Source of the DNA: an uncultured Gammaproteobacteria bacterium
GTDB lineage: Bacteria; Pseudomonadota; Gammaproteobacteria; CAYSGV01
NCBI GenBank assembly: GCA_964430685.1
Contig: CAYSGV010000001.1
Span: 1-62,245 of the forward strand
Reading direction: 5' to 3'
Length of the DNA: 62,245 nucleotides
Shown here: positions 1-62,245 of the stretch, piece by piece
Layout: every line of letters starts with the position of its first letter
Numbering within the stretch: the first letter of the stretch is position 1
Made by a program: the position numbers and the translations under genes
The notes under the pieces: model-generated
Database searches by the model: none
What the model was told of the DNA's origin: nothing
Seen by the model: the letters and a program-made list of their open reading frames with translations, nothing else

Positions 1-170
1 CCATTATTGGTGGCTTACTTCCCATCATGTTTTTTGGCGGAACAGGTTCAGAAGTCATGCGTCGTATTGCCGCACCAATGGTCGGTGGCATGATCAGCGC
101 AACGGTATTAACGCTCGTTGTGATTCCTGCGGTCTATTTTTTATGGAAACGCTTTTTATTTACGAAATAA
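1..170 (+). CDS. cusA: C-terminal end of a CusA/CzcA-family RND heavy-metal efflux pump (5' part outside window)
   Basis: Frame 3 is open from the window edge to TAA 168-170. It reads [55 protein letters not shown], matching the conserved last TM segment of CusA-type pumps (GSEVM.RIAAPM.GGM). Absent from the supplied ORF track. Confidence 0.7.
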
Positions 171-349
171 TAATAATGGCACCTTATGTTAATCTATATT
201 ATTAACTCTGCAAAAAGTACAAAAAAGCACTAGGATATATTATGATGTCTCGAGAAGAACAATACCACTAAATAAATGTTCCATCTTGGCAAATGATTTT
301 ATGGGTAAACGTGGTTCAAGATTCCGTTTAATACAAGAGGAAATCAAAT

Positions 350-757
350 ATGACCAATGACCAAAACGTACGATTTACCTGGAGAGATAATTGGCTTGTA
401 AAGAACATTCTAGCAGAAGTACCCATTATTGGTGGCTTTTTTAAAACTAATAGCCTTGCTCATGCGCTTCATCATGCCGGTATGTCAACATCAATGATTC
501 TTGGCGCTTCTACCACTATGATGTTTATGAGTCTTACTAATATGCAGGAATCCGATAGCACAAGCACAAAATTTACCAAAATGGCTATAGACATGTCTAC
601 GGGTATGATGGCCGGAGCTGTAGTTTATAACGTATTATTCGCTGCGGGAAAAAAAATATATTCTTCATGGGAAGAAATGGAACAAGCTAATAAATCTAGT
701 AAATTATTAGAAACCACCGAGCTAAGGGAAGAGGGTATGACTAGTAAATTAAGATAG
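350..757 (+). CDS. hypothetical small protein, Met/Ser/Thr-rich with hydrophobic segments
   Basis: 135-aa ORF. AGAGGA lies 7 nt upstream of the ATG. No recognisable motif. Confidence 0.45.
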   Translation: MTNDQNVRFTWRDNWLVKNILAEVPIIGGFFKTNSLAHALHHAGMSTSMILGASTTMMFMSLTNMQESDSTSTKFTKMAIDMSTGMMAGAVVYNVLFAAGKKIYSSWEEMEQANKSSKLLETTELREEGMTSKLR

Positions 758-1118
758 TTTTCTATGCTTCTACCAATATCTTGGCTGAATAATAATAATA
801 AGTGATTAATTTAAGGTCCCGTCAGCTGCACCCGATACCGAATGCAGCTTACCAGATACATATTGAAAGAAATTATAGATCGCATGATACAGACCATAAT
901 GTACTGCGATATCTAACGCCACCAATAGAAAAATGGCTAATAACAATTTTCTTAATAAATAGTTAGTGCATCACGATTCACATTCATATAGCCTTGTATA
1001 CACGGTTAATTCCGATAAATTTGACCATCGGTATTAGAAAAAGCTATTATTTTATCAGCTTCTTTCTAACATTACTATGCAGTTAATCTGTAGGATTCTT
1101 TTCATCAAATGGCGAGGC

Positions 1119-2450
1119 TTATACTTTAAATTTTGGCACCTTCTTTTGTGCACTACGAGCCCGTGCCCGTAATTCTACATCGATATACCGATCGGTAATT
1201 GCACTAGAGCTATGTCCAGCATCGTCTCGTACGTGTTCACGAGGTCGATGCTTAACGTCATCAGAAATACCCGTATGCCGAAGCCAATGCACCGTGGCAG
1301 AGCGTAGCATCTCAGCCTCTTCAATTTGTCCATCTGTGCGTAACCGTTCAACAGAAACCATAAAACAGTTTTGCACAATATGGCGAATGATGCGCGTGCT
1401 TTCTACTGGGCCAGTACCTTTATTTTTGGGGATTAAAGGCCGCTGATCATCTGGGGCGGGTAGAGGAGTATAACCTAAGTAAGTACGATAACGTTTGAGT
1501 GCATCCAATACAGGCTGGCTGACCGCGATCTGTCGCAATTTATTGCCTTTACCTACGGTTTTAAACCACCAATCTCCATTTGAATCTCGAAAAAAATCCG
1601 ACATTTTAGGTTGCCAGCGCGGCGTGGAAGCTAATTCTGATATACGCAAATACATGCCGTAAAGTAATTGCATGATAAATAAGGTTCGCTCAAAGTTAAC
1701 ATGATCTTTATCTGCCAACTCATGTGCAGTTTGAAGCACCGTACTCCATTGAAGATCAGATAAGCGGCGAATAGTAGGGGTCTGAGATTGTTTACGAATA
1801 AACTTGCTTTTCTGTCGGATTTGCAGCACTGGGTTAACTTCAGTCGCCTCTTCTTGTATGAGACTATTGTAAAAAGTCCCCAAAATAGCAAACAGCTGTT
1901 TAATACCTTGCTGAGATAATTCAAAATTTGATTTTTCTGGTTTTCCGCCATCTTCAAATGCTTTTTTAGATATCTTAGCGATAAAGGGGCACCATTGTGG
2001 ATTGGGAATTCGTTGGCCTGACTTTTCATGAAACCGACTAACTGTTTTTACACCAATCCAACGCTTGGGTGGTTTTTGGCAAAATTCAATGAATGCTTCA
2101 ATATCCAGCCGTTTGAGTTGTAACACTGGTTTTTTGTGAATAAACCAGCTCCATTGTATAAAACGTTCAATCTCGCGCCGATAAGAATTAAATGTGTCAA
2201 GACTGCCACGGTAACTATAAAGAAACATGAGCGCGTAATAATACTCCTTAGCAGCATAATCGGGTAAATGAATATCACTCTCGAATAAACATTGTCTTAG
2301 CCATGGTAGGATTACATTACTGTGGTTTTCGTTTTGACAATTTTTATATAACTCGCATACATGTTCTAAGGTATCAAAAAAGGGGTACGGACGAAGATTA
2401 TTTGTCACAGTCTTCTTCCATAATTGCGCCAATTTCTTTTGCAAATTCAC
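1119..2450 (-). CDS. tyrosine site-specific recombinase / integrase
   Basis: C-terminal catalytic signature ATVHWLRHTGISDD...HVRDDAGHSSSAITDRYI (R..H-x-x-R..H..Y pattern of phage-integrase family). The start is uncertain: ATG 2450 overlaps the upstream gene by 53 nt, and an in-frame GTG at 2408 is an alternative. Confidence 0.85.
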   Translation of the reverse strand: MNLQKKLAQLWKKTVTNNLRPYPFFDTLEHVCELYKNCQNENHSNVILPWLRQCLFESDIHLPDYAAKEYYYALMFLYSYRGSLDTFNSYRREIERFIQWSWFIHKKPVLQLKRLDIEAFIEFCQKPPKRWIGVKTVSRFHEKSGQRIPNPQWCPFIAKISKKAFEDGGKPEKSNFELSQQGIKQLFAILGTFYNSLIQEEATEVNPVLQIRQKSKFIRKQSQTPTIRRLSDLQWSTVLQTAHELADKDHVNFERTLFIMQLLYGMYLRISELASTPRWQPKMSDFFRDSNGDWWFKTVGKGNKLRQIAVSQPVLDALKRYRTYLGYTPLPAPDDQRPLIPKNKGTGPVESTRIIRHIVQNCFMVSVERLRTDGQIEEAEMLRSATVHWLRHTGISDDVKHRPREHVRDDAGHSSSAITDRYIDVELRARARSAQKKVPKFKV

Positions 2451-3513
2451 TCAATTCCGTTTCGATTTCATCCGTTGTAGGCAGAATAGATTCAAATCGT
2501 TCAGGTAATGATTTTGACAACTCATATTCAGAAATTCCCATCGGGCTATCAACTCGCCTTAACGCATATTCTGCTATAACACGGTCTTTCTTTTCACACA
2601 ATAATAACCCAATGGTCTGGCTATCCTCTGGCATTCTTAATTGGTCATCTACAGCAGACAAATAAAAATTTAATTGGCCAGTATCTCTCGGATGAAAATC
2701 ACCCCGTTTTAACTCAATGACCACATACGCATGAAGTTTCGTGTTATACATAAGCAAGTCGATTTCAAATCGCTTGCCTGAGACTTGAATTGGATATTTT
2801 GTTCCAAACAATGCAAATCCTTGCCCTAGTTCCATTAGAAATTGCCTTACATGCCTGACTAGGCCGTTATGCACATCCTTTTCATGGGCATCTTCACCTA
2901 TAGTAAGGAAGTGAAATTTATAGGGATCTTTAATCATTTCCTGGGCTAATTGAGAAGTAGGTAATGGAAGTCTATCATTAAAAGTAGTGGTCTTTAGGTT
3001 TACGTTAGATTGTCGGTTATAAAGATCGGCCTTTATTTGAGCCTGAAGGTCACGGTATGGCCATCCATGCTCAATGGTTTTTTCAGCATACCATTTTTTC
3101 ATATGGATTTTTTCAGATCCAAGCATTTGTGCTAAAACAATATGATGCGTCCAGGTCAATTGGTCAGGCAGTGCCTGACTAAATTCACCGTTCGGATAAT
3201 GCCTGGCAAAAAGGCGCATATTTTTAAGGTTGGTTATTGAAAATCCTTCCGTGTTAGGAAAGCTACGGCGCAAGTCATTAGCAAGTACATCAAATAGCTT
3301 ATCTCCCCAATGAGCCTTATCCTGGCGTTCTACAATGAGTTTCCCGACCTCCCAATAGAATTGAATCAATTCGTGGTTGACGGCAATGGCCGCACGTAAT
3401 TGGGCCTTTCTTAAGCGTGTTTTAATTTCATTAAGTAAGTTTTGATATTGGGTATCCGACTGCAATTGCCGTACGGCGTTACCTTTAACAATAGAATTTC
3501 CTTCTTTTGCCAT
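2398..3513 (-). CDS. DUF1016 / YhcG-family PD-(D/E)xK nuclease
   Basis: N-terminal LRAAIAVNHELIQFYWEVGKLI and C-terminal core EIDLLMYNTKLHAYVVIELKRGDFHPRDTGQLNFYLSAVDD match the YhcG/DUF1016 pattern (D...ELK nuclease core). AAGGA SD upstream of the ATG. Confidence 0.85.
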   Translation of the reverse strand: MAKEGNSIVKGNAVRQLQSDTQYQNLLNEIKTRLRKAQLRAAIAVNHELIQFYWEVGKLIVERQDKAHWGDKLFDVLANDLRRSFPNTEGFSITNLKNMRLFARHYPNGEFSQALPDQLTWTHHIVLAQMLGSEKIHMKKWYAEKTIEHGWPYRDLQAQIKADLYNRQSNVNLKTTTFNDRLPLPTSQLAQEMIKDPYKFHFLTIGEDAHEKDVHNGLVRHVRQFLMELGQGFALFGTKYPIQVSGKRFEIDLLMYNTKLHAYVVIELKRGDFHPRDTGQLNFYLSAVDDQLRMPEDSQTIGLLLCEKKDRVIAEYALRRVDSPMGISEYELSKSLPERFESILPTTDEIETELSEFAKEIGAIMEEDCDK

Positions 3514-3541
3514 TTTTAATCCTTATCTAACACCCCACCCC

Positions 3542-3575
3542 CATATTTCCTGTAATCACATTTACAGGAAATATG
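3542..3575. promoter_or_regulatory. perfect 14-bp inverted repeat (CATATTTCCTGTAA / TTACAGGAAATATG, 6-nt loop) between the SIR2-like and DUF1016 genes
   Basis: Read directly. Arms are 3542-3555 and 3562-3575. No T/U run follows on either strand, so it looks more like an operator than an intrinsic terminator. The 9-mer ATTTCCTGT recurs at 4747-4755, over the SIR2-like gene SD region. Confidence 0.5.
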
Positions 3576-3728
3576 AGGAGTATATTCTCATAAGAGGATA
3601 TTTATGGCAACGCTTTCTTGCGCCAGTCTGGTTTTCCTTTGGAACAGACGGCTACTGACGATGATGCTATATTGCTGAATAGGGGTGTATTTCGATGATG
3701 GCAATAGGTATCATTCAATATATTAGAT

Positions 3729-4742
3729 TTAGAGAACGAGCCTATGTGCATTATAAAAACTGATAAATCGAATTACCCATGGTTGTATATTTGTACTATT
3801 ATTTGCCATATAAAATGCATGTGTGAACTTATCCCAATATACCGGGAAAGACAGAATTCGGTTTATGTGTATTCTGCTAGCAAGAATATCCTCAATAAAG
3901 TTCGGATTAGGGTCTATGATTATCACATGAGCCTGTTTTCTATTTAAGAATTCTCGAGTAATTTCGAAAGTAAATTCATCATACACACTATAATCGTTTT
4001 TCCTGAAAAATGAGTACCCAACAAAAACTATATAAAAATAATCGTTTTCTTTGAGTAAGCTAATAAACTTTATATATGATTCATTTTTTGCCAAAATATG
4101 CTCGTTTTCAGCAGTAGCTATACAAAGCTCTCGATGAAAATCGAGTTTAGTATTATGGAATAACATATTTGATAAATATTTATTCAGTACATTTTTTAAT
4201 ACTTTTTTTATTGGAGGGTCAATAATGCCATGTAAAGAAATAACATCTATTTTTTTAATAAAATGGTTCGCCAAACCATCATGGTTCATATTGGCAATTA
4301 GTGAACTCGGATTAGCATAATTAAAAATCTGATACTCCGGACAATTATTTGGATATTGATCTAATGAGTACTCTAACGCACAAACTGCCTCTACAATCCA
4401 AGGGTTAGCATGGATAATTTCGTCCCGGACATCAATATTAGTGTCGTTAATTAAAAATTTACCGCCAAATGTTTCATGAATAATTATATCGCTAATCCCA
4501 GTTATTTTAAATCTGGCTTTCTCTTCATTTGTAAGCGTGGTATTTTTTGATTGATCAATTGTGTAGATCCCACTTGCGGAAATAGTTGTGCTTATAAGTT
4601 GTTTGGCTTTATCTACTAAATTGTAATTTGGCAATATGTACCCTGCTGACGCCCCTGCTCCTAAAAAATATAATGATTTTTGTCGAAAACAATCACGTAA
4701 GTTTTCCAGCAAACTCAATTCAGGAACATTTGGATTACACAC
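3729..4742 (-). CDS. short stand-alone SIR2-like (SIR2_2-type) protein
   Basis: Ordered motifs YFLGAGAS (GAGxS), NMNHD (TTNYD-like), ISLHG (catalytic His context) and IVFVGYSF (GYS), as in SIR2_2-family proteins. GTG start preceded by CAGGAAA. Motif-level call only. Confidence 0.55.
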   Translation of the reverse strand: MCNPNVPELSLLENLRDCFRQKSLYFLGAGASAGYILPNYNLVDKAKQLISTTISASGIYTIDQSKNTTLTNEEKARFKITGISDIIIHETFGGKFLINDTNIDVRDEIIHANPWIVEAVCALEYSLDQYPNNCPEYQIFNYANPSSLIANMNHDGLANHFIKKIDVISLHGIIDPPIKKVLKNVLNKYLSNMLFHNTKLDFHRELCIATAENEHILAKNESYIKFISLLKENDYFYIVFVGYSFFRKNDYSVYDEFTFEITREFLNRKQAHVIIIDPNPNFIEDILASRIHINRILSFPVYWDKFTHAFYMANNSTNIQPWVIRFISFYNAHRLVL

Positions 4743-5001
4743 TGTAATTTCCTGTTGATGTATATTTACATCGTAATTTGTAAATAATGCTCACTATAAC
4801 TATAGCAAACCTTAATAAATTCTTCCTTAGACAATTTCAAGACTATCGCGGCAATATTTGGTTTTACAGTTAGAAAATGTATTGAACTTTTTCTTTTTCT
4901 TAGCATCTAAATACATAAAGGGAAGTTTCCAGCTATCAATGGAATACATGAATTTTTTGCATGATTTTATGGAGAATGAATAGAAAAATTACGAGGGTTT
5001 T

Positions 5002-5742
5002 GTGGGAATAATTTTTATAGTTTTATTATTCTTTTTTTTCAAAGAAAGAACCATTAAAAATTTTATTTTGGTAGGTATAATATTTGGAATATCGTCATTA
5101 ATTTCAAATATTATACCTATGGGGCTAAATACCTTGGAAGACATGGGAATAATTGGCTTAGTGGGCTGCATTTATGGTTGGCTTATATACTTTCTTACAA
5201 CTGGGTATCATCAAGCAGTAAAACTAAATGCAAGGCCTATTATTAAGTATGCATATGTCTTAGCGATTCTCCCTACCTATCTAGTTGTGATGTATGGTTC
5301 AATAAATATTATCATCCCTTCACTCGTCGCGATACTTACAGGCTATATCCTATATAAATATACTAATGGTATAATTCAATGGTATATTCCTGCTATAGCT
5401 GTTCAAGTTGGGCAAGCTGCATGGTTTGGCATTGCATTACTGCTCCTTGCGCCAAATCAAGCTTTGTTATTTGAGTTTATTATTTTTAGCATTGGCATTT
5501 TCTTTTTATCATGGAAACCAGGCCTACCCATAGTAGCGATGTTATGCACTTATCAAGCTTTAGCATTTATTGTAAATTTCATAAATTTTATTTCGCAGCC
5601 CATTTTTACTGAGGAAAGTAGCGCTTTTTCAGTGCATTTATGTCTACGGATATTGGCTATAGTATTTATGCTTATTGGATTTAAACAAGCATCCATAGTT
5701 AAGAATTCAAAATATCTGCAAGTATCAAGTAATAAAAAATGA
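5002..5742 (+). CDS. hypothetical polytopic membrane protein
   Basis: 246-aa ORF (GTG start) with about 7 hydrophobic segments. No recognisable family motif. Confidence 0.45.
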   Translation: MGIIFIVLLFFFFKERTIKNFILVGIIFGISSLISNIIPMGLNTLEDMGIIGLVGCIYGWLIYFLTTGYHQAVKLNARPIIKYAYVLAILPTYLVVMYGSINIIIPSLVAILTGYILYKYTNGIIQWYIPAIAVQVGQAAWFGIALLLLAPNQALLFEFIIFSIGIFFLSWKPGLPIVAMLCTYQALAFIVNFINFISQPIFTEESSAFSVHLCLRILAIVFMLIGFKQASIVKNSKYLQVSSNKK

Positions 5743-5909
5743 CAACAACTCACCTTTAATATAAATTTGCCCCACTCTGCTAACACTGGTAAATTCTATT
5801 ACCGGAATTAAAAATTTGGCTGTGATTTCAATATATTTTTACATATTTAAGTATTAAGAGACTTGTAATAATTAGATCTTTTTTAGCCGATATTGGAAAG
5901 ATATTTTAA

Positions 5910-7700
5910 TTAACTACTGCCCTTCGGAGCAGACGGTTTTGGTATAGATGTTTGGGCTGCAGCTTCTGCTTCAGTGCTCGCAGGTTTCAAAGCAGTTGCT
6001 GTTAAGGTTGCTGCTTGCTTTGTAACTCCTGCAGAGAAAGCTGCCTTGTTTGAATGGCGTGCTGTTTGAGGCGGCGAAACAGACCTAAGTGATGGTGCTG
6101 TTGGTTTTGCTGACGTTGGTGGTTGTTGTTGCGTAGTCGGTACTTGGGGTGCTAACAATGCGGAAGATGCTCTTTCAGTGGGTACCGGCGCAGATAAACG
6201 TGTGGTCATAGGTGATTCATGGTGCTCAGTATCTAACTTAGCAGCCGATTTGCTCGCTGGAGCAATAGGTGAGATAAGTGAAATTGATGGCATTTGTACC
6301 TGCTCACTAGGTTTAGGAGCTTGTGATACTAATTGCGGTGGTTTAAATTGCGAAAGTTTTTTGAAAACGGTATCTGAGTCTTTACTTTCGCCTGTTATAG
6401 GAGAGGTTGAACTTGGTGATACTAATTGAGCTTCTTTTCGTTCTTTCTTTTCTTTCTTTTTATGTTTCTTTTTCTCTTTTTTCTTTTCTTCAGGACTTAT
6501 TGGCTTAAGTTCTTCTGGCCTCTTTTGTTCTGGCAGAGTAGATATTGCTATTTCAGGTGGCGTTGACGTTTTAGCAATAGTTTCTTTATGTTTGGATACA
6601 GCAATTTGTTTAGGTGTTTCGTGTACTTTATTTTCAATAGTCTCTTTAGCTCCAGCATGTTTCAAGGCATTGTATACTTGCCAACGACCAAGTTTAGCCG
6701 CCAGATGCAAAGGGGTATCGCCATAAATTCGATCAGGCATATTAAGAATAGCTTGTCGATCATTTACATTTGGATAATTTCGCTCCAATTGTTCCAGCAT
6801 GTCGTATATCAGATATTCTTGATCGCTATCTTTTAACTGATGGAATGGATTTTGGCCTTTAGGATCAGCTGTAATAGGATGTGGTAACCGATAATAAGAT
6901 GCAAATGGATCCCAACCAGGAATATGTGATGAATGAGGTACGTAATGCGCTTCACGCCATGATGCTTGACTACGATAACCAATACTGATGTAAGGTGATC
7001 CTTGAATCGAATCGTTCCTACTAAGGTGAAAACGTCCATCAAACGCTGGCAGTTCGGCCGGCTGAATCCCTTCAGTCCTTAATCTATTCTGGATCATTAG
7101 CAAAGCTATTCGCATTTGCAAAACCCGTTGATTTCTTTGTGTAGCATCCTGCCAATTTGTTCGGTCACAATACACGGTAATTTTCTTTCGACGTTGTTCT
7201 CGTTGGATAATCTCTGCTTCTTGGCGATATTCTGCTTCTTTTTCTTCCAATTTCTTCCGTTCGGCTTCTTGGTGGGGCGTGAGTAGTTTTGATGGTTCAG
7301 ATGGCAATAGCCTTGTTTCTGCTAATCGCTTTGCCTCTTTCTCCCCTGCTTCTGTGTCCTTTCTTTCTAAAAGCCCCATATTTAATACCTTGACTAAGCC
7401 AATACCTTCTCTGGCACAAACGTCAACCACAATTGCCCAGGCTCTTTCTAAATTACCGTGATTGGCATCATCTAAAATATTAATATGGAATTTAAATGGA
7501 TATGTCTCATCTGTTTCTTCTGATGCTGCACCATCAAATGCACAAATTATAAACGGTGGTTTAATACGAAATTCTGCTGTATGACCATGTATTTTGTGCT
7601 GAGGCGTACCTTTGGTTTCAGGGCTTAAATTACCATCGCATTGTGCTCTGAAATAAATTGCACTGAATTCTTTGGGTTTTTCTGCCTTTTGCTCAGCCAT
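5910..7700 (-). CDS. effector-like protein with an ankyrin repeat, a Lys/Glu-rich tract and a Pro/Ser/Thr/Ala-rich C-terminus
   Basis: ANK signature GDTPLHLAAKLGRWQVYNALKHAGA. I prefer ATG 7700 (MAEQKAEK) to the track start at 7868, because 7868 would overlap the well-supported divergent gene starting at 7842. Confidence 0.65.
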   Translation of the reverse strand: MAEQKAEKPKEFSAIYFRAQCDGNLSPETKGTPQHKIHGHTAEFRIKPPFIICAFDGAASEETDETYPFKFHINILDDANHGNLERAWAIVVDVCAREGIGLVKVLNMGLLERKDTEAGEKEAKRLAETRLLPSEPSKLLTPHQEAERKKLEEKEAEYRQEAEIIQREQRRKKITVYCDRTNWQDATQRNQRVLQMRIALLMIQNRLRTEGIQPAELPAFDGRFHLSRNDSIQGSPYISIGYRSQASWREAHYVPHSSHIPGWDPFASYYRLPHPITADPKGQNPFHQLKDSDQEYLIYDMLEQLERNYPNVNDRQAILNMPDRIYGDTPLHLAAKLGRWQVYNALKHAGAKETIENKVHETPKQIAVSKHKETIAKTSTPPEIAISTLPEQKRPEELKPISPEEKKKEKKKHKKKEKKERKEAQLVSPSSTSPITGESKDSDTVFKKLSQFKPPQLVSQAPKPSEQVQMPSISLISPIAPASKSAAKLDTEHHESPMTTRLSAPVPTERASSALLAPQVPTTQQQPPTSAKPTAPSLRSVSPPQTARHSNKAAFSAGVTKQAATLTATALKPASTEAEAAAQTSIPKPSAPKGSS

Positions 7701-7841
7701 GAATGATTTCTCTTTAAATATGTTAACTATATCAACATTATAGTTGGTTTTGCTGTGCTTTTTCTCAAAATCCATGTAAAATTGGAATACAGCAACCTCA
7801 GCTTTGGTTATAATTACATTAAATGAATGAGGAGATGAGCT

Positions 7842-8843
7842 ATGCCATCCTATCAACAGATTAAACATGCTTTACGCCACCCCAAAGAATTCAGGCAACT
7901 GTTTCTAGATATCGATAGTTTTCGTTCAGCAATGGAATATACCGATTTAAGGGTTAAATTATTTAGGCATTTAGCTAGCCATCCCAAAAGCATACATAAA
8001 TTAGTTAATAACTATTTTGATTTCAAAAAATTAATCCAAATGGATAGGGATTATCTTCAAACACCAGAATGTAACAACGTTACAGCACAGGGATTGCTTT
8101 TTCAAATGCTAGCTAAAGATAGTGAGCTATTAAACAAAGTAGTCAAAGACCATACAAGCTTGGGCTCTATTGCTTATCTTATTAAATCTGCGCCGATTTC
8201 CGAAGAAAAAAAAGTGGAACTGCAAGTTCAAGTTGTTGAAACTTTAATGGCGATAGAAAATAAATTATTAGATATATATCATCCTAAAATTGGTGAAAAA
8301 ACAAGAGATTGTTACAGTAATTTAATTAGTCATGATTGCCATGAATGGCCACCAGCATTTATCACTCATTTATCTAAAATGGAAGTAGAACAACTTTTTC
8401 CAATCATTTTTGAAGAATTTAAAGCGAATAATTTCAGTAATTACGATAATTTTATTGGTACATTGGAAGATATGCGCATACGCTGGAAAACCTTTGATAA
8501 GGCCACTTACGAATTCTGTGTAAATCAGGTAATGGCTATTTTGAATTTACCAACAATGACAACTCCGCTTTATCGATGTTACTTAGTCGGTATTTTAGAA
8601 GATTGTGAGAAAAGCCGTCCTAAAGGGATGGACTCTTTGCTTCCCGCTGAATTACAGCACAAAATAAAAACAGATCCAGGTTTTGAACTTTATCGTAATA
8701 CTGACGCCTCTCTACTTACTACTTCACAACAAAAAAGCGGATTATTAAAATCTGTAGCTTCTCCCGAATCCAGCAGTGCCTCTATTTGTCGCGAACCCTC
8801 ACCAAAACCAACAGGGTTACCGGTTACTGTTAAATCCAATTAA
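7842..8843 (+). CDS. hypothetical protein (effector-like ORFan)
   Basis: 333-aa ORF with a strong SD (GAGGAG) 7 nt upstream of the ATG. No recognisable motif. Confidence 0.55.
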   Translation: MPSYQQIKHALRHPKEFRQLFLDIDSFRSAMEYTDLRVKLFRHLASHPKSIHKLVNNYFDFKKLIQMDRDYLQTPECNNVTAQGLLFQMLAKDSELLNKVVKDHTSLGSIAYLIKSAPISEEKKVELQVQVVETLMAIENKLLDIYHPKIGEKTRDCYSNLISHDCHEWPPAFITHLSKMEVEQLFPIIFEEFKANNFSNYDNFIGTLEDMRIRWKTFDKATYEFCVNQVMAILNLPTMTTPLYRCYLVGILEDCEKSRPKGMDSLLPAELQHKIKTDPGFELYRNTDASLLTTSQQKSGLLKSVASPESSSASICREPSPKPTGLPVTVKSN

Positions 8844-9128
8844 TAAACCGCATCTATTATATTTATCGAGTAGTGTTAGTCATCAACACTTTCTCACTCT
8901 TCTGCATTAGAGTTTTTTCGAAGCAAAACTATCATCTTTTAAGACCAAATGTATTTTCTCTTGCTTATATTTGACTCTATTCTATTAAGCTAGTGCACTA
9001 GGTCCACTGAACAAACCACTATAAGTACTTCATTTTCAACAGTAATTATCAGAACACAATCTATACTTATATTGAGGATTTTGAACAAAACAATGCAAAC
9101 ATTAACAAAATATTAAGTGGATAACGAT

Positions 9129-9590
9129 ATGTATACCTATGAAAGCTTTGAAAATATAAATTTAGAGGTTGCCAATAGTGTTTTGGAAGAAAATAACAGC
9201 CAGTTACAAGAAGTATTTGAAAAAATTGCGTCTCAGGTCGAATTCGCATTAATAAAAGATGATCAAAATTTAAGGGATGATGTCATATCCAACATTCATA
9301 CATACCAAATAGGATGGGCTTTCCATATGGATAAAATTCAAAAACCTAATGAAAAAGTTGAAATTGACTCATATATAGTCGCTACTTGCATATGGGAAGT
9401 TTTGTTATGGAAACGACATGATTTAGAGGAGTTATACAGACTCACAACCCTACCCAGAAGTATGTTAGTGCCAGAATTTGTTTGGTCTAGATATTTATTA
9501 CTATCATTGGCTGATACCAAAGAATTGACAAAATATAAGCAACTGAGATGTAGCGAAGATAACCATATACCAAAAATGGGAGAAAAATAG
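9129..9590 (+). CDS. small protein, member 1 of a local three-member family (P..ML.P.F.W.RY motif)
   Basis: C-terminal LPRSMLVPEFVWSRYLLLSLADTKELTKY aligns with the ORFs at 11021 and 11446. ATG 9129 chosen by alignment of its leader with the 11021 leader; the track start at 9117 is a GTG. Confidence 0.6.
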   Translation: MYTYESFENINLEVANSVLEENNSQLQEVFEKIASQVEFALIKDDQNLRDDVISNIHTYQIGWAFHMDKIQKPNEKVEIDSYIVATCIWEVLLWKRHDLEELYRLTTLPRSMLVPEFVWSRYLLLSLADTKELTKYKQLRCSEDNHIPKMGEK

Positions 9591-9591
9591 C

Positions 9592-9990
9592 ATGAACACA
9601 TTACAAATAGCAGAAATGGCCTACACATTGAATCCATGCAAAAAAAACGAACGCAGGGTAATGCGGTTATTAAAAGGACCTTATCATGATGCATACAAGC
9701 TGGAAGCGTTATCTTATATGTTTTATTTCAATGTAACAAAAACAAACCGTGACCGATTAATACGACAAATCAAAAAAACATATGGGGTCGGCAGCGAACT
9801 TGCTAAAAACCTTGAAGTAGACATTCGAATGGATTATGAAAAATGTAAAACCTATCCAAGAAATGACTATTCGGGCATTGTTAATGATCCTAAATATCAA
9901 TCGCAAATCGAAAAAGCCCTGAGCGGTATGACCAATAACGAAGCGGAGACTCATAAACTAATCAGTTACGTTAAAACATCCTCGAAGTAA
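9592..9990 (+). CDS. hypothetical protein, translationally coupled to the preceding gene
   Basis: The ATG lies 1 nt after the upstream TAG stop. 132 aa, no recognisable motif. Confidence 0.5.
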   Translation: MNTLQIAEMAYTLNPCKKNERRVMRLLKGPYHDAYKLEALSYMFYFNVTKTNRDRLIRQIKKTYGVGSELAKNLEVDIRMDYEKCKTYPRNDYSGIVNDPKYQSQIEKALSGMTNNEAETHKLISYVKTSSK

Positions 9991-10194
9991 TTGTGAACAT
10001 AAAATTGCAATATTGGAGTAACTCCACAATTAATTAGCTTTTGTTTATAGAAAGATTATATCGACTATGGACTTTAGTGGATGAAGCCAAATATAGATAT
10101 CTAGGAGTTAATAAGTTTATGAACTTTTGGCACTAGCGCGAGCTGCAGCCAATAAAAATGTATTATATTAAAAGATAAGATGAGGTGAAATATC

Positions 10195-10548
10195 ATGAAA
10201 AAAACAAATGAAACACAAGCAACTGAGGAACAAACAGCTTATGCGAATAAAGTATTGAAGCGTTACGGCATTGATAGCGCAGTAACCCAAATATTTAAGG
10301 ATTTACAAAGTTATAACACAGCAGTGCAAACGGGTAATCGTACAACCGTTAATATGGAAGCTGTAAAGCAAAATATAAGAGACCTTGAATATTCTCTAGG
10401 AAAGCTACAGGATATTGTACCGCATTCAGGCAATCCAGCATTGCAATCTGCGGTAAAAAACCTGGAAAGCAATGTAAATCAATTTAATAAAATTGTTCAA
10501 ATACATGACGAGAGACTGGCCCAAGGATATGCGCCAAGAGGAGGCTGA
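10195..10548 (+). CDS. hypothetical small helical protein
   Basis: 117-aa ORF with GAGGTG SD 7 nt upstream. Confidence 0.5.
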   Translation: MKKTNETQATEEQTAYANKVLKRYGIDSAVTQIFKDLQSYNTAVQTGNRTTVNMEAVKQNIRDLEYSLGKLQDIVPHSGNPALQSAVKNLESNVNQFNKIVQIHDERLAQGYAPRGG

Positions 10549-11020
10549 TAATACCTTACAAACAAGGAATAATAGAGTCTTCTGACATAGTCGCCGGAAA
10601 GTTTCATTCGTTATACAATGGACGACTTTAACGGCTAAATTTTTTGCCTATTAGAAGATGTACTATTCGGTCCATAATATGTAGATCTACAATTGATGTT
10701 TAAATAGCTCTAGGTTAGACGAGTCCTTGCCGTCTAGACTTGCCTTTAAAGCTGTGGAAAAAAATTACAAGCAACGAAACCAACTTTAAATCTCAATACA
10801 GAAAATACTCCAAAAAGACTAATGTAGTCTCGTTTGCATGCTAGTAATCATTTGCGCAGCTATTTCTAAAGCCATATTCACAGGTATTCTCCCCTACCCT
10901 CTCCTGAAACTCTTAATTGAAGTTGGCAATAATTATCCGCAATTGCATTCTATACTTATATTGAAAAGCTTAAATTAATTTAAACAGACATTAACAAAAT
11001 ATTAAGCGAGGAACTACTAT

Positions 11021-11449
11021 ATGGATACATCTGAAAAAAATGCCAAAACAAATTTAAAAGTTGTTCCCTATACTCTACAACCAAACAACAAACTCTTGCT
11101 AAAAGTATTCAATGAAATTGCAGAGCAAGTTGAATCGGCATTATTAAGCGAGGATCTAAAGCTAAAGTGCTGCGTTATCGATACTATTCACTGGCATATG
11201 ATAGGTTGGGCTTGGTATGAAGCATCTAAAATGAAACCCGGCGATGACATAGAATCAAAATCGGAACCACATATCCTAGCCATGTATATATGGAAAGCTT
11301 TGTTAGAATCAAAAGAAAAATTTAATGAGAAATATCGCTATATTAAATTTCCTAAAAGTATGCTGGCGCCTGACTTTATTTGGACTAGATATTTATTAGC
11401 ATCTTTGGCTAATCCTCAAGCATTAATGAAATATAGAGGTGACATATGA
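11021..11449 (+). CDS. small protein, member 2 of the local family
   Basis: FPKSMLAPDFIWTRYLLASLANPQALMKY. Central IGWAWYEA is similar to IGWAFHMD of member 1. GAGGA SD. Confidence 0.6.
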   Translation: MDTSEKNAKTNLKVVPYTLQPNNKLLLKVFNEIAEQVESALLSEDLKLKCCVIDTIHWHMIGWAWYEASKMKPGDDIESKSEPHILAMYIWKALLESKEKFNEKYRYIKFPKSMLAPDFIWTRYLLASLANPQALMKYRGDI

Positions 11450-11892
11450 CTTTACATGTTATCCAAAAGAACAAATCATATTACGAAAAACAATACCAAG
11501 AACGAGTAAAAAATGAATTCGAGAGAATGTCAATAAACGTTGAATATTTACTTTCATTAGATGGCAGTGCATACAATGCACAATTAAAACAAGACGTAAG
11601 AGAGCAAATATTATTGGCAACGATACCAGAATTAATATCTATTCCTATTCGTGAATTTTTATGTATGCGCTTATGGGCGGCTTTATTAAATCCTAGAAGA
11701 AGAATCTGGGAACGTAAAAGATTTTTGGAACAAGGCATCATATCCGACCATAGAGGTTATGAGTTCATCCTTCCTAACTATATGCTAAATCCAAATTTTA
11801 TTTGGACGCGCTATGCGCTTAGGTCATTATCATTTTACAGATATTCTAATGAAGAAATTATATATGTGACTCAAAAAATTGATGAAAGATGA
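11446..11892 (+). CDS. small protein, divergent member 3 of the local family
   Basis: LPNYMLNPNFIWTRYALRSLSFYRY. ATGA overlap with the preceding member indicates translational coupling. Confidence 0.55.
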   Translation: MTLHVIQKNKSYYEKQYQERVKNEFERMSINVEYLLSLDGSAYNAQLKQDVREQILLATIPELISIPIREFLCMRLWAALLNPRRRIWERKRFLEQGIISDHRGYEFILPNYMLNPNFIWTRYALRSLSFYRYSNEEIIYVTQKIDER

Positions 11893-12164
11893 TTTACTGC
11901 TTAAGCCCAATCTACAAATTTTAGATATGAAATTGAACATATATATTTTTCGTTTATTAAGTTAACCTTAAATTTAAGAGACAATTTTCACATAAAAAAG
12001 TTCAATAAATATTTTTCTTTTTTATGCATAAAATTATCATTTTTTTATCATGCTATATTTTGCGCCTTCTATACTTAAACTATGCGAATTAATGTCAGCT
12101 AGTCCTAATGATTAGTTACCGCGAAATAACAAATTATCAGTTTAATGATGGAGGTTGTAAAACA

Positions 12165-13655
12165 ATGCACATTGTAACAGAACTCGGTAATATATTAAAA
12201 AGATTAATTTACCCATTGCCCGGGATAGATTATGCACGCAAAGTTATGCATCAATTACACATTCCCCTCGAAGGGACAATGCTTGAGGCAGAATTGAAAG
12301 ATACGAATAGTGCTTCCTATAAAGAAATGGAAAACATTAATGCTCTCGAATTTTATTTCGAACAAGATTTAAATGATAGAAAAGAAATAGCTAGTTATTT
12401 TGATGCTGAACGTATAAATCAACTAGTAGCTTCGGTACAAAATGATCAAATTAAATCTGAAGAAGAACAAAAAATGGCACGTGAAGAGCAACATCGAGAT
12501 GCCGTACGTGAAACGGAACGATCATTGGAACAACTCACGAAACAACAGTTAAAAGATGAACAAGCCACAATCAAACAATTAATTGACAACCAGAATAATA
12601 ATATATCTATTATTCAGTCAAACATAATAGAGAAAAAATCAAGAATAACACACATATTAACTGATAAAGATAACAAAGATATTCTATTCACTCAAAACTT
12701 AGCTACTCAATTAGATAGGGAAACCCGTGAAACTTTTGCTGTTGCTAGAACTGAAATACATGAATTTGCTGCTAATAATAATTTGAGGGTAGATGATCCT
12801 AGCGTTATAAAAGCTGAAGCTGCTCTTCAAAAAATAGAAGACGATGTTGCTAAAAGGGAACAACGATTAGAAAAAGCTCCTGAAGTTATGAGAGCAGCTT
12901 ATAAAGATGCAGGTAAAGATGTACCTGATGATGTGGTTGTAGGGCACATGCAAAATCTATTAAAAAGGTTAAACAAAAGACAAGCTGTCGATAATGGCGC
13001 ACATGAATTAGAAGCCGCTGGCCCAGTTGGTAAACATGCTTTAGAGAAGCTTAACGCAAAAGACAAAGAACATGCTGAAGGGCATAAGAAACAGATTAAA
13101 GAATTCCGCCTTGGTGAAAATAGTAGTTTAAAAGAAATGAGAACGCTAAAGGATGAAGTAAAACAGTTAAAAGCAGAAGAACAAGAAGCTGTTAAAGAAT
13201 TAGCAGTTCTGCATGTACGTCAAGACGCTGTTGACCAAAGATTACATACGATTGAAGTCCAAGAACAAGCTCAAACTTTACAAAGTAGGCCAGCGCCTAC
13301 TGAAAGAGAAAAAATGACAGCAGTGGATGGATTAAAATCCAAACAAGATGAAGGCACTGTACTAAGTGCAAACAAAATGGGTGATGAAGAAAGGAAAACA
13401 AAAAGATCAGATTTGCTTGCTGAATTTGATGAAGAAGAACCTAGATCAGAGCCATCTCCCTCACAATCGTCTCTAGAGCAACATTTACCAGCAACAAATG
13501 GTAAAGAAGGTAAATCAGCTCAACATACCGCAGCACCTGTATCGAATTCTGGAATAGAAGAAAGAAAAGCTAAAAGAGACGATCTACTTGAATTAGATGA
13601 CACCGATGAGGAGGATAAGGGAAATCAATCCCCTCCTCCTGCTCCACATATGTAA
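12165..13655 (+). CDS. coiled-coil, Glu/Lys-rich effector-like protein
   Basis: Long charged heptad-like sequence with an acidic/Pro-rich tail. ATG 12165 preferred over 12108 because GGAGG lies 10 nt upstream. Confidence 0.55.
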   Translation: MHIVTELGNILKRLIYPLPGIDYARKVMHQLHIPLEGTMLEAELKDTNSASYKEMENINALEFYFEQDLNDRKEIASYFDAERINQLVASVQNDQIKSEEEQKMAREEQHRDAVRETERSLEQLTKQQLKDEQATIKQLIDNQNNNISIIQSNIIEKKSRITHILTDKDNKDILFTQNLATQLDRETRETFAVARTEIHEFAANNNLRVDDPSVIKAEAALQKIEDDVAKREQRLEKAPEVMRAAYKDAGKDVPDDVVVGHMQNLLKRLNKRQAVDNGAHELEAAGPVGKHALEKLNAKDKEHAEGHKKQIKEFRLGENSSLKEMRTLKDEVKQLKAEEQEAVKELAVLHVRQDAVDQRLHTIEVQEQAQTLQSRPAPTEREKMTAVDGLKSKQDEGTVLSANKMGDEERKTKRSDLLAEFDEEEPRSEPSPSQSSLEQHLPATNGKEGKSAQHTAAPVSNSGIEERKAKRDDLLELDDTDEEDKGNQSPPPAPHM

Positions 13656-13692
13656 CTAAGTGTTCTACACTACATTACTAGCAATAAATCTT

Positions 13693-15327
13693 TTATACCT
13701 TAGGTGGTGATGGTGGGTTATAAAGCAACGGAGCCTGCCCTTGTCCTAATCCTGCTCGAGGAGCAATCGTATCCCCTCCCCTCGGGATTGGTATAAATGG
13801 TGTTTTATAGCCCGTTCCAACAACATCCTTTGTTTGTGTAGCATGTGGTACAACGGCTATGGTAGGAGTTACTACGGCCGCTTTTTCGTCTGCGGCTTTT
13901 GCTTCTCTTAATTTAGCCATAATGTATTTAAATGTTGCAGTGTGCTCTGGTGTTTTTGCTTCTTTTGCAGCCTGCAGATCTGATTTTTCTATATTTTCTT
14001 CGATTCCCATCTTGAATTCTTCAATCAGGCATTTTACTGCTGCTTCGTGTCCTGCGCGTACAGCCAAACCAAGTGCACTGATGTTATCTAAGCGAGCAGT
14101 CATATTAAGTTTGGGAAACAACTCCTTACAAAGTCTTAGTACAGTCAGATCCCCTCTTGCAAGAGCCTCAAACATCACACGTACACCAATGATTTCATCT
14201 CTAGCCCTAGCTGGATATTTTTCGAGTAGCCATTTTACAAACTGAATGTGGTTACTACGTAATGCAATATAGACGCTACCGAAATTTAAATCATCGATAT
14301 CTTGGTTAAATTCTTTAATTAAACAATCAATAGCTTCTTTATTGCCAAACATGACTGCACCTTCCATTGGCCCCATGTTATTTCCATTACGTTTATTTGG
14401 ATTAATTTGTGGAAATTTTTTGCAATAGCGTAACAACTCTGGTTTGTTCTCACTGGCTGCAACAAATACTAGATTTTGTCCAGAAGCATCACAAGTGGTT
14501 GGGTCAATACCTTTTTCTTCGATTAACCATCTTACCAATTCTATCTTTCCAGCTCGTGCAGCAGACAAAACAGGCGTATCTCCACCAGGACCATAAGAAG
14601 CTCGATGTATATCGGCCCCTTGACGCATGTATGTTTCAATTAAATCTTTTCTTCCCGCATGTGCAGCATCGAAAAGCTCTTTTGCAAATGGTAATATTTT
14701 CTTTGAAGCTGGTACTTTCAAAGCAGGATTTGTAATTCTGCTACGTAAATAGTTAAGCGTTCGCTCACTACCCATGTTTGCCGCATTATCTAAAGTTTCT
14801 TGAGTTACCACTTTATTAAGGTCAACACCATGTGCCTCAATCCATTGTACTGCATCGAGTGTATCCTCTAGCGGAATAACATAATTTATAATATGCCTTT
14901 TACCTTTTGTTTCTTCAAACAAATCGGGTTGCTTTTTCTTCATTTCATTAAAAAATTCTAATAAATGGATATGATTATATGTCGCCGCTAGTAAGAAAAG
15001 ATCGTAAGCTAATTCGTCACTTATTTTATCTTTACTTTTTATTAAATTCGGATCTGTAGCGAGCAACTTCTGAACTAATGGTAAATTCCCAACTATCACA
15101 GCATCTACAATTTGCTGACTTGGCGTTTTTGCATTCGCTGCAGATTGCTTGGCTGGTGGCGGAGGTAATGGTTTGGAAACAGAGGCAGCGGGTTTAGATG
15201 CTGCAGATGGCGGTACAGCAGAGGCGCCTCCTCTATTACCATTAGCAGCATTTGAGCGGCTCTCAAGTGGCGCCGATGGCATTGCTACGGGATTAACAGG
15301 ACCAGCGACAGGGGTTCTTTTATTCAT
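13693..15327 (-). CDS. multi-ankyrin-repeat protein with Pro/Ala-rich N-terminus
   Basis: Several ANK units, e.g. GDTPVLSAARAGKIELVRWLIEEKGIDP, SGQNLVFVAASENKPELLRY, ISALGLAVRAGHEAAVKCLIEE. GGAGG SD 7 nt upstream of the ATG. Confidence 0.8.
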   Translation of the reverse strand: MNKRTPVAGPVNPVAMPSAPLESRSNAANGNRGGASAVPPSAASKPAASVSKPLPPPPAKQSAANAKTPSQQIVDAVIVGNLPLVQKLLATDPNLIKSKDKISDELAYDLFLLAATYNHIHLLEFFNEMKKKQPDLFEETKGKRHIINYVIPLEDTLDAVQWIEAHGVDLNKVVTQETLDNAANMGSERTLNYLRSRITNPALKVPASKKILPFAKELFDAAHAGRKDLIETYMRQGADIHRASYGPGGDTPVLSAARAGKIELVRWLIEEKGIDPTTCDASGQNLVFVAASENKPELLRYCKKFPQINPNKRNGNNMGPMEGAVMFGNKEAIDCLIKEFNQDIDDLNFGSVYIALRSNHIQFVKWLLEKYPARARDEIIGVRVMFEALARGDLTVLRLCKELFPKLNMTARLDNISALGLAVRAGHEAAVKCLIEEFKMGIEENIEKSDLQAAKEAKTPEHTATFKYIMAKLREAKAADEKAAVVTPTIAVVPHATQTKDVVGTGYKTPFIPIPRGGDTIAPRAGLGQGQAPLLYNPPSPPKV

Positions 15328-15592
15328 GTGAGCACCTCCAAGTACGGTTGTTATTGAAAGTAAGATACTAAATATGGCTAATATTGGTATTTTTTAGGTA
15401 TTAGCCGGCCAATTACTAAGGACAGTTTTCAGCGTTTATACCATTTTTCATGTCACGGGTAAAGTCATGATTTTGATGTAATTCAATCAATATCCTATTA
15501 AAAATTGGTTCAAAGCTGCAGATTCTTTACTCAGCTATACTTTGAAGTAGGCAATAAATTTAGCGGGCTAGCTACTTTTAGGAGATATTCTC

Positions 15593-16099
15593 ATGCAAAC
15601 AAATTTTTCAAAAGATGAAATCATTGTCCTTTTAAAAAAATTTGGCATTTCAATCAAAGAAGAATATGAAAAAGAATTAGATGATCCGAACAACCCTTTC
15701 TTTAAGGAACTAGAAAACGCAACTTTATCCTTTGAACAGAATAACCAATTGATCAAATCATTAAATGACAGCCATTCTATACGCGATCAAATTGTTAGAA
15801 AAAATATACAACAGCTGATAAATAATGCAATTGCAAATACCAAAGACTCCTTAGATCTAAAGAAAAGTGGTGAATTAGGAAAAAGTCTTGCTGTTCAATT
15901 TAATTTAGATCGCCTAGCGAATGCAGCAGCGATTAAAAAAGAGCTTTTAGATGACGGTAAACAACTAGATGAGGATACGCAACTACTACATAAATTAAGA
16001 GACGAAGAAAAGCTAATAGATGAAAAATTAAAAGTACTTGATATCAAAGAACAAGAAGTATTGAAATTATTGCCACCATCGACAAATACAAAACAGTAG
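15593..16099 (+). CDS. coiled-coil hypothetical protein
   Basis: 168-aa charged helical ORF with AGGAG SD upstream. Confidence 0.5.
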   Translation: MQTNFSKDEIIVLLKKFGISIKEEYEKELDDPNNPFFKELENATLSFEQNNQLIKSLNDSHSIRDQIVRKNIQQLINNAIANTKDSLDLKKSGELGKSLAVQFNLDRLANAAAIKKELLDDGKQLDEDTQLLHKLRDEEKLIDEKLKVLDIKEQEVLKLLPPSTNTKQ

Positions 16100-16100
16100 C

Positions 16101-16334
16101 TTAAAGCTTATAACCTCGAGTTTGCCTTTTTCTGCTAATTTTTTGAATTATATTTGCCCCTTCTTCAGCAGAGCTGCAATATACCCTCTTTCGGCCTGTA
16201 CGTTTACTACCTAGCCCACCCCACAACTGTATAACAACCCATTCACCCCATAAATCCTGACAAAGACAAGCCGTATAGCGTCTTCTGGATAATGGGTTGA
16301 CCCAATGTAGACTCACCCATTTATCATGCTCCAT
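16101..16334 (-). CDS. WGR-domain small protein
   Basis: RRYTACLCQDLWGEWVVIQLWGGLGSKRTGRKRVY fits the WGR pattern (RfY...dLfg.w.v...WGriG..G). Overlaps the 3' end of the recombinase-like gene by 11 nt. Confidence 0.6.
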   Translation of the reverse strand: MEHDKWVSLHWVNPLSRRRYTACLCQDLWGEWVVIQLWGGLGSKRTGRKRVYCSSAEEGANIIQKISRKRQTRGYKL

Positions 16335-16896
16335 TACTTCCCTTCGATTGTTTTAAATAGGTATATAGGGTTGGACGACTAATTTGAAATTTATGACATA
16401 AATCCTGTATTGGCATATCTGCTTGAGTATGAAGTTTTCTGAGCAATAACTGTTGTCTAGTATTAAGCATTTTCGGTCTACCACCCTTTTGGCTGCGCGC
16501 TCGCGCCATATCTCGCCCAATTTGACTACGTTCCAAAATAATAGCTTTTTCAAATCCAGCCAGTACTTCTATAAGTCGATACATAGCGTTTACATTCACT
16601 GTCAGATTGATTTTCTCTTCTAAGCTTATTAACGCTATGCCCTTATGGTGAAGAGCAATAATAAACTCGATGAGATGTGACAAAGAGGTCCCTACCCTAT
16701 CCAATTTCCATACAACCAATGTATCCCCCTTTTTTAAAAGGGTTAGCGCATGATTAAGGCCAGGTCTAATTGTTTTTATGCCTTTGGCAATATCTGTAAA
16801 AATCATTTTACAACCAGCTTGGCGTAGCGCTTTTTTTTGTTGATTAAAACTTAGGTCGGCGGTAGCAATTCTTGCATAGCCCACTTTTCGTCCCAT
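16324..16896 (-). CDS. resolvase/invertase-family (serine recombinase) homologue with substituted catalytic residues
   Basis: MGRKVGYARIATADL...GDTLVVWKLDRVGTSLSHL...C-terminal HTH ISRPTLYTYLK. Family consensus YARVST and DRLGR are here YARIAT (codon GCT, + strand 16864-16866) and DRVGT. Confidence 0.75.
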   Translation of the reverse strand: MGRKVGYARIATADLSFNQQKKALRQAGCKMIFTDIAKGIKTIRPGLNHALTLLKKGDTLVVWKLDRVGTSLSHLIEFIIALHHKGIALISLEEKINLTVNVNAMYRLIEVLAGFEKAIILERSQIGRDMARARSQKGGRPKMLNTRQQLLLRKLHTQADMPIQDLCHKFQISRPTLYTYLKQSKGSNGA

Positions 16897-16906
16897 AGAT
16901 TAAGAC

Positions 16907-17098
16907 CTAACAATTTTGCTCATCTTTATGGCCTTTATCATCATTTTCACCTAAGGGTTGACGGCAAGTTGGACACATTCTTATTTTTCGGTGTGGGGAA
17001 TCTTTACGGGCATCAAAAAAGTTAACCGCATAGCAATCACCACACCAGCTACTTTCCATCCACATAGGATTACCACATTCATGTTTAATTAGTTGCAC
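16907..17098 (-). CDS. small zinc-ribbon protein
   Basis: Cys pairs ECGN / CGDC / CPTC. GTG start with AGGAG 6 nt upstream. Confidence 0.45.
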   Translation of the reverse strand: MQLIKHECGNPMWMESSWCGDCYAVNFFDARKDSPHRKIRMCPTCRQPLGENDDKGHKDEQNC

Positions 17099-17191
17099 GC
17101 CCTACTCCTTTTATTATAAAAACTCATACAGTATATACTATTTTCTAACTTAGATAAATAGATGGGTTTTTTTACTACAATGAGTAATGCT

Positions 17192-17869
17192 TTATTTTAT
17201 GATGGGTTTAGAGTTTTCTATGGGCTGTATACAATCTTTAGCATTATACCGAGAATTACTGACTTTACGTGTTACAGGATAAAGCTCTAAATCTTCCATA
17301 TCCCTCTGTAACATTTTATTAATTAGTTCCGAGTTGTTATTTTTTAGATCCAACCATTGATTATAATCATCAGGATGTATGATTACGGGCATCCGATGAT
17401 GTACGGCTTGAATCGATTTATTCGCATTGGAAGTAATGATTGCGCAACTTACTATTTTTTTATCTTGATCTGACCACTGCTCCCAAATACCAGCCATGGC
17501 CAATGGTTTGTTATCTTTTTTATGAAAATAATAGGGCTGTCTCGTTTCACTATGCCATTCATAAAATCCATCTGCAATAATTAGGCATCGTCTGTATAGA
17601 ACGGCCTTTCTAAAGGCTGGCTTTGTGTTAAGCGTTTCTGCTCTAGCATTGATAAGCAATGGAATTTTTTGATTCTCTTTTTGCCAAAAAGGAATTAAAC
17701 CCCACCGCATAAACTGCAACACTCTGTGTTCTTCAGGCAATTGGCAAACAACCAGGATTTCTTGCGTGGGTGCAACATTATAGGATGGTGTATATGAAAC
17801 TTTTTCTCTAATTGAAAAAGTCTCATCAATTATACCTGGTCCAGAATACAATGCAAAACGTCCACACAT
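17192..17869 (-). CDS. yedK: SOS-response-associated peptidase (SRAP/YedK family, abasic-site processing)
   Basis: Starts MCGRFALY with the invariant Cys2, so ATG 17869 is preferred to the track start 17905. Downstream ...NARAET...PAFR...RRCLI.ADGFYEW is typical of SRAP. Confidence 0.85.
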   Translation of the reverse strand: MCGRFALYSGPGIIDETFSIREKVSYTPSYNVAPTQEILVVCQLPEEHRVLQFMRWGLIPFWQKENQKIPLLINARAETLNTKPAFRKAVLYRRCLIIADGFYEWHSETRQPYYFHKKDNKPLAMAGIWEQWSDQDKKIVSCAIITSNANKSIQAVHHRMPVIIHPDDYNQWLDLKNNNSELINKMLQRDMEDLELYPVTRKVSNSRYNAKDCIQPIENSKPIIK

Positions 17870-18070
17870 ATCTTTAAAACCTTTTAATATACTTGCTATA
17901 TTCACAATTCAACGGATTATTATTTTAGCGGCTTACGAGTCCTCAAACTAGCTTTTTAGGCTTCTTCCAACTAAGCATTGCTCAAAGGTTATAATTCTAG
18001 CCTATAATTAACAAAGAGAAATTTAAATATTAGAAAAGATACCTTAAGACAACGTAAAATAGGACTATAT

Positions 18071-18703
18071 ATGAATACAAATAACCTATCAAGGGAACAA
18101 CAAGAAATCTTGGGGAAAGGTAGGAAGATAGCAGAAGAAATTGGTCTTAGCATGACAGATATCAAACTTCTTGAGCTATTACAATATCTTTCTCCCCTAT
18201 GGTATTTATTTGAAAAAGATATACTGCCTCTACTTAAAGATGTACTTGAGATGCTCTCACAAACACCAATAACAACTCAGACCACAGACGATAAAGCAAG
18301 AAATTTTCTACTCGTAGAAAATTACAGACAAAAGATGCTAAAAAAATTAAGAGAGAACCCTCAATATTTTACAAAAAAATTTGATTATGGGGAAGTAACT
18401 ACAAAAGATGCGGAAAGATGGATTAACAAATTATCATTTGAAAACCCTATTCATGTCCTATACGCACAAAAAGATGCAGAGGATGAATTGCTCTCAAAAC
18501 GATGGCAAGTACAGAAAAACGCACTTTATAAACTCCTCAATCAACAAAATAGTCTGCTTAAAAAGGCTAAAGATTGCCGTGGCACACCTATGCATGAACA
18601 AATCATGCAAAAAGTTAATAAAAACGCTAAAAAAAGAGAAAAAATAATCTCCGAAATGGAACTTGACGATCTTTATTTTTCTGATCTCTACCACACACAG
18701 TAA
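18071..18703 (+). CDS. hypothetical helical protein
   Basis: 210-aa ORF, no recognisable motif. Confidence 0.45.
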   Translation: MNTNNLSREQQEILGKGRKIAEEIGLSMTDIKLLELLQYLSPLWYLFEKDILPLLKDVLEMLSQTPITTQTTDDKARNFLLVENYRQKMLKKLRENPQYFTKKFDYGEVTTKDAERWINKLSFENPIHVLYAQKDAEDELLSKRWQVQKNALYKLLNQQNSLLKKAKDCRGTPMHEQIMQKVNKNAKKREKIISEMELDDLYFSDLYHTQ

Positions 18704-18880
18704 CGCTGCATCGTTATAAATAACCATTTAGAGTATATCCCTAGCAATATCTTTTGAATGAATCTAAGAAAATCTAATTACCCCGTGTCTATAATATGTC
18801 TCGTTTAAGTGTTAAATAATCATTAAAAATGCTTATCGATGCTCATCGGTTACCACCAAAAAATTAGATCTATTGCTAAC

Positions 18881-21772
18881 TTAAATTTTCCAGTGTTGGT
18901 CTTTCTTTTGCAGCATCATTTGCAAGAACGCATCACTACGATGGGCTAAATGGCGCAATATATTTACTTTTTCTTCTATGTTGAACTGCCCTTTCTGTAT
19001 ACGTTCGTTTAATTGTTTTACTGTTTGTCTGGGATACATTGCGGCTGAACCTTTTCTTATGTCCCAAAATTCATGTTGGAAATCTTTGTGCTGAGAAATC
19101 TCTTTTGCTTTATCCATTAATAACTGCCCGAGTTGCTGCGCTTCATTGCTATATTGTTTGGCTTTTATGGGATTATTTAGCCGCTGCTGATTTCGAAGCC
19201 CTATCAATTTATGATATTTACATTCATCCCGAATATATGCTTTTAATAGCTCTGACAAAGAATGTTTCGGTTCGTTGCGAATCTTAATACCTAAGCTTAC
19301 AAATTGTTTCGATAAGTTTTCCTGCCATGTTTGCAATCGCTTAGTAATATGAGTTTTGATATGTCCAACAACATTTTCAGTTAACAAATCACGACGAGTC
19401 ATAAATGCGAGAGGATAATCAAGCACACTATCTTTAAGCGCATATCGCGCTAAACTTCGCGCGAGATTTGACCGGTCGCGATATTCTGTTTGCGCAGCAT
19501 AAAGTTGGCAACTTTCCCGATGCCGGCTGAGGGCAACATAGGTTAAATGTCTATTCCAACACTGTCCACCTAGATAGACCAAGGTATGGTCCTTGGTCAT
19601 TCCTTGCGCTTTATGTATGGTTCCTGCATACCCATAGGTAAACTGACTATACTCCTTAGGGCTAAACCGCATGCTTTGCTGACTATCAAGCAAAACGGTA
19701 ATATCCACTACCCTACCCTGCTTATTTACATGTATGTCGGCAACCGTACCAAAACTACCGTTTCGAATTTTTAAGTTTCGGTCGTTTTTAAGAAAAAGAA
19801 TTCTATCTCCAACGCTGAGCTGTATTTCTCCTTGAATCGTGCGTATGGAATGACCATGCGATAAGTCGCCATGTTGTATACGCTCCCCGCGAATTCGTTC
19901 ATTGAGTAATGATACATCACGATTACGATGCGCCAGCATTAATATTTCATTTAAGGGGTTTCTTTGCCGTAATATGTACCAATGGCGAATCATTTGTTGT
20001 ATGGCTGCGGTTTCATCCTCTTTGAAATGTAAATGCCCTGCCTCATCATAAGCTCGCAATCCTTGCGCTATTTTCCCCTCTGAAAAGGCAAGTGTGGCTT
20101 CGCGTTGCCAGTCAACCTTTTGTCTATAGATGGTTTGTAAGTCAGTGAACCCTACACGCTCCACTATGGCACGGAATGATGCACCGGGACCAATAGGCTG
20201 CAACTGCTGCACATCACCAACTAATACTAACTTCGCACGTGCCTTCACAACGTTTTTAAGTAATGCGTGCATCCCATGACTATCTGTCATTCCGGCTTCA
20301 TCCATTACGACAACATCACCTTGTCGTAAATACACACTTCCCTTCTCAAGCCCTAAACGAAAAGCATCAATGGTTCTTGATTGAATACCTGCACCTTGCT
20401 GCAAATTATCAGCAGCCACCCCGGATAAGGCGACTCCAAATACCCGAACACCATGTGACTGCCATATTATATTTGCTGCACCCAGTAATAAGCTTTTGCC
20501 AGTACCGGCACGCCCCACGACACAACAAATAGCCCTATTGCGTATAAGGCGATTAACCGCAATGCGTTGCTCAAGAGTCAGATTTTTAGCCTCTTTTTGC
20601 TCATACTCTATTAGAAGTTTTTCTCGTCGTTTTACCGAAATAGAGAGATGTCCTCGTTTTCGCAATTGCTCTGCCAAGAGTTGAATTTTGTTTTCTAAAC
20701 GAAATAAGCGCCTGGTCGTGAACTGCTCATGTCCCTCTGGACTCAACCCTAAATAAACAAGCTCTGAGGACGCTTTTAATTGCATAAGAGCTTGTGCAAA
20801 ATGCTCTGCCTTGTCAGTATAGGGTAATAATGCTTTTGCGAGGCTGCGCTGCGTAAATACAGCATCATAGTATTCGATACCTTTAAGTACTTTCTCGATA
20901 TTCTCTTTTGACAGATAATTTGTGTTGGCCGGTTCTGGTAAAAACACATACCGTTGTAACTCATGAATGATTTGTTTGGTATCAAAACAGTCTTGTCCAA
21001 ACCCAAGCTTATTAAGTAAGCGCTCTGGTTTTTCTCGAATGCGTTCATTGTTATGCCGGTAAGTTTCTTGTATTGCATCCCATCGTTCCAATGACTTTCC
21101 AAGCTTGCGCATTTCACCTATTGCACGACCGCGATGCTGTGTTGGAATTAAATCAATGCCCTGAGCTTCATACGAACGATGGTCAATCCGCGCTGGGTGT
21201 TGATGCAACTGCAAATGAAAATTTGCGTAAGCGGCCCACTGTTGACGCCATTCTTGTAACAAGGTTTTTTGGTTCCACTCGGTCACCTTCCGGCCAAAGC
21301 CTAGGGTTGTTATTTCACGCATGGTGAGTAGGACATGAACATGCGGATTACCATTATCCCAGTGAACCGAATAATCTGCGACCATGCCATGTTGTACAAA
21401 TTGATCTTGAATAAATTCTTTTGCCAAACTGATATTCTGTTCACGGGTAAGTTCTATTGGTAACGCAAATTCAATTTCACGGGCAAGCTGTGCATCGATT
21501 CGCGTCTCTTTTGCTTCAACCAGGTTCCATAACCTCTCTGCTGCTAACCGTGCATCATCTTGCTCTAATGTCGTTATAGGTCGCAGCCAGGAGGCAGCAT
21601 TCGCCGGAATAAGTATCTCACGATGCACCACATTCGATTTGCTGGTGTAGTCCCACCATCGCCCTTCCCTCTCATCAAACAAGCGCATGGCACGACGATA
21701 GGCTGCGGCGGCAACAATACTTTGTCCTTTGCCCCGAGAAATTGTTTTTGCATGTAGGTGGTAGATAGCCAT
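18881..21772 (-). CDS. traA: Ti-type conjugative relaxase TraA (MobA/MobL relaxase fused to RecD-like helicase)
   Basis: N-terminus MAIYHLHAKTISRGKGQSIVAAAAYR and HWDNGNPHVHVLLT (MobA/MobL motifs I and III). Central Walker A VVGRAGTGKS and DEAGM, with a UvrD_C-like C-terminal GYAGTIHKAQG. Confidence 0.9.
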   Translation of the reverse strand: MAIYHLHAKTISRGKGQSIVAAAAYRRAMRLFDEREGRWWDYTSKSNVVHREILIPANAASWLRPITTLEQDDARLAAERLWNLVEAKETRIDAQLAREIEFALPIELTREQNISLAKEFIQDQFVQHGMVADYSVHWDNGNPHVHVLLTMREITTLGFGRKVTEWNQKTLLQEWRQQWAAYANFHLQLHQHPARIDHRSYEAQGIDLIPTQHRGRAIGEMRKLGKSLERWDAIQETYRHNNERIREKPERLLNKLGFGQDCFDTKQIIHELQRYVFLPEPANTNYLSKENIEKVLKGIEYYDAVFTQRSLAKALLPYTDKAEHFAQALMQLKASSELVYLGLSPEGHEQFTTRRLFRLENKIQLLAEQLRKRGHLSISVKRREKLLIEYEQKEAKNLTLEQRIAVNRLIRNRAICCVVGRAGTGKSLLLGAANIIWQSHGVRVFGVALSGVAADNLQQGAGIQSRTIDAFRLGLEKGSVYLRQGDVVVMDEAGMTDSHGMHALLKNVVKARAKLVLVGDVQQLQPIGPGASFRAIVERVGFTDLQTIYRQKVDWQREATLAFSEGKIAQGLRAYDEAGHLHFKEDETAAIQQMIRHWYILRQRNPLNEILMLAHRNRDVSLLNERIRGERIQHGDLSHGHSIRTIQGEIQLSVGDRILFLKNDRNLKIRNGSFGTVADIHVNKQGRVVDITVLLDSQQSMRFSPKEYSQFTYGYAGTIHKAQGMTKDHTLVYLGGQCWNRHLTYVALSRHRESCQLYAAQTEYRDRSNLARSLARYALKDSVLDYPLAFMTRRDLLTENVVGHIKTHITKRLQTWQENLSKQFVSLGIKIRNEPKHSLSELLKAYIRDECKYHKLIGLRNQQRLNNPIKAKQYSNEAQQLGQLLMDKAKEISQHKDFQHEFWDIRKGSAAMYPRQTVKQLNERIQKGQFNIEEKVNILRHLAHRSDAFLQMMLQKKDQHWKI

Positions 21773-21819
21773 TAAGTGAATCCGTTCACAAATATGCGGC
21801 TAGCTTAATCTAATCCCCA

Positions 21820-21850
21820 ATGTTGCGCCAGCAACATATAAGTGCGCATT
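21820..21850. other. candidate oriT: 7-bp inverted repeat followed by an RSF1010/Ti-like nick core
   Basis: ATGTTGC-GCCA-GCAACAT (21820-21837) is followed immediately by ATAAGTGCGCATT (21838-21850). The MobQ/Ti-type nick region is TAAGTGCGCCCT, placed a few bp from an IR. The site lies between divergent traA and traC, as in Ti plasmids. The nicked strand is not determinable here. Confidence 0.6.
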
Positions 21851-21949
21851 TGCATGACTGGCGGAGCGCTTCGCGCTGTATTATGATAGTCGATGTAAAT
21901 CTCTAAGATTGTTAATGGGAAAAAACGATAATTAGCCAAGGAGGGCTTC

Positions 21950-22249
21950 ATGTCAGAATATGCAGATAAGTTAGCGAGTATAGTCAGTCAAAAACAAAAG
22001 CTTATTGAAAAAGAACAGATACTGGTTCAAAAACGCAAAACGGAAATCGGTGAGCTTGCTGAAAAACTTGGACTGCTAACCGCCCCGGATGTCTTGTTAG
22101 CGGGTTTATTTCATACCGCCAACCAGGCACTACAAGGTAATCCGCAACAACTCAAGGAGTGGGAGTCCATTGGAACAAACTATCTTAAACCCAAGAGTAC
22201 CAACCGCTCTCGCCCTTCGAAGAATCCAATGGCAGAAAGCACGGCTTGA
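21950..22249 (+). CDS. traC: TraC-like relaxosome accessory protein
   Basis: 99 aa, strong AGGAGG SD. Divergent from traA across the oriT, as in the Ti traCDG arrangement. Contains an ...AEKLGLLTAPDVLLAGLF... type motif. Confidence 0.55.
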   Translation: MSEYADKLASIVSQKQKLIEKEQILVQKRKTEIGELAEKLGLLTAPDVLLAGLFHTANQALQGNPQQLKEWESIGTNYLKPKSTNRSRPSKNPMAESTA

Positions 22250-22484
22250 ACGGATGTACGCACGCATGAGGCAGTTAGAGCGTAAAGAAGATACTCGCCG
22301 CAAAATACAACTGGGGGGTTTAATTAAAAAAGCCGGCCTAGCTACTGAATCGACCGCTGTATTGCTTGGGCTATTACTTGAAGCTCGGGAACTTTTAGAT
22401 AGTGGACAATCGGAAGAAACTAAAAAACGATGGCAACTAATGGGAGATATTTTGCTAACGGAACAAAGGCGGCCTTCTGATTAG
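22170..22484 (+). CDS. traD: TraD-like relaxosome accessory protein
   Basis: RKEDTRRKIQLGGLIKKAGL....LLGLLLEA matches the small Ti-type TraD pattern (DTRRKI.LG.L..KAGL). The start is ambiguous: ATG 22170 overlaps traC by 80 nt, and ATG 22254 sits just after the traC stop. Confidence 0.55.
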   Translation: MEQTILNPRVPTALALRRIQWQKARLERMYARMRQLERKEDTRRKIQLGGLIKKAGLATESTAVLLGLLLEARELLDSGQSEETKKRWQLMGDILLTEQRRPSD

Positions 22485-22689
22485 TTCTGTAGAAGCTATA
22501 GGAACAACTCTTATAGCTGTCTTAAAACGTAGAAACGCTATATCGATTATCGAAAAAAAATAAATCCCTACGTATCTTGCTTAATCACCCCAGTAATCCT
22601 TTGCTCTTTTCTTCCATACGCAACGAAGCTAGGAATTATCGCAATATGCATCATTTGTAAAAAGTACGAAGGATGTAACATATAACGGC

Positions 22690-24147
22690 CTATGGTTTAT
22701 TTTCGATTTGACCAGATAATAACTTCAATCCTAATTCCGTAATTTTATATCTTTGTTTACTACTTTTAGGTTTTTCAGGAATAGTCATTCCTAATAAGTC
22801 ATTTTCTATAAGTGGGGTAATATATTTTTGTCTAAATTTTGTCCTATTTTTCCAGCGTATCACTTTCATTAGTTCAGTGACTGTCTTGGGATTTCGACAT
22901 AAATCTATTATTGCGCTCATTTCCAGATCTAATTCGAACTTGGTCCCAACTTGGTCCCGACTTAGTCCCGACTTAGTCCCAGATGGTGCTACTGTTGCAA
23001 CTTCCGGATGTGGATAAAATGTCACTCGCAACACATTTCCTAATTCTTCCCATTGAGGTTCTGGATACCCACCACGATGGCAAGCTTCTTTTATTCGTTT
23101 GTAACCACTGCCCCATTCTTCTACTAAACCTAGTTCACCGAAAACTCGAGCAATAGTAGGGTTACGAATACGGCTGACTCCTGCTTTAAATTGCTCGATA
23201 CTCATTCCCGGTGGCATCACTCCTGGATTTTGAATTTCAAGCTTGTCATCGTATATTGCAACAAAAATACGAGTTCCAGGAATTTCATAGTTTGCATGGA
23301 CAAGAGCATTGGTCAGCGCTTCTCGAATTCCATCTATTGGGTACTCTGAAATATCTGTTCGCTTCATCGCACCAAACTTACCAGACATTTTAGTATTACG
23401 TCGTATAAATTTAGGAACTTCCTCTATAGCACGAAGAATACCGTCTTCAATATTTAATCGATCGATAAATTCAGCTCTTGTTGTCCCCACAAACCGAGCA
23501 CATCGTACTTCAGCAAACGGGAAATACTCATGTCGAATTTCTGGTTTACCAAATAAAATTACTCCACCATTGCTGGCAACATCACGTTTTCCTCTTTTAG
23601 TCAGAATACCTAAATTAAGCAATTTAACGGTATCAATGGAAAAGTTTCTTTTTGAAAAAACGGTTTCAATAAGCTGCATATCTAGATCAAATTCCACCAC
23701 ATTATCACATGCGGTTTTATCAAAAAAAGGATGATGATGTGCACGTTTTATTTCATCAATTAATTCTTTACTAGCAAGCCTGGTCGAATTTCCTAACCTA
23801 GTGTAAACACCATTTTCCTCTCCCTTATCAGATAAATAATAAGGAACTGCCACATGATCTACCTGTATAACTAAAACTGATTTTCTTTTAGCCTCAAAAA
23901 TGTGAAAATCAGGTAATATTTGTGGTTTTATTCTATGTGCAATTGCATTGGCCAATTGTTCCTGTACACGCGCAGGTTCCTTAAGGCCAACAATATCGCC
24001 ATTGTCATCAACTCCAATTAGAATGATGCCACCAGCAGTATTAGCAAATGCAACAACGCATTTCAAAATCGGTTCTAAAGAAGAAGTATCCCGCTTGAAT
24101 TCTAATGTTTTACTTTCTGGTAATTTAGCAAGTCGAATAATATCCAT
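22690..24147 (-). CDS. AlbA_2 (Schlafen-like, 'divergent AAA') + HATPase_c_4 + C-terminal wHTH protein
   Basis: N-terminus SKTLEFKRDTSS...VVAFANTAGGIILIGVDDNGDIVG (AlbA_2). IREALTNALVHANY...FVAIYDDKLEIQNPG...RNPTIARVF..LGLVEEWGSGYKRI (HATPase_c_4). Confidence 0.85.
   Translation of the reverse strand: MDIIRLAKLPESKTLEFKRDTSSLEPILKCVVAFANTAGGIILIGVDDNGDIVGLKEPARVQEQLANAIAHRIKPQILPDFHIFEAKRKSVLVIQVDHVAVPYYLSDKGEENGVYTRLGNSTRLASKELIDEIKRAHHHPFFDKTACDNVVEFDLDMQLIETVFSKRNFSIDTVKLLNLGILTKRGKRDVASNGGVILFGKPEIRHEYFPFAEVRCARFVGTTRAEFIDRLNIEDGILRAIEEVPKFIRRNTKMSGKFGAMKRTDISEYPIDGIREALTNALVHANYEIPGTRIFVAIYDDKLEIQNPGVMPPGMSIEQFKAGVSRIRNPTIARVFGELGLVEEWGSGYKRIKEACHRGGYPEPQWEELGNVLRVTFYPHPEVATVAPSGTKSGLSRDQVGTKFELDLEMSAIIDLCRNPKTVTELMKVIRWKNRTKFRQKYITPLIENDLLGMTIPEKPKSSKQRYKITELGLKLLSGQIENKP
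22937..22980. repeat. 4 x 11-bp tandem repeat inside the AlbA_2 gene
   Basis: + strand units are AACTTGGTCCC, AACTTGGTCCC, GACTTAGTCCC, GACTTAGTCCC. On the coding strand these are GGGACTAAGTC x2 and GGGACCAAGTT x2. Unit length is not a multiple of 3; the array encodes SGTKSGLSRDQVGTKF. Confidence 0.9.
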
Positions 24148-24180
24148 ATATCACTTACATTATATATACTTTAAAATAGG

Positions 24181-25020
24181 TCAAGTGGTTCTGATATGTT
24201 CCACTAACCATTCTATCTCATCAAGAGAATTAATAGGTATAACCACCCGCCCTTCTCCACGTTTATTCAAGTGGATTCTTACTTCTACAGATAACTTTTG
24301 CGCTAAAACTTTATTCCATTGCTGTATCTTATCTTCCAATTCAGTATTTATTGCTTCAATTGTCGTTATTGGCTTTTGTTTTATTTTCTGTGCGATCTTC
24401 TCGGTTTCTCTGACTGATAATGCCTTATTAACTATTACCTTAGCTATTGCAATTTGTTGATTACTATTTAAACTTAATAATGCTCTAGCATGTCCCATTT
24501 CTAGTAATCCCGCATTAATCATGGTCTTAACTTCATTCTCCAAATTTAACAATCTAAGCAGGTTACTAACGGTTGCACGTGACTTACCAATACTTTCAGC
24601 TATTTGATTATGTGTCATGGCACATTCTTCTAATAAACACTGTATTGCCTGAGCAAGCTCTAATGGGTTCAAGTTTTCACGTTGAATATTTTCAATCAAT
24701 CCAACGGCTCTTCTACTCGCACTATCATATTCTTTTATAATTACCGGTATTTTCTCCAACCCTACCAACTTTGCAGCGCGCCATCTCCGTTCTCCTGCAA
24801 TAAGCTCGTACATATTAGTATTAGCAAGTTTTCTAACAATTATCGGTTGAATAACGCCATGTTTCCTAATAGAGGCTGCAAGTTCATTTAGTAACCTTTC
24901 ATCAAAATTCTTCCTGGCTTGATTATGATCAGGTACGATTTGTGAAACATATAGTTCATCAGCATCAAAATTTATAATATTACTTTTCAAATCTATTGGT
25001 TCAAATGCTGCAAACTTCAT
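24181..25020 (-). CDS. parB: ParB/Spo0J-family partition protein
   Basis: GVIQPIIVRK....YELIAGERRWRAAKLVGLEKIPVII (ParB box) followed by an HTH. ATGA overlap with the upstream rep gene. Confidence 0.85.
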   Translation of the reverse strand: MKFAAFEPIDLKSNIINFDADELYVSQIVPDHNQARKNFDERLLNELAASIRKHGVIQPIIVRKLANTNMYELIAGERRWRAAKLVGLEKIPVIIKEYDSASRRAVGLIENIQRENLNPLELAQAIQCLLEECAMTHNQIAESIGKSRATVSNLLRLLNLENEVKTMINAGLLEMGHARALLSLNSNQQIAIAKVIVNKALSVRETEKIAQKIKQKPITTIEAINTELEDKIQQWNKVLAQKLSVEVRIHLNKRGEGRVVIPINSLDEIEWLVEHIRTT

Positions 25021-26201
25021 TTGATGGCCTTTTCATCAATTAAAGTATCTTTTAATGAATGTTGTCGTAATTGTCCTTCACAATTCGTTATAAGTTCTAG
25101 TATATGTGATTCATCCGAACCATTTCTGCTGGCTCGAGTATACTCCAAAACCCTTCTCCAATGCTGAAGTTCCATTTGCAAATCATAGGTATTATCATTC
25201 TGCAGAGCTTCGCTATCAATGATATTTTTTTCTGTATTTTGGGATTGAATATTATCCTTTACTTTATAGTCGTGCTTAAGCGCACTAATAAAATATGGTA
25301 TGGGATAAAATCCCGAGTTATCTTTTTTAGCATGTTGAACTGTATAAGCAACTTTCTCCAAAATATATTCCGCAGAGTAATTTTTTAATATATTTTCAAG
25401 CACAGAAATTCTTATCGACCCGAAAACATGTTCAATTTCTTTACAGACTTTATCATTTTTATCAATAGCTCCCTGGTTCTCTGTTTTGGTTGGTTTTTTC
25501 TTACTATTAACAAATAAATCATATCCTACAATTCTTCTGCCATTTTTAACTTCTTCTAAATTCACGACAAAATCAGCCAGCTCATTAACTTCTTCAATCG
25601 CTGGCTGTATTACATTTCTTTTTAGCTCACCCATGTTGGAATAATTACTTTCTGAAACACCCAATAGTTTTCTAAACGTATTCAGCTGGATAACTTTGCT
25701 TTTTTGAAGATTAACAAAACGGGTACTATTTTCGTAAAGTGAATGACCGTATTTTGATTCGAATCGAGACTGAATATCAAGATTTATAGTCCCATATATA
25801 GATGGATTATCAACCAAATCAAGCATCACTTTATGAAAAGAAAAATTTAAGCTGCCATCTTGATAAAAGGTTGGTGCTCCATGTAAAACTCTCAAGTTTA
25901 AAAATGATATATTTGTTGGAACTTTATCTTTTAAAAGGTTCCATTCTATTTTTAGGGATGCAAGCCCATCGATTGCCTCCTTCAAATATCGAGTATTATT
26001 ACTAATAAATCTAATTTCTTTAGATAGGTTAGAAAAATGAATGCGGCATTCAACGGCAACGGATTCTCTAATATCAATAAAATTATTTTTCTTAATTGCT
26101 TCATATAGTAGAACATTTACAACTTTTCTTTGTAATGAGCTCATTAGAGAATAGGCATGTATTATCGCAACATGTTTTTTTATGGTTCGTTCAGTTACCA
26201 T
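25017..26201 (-). CDS. Rep_3-type (iteron-binding) plasmid replication initiator
   Basis: N-terminus ...HAYSLMSSLQRKVVNVLLYEA... and central NTFRKLLGVSESNYSNMGELKRNVIQPAIEEVNELADFVVNLEEVKNGRRIVGYDLFV fit the Rep_3/RepB winged-helix pattern. An iteron array lies upstream in the same module. Confidence 0.7.
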   Translation of the reverse strand: MVTERTIKKHVAIIHAYSLMSSLQRKVVNVLLYEAIKKNNFIDIRESVAVECRIHFSNLSKEIRFISNNTRYLKEAIDGLASLKIEWNLLKDKVPTNISFLNLRVLHGAPTFYQDGSLNFSFHKVMLDLVDNPSIYGTINLDIQSRFESKYGHSLYENSTRFVNLQKSKVIQLNTFRKLLGVSESNYSNMGELKRNVIQPAIEEVNELADFVVNLEEVKNGRRIVGYDLFVNSKKKPTKTENQGAIDKNDKVCKEIEHVFGSIRISVLENILKNYSAEYILEKVAYTVQHAKKDNSGFYPIPYFISALKHDYKVKDNIQSQNTEKNIIDSEALQNDNTYDLQMELQHWRRVLEYTRASRNGSDESHILELITNCEGQLRQHSLKDTLIDEKAIK

Positions 26202-26228
26202 TATCTAATCCATATGATTTCATTTCAC

Positions 26229-26600
26229 TCATGTTTTCCTCATAAGTCTACTTAAAATGGCAGCACGAATAATGGCTGCTTGAGGGCCTCTAATATCAGG
26301 GTAGGCCTTAACCACCTCGTTTCTCATTTCAGCAAAAATACATCGCTGCTGAAAGGTCATATAAATTTTATCAAACACAAAATCTTTATTATTACCTTCC
26401 GCATTACATACCATTTCCTTGTAGTCCGGGTTTTCTTTCAACATAAGAATAGCTTCATTCACCCAATCACTTTTCTTTTTTAAATTATATTTATCGGAAT
26501 TAACCAAGGTTGCTCTTATTTTTTGTTTAATTTCCTTATTAAGAGTAAAGGTAATAATTTTTTTATCTTCTTCGTCGTTATTCAACGTAAGCTTATTCAT
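26229..26600 (-). CDS. hypothetical protein within the par-rep operon
   Basis: 123-aa ORF whose start overlaps the upstream stop by 1 nt (coupled). Confidence 0.45.
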   Translation of the reverse strand: MNKLTLNNDEEDKKIITFTLNKEIKQKIRATLVNSDKYNLKKKSDWVNEAILMLKENPDYKEMVCNAEGNNKDFVFDKIYMTFQQRCIFAEMRNEVVKAYPDIRGPQAAIIRAAILSRLMRKT

Positions 26601-27652
26601 TATTTTAATGAGACTCCTTGCTCAAGCAAAGCTATAATATTTCTAAACGCAACCTCAACCGATTCATTACTATTCCATAGGATATCGCCTTTTATATTAT
26701 TCAATTGCTTCAGAATATTATCCTTCAAAACATTGCTTGATATTAATGCATCGACAATAATTTTGACAATATCAGGCTTGACCGCACCCAACCGAATATA
26801 TGGTTTTCGACGATTTTTCATTTCCTTTTTCATTGGTTGAACATTTTGATTTGTCTCAAGTTCTTTTTTAAATTTGACAATGGATTCATAGGTCTGCCCT
26901 GCTAACGCCATGTTTAGAAGTAATTTTTGATGCTCAGCGCTCTCAGTCATGCAAATGAGTTCTATGATCTTAATGTTTTCCAATTTACCATCAAGAATTA
27001 ACTGTTTTATCTCAGGTTTAGACTTAATAATTAAAATGTACCGCCGTGCCTGAGTACTAGACATTCCTGTTAAATCTCCTAGCAACTGGGATGTTATTCG
27101 CTCTTTAGCATTATTCTTGTTATTCTCAGCTAAATATTCTTTTATAATTGATTCAAGACTTAAAATTCTTTCAGGTAGCGAGAGGTCAGCACGTTCATTA
27201 TTTTCAATCCATTGCAATACTCTGAGTTTTGTCCCAACTGGCCTTTGACTTGCAATTCGAGCTATAATTTCTTTCTTACCAGCAATAGCTGACGCTAAGG
27301 TTCGCCTTTCACCAGCAATTAAACGACATTTATTACCATATCTATAAACAAACACTGGATTAATTAGCTGGTCATTCATTATAGTTTTAGCTAATGATTC
27401 CAAAGATTTCCAATCCTGTTTTTTCCTTTCATAATTCACATCTGTTGAATCAATTCCATTAATAGCATCCTGAAGAGTTAAGAGTAACTCGCGTTTGTTG
27501 TCAGGATCAAGTTCAATGTTTTCCAAAGGTAAGACCTCTATTGATAACTCACCAGCATAATTATTTGCGATTTCTAGCGTTCTAATTATAGCTTCTTTTG
27601 TTTCAATACTTTTAGAACTCTCTAATTTGAATTTATTAACCATAAATAGCAT
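26600..27652 (-). CDS. ParB-N-domain protein (second ParB-like protein of this module)
   Basis: LINPVFVYRYGNKCRLIAGERRTLASAIAGKKEIIARI (ParB/Srx box). Overlaps the parA 3' end by 17 nt. Confidence 0.7.
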   Translation of the reverse strand: MLFMVNKFKLESSKSIETKEAIIRTLEIANNYAGELSIEVLPLENIELDPDNKRELLLTLQDAINGIDSTDVNYERKKQDWKSLESLAKTIMNDQLINPVFVYRYGNKCRLIAGERRTLASAIAGKKEIIARIASQRPVGTKLRVLQWIENNERADLSLPERILSLESIIKEYLAENNKNNAKERITSQLLGDLTGMSSTQARRYILIIKSKPEIKQLILDGKLENIKIIELICMTESAEHQKLLLNMALAGQTYESIVKFKKELETNQNVQPMKKEMKNRRKPYIRLGAVKPDIVKIIVDALISSNVLKDNILKQLNNIKGDILWNSNESVEVAFRNIIALLEQGVSLK

Positions 27653-28553
27653 CCTCGTATTGATTCACCTTATTGTAAGTATTATGAAAAACTCTTTCAT
27701 ACACGTAAGAACACCACTTTTCACTTTCTATTCTTGCTGGATTTGATTTAGGTAAATTAAAAACACAATTCGGTTTAGCGTTTTCAACAACAAGCTCAGT
27801 ATAAAGTGTTCGTAATGCAATAGGAGGTAATAACCATTCTTCAGATCCATCTATGGATCTTAAATCATTAAGAAACTTATTATGGACAGCGGTTTTTCTA
27901 ACTTGATTTGGAAGGATTCCAGCAATTTGTATAGTGTCATCTTTGGGTCTTCTAAGTTGTTCTTGAGAAATCGCTTCTATCATTCCAATTGTTCCATTTA
28001 TACCATATTGCTCTAATTCCGTTGGCAATAAACCATGTGTAGCAGCTCTAAGACCAGCCATTGTTAGTGGTCCAAATTGTGGATTAGTATCTATAATAAT
28101 AAATTCATAATCACTGTGTTTGGATAGTAACGTTGTAAATTCTTTTAGCCTATTGATGACTTTTTCTTTTACATCAATTTTTAATACACGTTGCGCGTCT
28201 TCAAGTAATGAAGCAAAAGAAGGAAAACACTGTAAACTATTTAGCCAAGTTGGATATGGATATATCGGCCTACCAGTAAATATATCAGCAATACTACTAA
28301 TACCATCCCAATGTGAATCATCTTCTGGAGGTTTGTTTGGATCCCAATCTGGATGTGGTTTAGGCATATACCCCGTTGGATGAGCAGGATCACGAACCAT
28401 AGGAATTAAACTTGATGAAGAATTTCCTTGAGGGTCTAAATCTATAAATGCGCCTTTCATGCCTTTGCATATTACAAGATACTGCGCGAGTGTTAGTGCA
28501 ATAGTAGACTTCCCTATTCCACCTTTATTTCCTGCTGTTGTAATTACTTTCAT
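27636..28553 (-). CDS. parA: ParA/Soj-family partition ATPase
   Basis: Deviant Walker A at the N-terminus (MKVITTAGNKGGIGKSTIALTLA) and Walker B region FIIIDTNP. Confidence 0.85.
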   Translation of the reverse strand: MKVITTAGNKGGIGKSTIALTLAQYLVICKGMKGAFIDLDPQGNSSSSLIPMVRDPAHPTGYMPKPHPDWDPNKPPEDDSHWDGISSIADIFTGRPIYPYPTWLNSLQCFPSFASLLEDAQRVLKIDVKEKVINRLKEFTTLLSKHSDYEFIIIDTNPQFGPLTMAGLRAATHGLLPTELEQYGINGTIGMIEAISQEQLRRPKDDTIQIAGILPNQVRKTAVHNKFLNDLRSIDGSEEWLLPPIALRTLYTELVVENAKPNCVFNLPKSNPARIESEKWCSYVYERVFHNTYNKVNQYEDAIYG

Positions 28554-28732
28554 TTATCCTCCAAAGGACACTATGTACTATTCGCAAGGCTATCTTTAAA
28601 AATCGAATTTTGCAAGCGGTATAATGTACTTTTGTTTATTAGAAAAATATATTTATATTTTCATATTTATTAATTCCTAGGAGAATTAATTACATAAATA
28701 CATGATAATTAATGTAAAATACAAAAAATGAT

Positions 28733-28852
28733 ATGTAGTAATATGGGTATTAGTATGTAGGATTATGGGAAGTTAGATGTAATTTATCTATATTATGTAG
28801 GATTATGGGTAACATAACATGTAGATTTATGGTAAATATGTAGCTTTATGAG
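28733..28852. repeat. iteron-like array, about six copies of ATGTAG(G/A/C)(A/T)TTATGGG
   Basis: Copies at 28733-28747, 28755-28769, 28777-28790 (degenerate), 28795-28809, 28819-28832 and 28838-52. Start-to-start spacing is 22, 22, 18, 24, 19 bp. The array lies about 180 bp upstream of parA in a 1.5-kb AT-rich non-coding region. Confidence 0.8.
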
Positions 28853-29821
28853 AAAAATGTTAAAATGAATAAAATGCAAAATATATAATGAATGCGGCTA
28901 TCTAATAAATAATCATTATCATATAAACATATAAAACTAATTTCAACTTTCAATAAAATTTTTACCATCGAAAATAGTTAGATTAATTACCGCCTTGATT
29001 TATTTATGCAGTTTAGCAGAATATCAATTATTCTTTAAATTTTGCATGTGTATCTTGTTAATAAACGTATGCATGAAATTAATAATGGCAGCACTAGAAA
29101 TCATATTCAGGATTCATAAAGTCTTGCAAATTTTTGGCTAACAGAAATTTTGCAGGTATAGCAATATAGAATAATATCCTTGATGCATATGCAATAACAG
29201 ATTTAAATGTTTACCTCACGCATATCGTATAGAAAACAGTGCAACTGGATTAAGTAGCTACCTCTACGTGTGATATTTTTATTCAATTATTAATATAACA
29301 TAATTGATACTCATCTGATCAATGTATCTTTCGATAATAATGATTTTTTATCTCTTATCGTCCTAAATTAGCCGTGAATAAGTTTATACAATACTTAAAG
29401 AATATTTCCCACTTAGGCATTTTTACTGGATAACGATTAATATATAGTTTGTGGATATCAATATTAGGCAATGTTGATCTTGTCGTTGGTTCAAAATATA
29501 TCAATGATCAGCTAGTACTATATTACATGGAAAAAAAGTGGACGATTGAGAGCAAGATAATATCCGATTTCAAATTAATTTTTTACGTCTTTATGCGAAT
29601 ATACTTAATCAAGGTGCAATGTGATAATTAGTTTTTATGCGTTCATACGTCCCACTATTATCGCTTAATTAATATTAATTATTTCCATCTAGGATGGCAG
29701 TCTTTTTATATATAATTTGAATTTATAATGTTAATAATTATTCTATATTCATATTTACTAAACATATCAATTTTCTGTTAGAATTTAACAAGCAATAGCT
29801 AGTTTTGGTGTTATTAATAAG

Positions 29822-29844
29822 AAATTCTCCCCGGGGGAGAATTT
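29822..29844. terminator. isolated GC-cored palindrome AAATTCTCCCC(G)GGGGAGAATTT with flanking A/T runs (bidirectional terminator-like)
   Basis: Read directly. It is the only GC-rich element in the AT-rich 28.55-30.1 kb spacer. Flanked by AAGAAA upstream and a TTTTT run downstream. Confidence 0.4.
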
Positions 29845-29925
29845 TTGTAATTACTTGATATTAAAGGATAATATACATATAATTCTAATTTTGGTGATAG
29901 CATGTGTAATGCTTTATTATTAAAC

Positions 29926-29940
29926 ATGTAGATTTATGGG
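29926..29940. repeat. solitary extra iteron copy ATGTAGATTTATGGG
   Basis: Exact match to the iteron family at 28733-28852, about 1.1 kb away in the same orientation. Confidence 0.7.
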
Positions 29941-30045
29941 AGCCTATTAGATTCAGTTTTCGCACCTAAAAACAACCTTCGTATTTCATTATATTAAGTA
30001 TCTAATATTTAAATTTCTTGCATAAGTAAAAACATTCACCTATCA

Positions 30046-30092
30046 TAGATTGCATGTTTTAACTAAAAAAGCATGTTAAAACATGCAATCTA
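30046..30092. promoter_or_regulatory. perfect 18-bp inverted repeat (TAGATTGCATGTTTTAAC / GTTAAAACATGCAATCTA, 11-nt spacer), candidate par operator
   Basis: Arms are 30046-30063 and 30075-30092, ending 24 nt upstream of the parA-like ATG at 30117. Confidence 0.6.
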
Positions 30093-30116
30093 CCTTGGGC
30101 GTAAGGATTAAGTATA

Positions 30117-31145
30117 ATGGCGAAGCAAAGATGGACTAGCGTAGATATCCGCAAATTATTTCGTATAGACAGTAAAATCAGAAGCATACGAACCATACAT
30201 AATGCAGAAGAACGTGGTGATATCCCTAAAGCAAAACGTACATTGCGCGGGAAAGTTCCTGTTCGAGAATGGCAAATTGAAGATCTACCCATTATTGGCA
30301 AGCATTTTGGTTTTATAAAGAAACCGACTTATCAAAATATTTTTTGCGTATATACCGCTAAAGGTGGTGTTTTAAAAACAACTTTGGCGTATACACTTGC
30401 CCGAATATTTGCTCTTAATGGGATACGTACACTCATTGTGGGTTTAGATATACAATGTTCCATTACAGATATTACATTGCCACCAAAAGACCTACAATCA
30501 CTCGAAGATTCACAAGCTGAGCAATATGCAGGGCTTTATCATTTTCTTTATGACCAAAAAGATTTGAATCAAGTTATTCAAAAGACCAGTTTACCTACGC
30601 TCGATATTATCCCAGAAACTCCCGACTTAAATCTACTTGAAAAAAAATTGCGATTAGAGCCGAGACGAGAATATCTTTTATTAGATAAATTGATTCCACA
30701 CTTATCTGACTACGATGTTATTATTTTCGATAATGGTCCCAGTTGGAACCAACTAATTGAAAGTGCGCTTACAGCGGCAAATATTGTGCTCTCACCCATA
30801 GGCTGTGATATTGGTACCTATCAAGCATTACAAACAAATCTAGCCACACTTATTGATTTTCAACAAGCGATGCAATTGGATTGGAAGCATTTCTTTTTAA
30901 TTCCCACCTTGCTTGAGAAAACGAAGTTGAGCCGACAAATTTATGGAAGATATTTGTCTCAATATGCAGAACAAATCATTTCAAATCCTATTCGACGTGG
31001 TGCAAAAGGGCAGGAAGCATTTTTACTTTATCAAAGCATTATCGAGCATGATCCAACTGCACCATTAGCAAATGATTACTATGAACTCATTACTGAGCTA
31101 TGGGAACGAGTAACACAGGAAGAAGGAATAAGCTGTGGCGCTTAA
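30117..31145 (+). CDS. parA: type Ia-like ParA/RepA partition ATPase with N-terminal HTH extension
   Basis: About 75-aa N-terminal extension (WTSVDIRKLF...RGKVPVREWQIEDLPII, MerR-like as in repABC RepA / P1 ParA), then Walker A VYTAKGGVLKTTLAYTLA and VIIFDNGPS. Confidence 0.8.
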   Translation: MAKQRWTSVDIRKLFRIDSKIRSIRTIHNAEERGDIPKAKRTLRGKVPVREWQIEDLPIIGKHFGFIKKPTYQNIFCVYTAKGGVLKTTLAYTLARIFALNGIRTLIVGLDIQCSITDITLPPKDLQSLEDSQAEQYAGLYHFLYDQKDLNQVIQKTSLPTLDIIPETPDLNLLEKKLRLEPRREYLLLDKLIPHLSDYDVIIFDNGPSWNQLIESALTAANIVLSPIGCDIGTYQALQTNLATLIDFQQAMQLDWKHFFLIPTLLEKTKLSRQIYGRYLSQYAEQIISNPIRRGAKGQEAFLLYQSIIEHDPTAPLANDYYELITELWERVTQEEGISCGA

Positions 31146-32418
31146 TGACAAAGTTATGGAAGACTATTTTAGTCGGAGTAAAAAAAATCTGGCTGCTCTC
31201 AGATTACCTATAGCTAATACTTCCCACATAAGGGTATTTGATGAGCCAGCTGAAGCAATAAATACTAGCCAAAACCTAAGACAAATACAGGACAAAATCT
31301 CGGACAATGTTAATACAAATATAGAACGAATATCTGACAAACCTAGGACAAACTTAGAACCAGTTTTAGAAAAACCTAAGACCAAACTTAGGACTATACA
31401 TAGGACAAATGTAAGACAAATCTCGGACAAAATAGTTAGTCTAACTTCCTTTTCTTCACTTGTTGGTTTGCAGCGAAAAATTACTCTATACATTTATGAG
31501 ATTTGTAAATTTTCACGCGATAAAATAACGCCACCAATATTAATTCAAGACATAGCCGATAATTGTGATACCACAAAATTATCAGCACAAAAAACGATTC
31601 AACGCCTTGAGAAGAAGAAAATTATTATCCGTGTGGAATACAAAATAGGGCGTTCAGGATGGACGCGGTATGAACTTTCAGAAACGATTTATCAGGATAT
31701 AATGCTATTTGAGACAAGAAACCAAATAATGAGTAATGTAGGACAAACCTCAGACAAAGTTAGGACGGAATCTAGGTCAGAATCTAGGACAAACGTTGTT
31801 AGTAGTAGTAGTATTAATAATATATATAAAACTACTACTACAGATCCTAAGGTCCATCTAGATTTAGAACAGCATGAAAATTCATTTTCGGATGAATGGC
31901 AATCGGTGAATTTTGAGCCGTTGCTAGAAATCGGATTTTCGATTAGCCACCTGAGACAAATTGTCAGTTTAAAAAAATTTACCCCTGAAGAGATTGCGTT
32001 ATCGATTGACGCCTTTGCTTTCGATTTGAAGGAAAACAATCGACAAGAAACATTGAAAAAAGATCCGTTGAATTATTTCATGGGTGTTTTACGTAACGGG
32101 GTACCTTATGCGCCACCGAGTAACTATGAACCCGCACAAATTCGAGCTTTGAGAGCGTATACGGAACGCCAAAGAGAAGTGCAACAAAGATGTGAGGCTG
32201 TTGAAAATGAAAGTATACAGCTTGCCTTTAATGATTGGGTTAATGGGCTGACAGCAGACGAAAAAGAACAGCTCATTCCAGAGCATATGCGCAAGATAAA
32301 ATCTGAGACACTCAAAAATGCAGCGCTTCGTAGCTATTTTGAGACCCATATATGGCTAACTCAGCGCCAGCAATTAATTGAAACATTTTCTCAAAGGGAA
32401 GAGGAGGGGAGGGGATAG
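31135..32418 (+). CDS. winged-helix DNA-binding protein, candidate centromere-binding or replication-initiator protein
   Basis: GTG start with AAGGA SD, overlapping the parA stop. wHTH-like segment ILIQDIADNCDTTKLSAQKTIQRLEKKKIIIRVEYKIGRSGWTRYELS. Low-complexity segments coincide with the DNA repeat arrays. Function not assignable from sequence alone. Confidence 0.5.
   Translation: MALNDKVMEDYFSRSKKNLAALRLPIANTSHIRVFDEPAEAINTSQNLRQIQDKISDNVNTNIERISDKPRTNLEPVLEKPKTKLRTIHRTNVRQISDKIVSLTSFSSLVGLQRKITLYIYEICKFSRDKITPPILIQDIADNCDTTKLSAQKTIQRLEKKKIIIRVEYKIGRSGWTRYELSETIYQDIMLFETRNQIMSNVGQTSDKVRTESRSESRTNVVSSSSINNIYKTTTTDPKVHLDLEQHENSFSDEWQSVNFEPLLEIGFSISHLRQIVSLKKFTPEEIALSIDAFAFDLKENNRQETLKKDPLNYFMGVLRNGVPYAPPSNYEPAQIRALRAYTERQREVQQRCEAVENESIQLAFNDWVNGLTADEKEQLIPEHMRKIKSETLKNAALRSYFETHIWLTQRQQLIETFSQREEEGRG
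31277..31431 (+). repeat. intragenic array of about 10 (T/C)(A/C/T)(A/G)GAC(A/C/T)A(A/T)-type motifs (core GGACAAA) at 11-12 bp phasing
   Basis: Motif starts at 31277, 31288, 31300, 31333, 31344, 31377, 31389, 31401, 31412 and 31423. Examples are TAGGACAAA x2, TAAGACAAA x2 and TCGGACAA(A/T) x2. Confidence 0.85.
31739..31793 (+). repeat. second intragenic array, five phased motifs (TAGGACAAA, TCAGACAAA, TAGGACGGA, TAGGTCAGA, TAGGACAAA)
   Basis: Motif starts at 31739, 31750, 31761, 31773 and 31785, giving spacing of 11, 11, 12, 12 bp. Confidence 0.85.
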
Positions 32419-32558
32419 GACAGAGTAAATGATATCATTGGATTAAATATCGTGTTTTCAAGAGAAGTGATGTATATCACAAAAGAGCGTACCGCATACA
32501 AGAGGTAAACAATTCGAGTATGCGGCACTAACCAAATTAACCTGTTTTGGAGGTCAAT

Positions 32559-32777
32559 ATGGCTCATTTAAATATAAATGATTATGAAATAAAATTAAAG
32601 ACTGTTATTCAATTACATAGTGAATTATGTGAACAACTCATGCAAGCAGAAGCCTTGCTTTATGTGGCCACAGTGCTAGATTTCGCGACTCTGCCAGCAC
32701 ACATCATTCAGGATTACTTATCCACCCTAAGCGATTTAATAACAGGCGCTAGAAGAAAGAGCGAATTGATTTTTTAA
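32559..32777 (+). CDS. hypothetical small protein
   Basis: ATG 32559 is preceded by GGAGG at 5 nt; the track start at 32547 is a TTG. 72 aa, helical. Confidence 0.45.
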   Translation: MAHLNINDYEIKLKTVIQLHSELCEQLMQAEALLYVATVLDFATLPAHIIQDYLSTLSDLITGARRKSELIF

Positions 32778-32873
32778 ACATAAGTTAAAAGTATTGAAGA
32801 GTTAAATTTATTCGACCACGTTTATCTGTTATGCTTAGATAAGCGTGGTTATAGAGAATAGAGACAAGTAATT

Positions 32874-34274
32874 ATGACCTTAGATGAGCTTAAATTAATC
32901 ATTGCGCAAAATGAATCAAAAATACTTGAATTTAAAGAATCAACGGCGAAATTAAAATCTGCTTGTGAAACGCTTTGTGCTTTTTTAAATAATCACGGTG
33001 GTGTTATTTTAATCGGTGTAAAAAATAACGGCCAAATAATAGGCCAACATGTTACAGACAATACAAGACAAGAGATTGCTAATGAAATTAGCAAAATAGA
33101 ACCAACAGCATCTGTTGAGGTTGATTATGTATCCATTGATGGCAATAAATTTGTTATAGTCATAAAAGCTGTTACTGGGCAACATGCGCCCTATGTTTAC
33201 GATGGTCGGCCTTTTCATCGGACTGAATCGACAACAAGTAAAATGTCTCAACATCGTTATGAGCAATTATTAGTTGAACGTGGACAACTAAAACATTCTT
33301 GGGAAGAATGGATAGCCTCTGGATATACGATTGATGATCTTGATCATAATGAAATTCGCCTTGCAGTTAAACAAGGTATTTCAGTGGGACGTGTTCCTGC
33401 TGTGGTAGCGGATGAATCTCTTGAAAATATTTTACAAGGTTGGGCGCTGCTTACAGAGGGCAAAATTAATAATGCTGCCGCAATCTTATTTGCTAAGAAG
33501 GTGCTGCCCCGTTATACACAATGTCATATAAAACTTGGTCGATATAGGGGTACAAATAGGCTAGGGGATTTTATTGATAACAAAGAATTCTTTGGCAATG
33601 CATTTCGTATGTTTGAAGAAGCAAATAGTTTTATAACACGGCATCTTCCAATCGCTAGTTTTTTTGAACCTGAACGTTTTGAACGTCTTGACCGACCCGC
33701 ATTACCTGTATTGGCAGTACGTGAAGCATTAGTCAATGCAATTTGTCATCGTGATTATTCTAACCGTGCTACGGCCATAACAGTGGCAATATTTGATGAT
33801 CGGATGGAAATTTGGAACAATGGAAAATTGCCACCATCCCTAAAAATTGATAATTTAAAGAAAAAGCATAAATCAGAGCCGCGTAATAAAGTTATTGCTA
33901 AAGTATTTTATGATCGCAAATACTTCGACGGTTGGGGTACAGGAATCAATAAGATATATGATCTCTGTCATGAAGAGGGAGTACCAGAACCGGTTTATGA
34001 AGAGTATTCTGGAGGGGTTGAAATCATATTTAAGTTTCGAGAGCTGATAGCTATTACTAGTTTACCACTCAAACAACCATTAAGCATAAGACAAGAAGAA
34101 ATATTGAAAATTATCAAAAAATTAGGCGGGGTAAGTCCTAAACTGTTGATAGACAAATTAGACAATCCACCGTCAGAACGAATGATTCGTAATGATTTAA
34201 ATTACCTTAAAAAATGTGGTTTAATTGATATCAAAGGTTCAGCACGAAGTACCTTATGGGTGCTAAAGAAATAA
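32874..34274 (+). CDS. AlbA_2 (Schlafen-like) + HATPase_c_4 + wHTH protein, paralogue of 22690-24147
   Basis: ESKILEFKESTAKLKSACETLCAFLNNHGGVILIGVKNNGQIIG. VREALVNAICHRDY...VAIFDDRMEIWNNG...RNKVIAKVF...GWGTGINKI. Confidence 0.85.
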   Translation: MTLDELKLIIAQNESKILEFKESTAKLKSACETLCAFLNNHGGVILIGVKNNGQIIGQHVTDNTRQEIANEISKIEPTASVEVDYVSIDGNKFVIVIKAVTGQHAPYVYDGRPFHRTESTTSKMSQHRYEQLLVERGQLKHSWEEWIASGYTIDDLDHNEIRLAVKQGISVGRVPAVVADESLENILQGWALLTEGKINNAAAILFAKKVLPRYTQCHIKLGRYRGTNRLGDFIDNKEFFGNAFRMFEEANSFITRHLPIASFFEPERFERLDRPALPVLAVREALVNAICHRDYSNRATAITVAIFDDRMEIWNNGKLPPSLKIDNLKKKHKSEPRNKVIAKVFYDRKYFDGWGTGINKIYDLCHEEGVPEPVYEEYSGGVEIIFKFRELIAITSLPLKQPLSIRQEEILKIIKKLGGVSPKLLIDKLDNPPSERMIRNDLNYLKKCGLIDIKGSARSTLWVLKK

Positions 34275-34280
34275 AAATAA

Positions 34281-34309
34281 TCGGGAAATATCCGGAAGTA
34301 TCTGGAAAT
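34281..34309 (+). repeat. left copy of a 29-bp direct repeat built from 10-bp RTATCYGGAA units
   Basis: CGGGAAATATCCGGAAGTATCTGGAAATT matches 36031-36059 at 27 of 29 positions. Confidence 0.85.
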
Positions 34310-34363
34310 TTTTAGTGTATGAGTTGAAAATATTTAGCTTTTTTGGCAAAAGGAGAATGGCAT

Positions 34364-35983
34364 ATGGATAAAAGTTTAGAATCGAGAGATGACAAGAAAC
34401 CTTTTAAATTAACCTTAACAGATGCTTCAAAGCGTAGGTTTTCGATTTATTTTTTTCTAAACAGAGAATCGTTGATAAGAAATTTCTTTGAGTATGCCTC
34501 TCGTACATTAGTAAAAGCCGAACATACCTTTTCCCATAAGGAACCGGATGGAGATGATGATGATGCATTATTTAGAAGTGAGGACCACTCAAATATTACA
34601 GAAATGAGTGTTAAAGAATTTGTTAGAAAATATTGTGCAGATTTTGAACAAAATGTTAAAGATGAAGGAAAGCTACCGGATTTTAAAAAAGTACTTTTCC
34701 GCATAGGAGATACTGAGGTATCAGTCGTCGTAAATTCAATTCCTTATCACCACATGAATGGCGAGATCGATATCTTTTACCCTGAAACGAAATCTGTAAG
34801 CTATGAAACAATTTATGCTTTTTTGCAAGCGTTTTTATTTTATGGATTTCCACCTGTGTGTGATGAACTATATAAAGAAAGAGAAAAGGCTTTAGCCAAT
34901 TACTTTCTGGAATTCATGTGTAGAGCTAGGGAATTTAGTGATAAAGATTTAGAAAGCATTAATCCTAGATTCAGTGCCGGTAAGAATGCCGTAGAGATAA
35001 GGGTTTTTTGCCAGCAAATGACGAGAATAGCCTTTCTATATTGTTTTTATGAAGTAATTAGAAGAAAAGTTCGTGGAATAGATGAAGAAGGTGATTTTGT
35101 ACCTGAATATCCATTCTTAATGGGGAATCTTTGTTGCTTAAAGCTAGTTAGTTTGGGACTAGCTAATTTTGAACAAATTATAAGAAAACCAACGACCACA
35201 GATGCTAAAACAAATAATCTGGCATTATCTATTTGCGATAATGTTAATTCTTTATTTTATGCAAAAAAATATGATAAAAATGAGTCTATGGAAAGGTTGC
35301 TTCGGCCACTAGGAATGCTGTTTGACAGTTTAATATTACCACAGCTTGAAAGATGCGAGGATTTTTCTCAATTGAAAAAACAACTATTAAGTAAGTATCC
35401 GAAGGGTTGTTTTTTTCCTTCTCAATTATTAGCTAGACATATTTTCTTATCGGTATCATCAGAATTTTCAGTTACGGCTGAAGAAAGTTACGATTTCCCA
35501 AATGAAATTGAATGTTGTGAAGAAGTTAAAATTGATTTGGGTAGTTTTACAGTTACCAAAAGTGATATTTTCGGATTAGTAGAAGACACCGTAGAAAAAT
35601 ATTATGAAGATGAAGCCGATATAAGTCCACCCATATCACCTAAACCGGCTAGATATCCTGATAAAATTGCATCGTTACCTGCTGCATTGCCGAGTAGCTC
35701 GGGTTCTTTTTCGCCATCTTCCCACAGTACAATTGTTAATAGTTTGGGAATGCCGGATGCACAATTGCATCGGGGTGTAGCTTTTCCAAGAGAAGCCGCA
35801 TCATCTTTACCCGTGGAAAATGCTGTTGTTCCTCCAAATGAACTAGCGACGACCAAAGTTTTACTTGGTCTTCAAGGCAGTGCTCAGGAAAATAAAGGAT
35901 CCCAAATACCATCCCCTCAATTAACAAAAAGTACAGAAGAAAAAGCCGGGCAGGCACCTCTTCAAGGGCCAAAGGGTTACTAA
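34364..35983 (+). CDS. hypothetical effector-like protein with Pro/Ser-rich C-terminus
   Basis: ATG 34364 with AGGAGA SD at 7 nt; the track start at 34343 is a TTG. No recognisable motif. Confidence 0.55.
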   Translation: MDKSLESRDDKKPFKLTLTDASKRRFSIYFFLNRESLIRNFFEYASRTLVKAEHTFSHKEPDGDDDDALFRSEDHSNITEMSVKEFVRKYCADFEQNVKDEGKLPDFKKVLFRIGDTEVSVVVNSIPYHHMNGEIDIFYPETKSVSYETIYAFLQAFLFYGFPPVCDELYKEREKALANYFLEFMCRAREFSDKDLESINPRFSAGKNAVEIRVFCQQMTRIAFLYCFYEVIRRKVRGIDEEGDFVPEYPFLMGNLCCLKLVSLGLANFEQIIRKPTTTDAKTNNLALSICDNVNSLFYAKKYDKNESMERLLRPLGMLFDSLILPQLERCEDFSQLKKQLLSKYPKGCFFPSQLLARHIFLSVSSEFSVTAEESYDFPNEIECCEEVKIDLGSFTVTKSDIFGLVEDTVEKYYEDEADISPPISPKPARYPDKIASLPAALPSSSGSFSPSSHSTIVNSLGMPDAQLHRGVAFPREAASSLPVENAVVPPNELATTKVLLGLQGSAQENKGSQIPSPQLTKSTEEKAGQAPLQGPKGY

Positions 35984-36030
35984 AATAATTTAAAATGAGG
36001 ACCATTCTTCAGTTACCAGTTAAAAAGTAT

Positions 36031-36059
36031 CCGGAAATATCTGGAAGTATCTGGAAATT
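36031..36059 (+). repeat. right copy of the 29-bp direct repeat (three RTATCYGGAA units counting 36027-36030)
   Basis: CCGGAAATATCTGGAAGTATCTGGAAATT, preceded by GTAT. Confidence 0.85.
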
Positions 36060-36398
36060 GGATAATGTTGCAAGCGATAAAATGCATCATAGAGATGGCA
36101 AGGAATTTATAATGCATAATATTTCTTACTCAACGATATCTAGATTGAGCATAAGTCAAATTCCTATGCAGTACGTAGGGGATATAAAAACAAAGGATAT
36201 GATGAAAACTTGTTTTGAATGTTATAGCATATTTCTTACAATATAATCAGCATATTAGGGCTATTTTGATAAAAACTTAAAGTTTATGATGCCCATGGCA
36301 AGGTAAAGGAGGAATCGGCAATTTAATACCTTGTGAATTGCCGAACAGGGAGGCTCCATGAGCATTGTCGACAAAGAGAATAATTATAAGGCTTAGTT

Positions 36399-36428
36399 CG
36401 CTAAAGATTAATGGATTGATCTTTAGCG
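36399..36428. promoter_or_regulatory. palindrome CGCTAAAGAT-N10-ATCTTTAGCG
   Basis: 10-bp perfect arms, about 100 bp upstream of the 36529 gene. A related palindrome lies at 37181-37207. Confidence 0.5.
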
Positions 36429-36528
36429 GCTCCTGAGCGATTCTATACATCATCTGCAATGGCAAAGTAAAATATGCCCATGCGCTTGAAGCATTAATGA
36501 ATACCTATAACTATTATTTGGTAATGAC

Positions 36529-36981
36529 ATGAATAATCAACTTAATCTGGGACGACTTGAAAGCCTTTATGCTAATGGGTTTAATATCTCTACTTTATTT
36601 CTAATTATTAATGGCGCTGGATATATAACTGTATTACGGCAGGCGCAAATCTTTGTTAAGCAAACCACTCAGTCAACCTTGCTCGCATATTGTAGCGTAT
36701 CTTTTATGATAGGCATGCTGCTCGCTTTATTTTCATTATTAGCACTCGTTAAGATTAATGATAGTAATTATGAACACTTTATTTTGAATAAGAGCCACGA
36801 AGATAGCCATAGGATAGGACGAGTTAAGAACACAAGCAAAGAAGAAGGGCGGCTTGATATGCATCGGAAGAAAGTCATTCAGATGATGGCCAGATGGCGT
36901 TTAAATTATAGATTATCATTAGTGGGTGGAATGTTGGGTTTTCTATGTGGTTCAACCCTTATCTTTGGTCTTTATCTATAG
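36529..36981 (+). CDS. hypothetical membrane protein
   Basis: 150-aa ORF with 3 hydrophobic segments. Confidence 0.45.
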   Translation: MNNQLNLGRLESLYANGFNISTLFLIINGAGYITVLRQAQIFVKQTTQSTLLAYCSVSFMIGMLLALFSLLALVKINDSNYEHFILNKSHEDSHRIGRVKNTSKEEGRLDMHRKKVIQMMARWRLNYRLSLVGGMLGFLCGSTLIFGLYL

Positions 36982-37180
36982 GAACTAAGGGCAGAGGTTG
37001 GGCATTCAAGACACCTATGGCAAAAATCTCACAATAAAATCAGATAGTTAGCAATATGCAAGGCTAATATTACCACGTATTATACACATCGACAGGTTAA
37101 GACGATTGCGGATTTTTGTCTTGCGGGATTGAATAGGGAAGCTCACATACTTGTCTAAATGAGAACAACATAAGGGTTTT

Positions 37181-37207
37181 GCTAAAGATTCAAGATGAAT
37201 CTTTAGC
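37181..37207. promoter_or_regulatory. palindrome GCTAAAGATTC-N5-GAATCTTTAGC
   Basis: 11-bp perfect arms sharing the GCTAAAGAT/ATCTTTAGC core with 36399-36428. Lies 54 nt upstream of the 37261 ORF. Confidence 0.5.
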
Positions 37208-37260
37208 TGGACTCATTTTGTCTCTCTCTTATAACTAAATTTAACAACGGTGAATTTCCC

Positions 37261-37752
37261 TTGACCACGAACAATACGAAGCACAATGCCTCCGTAAAAG
37301 GAAGCATTGTTCAAAAATTGATTAACATAAAACCCAATACGGATAAGTATTTATTAAAATGCCTTAAAATCGGTATATTTGCTAGGATATTACGCCTTCC
37401 TTCTAACCTCGAGGTTCTGAGAATCTTACATCCACTGGATGCGTGTCTGATTGGTAAAGCCTATGCACAATTTATCAACACAAATAAAGAACCCGAGCTA
37501 ACGCAGGAATACTTACGGCACAAATCTCCTAAGCCAGAAAAAGTACTAGCAAATTATAAACTTTGGTATCGAGATAGACAGGGTAATATTTGTTTCTTTA
37601 ATCAGTCTACTGGTGAAGCATTTCTTATGGATCCAGTTAAAATTACGCAAACAGAAAAGTTTATTTACAATTTTGATGCTGCTGATGCATTTTATATAGG
37701 ATTATATGCTGAGCTTAAAGTGAAACAAAAAACAGTAAAAACAACAAAATAA
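37261..37752 (+). CDS. hypothetical protein, paralogue of 39065-39640
   Basis: DKYLLKCLK...ILHPLDACLIGKAYAQF...YRDRQGNICFFNQSTGEAFLMDP...FDAADAFYIGLYAELKVK aligns with the 39065 product. Only a TTG start without a convincing SD, so it may be decaying. Confidence 0.45.
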   Translation: MTTNNTKHNASVKGSIVQKLINIKPNTDKYLLKCLKIGIFARILRLPSNLEVLRILHPLDACLIGKAYAQFINTNKEPELTQEYLRHKSPKPEKVLANYKLWYRDRQGNICFFNQSTGEAFLMDPVKITQTEKFIYNFDAADAFYIGLYAELKVKQKTVKTTK

Positions 37753-37790
37753 CAAGCTTTGTAAATTACTAAGTTATCTAATTATCTTTG

Positions 37791-38330
37791 TTAAAGCCGT
37801 GGTTTGGGAACTGTTGATACTTGTGTTGGAATGGATGCTGAAGTATTTTCTTGTTCCTTCAATAAAAGATTAACTAAGATATTCTTAAGTAGTTTAAAGC
37901 TTAAGTGATAAACCCCTGGGCTTTGCGATTCTCGTGGGCCTGCTACATTAAGAATTTCAATCTTATTTTGCTTTATCCACTTTATAACCATATCTATATC
38001 TAAATTTTGAGACAAATCTATTAGTAGATAAGGCTTTTTTTTCTCTTGTACTTCTTGAATAGTAAGGACGGTGCCGTCAGTAACCTTGAGCGGTAAAGAA
38101 GGTACAAAAATTAATGTGCCATCCGAATCTCTAATATTAAGTTTTGTTCTTTCACTATATTCACTCGTTGTAGTCTCTTTCAACTGATATTTTAGGGGAA
38201 TAGCCTGACCTAGCTCGGCTAATCGTCCCTTGGGGCACCAGCCACCATGAGGAATATTCAGCTCAATTGCAACGTCTAATGCAGCACGATCAGAGCCCGT
38301 TTGTCCACCCGAAACGATTATTTTAATCAT
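37791..38330 (-). CDS. SLOG-superfamily protein ('putative molybdenum carrier' / circularly permuted YpsA type)
   Basis: N-terminus MIKIIVSGGQTGSDRAALDVAIELNIPHGGWCPKGRLAE matches the GGQTG.DRAA...GGW.P.GR..E signature. Overlaps the yhhQ 3' end by 8 nt. Confidence 0.7.
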   Translation of the reverse strand: MIKIIVSGGQTGSDRAALDVAIELNIPHGGWCPKGRLAELGQAIPLKYQLKETTTSEYSERTKLNIRDSDGTLIFVPSLPLKVTDGTVLTIQEVQEKKKPYLLIDLSQNLDIDMVIKWIKQNKIEILNVAGPRESQSPGVYHLSFKLLKNILVNLLLKEQENTSASIPTQVSTVPKPRL

Positions 38331-39063
38331 ATTGGTTTCCTCGATTTAGTTTAAGATATTTAAAAGGGGTATATTGCATTGAAAAATCATATACATCTAT
38401 GGAGGTTGATTTTTTAATGTAATTAACTAAAAGCGTTGCTGGAGCTGCGAAGATAATAGAGTATGAAATTTTAATTAGAAAACTCAAGCAAATCACTTTA
38501 AACATATTTTCTAGAGGTATTGAATATAGCTCCATCATTACGATAGCGATAAATGAATAGAGTGCCTCGGAAAAAGTTGATGCACCAAGAGATCTTAACC
38601 AAAAATATCGTCCTTTTAGCAAGATCTTCCATTTTGAGATTATACGTGCATTGATTAGATTTGCTAAAATGTAAGCAGCGAAGGAGCTGATGTCAATGCG
38701 TACAAGAGACTGGCCTAAAACATAGGTATAGGCTTCATTGGCACTAAAAAATGTAGGGTAGGGCGCCGCCATAACAATTTGGCAAATGATAACAAATAAG
38801 GTTAGTGATGCGAAACCATACCATATAATGTTTTTTGCGATTTTGTAGCCATAAATTTCAGCGATGATATCGCCTAAGATAAAGAAAAACGGCGAAGTGA
38901 ATGATCCTCCTAGGACGAAATAATCATTCGTGCCAATGTATCGGTTCGTTAATATTGCATTACATAACATTATGCTCATATACAACATGGTTATTAGAGC
39001 AAGAAATTTGTAACCTGCTAGATCAGTTTCTGAGTATTTTGTATTCATATGCTTTAAGTCCAT
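38323..39063 (-). CDS. yhhQ: VUT-family queuosine-precursor transporter (YhhQ/DUF165)
   Basis: Polytopic membrane protein with ...SFTSPFFFILGDIIAEIYGYKIAKN... and a length and TM layout typical of YhhQ. Confidence 0.7.
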   Translation of the reverse strand: MDLKHMNTKYSETDLAGYKFLALITMLYMSIMLCNAILTNRYIGTNDYFVLGGSFTSPFFFILGDIIAEIYGYKIAKNIIWYGFASLTLFVIICQIVMAAPYPTFFSANEAYTYVLGQSLVRIDISSFAAYILANLINARIISKWKILLKGRYFWLRSLGASTFSEALYSFIAIVMMELYSIPLENMFKVICLSFLIKISYSIIFAAPATLLVNYIKKSTSIDVYDFSMQYTPFKYLKLNRGNQYD

Positions 39064-39064
39064 T

Positions 39065-39640
39065 TTATTTTATTACTCTAAGGTGTGAAGGTTTCGCTTC
39101 ATTTGAAATTTTGGCGCTTGTTGTAGGATTTTCTAATTTTAAGCCTGTAAGTAAACCAATATAAAACGTCTGTGCTGCGTCAAATTCTTGAATGGTTTCT
39201 TTTGAAAGTGCGATGTCTCTGGGGTCCATCCAAAATTCTTCTTTAGTCTTTTTATCAGCAAAGCAAATGTTACCTTTACGGTCTTGATAACAAATAGTGT
39301 AACGTCCGTACCGATTTGTTACGTATTTTTCATGTTTATTTTCAGGTAAATTCGCTAAACCCATTGATGGGGTTCTATTTTTGAATACTTTGGCATATTC
39401 TATACCAACGTAGCAAGCTTGTATGGGATGAAGAAAATGCAATATATCTAGATCTAAAACAAGTTCTTCTATTTTTATATGAAAAATTGCGTTGGTATTG
39501 ATACATTGAAGTATATATTTATCATCGTTTGGCGTTGAATCTACTATTTTGTAATAGATATAATTATATTTTTTATCGACAAAGGTATTCGGATATTTGG
39601 GTTGAAGAAAGTTTAATATTACTGCAGTAAGTAATCCCAT
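39065..39640 (-). CDS. hypothetical protein, paralogue of 37261-37752 (possibly LvrA-like; not verifiable here)
   Basis: ATG 39640 has GGAGG 10 nt upstream and avoids the 83-nt overlap with the repressor gene that the track start 39760 implies. The stop lies 1 nt before the yhhQ start. Confidence 0.55.
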   Translation of the reverse strand: MGLLTAVILNFLQPKYPNTFVDKKYNYIYYKIVDSTPNDDKYILQCINTNAIFHIKIEELVLDLDILHFLHPIQACYVGIEYAKVFKNRTPSMGLANLPENKHEKYVTNRYGRYTICYQDRKGNICFADKKTKEEFWMDPRDIALSKETIQEFDAAQTFYIGLLTGLKLENPTTSAKISNEAKPSHLRVIK

Positions 39641-39677
39641 ATATGAGATACCTCCGTGTAACAATAAATAGTTATAG

Positions 39678-40361
39678 CTAGGAAATTTTTCTATTATATA
39701 ACATTTGTAGTACAACAACTCCAATAATTTTATAATCTTCTTTTCGGAATTGAATGACACTTGAACCTGGAACTACTGGGTGTAAATGCCACTGTGGCGG
39801 ATCGATAACGAGTTCTCGAATCGTGAGTTCATTATTTTTGTTTATTCGTACAAGGACAATATCCCCATCAGTGGGAGCGATATTTGGTGTAATAATAAAA
39901 ATAGTGCCTATAGGAAACCGTGGATACATTGAAGGGCGGCTTTCAATGGCGAAAGTGTTTTCATTGATAAGTTCTTGTTTACCCAATGCAATAGGTTGCC
40001 ATTCTGGCCAATTACTTAAATCAATATCTTGAAGTGAGGTATTTATTTTTTCTGCTGTTTCCCAATCTAATTTTGGTACAAATTGGGGTTTATTTTTATC
40101 TATCATTCCCATATGTGCCTTGTTGTTGCTTTCGATTAAGTCGTCAACTGTCACGTTGAAGTGTTTTGCTATAAGTTTTAGGGTGGAGATTCTAGGATCC
40201 GTTGTTTCTTCAGAAATTAATCTGCGTATGGTTAGCACGGGAAGTCTTAGCGACTGCGCAAGTTCATTATCCGTCATCTTATGCTTTTTAAGTAAAGAAA
40301 GCAGATTTTCCGATAGCTTTTGTGATTCGTCTGGACTGATTTTAAGAACTTTTATATTCAC
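39678..40361 (-). CDS. CI/LexA-like repressor (XRE HTH + S24 peptidase-like C-terminal domain)
   Basis: N-terminus MTDNELAQSLRLPVLTIRRLISEE...TLKLIAKHFNVTVDDLI (HTH_XRE). C-terminus ...ESRPSMYPRFPIGTIFIITP...DGDIVLVRI...ELTIRELV (S24-like). Divergent from trbB. Confidence 0.8.
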   Translation of the reverse strand: MNIKVLKISPDESQKLSENLLSLLKKHKMTDNELAQSLRLPVLTIRRLISEETTDPRISTLKLIAKHFNVTVDDLIESNNKAHMGMIDKNKPQFVPKLDWETAEKINTSLQDIDLSNWPEWQPIALGKQELINENTFAIESRPSMYPRFPIGTIFIITPNIAPTDGDIVLVRINKNNELTIRELVIDPPQWHLHPVVPGSSVIQFRKEDYKIIGVVVLQMLYNRKIS

Positions 40362-40444
40362 TATAAGCTCCGGTAGCTAAACCTCTGAGAAACAAAATAG
40401 CACAAATGTTAATTTTATGGAAATAAAGCTTATAAAAACAACGA

Positions 40445-40483
40445 TTAACTAACATTATTGTTACATTAGCTAACAATGTTGTT
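40445..40483. promoter_or_regulatory. two direct 18-bp operator-like repeats (TTAACTAACATTATTGTT / TTAGCTAACAATGTTGTT)
   Basis: 15 of 18 positions identical, starts 21 bp apart (40445 and 40466). The second repeat overlaps the -35 of the predicted trb promoter. Confidence 0.55.
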
Positions 40484-40509
40484 GACTAATCGTACAAATT
40501 TGTTAATAT
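40482..40509 (+). promoter_or_regulatory. predicted sigma70-type promoter of the trb operon
   Basis: TTGACT (40482-40487), 16 nt spacer, TAATAT (40504-40509), about 50 nt upstream of the trbB ATG. Confidence 0.5.
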
Positions 40510-40559
40510 GAGCTTAGTCATCTTTACTTAATCACATAGAACTAAATGGAATTAGGTTT

Positions 40560-41531
40560 ATGCAGCAACTTAGGATAGGTATTAGTCAGCAGCGGCTTTA
40601 TGAAAAGCTGCATTGTGATATAGGTGATGATATTCGGCATTTTCTTCAGGATGAAGCAACCACTGAAATTATGGCCAATCCGAATGGCTCATTATGGATT
40701 GATCAAAAAGAACTTGGCCAGAGTCAAATTGGCGAAATCCCTTCGCAACGTGTACAGCTCATCATTCGTACCGTTGCAGGAATTAATGGGCAAGTCATTT
40801 CAGAAGTACATCCTCACCTGGAAACCAAATTTCCGTTGCATCGTTGCATGAAAGGAGAGCGCTTTACAGCACAAATTCCACCACTCGTTTCTGCACCGTG
40901 TTTTTCTATTCGTAAACGCACTAACTCAGTTTTAACTTTGATGGATTATTTGAGCAGTAATCAACTCAGTAAAGATCAATATTTCGTATTACAGCAATTA
41001 ATTGAAGAACGCCAAAATATCTTGGTTTGCGGTGGCCCTGGTTCAGGGAAAACAACCATAACCAGTGCACTGCTGCAAGAAAGTATTGCCCGCAATAGCA
41101 AGCAACGATTCATCATTTTAGAAGACACGCCCGAACTTTTTTGTCAGGCGGAAAACACGGTGCCTTTATTGACCAACAAGCAGATGAATATGTGTGCACT
41201 AGTCAGTGCTGCTATGCGCATTCGACCAGACCGTATTTTGGTAGGTGAGGTACGGGGTGCGGAAGCGCTTGATTTAATGAAAGCATGGAATACAGGTTGT
41301 CCAGGCGGATTGGCCACCATTCATGCCAACGATGCACCTAGTGCCATTCAACGGGTATTAGATTGTGCCATGGAATCTGGTTTGTCCGAGCCACCCATCT
41401 CCTTAGTTACCCATACGATTAATGCAGTCGTTTTTGTTAAAAGAGAACAGAACAAATCAGGATATGTTCAAGAAATAATAGCAGTAAAAGGATTTCAGGA
41501 TGGAAGGTTCAAGTTGGAGCAACTGGCGTAA
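40560..41531 (+). CDS. trbB: TrbB (VirB11-family T4SS ATPase)
   Basis: Walker A LVCGGPGSGKTT, FIILEDTPEL, RIRPDRILVGEVRGAEA, GGLATIHAN. Confidence 0.9.
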   Translation: MQQLRIGISQQRLYEKLHCDIGDDIRHFLQDEATTEIMANPNGSLWIDQKELGQSQIGEIPSQRVQLIIRTVAGINGQVISEVHPHLETKFPLHRCMKGERFTAQIPPLVSAPCFSIRKRTNSVLTLMDYLSSNQLSKDQYFVLQQLIEERQNILVCGGPGSGKTTITSALLQESIARNSKQRFIILEDTPELFCQAENTVPLLTNKQMNMCALVSAAMRIRPDRILVGEVRGAEALDLMKAWNTGCPGGLATIHANDAPSAIQRVLDCAMESGLSEPPISLVTHTINAVVFVKREQNKSGYVQEIIAVKGFQDGRFKLEQLA

Positions 41532-41817
41532 CGTTTTTATTTGTGCTGGGCTCTTATGTTTTCTGTGTGTTGGGGAAGCTTATGCATTCGGTGGCAGCTT
41601 ACCATTTAACAGCACCATTGATAATTTTAAGCAACATTTTATGTCATGGGTTTTTGTTGCACTCATTATCTTATGGATAGCCACTTGTTTGATGCTTGCT
41701 TTTGGTGATTGGGGAGAAGGAATGAAACGTATTTTAAATATTTTATTTTGGGCCTCACTCGCACTAGGTGGCCCAACGGCAATTACGATGTTATTTCCAA
41801 GTGCCGGATCATTTTAG
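41500..41817 (+). CDS. trbC: TrbC (VirB2-type pilin precursor)
   Basis: Signal-like N-terminus ending AYA, then two hydrophobic helices. Size and position between trbB and trbD fit. Overlaps trbB by 32 nt. Confidence 0.7.
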   Translation: MEGSSWSNWRNVFICAGLLCFLCVGEAYAFGGSLPFNSTIDNFKQHFMSWVFVALIILWIATCLMLAFGDWGEGMKRILNILFWASLALGGPTAITMLFPSAGSF

Positions 41818-41826
41818 GGATTAGTC

Positions 41827-42165
41827 ATGATAGGCACACCAGTACAATATTTTGAAGCATTAAACCGACCGATGTTATTACTCGGCGTCGACAGACAGTT
41901 ATTATTAATTCTTGTCGGTCTAACGGTGCCAATTGCATTTTCGGCAAGTTTCAATTGGTTGATGGATATTATTGCTGGGTGTTTATTACTTGTTGGTTAT
42001 GCATTCGGATTAATCCTAAGCCGCATTGATAAACAACTGATTGAACTATATCGGCGGCATATACGTTTTCATCATTATTACCATGCTTTGCCTGGCGCCC
42101 TGGCTTCAATACCCATACTTCGCGTCAGTGTACCTATTTACCAAGGTAAGAGGGGATTGGTTTAA
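41827..42165 (+). CDS. trbD: TrbD (VirB3-like)
   Basis: 112 aa with ...LNRPMLLLGVDRQL... and two TM segments. Stop overlaps the trbE start. Confidence 0.75.
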   Translation: MIGTPVQYFEALNRPMLLLGVDRQLLLILVGLTVPIAFSASFNWLMDIIAGCLLLVGYAFGLILSRIDKQLIELYRRHIRFHHYYHALPGALASIPILRVSVPIYQGKRGLV

Positions 42166-44624
42166 TGAAATTGAATTCTGCCAATCATCAACCTGGGTTT
42201 TCAGATTTATTGCAATTTGCCTATTTAGTTGAGGATGGGATAGTACTCAATAAGGATGGCGCTTTGCTCACAACTATTCAATTTCAGGGAAAAGATCTAA
42301 GCTTTGGGACCACAAACGAACTCGACCAACGTACCACGATATTTAATCGAATGTTAAATTTTCTAACGGACGGCTGGATGCTGCATATTGATAACATTCG
42401 AATACCCAGTATTGATTACCCCACTACTGCTTATTTTCCTTGTCCAGTTGCAAGACTTATTGATGATGAACGACGGGTACATTATGAAAAAGAAGGTAGT
42501 CATTTTGAAAATATACAATTTTTAACTTTTGTATGGAAATTTCCATTACCGGTCGTTCGATTAAAGCAACAATGGTTTGTTAGTGGATTACCAGAACAAG
42601 AAGAAAAAAATATCAAGCAATATATAGAGTATTTTAAAACCACGGTAACACGTTGTATCGATTTATTGAATACCCATTTTGAATTAAAGCAATTAAATTC
42701 AGTAGATATACTTACTTTTTTGAATACCTGTATTAGTGGTCAATTGTTACCGATTACACTGCCGGATGGCGACTGCTCGATTGATATTTTGCTTGCAAGG
42801 CATGAAGTATTAGGAGGTTATGTACCTAAAGTTGGCTTGAATCACCTATATGCGATTTCGTTATTAGGCTATCTATATCATGAGACTGTTCCAGGATTAT
42901 TAGACCATTTAACAACGTATTCTTGTCCATATCGATGGAGCAACCGGTTTATTGTTTTAAGTGAAGAAACAGCATACCGTGAAATTAAGCGATATTCACG
43001 TCATTGGCATAATCAAGTCAAAGGGATAAAGGGAATGATCAAAGAAGCATTTCTTGATCAGCCGTCTAATCATTTGAATCAAGCAGCAGCACTGCTCGCT
43101 GAGCAAGCAGATGCAGCAGGAACGATGAATGCTTCACAACTTACTCGCTTTGGTTATTGGTCTAGTACAATCGTTTTATTAGATGAAGATGTAAGTAAAT
43201 TAGAGGAATCATATGGTGTTTTTCGGCAATGGATTGAACGTGCCGGCTTTGCGTGTAAAAGAGAAGACATCAATGCCCTCGAAGCTTGGCTTGGTAGTAT
43301 TCCTGGACATGGATTTTATAACATACGTAGACAAATTATTAGTGGTTTAAATTTAGCACATGTTATTCCACTAAATTCAGTTTGGGTGGGGAGCCCGACT
43401 TCTAGTAATGCATCCTTATTACCCCATGGTTCACCACCCGTTTTTTATGCAGCAACGACTGGCCTTACACCGTTTCGTTTTCATTTAGATGTTGATGATG
43501 TGGGACATCAGTTGATTTTAGGTCCTACAGGTGCAGGAAAATCAACTTGGCTAGATTTATTGATTGCACAATTTTTGCGTTATCAAAACGCACAAATTTT
43601 TGTATTTGATAAAGACAAATCACATCTTGCCTTCACATTGGCATTGGGTGGCCAACATTATGATATTGGTAATTCTCAAACCCTGGCCTTTTGTCCATTG
43701 GCGGAGCTTGATACCGACAATAAACTGAGTCGAGCAGGTCAGTGGATAGAGTTGTTATTGGAATTACAAGGAGTGGTGGTTACAGCCAATAACCGACAAT
43801 TAATTCATGAAGCCTTACAATTATTATCGACATCAAATCCAGAGCATCGAAATTTATCCATATTCACAGGACTCATTCAAGACCAAACGATTCGGCAAGC
43901 GTTAAGGTATTATACGCAATCGGGTCAGAATCATTTATTGGATGCAACGGAGAATCGATTACAAGACGGCTATCTGCATACATTTGAGATGGGTGAGATT
44001 TTGAATCAAAAGCCAATTGTTTATTTGCCCGTATTACATTTTCTATTTAATTTCATTGAAAATAAGCTCGAAAGCCAAAATGGAAGTGCGCCAACACTCA
44101 TTATTCTTGAAGAAGCGTGGCTCTATTTACAACATGATTATTTTGCCCAAAAATTACGCGATTGGCTCAAAACACTACGGAAGAAAAACGCCAGGGTAAT
44201 TTTTGCAACCCAATCCTTAGCTGATTTGTATGATCCAACTACAAAAAGTTTAACCCCACTTACGGCTACACTTTTAGAATCCTGTCCTACTAAAAATTAC
44301 TTACCTAACCCTTCCATAGATAGTGAACTTAAGATTCTTTATCAAAATCTTGGTTTAACCGAGCGGCAAATTGATCTGATTAGTCAGATAGCTCAGCCCA
44401 AACGACATTATTATGTCGTTACACCACAGGGGCAGCGATTAATAGAGCTTGGGTTAGAACACACACCACTAGCGCGGACATTTTTAGGTCTATCGAAAGC
44501 AAATAGTAAACGCTTACAAACCCATATCGAAAATAATCCCAAAGATTGGTTACCACTTTGGGTAGAAGAACAACAATTGCAATTCCCTATGCGTGGAGAG
44601 GAGCATGTTTTATGCGACGCATAA
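42165..44624 (+). CDS. trbE: TrbE (VirB4 ATPase)
   Basis: 819 aa. Walker A LILGPTGAGKST and Walker B region LIILEEAW. Position is as expected for trbE. Confidence 0.9.
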   Translation: MKLNSANHQPGFSDLLQFAYLVEDGIVLNKDGALLTTIQFQGKDLSFGTTNELDQRTTIFNRMLNFLTDGWMLHIDNIRIPSIDYPTTAYFPCPVARLIDDERRVHYEKEGSHFENIQFLTFVWKFPLPVVRLKQQWFVSGLPEQEEKNIKQYIEYFKTTVTRCIDLLNTHFELKQLNSVDILTFLNTCISGQLLPITLPDGDCSIDILLARHEVLGGYVPKVGLNHLYAISLLGYLYHETVPGLLDHLTTYSCPYRWSNRFIVLSEETAYREIKRYSRHWHNQVKGIKGMIKEAFLDQPSNHLNQAAALLAEQADAAGTMNASQLTRFGYWSSTIVLLDEDVSKLEESYGVFRQWIERAGFACKREDINALEAWLGSIPGHGFYNIRRQIISGLNLAHVIPLNSVWVGSPTSSNASLLPHGSPPVFYAATTGLTPFRFHLDVDDVGHQLILGPTGAGKSTWLDLLIAQFLRYQNAQIFVFDKDKSHLAFTLALGGQHYDIGNSQTLAFCPLAELDTDNKLSRAGQWIELLLELQGVVVTANNRQLIHEALQLLSTSNPEHRNLSIFTGLIQDQTIRQALRYYTQSGQNHLLDATENRLQDGYLHTFEMGEILNQKPIVYLPVLHFLFNFIENKLESQNGSAPTLIILEEAWLYLQHDYFAQKLRDWLKTLRKKNARVIFATQSLADLYDPTTKSLTPLTATLLESCPTKNYLPNPSIDSELKILYQNLGLTERQIDLISQIAQPKRHYYVVTPQGQRLIELGLEHTPLARTFLGLSKANSKRLQTHIENNPKDWLPLWVEEQQLQFPMRGEEHVLCDA

Positions 44625-45304
44625 TTCTAATCTCTTTATTTTTATTGGTGAATACACAAGCACTGGCGATGACAGTTTTTGATCCAAATGTTTATCTTCA
44701 AGTATCAAAGCAACTCTTGCAATCCGAGCAGCAACTACGATTGCTGAAACAACAGCTGGATGCACTGAAACAACTCAATGGCTCTCAATATAAATGGAGC
44801 GATGCTAAACCTATCTTACAGCAACTACAAGGTACACTGGAGCAATCCGGTGGCCTTGCTTATACCTCTACAAAGCTGAATCAGGATTTCAAGGACCATT
44901 TTCCTGGATATGAAACGCCAAAAGATTATTCCAAACAATATCAAGACAATGTCAAAACCAGTTTGAATACGCTGCAAGGTGTCATGCTAGCGTCCCAACA
45001 ACAAAATCAAAATATGCTAGTTGAGGAACAAAATTTAAAAGCAGCACAAGCGCAGGTACAAAATGCTGTCGGTCCCACACAAGCGGTTCAAGCAGCATCA
45101 CAAATTACCTCGGCACAAATTACACAATTACAACTTTTGCGGCAAGCCATTTTGACACAAACGCAAGCGCAATCGGTTTACTATTCACAGCAATTACAAA
45201 AAGAAGCAGCAATTGATGCAAAAATAACAAAAACCATTCAAGCCGGACAAACAAAACCAAAACCGTTTGCAGCATTTACACATTTAGAAGTACCAACAGC
45301 ATAG
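44612..45304 (+). CDS. trbJ: TrbJ (VirB5-like, secreted coiled-coil protein)
   Basis: ATG 44612 gives the signal peptide MRRIILISLFLLVNTQALA and has GGAGAGGAG upstream. Gln-rich coiled coil. Overlaps the trbE end. Confidence 0.75.
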   Translation: MRRIILISLFLLVNTQALAMTVFDPNVYLQVSKQLLQSEQQLRLLKQQLDALKQLNGSQYKWSDAKPILQQLQGTLEQSGGLAYTSTKLNQDFKDHFPGYETPKDYSKQYQDNVKTSLNTLQGVMLASQQQNQNMLVEEQNLKAAQAQVQNAVGPTQAVQAASQITSAQITQLQLLRQAILTQTQAQSVYYSQQLQKEAAIDAKITKTIQAGQTKPKPFAAFTHLEVPTA

Positions 45305-45312
45305 GGGAGAGG

Positions 45313-45618
45313 ATGATGAGAAAATACCAAACTTTAATGATATTGATTTTTTTGCTGACGGGTTGTGAATTAACGCCAATGCAAAAACTAGAAAGTAACC
45401 AGCTATTCGATGATATGACACCAGCCTTCTGGCATGTGCAATATGAAAAAAATAAACCCCTTTATTTAGAAGCAAAGACATATTGTCATGAACATAAAGA
45501 AAAACCGAATTGTGCTGCGGTGAATGATGCAGTTTTCTGGATTAATGGCAAGGAAATTTCTGATAAACGTATAGAAGAACGCAAAAAGAAACCGCTGAAA
45601 GAGTTTATATTGTACTGA
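45313..45618 (+). CDS. small lipoprotein in the TrbK position (candidate entry-exclusion protein)
   Basis: Lipobox LLTGC after a signal peptide. Located between trbJ and trbL, where TrbK/TrbK-alt lies in P-type operons. Confidence 0.5.
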   Translation: MMRKYQTLMILIFLLTGCELTPMQKLESNQLFDDMTPAFWHVQYEKNKPLYLEAKTYCHEHKEKPNCAAVNDAVFWINGKEISDKRIEERKKKPLKEFILY

Positions 45619-45634
45619 GAGGAAATTCACTTAC

Positions 45635-46759
45635 ATGGATGTGTTAACGCAAACTACACAAATGTATTTAACCACTTTTCGTGGTTTTATGAGCCAATTT
45701 TTGCATTGGGGACAAATACTCTTTATGGGTTTGTTGACCCTAAATCTCCTATGGCTCTTTTTATGGTATGCGTTTGATAAGGAATCCATTGCACAAGCAT
45801 TGTCTGATTTTATAAAACTATTTTTTATTATGCTTTTGTTTTATTCAATCATGTTACACCCAGAGTGGTTATTTAGTATTGTTGAAAGCAGTCAAAAAAT
45901 GGGGCAGGGGCTTTCTAAAATTCCTTTACATCCATCAGGGATTATTGAACAAGGCATTGCGATTGCCAATAAAGTGCTTGAGCCTGCGCAAAGTGCTGGC
46001 CTATTACAACACTTTATAAGTGCTTTTGTAGCCTTCGTTGCCTATTTGGTTATTTTATTTTCCTTTATTACGATAGCACTCGAGGTAGCACTTACTTTAA
46101 TTGTGACAACTGCACTCATTGCCATTGCCTCACTTTTCTTAGGTTTTGCAGCGCTGCAAGCAACCAGTCAAATTGCCAGACAGACATTGGATGCGATATT
46201 AGGTAATTGTGTCAAATTATTAGGTTTATATCTGGTGATTGCGGCTGGCGGCTCTAGTATTACCGAGTTAAGTGCGCAAGTACCACAAACCTGGGAATCA
46301 CTCGACCCTTATGTGTGGATTGTTGCAACCTCCCTTCTCTTTTGGTTAGTGGCGCGAAACTTACCCAATCAACTCGCTCGTATTGTTTCAGGCTGTATTC
46401 AAGACCACCACGGTACCAGTAGCGCTGCCATAGCATTCGCAGCACTTCGTACCGCGCAGATGGGTAAATCAATTATGAGTGCTGTCGGTACGGGGTTAGG
46501 GAAAGGATTAGCTCTGGCTGGTAGTGTGGCACACCATGCGGCCGCTCGTTTTCCTAATGGTGTAGCAGACATGGCGATGGGAACCGTAAAAGATTTAGGG
46601 AGCTCCATAGGCGGTAGCTTATCAGATAGAGCACATCATATTGCCAGTAAAAGTGTGGGAGGTACCGGTGTTGCTGCCCATTACGCAGATATCCCTTCAA
46701 TATCCCAGCGGATGCATTCAAAAGCACAGGATGTGAAAGCATCCAGGGCAAAGGAGTAA
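45635..46759 (+). CDS. trbL: TrbL (VirB6-like polytopic membrane protein)
   Basis: 374 aa with multiple TM segments and a Gly/Ala/Ser-rich C-terminus. Operon position fits. Confidence 0.8.
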   Translation: MDVLTQTTQMYLTTFRGFMSQFLHWGQILFMGLLTLNLLWLFLWYAFDKESIAQALSDFIKLFFIMLLFYSIMLHPEWLFSIVESSQKMGQGLSKIPLHPSGIIEQGIAIANKVLEPAQSAGLLQHFISAFVAFVAYLVILFSFITIALEVALTLIVTTALIAIASLFLGFAALQATSQIARQTLDAILGNCVKLLGLYLVIAAGGSSITELSAQVPQTWESLDPYVWIVATSLLFWLVARNLPNQLARIVSGCIQDHHGTSSAAIAFAALRTAQMGKSIMSAVGTGLGKGLALAGSVAHHAAARFPNGVADMAMGTVKDLGSSIGGSLSDRAHHIASKSVGGTGVAAHYADIPSISQRMHSKAQDVKASRAKE

Positions 46760-46765
46760 GGCTAG

Positions 46766-47419
46766 ATGAAGCGCCAAATGCTCCCCGTATTTGCAGCGGC
46801 CAGCGGTAAAGAAGTTTGGCTTAATCGCTTTGCTCAGTTACAAAAAACAATACTACATTGGCAAGTCGCCTTTAGTGTCGTTCTAGTTATTTGTTTTCTC
46901 TTGGTTGCAGGATTCGTCATCATTTCTTTGCAGAGTAAAATACAGCCGGTTGTGGTTGAAACCTATCAGGGAACACCAACGCGTCTTATTCCTATTTCGG
47001 AAAACTTAAATGCTAGCCAAAAACTAACACAATATTTAGTGAGCCAATATATATTAAATGCACGCAGTATTGTTTCAGATACAGCTGCACAAGAAGCACT
47101 GTTACAAAAAGTCTACGCCTTTTCAGCGGAAGCAACGTTACCTTTTTTACGTCAATATTATCAAGCCAATAACCCATTTACACTCGGTGTTCAATCAGCC
47201 ACACATATTAGGTTATTGAGCGTCATCCCCATTAGTGCGTCCAGTTGGCAAGTAACATGGGAAGAAGAAAGTAATCCAAATGGTGGGCTTAAAAAGCAAC
47301 AAAAATGGCTTGCAACCCTAACGATTCGCGAGGGGAAAATCAATCCTCATTTTGTGAATGAGAATCCCTTTGGCTTATATATAACCAATCTATCTTGGTC
47401 ACCATTACCTGAGAATTAA
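46766..47419 (+). CDS. trbF: TrbF (VirB8-like)
   Basis: 217 aa with a single N-terminal TM and a periplasmic domain. AAGGAG SD. Operon position fits. Confidence 0.8.
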   Translation: MKRQMLPVFAAASGKEVWLNRFAQLQKTILHWQVAFSVVLVICFLLVAGFVIISLQSKIQPVVVETYQGTPTRLIPISENLNASQKLTQYLVSQYILNARSIVSDTAAQEALLQKVYAFSAEATLPFLRQYYQANNPFTLGVQSATHIRLLSVIPISASSWQVTWEEESNPNGGLKKQQKWLATLTIREGKINPHFVNENPFGLYITNLSWSPLPEN

Positions 47420-47433
47420 ATAGGAGAATAATT

Positions 47434-48258
47434 ATGCGAATAACCAGATGCCTTTATATCCCATTAATATGGGTGACATTATCTAGTTATACTGCCTTAT
47501 CTTTTGCTTCTAAAACTGACGCATTAGATAGCATTTATCAGCATTATTTAAAAACAGGACAAGCCAAAAATATAGTCACGGATGGTTTTGTTCAATTTGC
47601 TTATGGCGTCAATGCACAACCTATTATTTCAACCCATCCATTAGAGTTAACGGTTATTTCACTAGAGCCAGGAGAACAAGTCACTAATGTCTCAAGCGGT
47701 GACCCGATGCGCTGGTCTTATTCTTTGGCCTATTCAGGGGAAGGAAATAACAAACAAGCACATGTGATGGTTAAACCTTCGGAGAATCAAATTGCAACCG
47801 ATTTGGTCATTATGACCGATAGACGTTTTTATACATTAAAATTAGTGGCCACAAATAATGGCAAATATATTCGTGATGTACGATTCTGGTATCCAGAATC
47901 TGTTAAAGCGCAATTTTTGCAATATCAAACGCAACAAAGCCATACCATTGCACAGTTGCCGAGTTTAAATTTAAGTGAACTTAATTTTAATTATCAAATT
48001 AAAAGCGCATTTTTCGATAAAACACCTTCCTGGAAGCCGCAACAAGTTTTTGATGATGGCAGGCACACTTTTATTCAATTTAGAGAAATGTCTCAAGAAA
48101 AACCAGCTTTGTTTATCAAACAAGGCAAAGAATTACAACTGGTTAATTATCGTGTTCAAGCCCCTTATTACATTGTTGACCGAATCTTTGATGAGGCAAT
48201 GCTTATCAGTGGAGTGAACCGAGCCAAACAACAAATCACAATTCAACGAGTAGGCTAG
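47434..48258 (+). CDS. trbG: TrbG (VirB9-like)
   Basis: Signal peptide, then ...RFYTLKLVAT... and a C-terminal ...PALFI...G...LVNYRV... pattern. Operon position fits. Confidence 0.8.
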   Translation: MRITRCLYIPLIWVTLSSYTALSFASKTDALDSIYQHYLKTGQAKNIVTDGFVQFAYGVNAQPIISTHPLELTVISLEPGEQVTNVSSGDPMRWSYSLAYSGEGNNKQAHVMVKPSENQIATDLVIMTDRRFYTLKLVATNNGKYIRDVRFWYPESVKAQFLQYQTQQSHTIAQLPSLNLSELNFNYQIKSAFFDKTPSWKPQQVFDDGRHTFIQFREMSQEKPALFIKQGKELQLVNYRVQAPYYIVDRIFDEAMLISGVNRAKQQITIQRVG

Positions 48259-48265
48259 AGTCAAA

Positions 48266-49402
48266 ATGATGCTTTCAAATCCGATTCCACAAACAGTACA
48301 ACTGCGAAAAGGATTTTTAATTCTTGCGACCGTAATTGGCCTTGCGGTGATTGGATTAATTCTATGGAATATGCTTTTTTCAAGCCATAGTGTCAAACAA
48401 GAAAAAACGAATGACAATGAAATTAAAGTATTTGCAGAGCCGAATGAAAAAATATTAATGCAATCAGCCACACAAAGAAGCAATCTGTCTGAGCAAAACG
48501 CGTTAATGAATGAAACATCAACTTCAATTGCTTCTACAGATTCAAATGTAGCGTCAGGACAAGGAGAGACAGAAAATCAATCTCTAATAAAGGCAATACA
48601 AACAAACCCAACACTGTCAAAAGTGGAACTTGAGGAACAAGCACAACATACACCCATTAGTCAAAACCAGTTAAATGTGGATGTACGACATAGTTTAGAA
48701 GCTGTGAGTAATTCTGAATCAAAAGAAAAGGAGGATTTATCAGCGAAAGAAAAATTTTTACAGCGTACATCCACATCCCAAATGCAACATGTATCAGTTG
48801 AACGACCATTAAGTAGCGCACTTATCCAAGCCGGAACCTTAATTCCTGCTGTCTTGTTAACCGGTGTAAATTCAGATTTACCAGGAGAACTCATCGCTCA
48901 GGTACGTTTCCCCGTCTATAATTCATTAACTGCACATCAAGTCTTAATACCAGCCGGCACTAAAATCATTGGTCGTTATGATGCACAAATTGCCTATGGG
49001 CAGGAGCGGGTACTAATCGTTTGGAATCGCTTGTTATTTTCCAATGGGCAAACGATTAACTTACAAGCCATGCCGGGTGTTGATGCGCAAGGCCAGGCCG
49101 GATTTCACGACCAAGTTGATCAACACTTACAAAAATTGGTTACGGGTGTACTCCTCACAAGCATATTAAGCAGCGGAGCACAATTAGCACAACCGCCCCA
49201 ATCCAACACGCTTTTTACTGCGCCCACTGTTGGTCAGACCCTTGCACAAAACTTAGGTACCTCCATTGCAAATACGGGAAATAGTTTGCTTGAAAAGAAC
49301 TTAAGTGTGCAACCCACGCTTACCATTAGTCCTGGTTACCTATTTAATATTTTAGTAACTAAGGATTTAGTATTTCCTGAAAACGATTGGGAGGCGCATT
49401 AA
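48266..49402 (+). CDS. trbI: TrbI (VirB10-like)
   Basis: N-terminal TM, a low-complexity linker, and a C-terminal domain GTLIPAVLLTGVNSDLPG...V...D....G...LIPAG......G...G..RV...W. Confidence 0.85.
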   Translation: MMLSNPIPQTVQLRKGFLILATVIGLAVIGLILWNMLFSSHSVKQEKTNDNEIKVFAEPNEKILMQSATQRSNLSEQNALMNETSTSIASTDSNVASGQGETENQSLIKAIQTNPTLSKVELEEQAQHTPISQNQLNVDVRHSLEAVSNSESKEKEDLSAKEKFLQRTSTSQMQHVSVERPLSSALIQAGTLIPAVLLTGVNSDLPGELIAQVRFPVYNSLTAHQVLIPAGTKIIGRYDAQIAYGQERVLIVWNRLLFSNGQTINLQAMPGVDAQGQAGFHDQVDQHLQKLVTGVLLTSILSSGAQLAQPPQSNTLFTAPTVGQTLAQNLGTSIANTGNSLLEKNLSVQPTLTISPGYLFNILVTKDLVFPENDWEAH

Positions 49403-49403
49403 T

Positions 49404-50111
49404 ATGAAAAGAATCCTCTCATTGATATTTGCAACATTTCTTTATCATGCATCGGTTAATGCAGCAGATGAATTGTCAAAAGCTCATGATGTTCCATTAA
49501 ATATTCAAACACCGCTAGGTAGCGTTCAATCACCCACATTTGATGGCGGTATGATAAATAGTGCTGGACCTCAAAAAAATAATGAATTAATCATTTCACC
49601 TTCTATTAAAGGAGAGAGAAATATTTCGGATGCTTGGGCAAATTCCAGACTCGTTAAACGTGTGCTCACCAACGCAGCGCAATCAGGGAAACTTGATTTT
49701 GTTTTGCGAGAGGCTGAAAAATTACATTTACCAGCAAGTGTTGCATTGGTTCCCATCGTCGAAAGTCATTATCAGGATAAAGCTATCTCTAATAAAGGTG
49801 CAGCAGGCGCTTGGCAGCTCATGCCAAATACAGCAATGCAATATGGCCTCCCCAAACATCAACGGTTTGAATTTATCCCCGCAACAAAAGTAGCACTGAA
49901 ACATTTACAAAAATTAGATGCCCAATTTAACAATTGGGAGTTAAGTTTTGCTGCTTATCATGCCGGAGCAGGGCGGATAATGAAAGCACTTAAACAAAAC
50001 CCTCATGCCAAATCCCTTAATGAACTTTTGATACCAAGTAGCACAAAAGACTATGTACGCCGGTTACGGCTGCTCAATGAGCGCTTGCAACGCATGGAGG
50101 CGAGCTCATGA
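49404..50111 (+). CDS. lytic transglycosylase (SLT domain, VirB1-like function)
   Basis: Signal peptide, then VESHYQDKAISNKGAAGAWQLMPNTA (ES...S..GA.G.MQ motif) and ..AAYHAGAGR. Confidence 0.8.
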   Translation: MKRILSLIFATFLYHASVNAADELSKAHDVPLNIQTPLGSVQSPTFDGGMINSAGPQKNNELIISPSIKGERNISDAWANSRLVKRVLTNAAQSGKLDFVLREAEKLHLPASVALVPIVESHYQDKAISNKGAAGAWQLMPNTAMQYGLPKHQRFEFIPATKVALKHLQKLDAQFNNWELSFAAYHAGAGRIMKALKQNPHAKSLNELLIPSSTKDYVRRLRLLNERLQRMEASS

Positions 50112-51919
50112 GCGAAGCGAGACTATCTTGGTCTGTGAGGGCAATCATCCCATTTTTATATTTAGTGTTAGCTATTTGTACAACCGCATATCCATATCTA
50201 ACTGCATTGAAAGTTAGTTGGCTGAGTATCCAGCCTAAACTCATCGTTGTGTTTGCAACTTGTATTCTGACGAGCTTTTTCATCGTAAAAGACCAACAGG
50301 AAATAAAAACTATCGTTGCACGTGCTGGCTTTGGAAGTACGCTTATCGTTGTAGGGATGCTCGCCATTATGGCGCAAAAAGAACCAGCATTTTTGCAACA
50401 AGTTGTTTATAACTTTCCTATGTATTTATTATTACCCTTTTCGCTTGCAATCTTAGGGCAATTCCTATTTACAATTAAAGTCAATAAAAAATCAAAGCAT
50501 GCGTATTTTGGGAGTGCGGCTTGGGCAAATAAGCAAGATTTAGCAAATCTGAATGTTTATTCGAAACAAAATGGATTATGGGTAGGGGCTGATTTTAAAG
50601 GTAAGAATTTATATTTACCGTTACAGAATAAATTAATCTTGGCACCACCGGGTGGTGGTAAAACCAGCTGTGCCAGTATTCCTGCTTTATTAAGTTATGA
50701 AGGACCTGTTTTTGTTTTTGACGTTAAAGGCGAATTATGGGCAACAACGGCACGCCACCGTGCGCAATCACTTAAACGAAAAATCATTACTATCGATCCA
50801 TTTGGTGTGACTAGACAGCCTCATTTTGCTGCGCATAAACCAGCTACTCTTTTAGAAGAATATTGTTTTAATCCTTTAGATTTGTTGATGGATGGGGTGA
50901 ATGATTCCGATCGAATTTTAACAGCCTTTGCAGCAAGCCTATTAATTACAGAGGGTGGGTATGCCAAGCATTTTGAAGAAAATGCCAAAATACTTATACG
51001 CGGTATCTTAGATTATTTAATAGCGCAAAATCATTTGCCTCGTACGTTACCGACCCTCTATCAATTACTAAGTGATCCACCGGAAGCACTCAAACAAACA
51101 TTCATTGATATGCAAGACTATTCAGAGCGAGCAGCTTCTGCGGCCAACCAAGTATTACGTGTCGGCGGTGATGAGAAGGGTAGTATTTTATCAACCACCT
51201 ACCGGCAATTGGATTGGCTCAGTGATCGCAATATACAACGTGTATTAAACCGCAGTAATTTTGATTTACGCGACTTTTTAGATGGGAATATGGATATTTA
51301 CCTCATTTTACCTGAAGATCAGGTCAAAGAGTACGCGCGTTTGGTACGCATGATAATGACAATGTTGATGTTTTTGTTTGTCCAGACTAAACGAACAGAG
51401 AAGCCAAAACAAAAAGTATTATTTTTATTGGAAGAAGTTGCACAGTTAGGTTACTGCGCAGACGTTGAGCAAGCCATTGAAATCTTACGCGCCAGAGGCG
51501 TTGTGATTTGGACATTTTTCCAATCCTTAAGTCAAATTAAAAGTTATCAAAAGCCAGATTTATTTTTAGGGGCACCAATCAAACAAATATTCACCATTGA
51601 TGATGTGCCAACCATGCAGTGGGTGCAAAGCTTGGCTGGGAAACAAACCATACAAGTAAGCAATCAAACAATGAGCAAAGGTAAATCTAAACGTTTTTGG
51701 CAATTAAATAGTAACACTATTACAAGTGGAACAGGGGAGAGTATTCATGAAACGGGCGTAGATTTATTACATTTGAATGAAATTCGAGAGCTGCCTAAAG
51801 ATGAACAATTGATTTTCATTCAAAGTGCACGACCCATTCATTGTCAAAAAATTCAATATCTGAATCATCCTTTATTTGAAGGGAAATATGATTCAAATCC
51901 ATTGGAAGATAGTAATTAA
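50108..51919 (+). CDS. traG: TraG/VirD4-family type IV coupling protein
   Basis: N-terminal TM segments, Walker A LILAPPGGGKTS, LFLLEEVAQLG, and VIWTFFQSLSQI (the FQS motif region). Confidence 0.9.
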   Translation: MSEARLSWSVRAIIPFLYLVLAICTTAYPYLTALKVSWLSIQPKLIVVFATCILTSFFIVKDQQEIKTIVARAGFGSTLIVVGMLAIMAQKEPAFLQQVVYNFPMYLLLPFSLAILGQFLFTIKVNKKSKHAYFGSAAWANKQDLANLNVYSKQNGLWVGADFKGKNLYLPLQNKLILAPPGGGKTSCASIPALLSYEGPVFVFDVKGELWATTARHRAQSLKRKIITIDPFGVTRQPHFAAHKPATLLEEYCFNPLDLLMDGVNDSDRILTAFAASLLITEGGYAKHFEENAKILIRGILDYLIAQNHLPRTLPTLYQLLSDPPEALKQTFIDMQDYSERAASAANQVLRVGGDEKGSILSTTYRQLDWLSDRNIQRVLNRSNFDLRDFLDGNMDIYLILPEDQVKEYARLVRMIMTMLMFLFVQTKRTEKPKQKVLFLLEEVAQLGYCADVEQAIEILRARGVVIWTFFQSLSQIKSYQKPDLFLGAPIKQIFTIDDVPTMQWVQSLAGKQTIQVSNQTMSKGKSKRFWQLNSNTITSGTGESIHETGVDLLHLNEIRELPKDEQLIFIQSARPIHCQKIQYLNHPLFEGKYDSNPLEDSN

Positions 51920-51940
51920 AAGATTAGGAGGAAAAATTAT

Positions 51941-52303
51941 ATGTGGAATCGATTTTCATTTTGGTGTGCACCAGACGGTTGTTTAGGTGGTGGGCTTCGA
52001 ACCATTCTTCGCAAAGGCTTTCCCATGGCAGCCGGTGCGCTTACAGGCATTTTGGCAAACCAACTGATTATTAAATATCTGCAAAACGAACCAGCCTTTA
52101 TGGATATTGCTCTTAGTGATGGCGGTGGCGTGTTAACGGCGATATTGGTGCAACCATTAATGGATTATCTATTGGAATGCTGTTGGCATGCTCGGTATGA
52201 GGATAACTATCGTGACATGGTGCCATTGGACGAGATTATGGATGCCTTACCTTCACCAGCATTGGTTCGCAGTTTAACCGAGACGCCAGTGCCACAAATT
52301 TAA
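51941..52303 (+). CDS. hypothetical small protein
   Basis: 120 aa with a strong AGGAGG SD. Confidence 0.5.
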   Translation: MWNRFSFWCAPDGCLGGGLRTILRKGFPMAAGALTGILANQLIIKYLQNEPAFMDIALSDGGGVLTAILVQPLMDYLLECCWHARYEDNYRDMVPLDEIMDALPSPALVRSLTETPVPQI

Positions 52304-52343
52304 AGGATTAATGCAATTACATTCTAACAAAAGGAGTTTAACG

Positions 52344-55300
52344 ATGTACCCTTTACAAATTTTTAGATTTGGACCATTTAATTATCGAGCCGTAAATCAA
52401 CAATTCGGGTTACCGAAATTGAAACATCACGGTCTAAAGAGTTTATTAGAACCCTTTCAAACACATTTGCAAACAGGGTTTGATGTCTACGCTCAGGCTC
52501 ATTTGATGTATCAGCCAGTGCAAAGTCCTAAACAAAAATGGTCACAACAACGCGCTAAGTTCAAAGCCAAGAAAAAACCTTCTTTAGCTGAGTTGCGTGT
52601 TCAAGTTAAAACCTTACAAAAGGCAGGAAAAGAATTAGCCGTTGATAATACATTGATGGTGCGGGAACAAGTATCAGGGAGTTTTTCTAGTGAAAAAATG
52701 TGGGCAGCATTAGAACGTTTATGTAGTCAAAATGGTGAACAAAAAAAACAATATACTATGCTCAATCAACAGGTTGGGTCCATTGTTCAATTTATTAATT
52801 TTTCAAGTGATGCCCTTCTTTTTGTTACACAAGAAATTTTGCCAAATATTTATATGGCAGTTAACTCGGCTTTGTGTGAATTAAGAGAAAAGAAAGGGAA
52901 AGTTGATGCGAATTTTTATAAAGCCTACGAGACTTATCTGATAGGACTATCTGAGCAATTATTAGGAGATTCTACTGAAACAAATTTAAGTGAAATCGGT
53001 AAGTTACAAGAAAACATGTATGCTCGTTTAACTTGCTTTGCGATCTATGGACATGATGATGTATTGGCGCAATGTCATCACGAGTTTAAGAAAATTAAGG
53101 CGGTGAGTAGTTTGCCTATGGTTCATGCTCAAATCCCAGCAGCCTCTAAAATGAACAGACAAGCTTTTGAGGAGTTTCATCGTATTATTGCTTTTTTTGG
53201 TCGAGAAGAGGGTAAAGAGAAGCTTAAAGCATTCCCTTGGTTTCAGAGTCAAGCCACTGAAGGCATGATTCCTATGGAAAATATAATGACCGATAATGGT
53301 TGCTGGTTAATTCCTACAGAATTTGTCAAGTTTATACCGAAAGAAACGAGTATACCGGAATGGTTATTTCTAGGTACAACGCTTCGCTATTGGTTTTTCC
53401 GTGAACAATTTTATGAACTTGCGCGGCTTAATACTTCTCTTGCTGAAATCAAACAAACACTCGAGCAAGAAAAAATGTCACACGATTCATTTTTAAAAGC
53501 GCATAACCATGTAAAAAGTGCACAAAGTATAATTCAAAGCCTTCGCTCTTACGCGAAGAATTCGAGACTAGGGTGGTTTGCACGATTATTCTTTGGTGAT
53601 ACTGATAAATTAATTAAGCAATGGCAATCTAGATTGTCAGCAACAGCACAGGAACTTGATACATGGCAACTCGAATTAAATGAGCAATTTGCTAAGCAAG
53701 AGAGTAACCTTTTACTTTCCGGTTTAACTGCTCATAAACATGAGGCCGTACAAGGGATTCTTGAGCAGGTGTCGCAATACCAAACTGTGTCAGAACTACA
53801 GTCACGCGCGCAACTTGCACAAAGTACTTACTCAGATAAGACCAATATACTGGGGCAATTCTTACCAAAATTAGTTAAAGAAAGTGTCTCGCAAGAAAAT
53901 GAACGCCTAGTCCTACCCGTGCCCCAAGAGGAGATATCAAATACGATTGCGCAGTGTATACGACTAACAAATAATCCAAAGCTTCAAGCGGCATTAAAAA
54001 CATTAGGCGCCTTATTAGTAGGCGAATTTTCATTCGCAGAATCTTCAATTGAAGCTGTTGAGCAACAATTGCAATTACTCTTAGAGCAAGCAGCAACCGT
54101 TGAGGTGCCCTTAGCACGTCTATGTGAGTTTATTGCAAGAACTTATCTCTTACCACGCATCAAAGACAGTGCTAGTCCTGGATTTATTTATGCTAAACGA
54201 TGGGCACCGCAGGCAGTCGAGCTATGGTGGCAACAACATGAATTAGCGGTTACAGAGTTTCTGATAGCTATGCGAAAACTATTTATCGAAATTCCGCAAG
54301 AAGGAAAAGTAATACCATTAGGACAAGAAATTGATTTAAACATCAATGGGAGTGAGCGGAAGTTTACACCGAAACAATTGTATACGAGCATCAAACAGTT
54401 CTATGCAATGGCACATGAGTTTCCTCAATACCAGGAAGAATTACATGGGCATGTAAGAGCTTATCTAAAAACGTATTCGGGGCAAGATAACCTTTATCAA
54501 TCATTTATATTGATTTGTGCTGATAAAAGCCTATATCTGGATTACAGTACTAAACGATTACGTTTCCTCTTGGGTAAGCTTGGCTATCGAGAGCTTGCCC
54601 AAGATGTGACTTTTACTTTGAATCCGCCGGATGCGTTTTTTATCAAAGAATGGAGTTCAATCATTCGTCAACACCTTTCCTCAGTGAAGGAATGGGATCC
54701 GTATTTGCTAGAGTTAATAGAAAAGCTCAAGGATAAAACGTTAGCGCAAGATTATCGCTTCATGGCGCTTGCACAAAAGCTAAAACCACAACTTAAAGAC
54801 GCTGTTAATAGTTATGTTTTCAGTGAGAAAGAGAGTTCGAAACTGCTGGTAGATGCTTACGGTGAGCACAATATAAATGAATTAATCAAGTTAATGAGAA
54901 GCTTTATCGATGGTTATGTCGATAACGATTCTGGTCTACAAATAATGGAATGTATTTTAAGTGAGGAGTTTATCACGACTTATCATTGTGAATCCTTAAA
55001 GCGCGATTTCTATACGCTTAAAAAGCGCGCTCTTTTAATGAAGCAATTACAAGAGCATCAGATTAGCGTTGAGAAAGCCTTGCAAGCAGAGCACTACCAT
55101 GAGGCCGTAGATCCCATACTATCCTTATACACACGCTGGAAAACGGCTAGCAACCCTCTAGAGAAGCAAGAATGTCTAAAAGTATTGCAAGCGCTATTTA
55201 GTCAATTGGGTAACCACATCAGACTACAAATCAGCAAACTAAATTATCAGGCCAATATTGACTTGAAAGCAGCATGTTTGGACAAATTACCTAAAGATAT

Positions 55301-56321
55301 CCCCATCCATCCCGATATAGCCTTCCTATTGGTTTTATGTACCCATCAAGAGGTGGCGTACTTGTGTTGGTATGACGTACGTGATCGACAACGATTCCTT
55401 GCCAAACAGCATCGGAACTTTAAAGCGTTTAAGAAAGGCATAGCCTTGTCAGCCACAGATTTAGAGACCATGAGCGTCTATAGCCGCCTATGGGAGCTGG
55501 AATCAGATGTCTATGAATCAACACGCGCAAAACAAATGCGCCAGACCCATGAGGCTACCGTTGGGCAACTCCAACAAGTCTACCAGCATCAGATGACAAG
55601 GGGACCTCTAGCTCCAATGAAAAGTGGAGAATTGAAAAGTGCCCAACAACCACTTCACTATCTGCGTGTTTATCAACCGAGCGGTCTAGAAATTAATAGT
55701 CAGCTTCAACAATTGACTGAGCTTAATCTCTTATGGTTTTTAGTTGATACGCAAATGACCAAGGAGACGACCGAATGGCAGACTTTGATGTTCCAATGGT
55801 TAAACGCTGTCAGTCCTCCCGAGCAACAAATCTACCTTCCCCTATTCCAAAAGGATAATATCGTCAAATCAGACGTCCAGCAGTGGTTTGGGCTTTGGAT
55901 GAAAGTGTTTACTAATCAACTGATGTTTCATGGCGTTATTCAACAGAGTCGCTTAGATACCGAAAAAACCTCACCCTTTACTACCAGCTTCTGTTTGTTT
56001 AAAGAAATGTCTCAACAGAAAGATAAATTAGAGCTTGCTCAAATCAATCGACGTTTGCAGGAAAAATACCAAGCTGTTATGCATGCTTTAACTCTTCCGG
56101 CAAAATTAGATGCAGCAAGTCAGTTATGCCATGAAATGAGCCAATTGGCTATAAGTTACCAGGCACATCCTATAGGCAAGACATTACAAGCACATATTCA
56201 TAAAGACGGCTTACTGATGAAAGCACTAAACTGGCTCCAAACAGCAAATACGAGCCTCAGAGAGGAGCAACAACTGGTAACAGAAGGTCAACTCGAAACG
56301 AGGAGGGCGCTCAATGTCTAA
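52344..56321 (+). CDS. very large (about 1325 aa) helical ORFan co-oriented with and immediately downstream of the T4SS operon
   Basis: ATG 52344 with AAGGAG at 7 nt, preferred to the track start 52311. No catalytic or family motif recognised. Confidence 0.6.
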   Translation: MYPLQIFRFGPFNYRAVNQQFGLPKLKHHGLKSLLEPFQTHLQTGFDVYAQAHLMYQPVQSPKQKWSQQRAKFKAKKKPSLAELRVQVKTLQKAGKELAVDNTLMVREQVSGSFSSEKMWAALERLCSQNGEQKKQYTMLNQQVGSIVQFINFSSDALLFVTQEILPNIYMAVNSALCELREKKGKVDANFYKAYETYLIGLSEQLLGDSTETNLSEIGKLQENMYARLTCFAIYGHDDVLAQCHHEFKKIKAVSSLPMVHAQIPAASKMNRQAFEEFHRIIAFFGREEGKEKLKAFPWFQSQATEGMIPMENIMTDNGCWLIPTEFVKFIPKETSIPEWLFLGTTLRYWFFREQFYELARLNTSLAEIKQTLEQEKMSHDSFLKAHNHVKSAQSIIQSLRSYAKNSRLGWFARLFFGDTDKLIKQWQSRLSATAQELDTWQLELNEQFAKQESNLLLSGLTAHKHEAVQGILEQVSQYQTVSELQSRAQLAQSTYSDKTNILGQFLPKLVKESVSQENERLVLPVPQEEISNTIAQCIRLTNNPKLQAALKTLGALLVGEFSFAESSIEAVEQQLQLLLEQAATVEVPLARLCEFIARTYLLPRIKDSASPGFIYAKRWAPQAVELWWQQHELAVTEFLIAMRKLFIEIPQEGKVIPLGQEIDLNINGSERKFTPKQLYTSIKQFYAMAHEFPQYQEELHGHVRAYLKTYSGQDNLYQSFILICADKSLYLDYSTKRLRFLLGKLGYRELAQDVTFTLNPPDAFFIKEWSSIIRQHLSSVKEWDPYLLELIEKLKDKTLAQDYRFMALAQKLKPQLKDAVNSYVFSEKESSKLLVDAYGEHNINELIKLMRSFIDGYVDNDSGLQIMECILSEEFITTYHCESLKRDFYTLKKRALLMKQLQEHQISVEKALQAEHYHEAVDPILSLYTRWKTASNPLEKQECLKVLQALFSQLGNHIRLQISKLNYQANIDLKAACLDKLPKDIPIHPDIAFLLVLCTHQEVAYLCWYDVRDRQRFLAKQHRNFKAFKKGIALSATDLETMSVYSRLWELESDVYESTRAKQMRQTHEATVGQLQQVYQHQMTRGPLAPMKSGELKSAQQPLHYLRVYQPSGLEINSQLQQLTELNLLWFLVDTQMTKETTEWQTLMFQWLNAVSPPEQQIYLPLFQKDNIVKSDVQQWFGLWMKVFTNQLMFHGVIQQSRLDTEKTSPFTTSFCLFKEMSQQKDKLELAQINRRLQEKYQAVMHALTLPAKLDAASQLCHEMSQLAISYQAHPIGKTLQAHIHKDGLLMKALNWLQTANTSLREEQQLVTEGQLETRRALNV

Positions 56322-62245: not shown

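Follow-up and report, generated by a model that had tools for sequence, protein, structure and literature searches.

A divergent SIR2-fold protein and an adjacent DUF1016 nuclease unit, probably unrelated cargoes of a conjugative element

We analyzed a window of 62,245 nucleotides, from an uncultured gammaproteobacterium, in which the gene for a 337-amino-acid SIR2-like protein lies next to a gene for a DUF1016/YhcG nuclease. An initial annotation of this DNA had put the two genes forward as a candidate defense module. We favor, with moderate confidence, a different view: these are two unrelated cargo units that happen to be neighbors on a conjugative element. The first unit would be monocistronic and would encode a small protein with a single domain of the SIR2 fold, from a family that lies outside the current libraries of profile hidden Markov models. 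The second would be an operon that comprises a palindrome, the DUF1016 nuclease, and a tyrosine recombinase, and the SIR2-like gene would have come to lie beside the nuclease gene by an accident of insertion.

All three genes are on the minus strand, where the initial annotation had placed them. From the list of open reading frames (ORFs), the SIR2-like gene spans positions 3729 to 4742 and begins with GTG; the nuclease gene spans 2398 to 3513 and encodes 371 amino acids; and the gene for the tyrosine recombinase (integrase) spans 1119 to 2450 and encodes 443 amino acids. The integrase ORF overlaps the 3' end of the nuclease gene by 53 nt, and because of this overlap, the two genes may be translationally coupled. 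The SIR2-like gene is separated from the nuclease gene by 215 bp, and this gap holds the remnant start of another gene, which has been lost. The GC content of the SIR2-like gene is 31.8%, as compared to 36.8% for the window and 39 to 41% for the nuclease and integrase genes (39.4% for the nuclease gene). The window also encodes a MobA/MobL relaxase, VirB4, and a coupling protein of a type IV secretion system (T4SS), and the mobile-element setting that had been described, with the integrase following the nuclease, is borne out. We looked for a terminal overlap as a sign that the contig is circular and found none, and no tRNA gene was there to serve as a target for integration. Comparing positions 1 to 9000 to plasmids with megablast gave no match, and neither did tblastn against collections of plasmids and phages.

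The neighbor of the SIR2-like gene is indeed a PD-(D/E)xK nuclease of the DUF1016/YhcG type. Both domains are present (Pfam YhcG_C, E = 5.1e-57, and DUF1016_N, E = 1.2e-38), the PADLOC models for PDC-S02 are matched over their full length (E = 8.6e-129), and the catalytic residues of the D...ExK motif (D252, E267, and K269) are at the expected positions, within EIDLL (250-254) and VIELK (265-269). The integrase matches Phage_integrase in Pfam (E = 5.9e-7, with 29.9 bits against a cutoff of 27.1) and a XerC/XerD-like family in NCBIfam, the latter under the cutoff. It also has the R...K...HxxR...H...Y signature of tyrosine recombinases, in the segments RISEL, GKGNK, HWLRHT, HSS, and DRYI.

The two closest relatives of the nuclease, at loci L014 and L015, point to a unit that is larger than the nuclease gene. 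In L015, an integrase with 68% identity (by tblastn) is directly downstream of the nuclease gene and overlaps it; in L014, tblastn found the start of an integrase downstream of the nuclease, at the end of the contig. L015 also contains a divergent gene, which encodes a 160-amino-acid DUF4158 protein (Pfam, E = 5e-16). In the window, alignments, blastn boundaries, and a remnant ORF identify the start of a divergent DUF4158 gene at positions 3604 to 3678 of the plus strand: the ATG and 24 codons are followed by a stop. Position 3618 is roughly where homology to L014 stops, and it marks the junction with the segment that carries the SIR2-like gene. Together, these alignments indicate that the palindrome, the DUF1016 nuclease, and the integrase form a conserved unit, to which the relatives add the divergent DUF4158 gene. 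In the window, the DUF4158 gene has been lost, and the low-GC segment with the SIR2-like gene occupies its expected place.

The palindrome of this unit, at positions 3542 to 3575, was described correctly: it has perfect arms of 14 bp and a spacer of 6 nt. Its core is TTCCTGTAA-N6-TTACAGGAA, and it lies 29 nt upstream of the ATG of the nuclease gene. No other inverted repeat in the window combines arms of at least 13 bp with a spacer of at most 10 nt, and none of 40 Markov-simulated sequences contained such a repeat. Both L014 and L015, which lack the SIR2-like gene, conserve the arms upstream of their nuclease genes, with variation in the spacer. The palindrome was also thought to share a regulatory word with the SIR2-like gene. 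The 9-mer in question, ACAGGAAAT, does occur in the 5' region of that gene (positions 4743 to 4800, minus strand), at 4747 to 4755, where it overlaps the Shine-Dalgarno (SD) sequence, an SD-like AGGAAA that lies 7 nt before the GTG. However, the palindrome goes with the nuclease in L014 and L015, and the 9-mer is not found upstream of any SIR2-like homolog. Outside the palindrome, the 9-mer has 2 copies in the window, versus 0.72 expected, and part of it is the SD-like AGGA. At 4747 to 4755, there is no match to the full 14-mer arm even if 3 mismatches are allowed. We judge that ACAGGAAAT at this site is a chance or SD-driven match.

On the basis of three sequences, the most likely role of the palindrome is that of an operator for the nuclease-integrase unit, bound by a protein. 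It is possible, if somewhat doubtful, that it is instead the core recombination site of the tyrosine recombinase, in which case its two arms would be inverted binding sites that flank a 6-bp crossover region. Core sites of tyrosine recombinases, such as dif and loxP, have this 14-6-14 geometry; in the window, L014, and L015 alike, the arms are kept and the spacer is free to vary; the palindrome is still perfect in the window despite the loss of the DUF4158 gene; and the unit has no dedicated regulator gene. However, homology with the relatives passes straight through the palindrome, so an element junction does not lie there. Also, we found neither a second copy nor a half-site where the unit ends on its far side, and the palindrome is in a place that would fit an operator, with a conserved promoter-like block on one side and the SD sequence on the other. 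Other roles for the palindrome were rejected or found less likely. It is not an intrinsic terminator of the SIR2-like gene: it is not followed by a T-tract, it was not reported by a terminator scan, and it is retained where the SIR2-like gene is missing. An RNA hairpin is disfavored because L015 breaks pairs without compensation, which changes the folding energy from -26 to -10 kcal/mol. Nor is the palindrome the junction of the SIR2-like insertion, as homology to L014 continues for about 43 nt past it.

Turning to the SIR2-like protein, the motifs that had been noticed are present and in order: GAGAS at residues 28-32, NMNHD at 151-155, SLHG at 169-172, and VGYSF at 241-245. Across 24 family members, N153, H154, D155, H171, G172, and G242-F246 are invariant, and G28, A29, G30, and S32 are conserved in at least 90%. 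The SIR2 order of GAGxS, N-x-D, HG, and G-x-S corresponds to G28-S32, N153/D155, H171-G172, and G242-Y-S244, and the predicted NAD-binding and catalytic residues are G28/G30/S32, N153, D155, H171, and G242-Y-S244. The spacing from N to H, 18 residues, is near that of a Sir2 chain of known structure (PDB 1m2n). One of our profiles (A3) aligned this archaeal Sir2 at GAGxS and at N-x-D...HG, at a score that was not significant. The same motifs recur in 85 distant relatives, and the close and distant sets belong to one superfamily (hhalign E = 2.4e-46). Three of the distant members match SIR2 models in PADLOC (best E = 4.3e-7) and others match Aga_SIR2 models. In addition, the homolog from L. quinlivanii is named "SIR2-like domain-containing protein" in UniRef.

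Direct searches with profiles, which the initial annotation had proposed as a check, did not identify the protein. The 337-amino-acid protein had no match at E ≤ 0.1 in Pfam, PADLOC, or NCBIfam, and so did not reach the gathering cutoff of SIR2_2 (PF13289). Just one of the 24 close members matches SIR2_2 (E = 0.0036), and none of the 85 distant members does at E ≤ 0.01. For the AbiH profile (PF14253), there were no matches among the close members and one among the distant members (E = 0.0013, 19.4 bits versus a cutoff of 30.9). No close member matches a PADLOC SIR2 model, and searches of PDB sequences with three profiles (A1, A2, and A3) gave nothing significant. The family does not seem to belong to any of the SIR2 systems in PADLOC (Thoeris, DSR, SIR2-HerA, pAgo-SIR2, and others), as the window protein and its close relatives match none of the models, and a conserved partner and an extra domain are absent. 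Because no profile library matched the protein directly, the evidence that it is a SIR2 protein is structural and transitive, and it is on those grounds that the proposed identity stands.

The AlphaFold2 model that we built from the 24 family sequences has a pLDDT of 85.4 and a pTM of 0.86; it supersedes an earlier model from 5 sequences (pLDDT of 65). All of the top 50 matches from comparing this model to the PDB with Foldseek are SIR2 or sirtuin folds (probability 0.91-1.00), and they include KomBC, Hst2, SIR2-HerA from Nezha, SIRT2, DSR2, and ThsA. The similarity is distant, with TM scores of 0.36-0.51, a best E value of about 6e-4, and 9-16% identity. The weaker model returned an identical list, and the sole credible match in BFVD is a sirtuin-type protein from a phage. 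No extra domain is apparent in the model. These comparisons of predicted structures support a real yet very divergent SIR2 fold, which is compatible with deacylase or ADP-ribosyltransferase chemistry as well as with an NADase.

We then considered where the family occurs. Besides the window, homologs at loci L001 to L013 represent 11 independent contexts, with about 1 to 10 kb of flanking sequence per locus, as several of the contigs are short. Within these flanks, no ORF of at least 30 amino acids is conserved among the loci, and no small antitoxin-like or partner ORF is conserved beside the gene at any locus. Instead, the neighbors are varied: T4SS genes and PIN/MazE in L001, IS66 in L005, integrases in L009, a TrwC relaxase in L010, a primase-helicase in L012, and KfrA in L013. 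This is a rare, unannotated family of lone genes on plasmids, integrative and conjugative elements, integrase islands, and IS-flanked segments, and its hosts are mostly Legionella, Thiotrichales, and other Gammaproteobacteria.

The SIR2-like protein would most likely act as an NAD+-consuming effector, in a single-gene system for abortive infection or exclusion that resembles lactococcal AbiH, with N153, D155, and H171 as the would-be catalytic residues of this candidate NADase. Other SIR2 systems leave the sensing of the trigger to fused domains or to partner proteins; here, a helical insertion (about residues 40 to 135) or oligomerization would do so. As a sensor domain is not obvious and a partner is absent, this trigger mechanism is speculative. 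A more ambitious reading of both units, which we find doubtful as a whole, is that the family is an as yet unrecognized and fully autonomous, single-domain SIR2 immune family, found specifically on mobile elements of Legionella and Thiotrichales, with direct sensing of infection or of incoming DNA by the insertion or by oligomerization, and hence a minimal defense system that is distinct from AbiH at the family level; and that the palindrome, DUF1016, tyrosine recombinase, and DUF4158 make up a recombination module of a kind not yet described, which is coupled to a nuclease and in which the recombinase acts at the palindrome.

It is unlikely that the SIR2-like protein is not immune at all and is instead a toxin or addiction factor that stabilizes the element, or a factor that acts on competing plasmids or on the recipient during conjugation. 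Such a role would suit a gene that is almost exclusively on conjugative or mobilizable elements, that adjoins a toxin-antitoxin pair (PIN/MazE) in L001, and whose product has no sensor domain. However, no locus has a conserved small antitoxin-like ORF beside the gene; an NADase toxin that is unregulated, with no antidote, would be hard to maintain; and the known SIR2 proteins that are carried by mobile elements and have the same set of motifs are immune effectors (PMC13064643; bioRxiv 10.1101/2024.09.18.613514).

We find it more unlikely still that the protein is a secreted effector of the Legionella type, or a housekeeping-like sirtuin, which would modify host or bacterial proteins as a deacylase or ADP-ribosyltransferase rather than deplete NAD+. 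The window and several of the homologs do come from Legionella-like genomes, with many eukaryote-like ankyrin proteins, and in the fold search, Hst2 and SIRT2 score level with immune SIR2 proteins. But the family is also present in Thiotrichales and in diverse environmental metagenomes, and its patchy spread on mobile elements is unlike that of a core enzyme. Furthermore, classical sirtuins have a zinc module with four cysteines, which is missing from the family (C134 alone is near-invariant), and the family has the GYSF...D motif, which is typical of SIR2_2 or immune-type proteins.

Finally, we surveyed the conservation of the putative pair in both directions, as the initial annotation had suggested, and the two genes are not kept as neighbors, which is one of the outcomes that it had named as refuting the idea. 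No DUF1016 gene was found by tblastn (E ≤ 1e-3) within the roughly 1 to 10 kb around the SIR2-like genes of L001 to L013 (0 of 11 other independent contexts), and none of 15 DUF1016 loci (L014 to L028) contains the SIR2-like gene. Although the two genes are adjacent and co-oriented in the window, the nuclease matches a defense candidate from PADLOC, and the 9-mer is found upstream of both, a two-gene system of SIR2-like NADase and DUF1016 nuclease that is co-regulated via ACAGGAAAT is highly improbable given this lack of co-occurrence, the gap with its remnant of a different gene, the difference in GC content, the retention of the palindrome by nucleases that lack the SIR2-like gene, and a 9-mer that is statistically unremarkable and is missing from the homologs. 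The nuclease belongs to a conserved unit that also includes the integrase and the palindrome, so its pairing with the SIR2-like gene is accidental.

Rejecting the pair removes a spurious "new two-gene system." Also, Pfam, NCBIfam, and PADLOC fail to detect the SIR2-like family, and censuses of defense genes that use these libraries, including those of Legionella, would therefore miss it. If the family is an active NADase defense gene, then it would be among the smallest self-contained SIR2 immune proteins known, and a tractable system in which to study how a SIR2 domain on its own stays silent and then fires, which is a question for AbiH as well. For the DUF1016/YhcG proteins, which are poorly understood, a lead comes from finding one of these nucleases grouped with a conserved palindrome and a tyrosine recombinase.

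Among known systems, the closest to the SIR2-like gene is AbiH from Lactococcus lactis, a single-gene abortive infection protein that is SIR2/sirtuin-like and is found on integrative or conjugative elements (PMC13064643); it has been placed in the immune SIRim clade (bioRxiv 10.1101/2024.09.18.613514). Both are single proteins of about 340 amino acids that are essentially one SIR2/sirtuin-like domain, have no partner gene, and are carried by integrative or conjugative elements. However, the SIR2-like family is not detectably a member of PF14253, and its hosts are Gammaproteobacteria (Legionella and Thiotrichales), while those of AbiH are Firmicutes. The best structural matches are ThsA (Thoeris), DSR1/DSR2, SIR2-HerA (Nezha), SIR2-APAZ/pAgo (SPARSA), and KomC (Kongming), which, like many known defense genes, are also borne on mobile elements and share the arrangement of GAGxS, N-x-D, HG, and GYS. 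Unlike the SIR2-like family, which has no direct match to their PADLOC or Pfam models, these systems have fused sensor domains (SLOG in ThsA, the C-terminal domain of DSR2, and APAZ) or obligatory partners (ThsB, HerA, pAgo, and KomA/KomB). As for the nuclease, it resembles PDC-S02, a stand-alone DUF1016/YhcG nuclease, over the full length of the models. PDC-S02 is a computational candidate that is not known to have been validated experimentally. What sets the nuclease in the window apart is its coupling to a tyrosine recombinase and to a conserved palindrome, neither of which is in the definition of PDC-S02. DUF1016 genes are enriched beside restriction-modification and BREX loci (PMC9881135). 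Overall, the best reading is of a single-gene, AbiH-like candidate NADase that is carried as cargo beside an unrelated nuclease of the PDC-S02 type.

The locus consists of three open reading frames on the minus strand: a SIR2-like gene (3729-4742; 337 amino acids), with a GTG start codon and AGGAAA 7 nt upstream of it; a DUF1016/YhcG nuclease (2398-3513; 371 amino acids; Pfam DUF1016_N, 1.2e-38, and YhcG_C, 5.1e-57), which also matches the PADLOC single-gene candidate PDC-S02 (8.6e-129); and a tyrosine integrase (1119-2450; 443 amino acids; Pfam Phage_integrase, 5.9e-7), which overlaps the 3' end of the nuclease gene by 53 nt. The GC content is 31.8% in the SIR2-like gene, versus 39.4% in the nuclease and 41.0% in the integrase. 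The 337-amino-acid protein contains four SIR2_2-type motifs in order: GAGAS (residues 28-32), NMNHD (151-155), SLHG (169-172), and VGYSF (241-245). A palindrome, two perfect 14-bp arms around a 6-nt spacer, lies at 3542-3575, and the 9-mer ACAGGAAAT is present at 4747-4755. No other inverted repeat in the 62-kb window combines arms of at least 13 bp with a spacer of at most 10 nt, and Markov simulations (n = 40) gave no inverted repeats of this size. Because the reading frames (with their coordinates and lengths), the motifs, the palindrome, and the 9-mer were all located, the observations of the initial annotation are confirmed; Pfam and PADLOC agree on the neighbors, and the nuclease had been named correctly.

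The initial annotation had also proposed that the SIR2-like gene and the nuclease form a two-gene defense module. We compared 13 loci that contain homologs of the SIR2-like gene (L001 to L013; 11 distinct gene contexts from metagenomes, Legionella quinlivanii, Legionella sp., Thiotrichales, and a gammaproteobacterial MAG) with 15 loci that contain relatives of the nuclease (L014 to L028; 30-82% identical to the nuclease of the window). Using tblastn, neither the nuclease nor the integrase of the window was found at any of the 13 SIR2-like loci, and the SIR2-like gene was found at 0 of the 15 nuclease loci. Conservation of the pair as neighbors was the test that the initial annotation had set for its own proposal; the two genes do not co-occur from either side, so the two-gene system is refuted.

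An all-against-all comparison of the open reading frames of at least 30 amino acids that lie up to 2.5 kb from the SIR2-like genes identified no conserved neighbors. Instead, the neighbors vary by locus and are mostly genes of mobile elements: VirB3/VirB4/TrbC and PIN/MazE (L001), an IS66 transposase (L005), two integrase-like genes (L009), a TrwC relaxase (L010), a Schlafen/AlbA_2 protein and DUF2779 (L011), a Toprim/DnaB-type primase-helicase (L012), or KfrA and a 1,274-amino-acid protein of unassigned family (L013). The window itself is a conjugative element and encodes a MobA/MobL relaxase-helicase (18881-21772), a VirB4/TrbE ATPase (42165-44624), and a VirD4/TraG-type coupling protein (50108-51919); the contig either is a conjugative plasmid or ICE or contains one. 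Comparison of the contig ends revealed no terminal overlap. Since the neighbors vary and are mostly mobile genes, and the window is conjugative, the SIR2-like gene is stand-alone mobile cargo.

Two of these loci have other features of note. First, the 1,274-amino-acid gene of L013 (2240-6064), on a KfrA-type plasmid contig, has only a faint AAA_16 match, ends 28 nt before the SIR2-like homolog, and was not found in the other loci; it could encode a partner particular to this locus, for example a STAND-like ATPase. Second, the type IV secretion region of L001, which encodes the SIR2-like homolog P0004, has additional genes at 1401-2065 and 5522-7190: the toxin-antitoxin pair PIN/MazE, an N6/N4 DNA methyltransferase, and a DUF4411 plus Peptidase_M78/HTH pair. 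It looks like a cluster of defense and addiction cargo within a conjugative element.

The proposal that the two genes share a regulatory word did not hold up either. The 9-mer at 4747-4755 is the third copy: its match to the palindrome arm stops at 9 bp, it contains the Shine-Dalgarno-like AGGA, and it is statistically unremarkable. No counterpart was found upstream of any of the SIR2-like homologs.

By comparison with relatives, the palindrome belongs to the nuclease-integrase unit. The closest relatives of the nuclease are in L014 (82% identity) and L015 (79%), and in both, the palindrome is at the same site upstream of the nuclease, and the same integrase follows the nuclease directly and overlaps it. 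In L015, this integrase is 68% identical, with the overlap of about 50 nt retained; in L014, just the start of the integrase is visible, at the contig end. The unit of palindrome, nuclease, and overlapping recombinase spans 1119-3620 in the window, 208-1542 in L014, and 4436-7383 in L015. The arms are conserved, with the core TTCCTGTAA ... TTACAGGAA, and the 6-nt spacers differ (ATGTGA, AACCTA, and TTCATA). In L015, uncompensated differences disrupt the pairing, and the predicted energy of the hairpin drops from -26 to -10 kcal/mol. Because the arms are conserved and the spacer is free to vary, these data point to a putative binding site for a dimeric protein rather than an RNA element. The palindrome has a conserved promoter-like block on one side and the Shine-Dalgarno sequence on the other, and most simply it is a candidate operator. 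We keep alive the alternative that it is a recombination site for the adjacent tyrosine recombinase, which would suit both its location and its 14-6-14 geometry.

L014 and L015 both carry a divergent gene whose start lies about 80 nt upstream of the nuclease, and its product in L015 is a 160-amino-acid DUF4158 protein (5e-16). The DUF4158 family corresponds to the N-terminal domain of Tn3-type transposases. The window retains solely the ATG of this gene (3604), after which come 24 unrelated codons. Homology to L014 stops at about 3618, a distance of roughly 110 nt from the SIR2-like stop codon. Given this end of homology, the remnant ATG, and the low GC content, the SIR2-like segment occupies the DUF4158 site of the relatives. 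A literature search found no description of the palindrome-DUF1016-recombinase-DUF4158 arrangement, and this conserved unit (plus DUF4158 in the relatives) is a side result of our analysis.

Is the 337-amino-acid protein a member of the SIR2 superfamily? It had no matches in Pfam, PADLOC, or NCBIfam at E ≤ 0.1, and a sequence search of PDB with three family profiles found nothing significant. Members of this rare family are few: four relatives, none with a Pfam domain, came from a word-indexed search of 5.8 billion proteins, and among 1.84 billion cluster representatives, searched exhaustively with HMMER, there were 171 at E ≤ 1e-3, including 25 at E ≤ 1e-30. When 24 close and 85 distant members were scanned singly against Pfam, there was one sub-threshold match to SIR2_2 (E = 0.0036) and one to AbiH (E = 0.0013). 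Because each of these comparisons came up short, at the profile level the protein belongs to neither Pfam SIR2_2 nor AbiH nor any PADLOC SIR2 system, and we conclude that the family falls outside the current models of all three. The L. quinlivanii homolog is labeled "SIR2-like domain-containing protein" in UniRef and hypothetical at NCBI.

Nevertheless, other evidence supports the SIR2 assignment of the initial annotation, if not through the Pfam SIR2_2 search that it had proposed as a test. N153, D155, H171-G172, and G242-Y-S-F-F are invariant across the 24 close members, and conservation is at least 90% at G28, A29, G30, and S32. These motifs are also present in the distant set, which is homologous to the close set over its full length (hhalign probability of 100%, E = 2.4e-46). 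The distant-set profile aligns to archaeal Sir2 exactly at GAGxS and N-x-D...HG, at a non-significant score. Among the distant members, three have matches to PADLOC SIR2 models (the best at 4.3e-7) and others to pAgo-associated SIR2 models, which gives a transitive sequence bridge to SIR2.

The structural evidence is clear. From the 24-sequence alignment, AlphaFold2 gave a model (pLDDT 85.4, pTM 0.86) that has one domain, with a helical insertion at about residues 40-135 and C-terminal helices, and lacks a second domain. All 50 of the 50 best Foldseek matches in PDB have the SIR2/sirtuin fold, with probabilities of 0.91-1.00, and include KomBC of Kongming, Hst2, SIR2-HerA/Nezha, SIRT2, DSR2, ThsA, and SIRT1/3; the similarity is distant (TM 0.36-0.51, 9-16% identity). 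The matches of an earlier, weaker model fell in the same families, and the sole credible match among viral structures was a phage sirtuin-type protein. At the fold level, the protein is thus a member of the SIR2 superfamily, and we conclude that it has a SIR2 fold with an intact set of catalytic motifs.

The window has other features of note. Two Schlafen proteins (22690-24147 and 32874-34274) combine AlbA_2 and HATPase_c_4, and one of them has a Fic-like C-terminal domain and a wHTH; the same Schlafen architecture is found directly upstream of the SIR2-like homolog in L011 (Legionella sp., 6124-7608). A 1,336-amino-acid protein without any Pfam match (52311-56321) is followed by an 871-amino-acid protein (57146-59761) with an OTT_1508-like deaminase domain (1.4e-10), and both may be toxins or effectors that the conjugative element carries as cargo. 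Two ankyrin-repeat proteins, at 5910-7868 (652 amino acids, weak Ank, with a long, low-complexity C-terminus rich in Pro, Ser, Ala, and Lys) and 13693-15327 (544 amino acids, strong Ank), are eukaryote-like and typical of Legionella-type genomes. Divergent from the SIR2-like gene, a plus-strand gene (5002-5742), whose GC content is similarly low (32.3%), encodes a 246-amino-acid multi-pass hydrophobic protein with no match in Pfam and no homolog beside any of the SIR2-like relatives; its 5' end contains a 19-bp, 95% inverted repeat (5072-5119). Finally, an exact 16-nt direct repeat, CCATTATTGGTGGCTT, is present at the contig start (1-16) and 422 nt downstream (423-438), inside or near a 135-amino-acid open reading frame (350-757).

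The analysis itself shows a SIR2 fold, conserved Asn, Asp, His, and Gly-rich motifs, a monocistronic and partnerless gene, and carriage on mobile elements. Beyond this, we infer that the SIR2-like protein is a candidate NAD+-consuming effector that would act as a single gene in abortive infection or exclusion. Three alternatives fit less well. The protein might be an addiction or competition factor of the element, but there is no antitoxin-like neighbor. It might be a secreted Legionella effector, but the family is found outside Legionella as well. It might be a deacylase or ADP-ribosyltransferase, but the zinc module of four cysteines that classical sirtuins have is absent from the family. 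If the protein is an NAD+-consuming effector, a plausible but speculative model for the control of its bare SIR2 domain is oligomerization induced by a ligand or protein: KomBC forms filamentous assemblies (PMC13454610) and ThsA forms helical ones (PDB 8bto).

What stands is a rare, unannotated family of stand-alone SIR2-like proteins, which escapes current annotation and is worth testing experimentally as a candidate. Specialists would not be surprised to find a lone SIR2 protein on a mobile element. AbiH is about 340 amino acids long, and it is the closest known analog: a lone gene of similar size that is carried by mobile elements. Lactococcal AbiH is a single-gene, sirtuin-like, ICE-borne system whose trigger is unknown (PMC13064643), and the "SIRim" immune clade groups it with ThsA, DSR, Nezha, pAgo-SIR2, and PD-T7-2 (bioRxiv 10.1101/2024.09.18.613514). 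Of the known systems, the presumed mode of action of the SIR2-like protein would be most like that of AbiH.

Follow-up and report, generated by a model that had tools for sequence, protein, structure and literature searches.

Why does the gene directly downstream of parA at this locus carry many copies of one short DNA motif inside its coding sequence, and what might these copies do? The sequence-only reading had taken them for a set of sites within the open reading frame (ORF) to which a protein binds as "centromere or iterons". The window, by which we mean the whole 62,245-nt stretch of DNA analysed, contains at this locus:

30117-31145, + strand: parA, a 342-aa Walker-type partition ATPase (Pfam AAA_31, 2e-27; CbiA)
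31135-32418, + strand: a 427-aa gene of an uncharacterised family, with homologues and no Pfam/NCBIfam match
31277-31431, + strand: array 1, 14 direct units at a spacing of 11-12 bp, consensus yTAGGACAAAn
31737-31793, + strand: array 2, five direct units (TAGGACAAA, TCAGACAAA, TAGGACGGA, TAGGTCAGA, TAGGACAAA)
32416-32424, + strand: an extra single motif copy, TAGGACAGA (8/9)

The two motif clusters reported earlier inside the gene downstream of parA are present in the sequence at these positions. Array 2 has the five copies claimed for it, spaced by 11, 11, 11, 12 and 12 bp. For array 1 the location was right and the count of about 10 copies was too low: read in an 11-bp register, the array has 14 units, nine with an [AGT]GACAA core and five degenerate, with steps of 11 bp (ten), 12 bp (two) and again 11 bp (two). 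The claimed start-to-start spacing of 11-12 bp is found in both arrays. Tandem Repeats Finder reports a period of 11 at 31336-31431 and a period of 34 at 31272-31434. The core of both arrays is RGACAAA, and every unit lies on the coding strand. The ORF has 12 copies of RGACAA, four per codon phase, in agreement with the claim that the motif is translated in three phases; the translations that had been given (QDK/SDK, RTN and RQI) occur in the protein, and array 1, which encodes residues 48-99 (NLRQIQDKISDN...HRTNVRQISDK), uses all three phases. Scoring the motif over the replicon, a check proposed with the claim, yields 38 RGACAAA matches in the window versus 22.7 +/- 5 expected (38 reached in 0/100 shuffles), nine of them within the two arrays. 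Matches of at least 8/9 to TAGGACAAA number 26 in 62 kb on both strands; nine lie within the 1.28-kb gene, all on the + strand. The lone TAGGACAGA copy, in which TAG falls in frame and serves as stop codon for the 427-aa gene, could be due to chance.

Are the arrays maintained for the protein or for the DNA? As a control, 500 synonymous-codon shuffles were made per gene and 4-mer autocorrelation was scored at lag 11 or at lags 11 + 12. For the window ORF, lag 11 gives z = 2.9 (observed value reached in 5/500 shuffles) and lags 11 + 12 give z = 4.7 (0/500). The 11-bp periodicity exceeds all 500 shuffles in 26/28 homologous genes (lag 11 or 11 + 12), and z over the two lag statistics spans 3.8-13.4 among family genes. 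The window copy is among the more degenerate in the family (z = 2.9, beside 2.7 for the degenerate arrays of Legionella pneumophila), with relatives at z = 5 to 13. Synonymous shuffles also erase similarity that stems from recent duplication, and the case for selection therefore rests on comparisons across lineages.

In the homologue alignment, which had likewise been proposed as a check, the 11-bp period and the two array positions flanking the segment for a predicted winged-helix-turn-helix (wHTH) domain are conserved: array 1 comprises 13-32 units at the same place, and array 2 directly follows the wHTH in nearly all homologues. The encoded peptides drift or change completely between lineages (TNLGQSQDKLR, EPKLSQSEAKV and TNRQQTDNK at the equivalent array place), and the motif is replaced by lineage (RGACAAA, GAGCCAAA, CAACAAA, GAACAAA, GTAACAAA, GATAACAAA, TAGCAAA, AACCTATCA, TAGTTCAAA and CTACAACAA). 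Codon choice, compared over genes at 30-48% amino-acid identity, follows the motif: Asp is encoded by GAC in 22/26 cases inside the arrays versus 14/49 elsewhere (p = 3e-6), Arg by AGR in 25/26 versus 28/73 (p = 8e-8), and other motif-fitting codons are also favoured in the arrays (ACA, p = 6e-4; CAA, p = 0.007). Of the out-of-frame copies, 18/26 and 12/27 have a stop triplet (TAG, TAA or TGA) ahead of the core; where a copy is in frame, the triplet is swapped for a one-nucleotide neighbour. The ORF is intact in 28/28 genes examined, and the units are imperfect. Shuffles, which do not reproduce the periodicity, homologues and codon choice all favour the earlier argument that a motif held constant over three phases reflects selection on DNA. 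On these sequence comparisons, selection on the arrays as DNA is supported.

The protein encoded around the arrays matched no family in Pfam (E <= 0.1) or NCBIfam, and a description of its family was not found in the literature. A word search returned 87 homologues, and the family comprises 2435 clusters (50% identity, E <= 1e-3). Its hosts are Gammaproteobacteria and Bdellovibrionota. With 2,400 or more such clusters, the family has no Pfam model. The protein is laid out as an N-terminal peptide, a disordered linker (array 1), the wHTH, a second disordered linker (array 2 and Ser/Thr runs) and a helical C-terminal domain, of which the conserved parts are:

31135-31248, + strand: N-terminal conserved peptide (MAL..V..DYF..K; R33-x-F35-D36-x-P38)
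31447-31734, + strand: wHTH domain, residues ~105-200 (AF2, Foldseek, PHROG)
31882-32415, + strand: helical C-terminal domain, residues ~250-427 (FAFDL...PLNYFMGVLRNG.PYAPPSNYE; AF2 pLDDT 95)

In the AF2 model, pLDDT is >95 at residues 105-200 and 250-427 and <50 at residues 29-100 and 210-244, and the array-encoded segments are predicted to be disordered linkers. Some 250 bp of the ORF would be constrained mainly by DNA function, with arrays read in all three frames; in this form of dual coding, stop codons would be dodged by minimal edits and the disordered linkers would absorb the constraint in the protein. Residues M1, A2, L3, F12, R33, F35, D36 and P38 are invariant in 14 close homologues, and distant members retain a KK.YR.(F/W) motif. 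This conserved peptide is coded upstream of array 1, and translation therefore starts before array 1; the peptide is a candidate for contacting ParA.

The wHTH has the recognition helix TTKLSAQKTIQRLEKK and the wing KIGRSGWTRYEL. From lineage to lineage this helix changes in step with the motif of the arrays: SAQKTIQRLE occurs with GGACAAA, AA(V/A)RKA(V/I)QRLE with GAGCCAAA and KTTLQRLE with CAACAAA. The arrays are thus probably the sites of the gene's own DNA-binding domain. Foldseek with the full-length model against the PDB returned MarR/ArsR-type wHTH proteins only (E ~3e-3), and a profile search against PDB sequences returned generic wHTH regulators only (E >= 0.014). Among PHROG families, the window protein matches phrog_678, "replication initiation O-like" (E = 4.8e-5, residues 137-237). 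When 78 members were compared with PHROG, 32 matched phrog_428 and 28 matched phrog_270 ("replication initiation protein"), the O-like families phrog_678 and phrog_391 were found in 22 and 19, and a "DnaD-like helicase loader" family in 11; these matches are weak, lie mainly over the wHTH and reach E = 1e-7 at best. Pfam Phage_rep_O was found in 2/78 members, below the cut-off. By sequence, phage replication initiators appear to be the nearest annotated relatives of the family. The C-terminal domain had no significant Foldseek match in the PDB or BFVD (best E 3.7 and 0.41), tblastn of the family against 50,697 phage records gave no match, and neither did megablast of 28.5-32.8 kb against plasmids.

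Directly after array 2 lies a second element:

31794-31799, + strand: spacer CGTTGT between the last array 2 unit and the TAG run
31800-31840, no strand assigned: inverted repeat of (TAG)4 (31800-31811), an A+T core (31812-31831) and (CTA)3 (31832-31840)

The core is 20 nt long and 100% A+T, the element translates as SSSS-INNIYK-TTT, and its DNA fold has z = -3.6. Relatives have (CTA)3-4 and a spacer that is 7 nt long and G+C-rich (GCGTCCC, GCCTCTC). On reading the flanks, the register from the last unit to the first TAG is equal in 13/16 genes with a TAG/CTA pair. In the runs of 15 genes, Ser is encoded by AGT in 53/65 cases versus 108/513 elsewhere (p = 7e-22) and Thr by ACT in 50/57 versus 103/422 (p = 1e-20). 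On this codon evidence the element is conserved at the nucleotide level, and we regard it as a candidate DNA-unwinding element. The DnaA-trio consensus is 3'-GAT-5' (5'-TAG-3'), with at least three NAN trinucleotides (PMC8287927). The TAG of the element fits this consensus, with a run of four that lies 6 nt past the last array 2 unit, and the repeats on both strands face the A+T core. As in the basal unwinding system, a double-strand site, a short G+C-rich gap, trios and A+T-rich DNA follow one another in the same order (PMC8287927). Unlike in that system, DnaA boxes are absent and plasmid-specific 11-bp units stand in their place, and the trios lie on both strands as an inverted repeat. No DnaA box (TTATCCACA-like, <=1 mismatch) is conserved in or near the family genes. 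Rfam gave no family at threshold, with sub-threshold miRNA-model noise on two inverted repeats. The order of iterons, spacer and TAG trios offers a testable link to the unwinding of chromosomal origins. Neither this inverted repeat (31800-31840) nor the large size of the family figured in the sequence-only reading.

The gene is tied to parA. The parA stop codon overlaps the start of the 427-aa gene, and the ParA ORF ends no more than ~30 nt from the start of the family gene in at least 25/26 loci; a conserved third gene, e.g., a small ParG-like gene downstream, was not found at the loci. The window ParA has an N-terminal extension of ~70 aa and a variant Walker A (KGGVLKT), and its NCBIfam matches to partition_RepA and SopA-like models fall below the cut-offs. 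Pfam detected neither a ParB_N (ParB/Srx) domain nor Rep3_N or Rep3_C in the 427-aa protein; as a control, the ParB of the neighbouring operon (26600-27652) matches ParB_N. The window has its own Rep_3 initiator (25017-26201, with 22-bp repeats nearby at 28732-28860), and the plasmid therefore needs no second origin.

On other plasmids, the gene pair occurs where Rep and ParB are not annotated: the complete L. pneumophila plasmid NZ_CP117816.1 (56 kb), the complete Piscirickettsia salmonis plasmid NZ_CP038897.1 (33 kb) and the complete Bdellovibrio plasmids pBdHAGR4 and pBdHAGR5 (11-12 kb) carry ParA and the family gene, which indirectly supports the gene as a candidate initiator. The only tandem repeats of pBdHAGR4 are the arrays. 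A dedicated study did not find Rep, oriV or iterons on P. salmonis pPSLF89-1, -2 and -3 (PMC6963756), and pPSLF89-3 carries the family gene. For many plasmids of Legionella, Piscirickettsia and Bdellovibrio, the gene looks like the missing initiator together with its origin. The co-resident pBdHAGR4 and pBdHAGR5 are 99.7% identical across 7.3 kb and become unalignable precisely at parA, the arrays and the wHTH, where their motifs differ; the DNA for the C-terminal domain is 91% identical. To judge from these sequences, this swap of the parA-array-wHTH block looks like what is expected of an incompatibility determinant. Small circular contigs with the cassette alone were sought, and no locus had terminal overlaps. 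The GC-skew minimum coincides with a switch in gene orientation and is not decisive as an origin marker. The literature on the Coxiella QpH1 origin was set aside because the tblastn matches obtained from the plasmid collection include no Coxiella record.

The reading that we favour, with a probability of roughly 0.6, is that the arrays belong to a replication origin embedded in its own initiator gene, as ori-lambda is in O, and possibly serve as a centromere for ParA as well. Between "centromere or iterons", the evidence leans toward iterons of an origin. The two arrays would be the cognate double-stranded iterons of the wHTH encoded between them, with each 11-bp unit, roughly a helical turn, taking up one wHTH and the domains lined up on a single face of the DNA. 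Sites inside an ORF would be placed where the protein tolerates them, i.e., in two intrinsically disordered linkers, and the preferred site TAGGACAAA would be minimally edited (CAG, TCG or TGG for TAG) where TAG falls in frame. After array 2, a G+C-rich spacer, (TAG)4, the A+T-rich core and (CTA)3-4 would follow in fixed register as the unwinding element. Arrays and unwinding element together would form the origin within the initiator's gene, in the layout of ori-lambda in gene O. The conserved C-terminal domain presumably brings in host replication proteins, and for partition ParA, transcribed together with the gene, probably relies on this same protein-DNA complex, such that parA and the 427-aa gene might make up a complete maintenance cassette. 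We infer the functions in this scheme, from binding and unwinding to initiation and the interaction with ParA.

Several observations run against an origin within this gene. An operon in which ParA is obligatory and a period of 11 bp are closer to centromeres (R1 parC, R388 stbDRs) than to classical 17-22-bp iterons; the window has its own Rep_3, the window and L. pneumophila arrays are degenerate, and DnaA boxes are not conserved; the PHROG matches are weak, and the C-terminal domain is without detectable relative.

How does this arrangement compare with known systems? Lambda O binds DNA through an N-terminal part of wHTH type and recruits the helicase loader through its C-terminal part. Ori-lambda is situated midway within its initiator gene, as the proposed origin is here, and in both cases repeats bound by the initiator (here, predicted to be bound) are followed by an A+T-rich tract; the best annotated matches of the family, though weak, are PHROG "replication initiation O-like" families. 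Lambda differs in having 4-6 iterons of ~19 bp in one block, whereas here 5-30 units of ~11 bp form two or three blocks around the wHTH-coding segment in three codon phases, the A+T core sits between the arms of a (TAG)n/(CTA)n inverted repeat, and the partner gene is ParA rather than a P-type helicase loader. Pfam Phage_rep_O, matched by 2/78 members below the cut-off, does not establish homology, and tblastn gave no phage match. In lambdoid phages, extra iterons add residues to O outside its DNA-binding part (PMC7466680).

RepA_N replicons (pAD1, pSX267, pLS32) and repC of repABC have, as is proposed here, the origin within the initiator coding sequence and the initiator as incompatibility determinant. 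In repABC, the initiator gene shares one operon with the ParA-type repA, and repC is without iterons (PMC3155836). Unlike here, repABC encodes a separate ParB (RepB), and the hosts of RepA_N and repABC replicons are Firmicutes and Alphaproteobacteria instead of Gammaproteobacteria and Bdellovibrionota. Pfam found no RepA_N or RepC domain in the window protein, and RepA_N is not among the best 25 of the 41 families matched by 78 members. With type Ia ParABS the locus shares a two-gene operon with the Walker ParA upstream, but the 427-aa protein is without ParB_N. R1 parC/ParR and R388 stbDRs/StbA have direct repeats of ~11 bp in two groups, phased at roughly a helical turn and bound cooperatively by a small DNA-binding protein in a segregation complex. 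The parC and stbDRs sites are intergenic and overlap the promoter; ParR is a ribbon-helix-helix protein with actin-like ParM, and StbA acts without ParA. Here, in contrast, a 427-aa wHTH protein is paired with a Walker ParA, and the sites lie inside an ORF next to an unwinding-type element. The locus also differs from type II partition (ParR/ParM), the binder being a predicted wHTH and the ATPase a Walker-type ParA.

The likeness to parC and stbDRs leads to the serious rival, in which the arrays would be a centromere only: the wHTH protein would be a non-canonical ParB analogue, the arrays would be the centromere for its complex with ParA, and replication would start elsewhere. ParA adjoins upstream and is translationally coupled in at least 25/26 loci, a conserved third gene is absent, co-resident plasmids exchange ParA as one block with the N-terminal two thirds of the gene, and the conserved basic/aromatic N-terminal peptide sits at the place of ParB's ParA-activating peptide. 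The 11-bp direct repeats, in two groups, are reminiscent of R1 parC and R388 stbDRs, and the window encodes its own Rep_3 initiator. A pure centromere would, however, leave three complete plasmids without a recognisable initiator or origin and give no obvious role to a conserved (TAG)4/A+T/(CTA)n element in register with the last unit; furthermore, the nearest annotated relatives are replication initiators rather than ParB, ParR or ParG, and ParB_N is absent. We consider a centromere-only role rather unlikely.

That the 11-residue peptides (TNLGQSQDKLR-like) are what is selected, with the DNA period as a by-product of slippage or unequal crossing-over and concerted evolution, is very improbable. 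Peptide repeats are visible in all homologues, and synonymous shuffles cannot tell selection from recent duplication. Yet a sub-codon period of 11 bp (3.67 residues) persists in every lineage and the peptide sequence does not, motif and codon bias survive at 30-48% identity, a level at which saturation of synonymous sites is expected, the array segments are predicted to be disordered, and the motif covaries with the recognition helix. Slightly less probable still is an RNA or switching element, i.e., GGA repeats as a CsrA sponge, translational regulation by the Ser/Thr hairpin, or a contingency locus in which a change in the number of 11-bp units shifts the frame. GGA repeats resemble CsrA sites, Legionella plasmids encode CsrA paralogues (e.g., 46980-47138 of NZ_CP117816.1), and RNA, too, would form the (AGT)4...(ACT)4 stem. 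The CsrA sponge was nevertheless dropped because GGA is absent from the motifs of most lineages (GAGCCAAA, CAACAAA, TAGTTCAAA, AACCTATCA), and Rfam families stayed below threshold; the contingency locus was dropped because imperfect units and 28/28 intact ORFs argue against frequent frame switching.

The origin-in-initiator reading can be extended, tentatively and with some doubt, to a self-contained "replicate and segregate" cassette of parA and one gene. The wHTH protein would be both initiator and partner of ParA, and all cis sites would lie in its own ORF, the three-frame iterons as disordered linkers and the symmetric TAG/A+T/CTA element as Ser/Thr runs. Opening this element would be the work of the protein itself or would draw on host DnaA, in either case without DnaA boxes, and incompatibility would change by swapping the parA-array-wHTH block. 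If the origin-in-initiator reading is true, it would provide a replicon (initiator and origin) for plasmids without a known one, e.g., those of P. salmonis (PMC6963756), as well as for conjugative pLPL-like plasmids from L. pneumophila and for several from Bdellovibrio. Practical uses would be replicon and incompatibility typing and shuttle vectors for fastidious intracellular bacteria.

A further feature lies 25 bp upstream of the parA start:

30046-30092, no strand assigned: perfect 18-nt inverted repeat (TAGATTGCATGTTTTAAC / GTTAAAACATGCAATCTA), arms 100% complementary with 11 nt between them

Autoregulation by type Ia ParA is known, and on this basis the repeat is a candidate operator/promoter of the operon formed by parA and the 427-aa ORF.

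The 427-aa protein represents a large, uncharacterised family located on plasmids. It has no match in Pfam or NCBIfam, and our literature searches, which were not exhaustive, found no paper on the family. A word-indexed search returned 87 relatives. Of 1.84 billion cluster representatives searched with a profile, 2,435 matched at E ≤ 1e-3, and 1,129 did so at E ≤ 1e-30. By tblastn, 138 plasmid records contain the family (Piscirickettsia 111, Legionella 20, Bdellovibrio 4, Candidatus 2, Fluoribacter 1), and the annotation in the best-ranked records is invariably 'hypothetical protein'. The AlphaFold model divides the protein into the following parts:

N-terminus, short helix
Residues 29-100, disordered stretch, coded by array 1
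Residues about 105-200, winged helix-turn-helix (wHTH) domain, pLDDT >95
Residues 210-244, second disordered stretch, coded by array 2 and the Ser/Thr runs after it
Residues 250-427, helical C-terminal domain, pLDDT about 95

Neither PDB nor BFVD yielded a structural relative of the C-terminal domain. The gene, whose GTG start and the stop codon of the type Ia-like parA (30117-31145) overlap, contains these elements:

31135-32418, + strand, family gene, 427 aa, GTG start
31277-31431, + strand, array 1, 14 head-to-tail units in an 11-bp register, consensus yTAGGACAAAn
31737-31793, + strand, array 2, block of 5 units
31800-31811, (TAG)4
31812-31831, A+T core, 20 nt, 100% A+T
31832-31840, (CTA)3

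Nine units of array 1 have good cores and five are degenerate; the spacing is 11 bp in twelve steps and 12 bp in two. Tandem Repeats Finder reports periods of 11 and 34, and a repeat finder places both arrays in a single repeat family. The sequence-only reading had described GGACAAA-type repeats in two blocks and all three codon phases, selected as DNA to serve as centromere or iterons. Blocks and phases are confirmed, with 12 copies of RGACAA in the ORF, four per phase, and the peptides it listed (QDK/SDK, RTN, RQI) are found in the protein. The element is, however, richer than that description. Scored over the whole window, RGACAAA occurs 38 times (22.7 ± 5 expected), nine of them inside the arrays. 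Sites at least 8/9 identical to TAGGACAAA number 26 in 62 kb on both strands, and 9 of the 26 lie in the 1.28-kb family gene, all on its coding strand. The periodicity also stands out against synonymous-codon shuffles of the window ORF, which reach the observed value in 5/500 cases at lag 11 (z = 2.9) and in 0/500 at lags 11 and 12 combined (z = 4.7). An extra motif copy (TAGGACAGA) lies at 32416-32424, where its TAG is the stop codon of the gene.

DNA of homologues was obtained for 27 genes, and the shuffle set comprised 28. Among the first 21 genes, 14 had their strongest short-range autocorrelation at lag 11; in nearly all others lag 11 came second, after its multiple 22. None of the 500 shuffles reached the observed periodicity in 26 of the 28 genes (over two statistics, z = 3.8 to 13.4). 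Of the other two, that of L. pneumophila is a borderline case (z = 2.7) and locus L009 shows no signal. Across lineages the arrays keep their period and their places, one ahead of the wHTH and one right behind it, whereas the repeated word differs: GGACAAA/AGACAAA, GGCAACAAA, AGAACAAA, GGGAACAAA, TGAGCCAAAGT, GGTAACAAA, GATAACAAA, TAGCAAA, AACCTATCA, TAGTTCAAA and CCTACAACAAA. Hence, the peptides at the same place are wholly different (TNLGQSQDKLR, EPKLSQSEAKV, TNRQQTDNK). DNA period and array positions persist while residues drift, the outcome named beforehand as support for selection on DNA.

Codon choice was compared in four genes with the GGACAAA-type motif that share only 30-48% amino-acid identity.

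Codon use in arrays and in the rest of the gene
Asp as GAC: arrays 22/26, rest 14/49, p = 3e-6
Arg as AGR: arrays 25/26, rest 28/73, p = 8e-8
Thr as ACA: arrays 28/46, rest 27/89, p = 6e-4
Gln as CAA: arrays 30/33, rest 50/74, p = 0.007

In the two out-of-frame phases, TAG, TAA or TGA precedes the GAC core in 18/26 and 12/27 copies. In the in-frame phase the core is preceded by CAA, CAG, TGG, TCG or GAA, each one nucleotide from a stop. Therefore, the preferred DNA word is TAGGACAAA, minimally edited to keep the frame open. Since synonymous shuffles also remove similarity that stems from recent duplication, it is the comparison across lineages, and not the shuffles alone, that carries the argument for selection. 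In two P. salmonis plasmids (L028, 1010-2446; L036, 1010-2422), array 1 consists of six near-perfect 45-bp (15-aa, EHISEQYGNEYRNNQ) copies and the family gene holds 14 copies of GGAACAA, which looks like a recent expansion of the same design.

A third element follows array 2. The family consensus there is SSSS, 5-10 residues and TTTT; as DNA, this is (AGT)n, 13-25 A+T-rich nucleotides and (ACT)n, an inverted repeat. Across 15 genes, Ser is AGT in 53/65 positions of the run and 108/513 elsewhere (p = 7e-22), and Thr is ACT in 50/57 and 103/422 (p = 1e-20). The element reads as Ser (AGT) and Thr (ACT) runs because TAG cannot be in frame. TAG and CTA runs occur as a pair in 16 genes, and in the window the DNA hairpin has z = -3.6. 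By our reading of the flanks, the register between the last unit of array 2 and the first TAG is the same in 13 of these 16: the unit core, whose sequence depends on the lineage, ends 8 nt before the TAG, across a short, mostly G+C-rich spacer (e.g., GCGTCCC, GCCTCTC). The chromosomal basal unwinding system consists of DnaA boxes, a short G+C-rich gap and at least three DnaA-trios with the consensus 5'-TAG-3' (PMC8287927). In the family, plasmid-specific units occupy the place of the DnaA boxes, no conserved DnaA box being present in the family genes, and the trios lie on both strands, facing the A+T core. Unit, spacer, trios and A+T element together look like a candidate unwinding module. The L. 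pneumophila gene (NZ_CP117816.1, 19476-20873, WP_011212593.1; pLPL-type) has only a few AGATAAC units left (z = 2.7) and retains the TAGTAGTA...CTACTA inverted repeat. Decay can go much further in the arrays than in the inverted repeat.

We favor the reading that the family gene would be an initiator gene with its origin inside, probably also serving ParA (probability about 0.6). The apparent unwinding module counts toward this, as do the nearest annotated relatives, which appear to be phage replication initiators. Two 'replication initiation protein' PHROGs are matched by 32 and 28 of 78 members, 'replication initiation O-like' families by 22 and 19, and 'DnaD-like helicase loader' by 11 (best E = 1e-7; window protein E = 4.8e-5); the Pfam matches listed are generic wHTH families below cut-off. 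Furthermore, several complete plasmids carry parA and the family gene and no annotated Rep or ParB, namely L. pneumophila NZ_CP117816.1 (56 kb), P. salmonis NZ_CP038897.1 (33 kb; the rest being IS elements, toxin-antitoxin genes and phage-tail remnants), pBdHAGR4 and pBdHAGR5. pBdHAGR4 has no tandem repeats besides the arrays and otherwise codes for toxin-antitoxin systems, a resolvase, a DGR-like pair and a mobilisation pair. For P. salmonis pPSLF89-1, -2 and -3, a published study reports neither Rep nor oriV nor iterons (PMC6963756), and tblastn places a family member on pPSLF89-3. In the window, GC skew reaches its minimum at 28-30.5 kb; in the L. pneumophila plasmid, it does so at the gene pair. 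This is not decisive because both minima coincide with a switch in gene orientation.

That the locus is a centromere only, without origin function, is distinctly less probable. In at least 25 of 26 loci the family gene directly follows parA, and conservation extends to no third gene, so ParA would need the family protein as partner, and a conserved N-terminal basic/aromatic peptide sits where ParB has its ParA-activating peptide. Two groups of phased 11-bp repeats characterise some centromeres, such as R1 parC and R388 stbDRs. The window also has its own Rep_3 initiator (25017-26201), beside a second parAB and 22-bp repeats. The Bdellovibrio plasmids bear on both readings. Strain HAGR004 holds three plasmids with one family member each (motifs RGACAAA, TAGTTCAAA, CCTACAACAAA). 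Identity between pBdHAGR4 and pBdHAGR5 is 99.7% over 7,264 bp, 91% in the family-gene C-terminal domain and 84% in the resolvase gene, whereas parA, arrays and wHTH have no detectable nucleotide similarity. The swap of parA as one block with arrays and wHTH would suit a centromere; were the replicon within the 99.7%-identical part, the two plasmids should be incompatible, which argues for an origin. As expected for an incompatibility and specificity determinant, the listed plasmids of one strain differ exactly in this block. Explanations at the protein or RNA level are jointly improbable. The DNA-level interpretation given by the sequence-only reading holds.

The recognition helix varies with the motif: SAQKTIQRLE occurs with GGACAAA (5 genes), AA(V/A)RKA(V/I)QRLE with GAGCCAAA (7 genes) and (A/I)KTTLQRLE with CAACAAA (2 genes), and genes with unique motifs have likewise unique helices. 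This covariation is confounded by phylogeny, but a cognate protein/site pair would predict it, and the block exchanged between pBdHAGR4 and pBdHAGR5 points in the same direction. Outside that block, both plasmids have a bAvd-like gene and, next after it, a gene for a 399-aa protein weakly similar to tail fibres; this may be a diversity-generating-retroelement target module whose reverse transcriptase is not obvious.

Origins within initiator genes are established for ori-lambda in O (PMC7466680) and for repC, pAD1, pSX267 and pLS32 (PMC3155836). The family resembles the RepA_N and repC arrangements and would work like ori-lambda/O, where the initiator's sites lie in the gene that encodes it, ahead of an A+T-rich tract, and additional sites lengthen the protein by residues that it tolerates. 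Membership in these families is not established: the O-like similarity is weak, Pfam finds no RepA_N, Rep_3 or ParB_N domain in the 427-aa protein, and RepA_N is absent among the matches listed for 78 members. Compared with known intragenic origins, the family has many short units of about 11 bp in all three phases, in blocks that flank the coding segment of the DNA-binding domain within disordered linkers, as well as the TAG/CTA inverted repeat and constant pairing with ParA without ParB. It is best filed as a variant of arrangements in which an origin or cis site lies within the gene for the protein that binds it.

The surroundings in the window are as follows:

13693-15327, - strand, ankyrin-repeat protein, typical of Legionella-type effectors
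18881-21772, - strand, MobA/MobL relaxase-helicase
22690-24147, - strand, and 32874-34274, + strand, AlbA_2/Schlafen + HATPase_c_4 ('RecG-like C-terminal') paralogues
25017-26201, - strand, Rep_3 initiator (Rep3_N + Rep3_C), just downstream of the second parA/parB pair
26600-27652, - strand, second parB
27636-28553, - strand, second parA
28732-28860, 22/43-bp tandem repeats (TATGTAGGAATATGGGAAGTTAG-like), in the gap where 1.5 kb of A+T-rich DNA separates the par operons
30046-30092, perfect 18-nt inverted repeat, 25 bp upstream of parA

With Rep_3 and parA/parB beside parA and the family gene, two maintenance modules stand back to back, and the window may be a two-replicon plasmid. The repeats at 28732-28860 may be iterons of Rep_3 or may form the centromere for the minus-strand parAB; they fall within the 28-30.5 kb minimum of the cumulative GC skew. 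The inverted repeat at 30046-30092 probably serves the type Ia ParA as its operator. In this ParA and its close relatives, the Walker A motif (30340-30365) reads KGGVLKT, Leu taking the place of the Gly or Ala found in most ParAs (deviant Walker A KGGxGK[ST]). The AlbA_2/Schlafen paralogues (29% identity, E = 2e-43) lie one on each side of the replication/partition region. The order of relaxase, then ParA and family gene, recurs in two metagenomic contigs (L030, L031).
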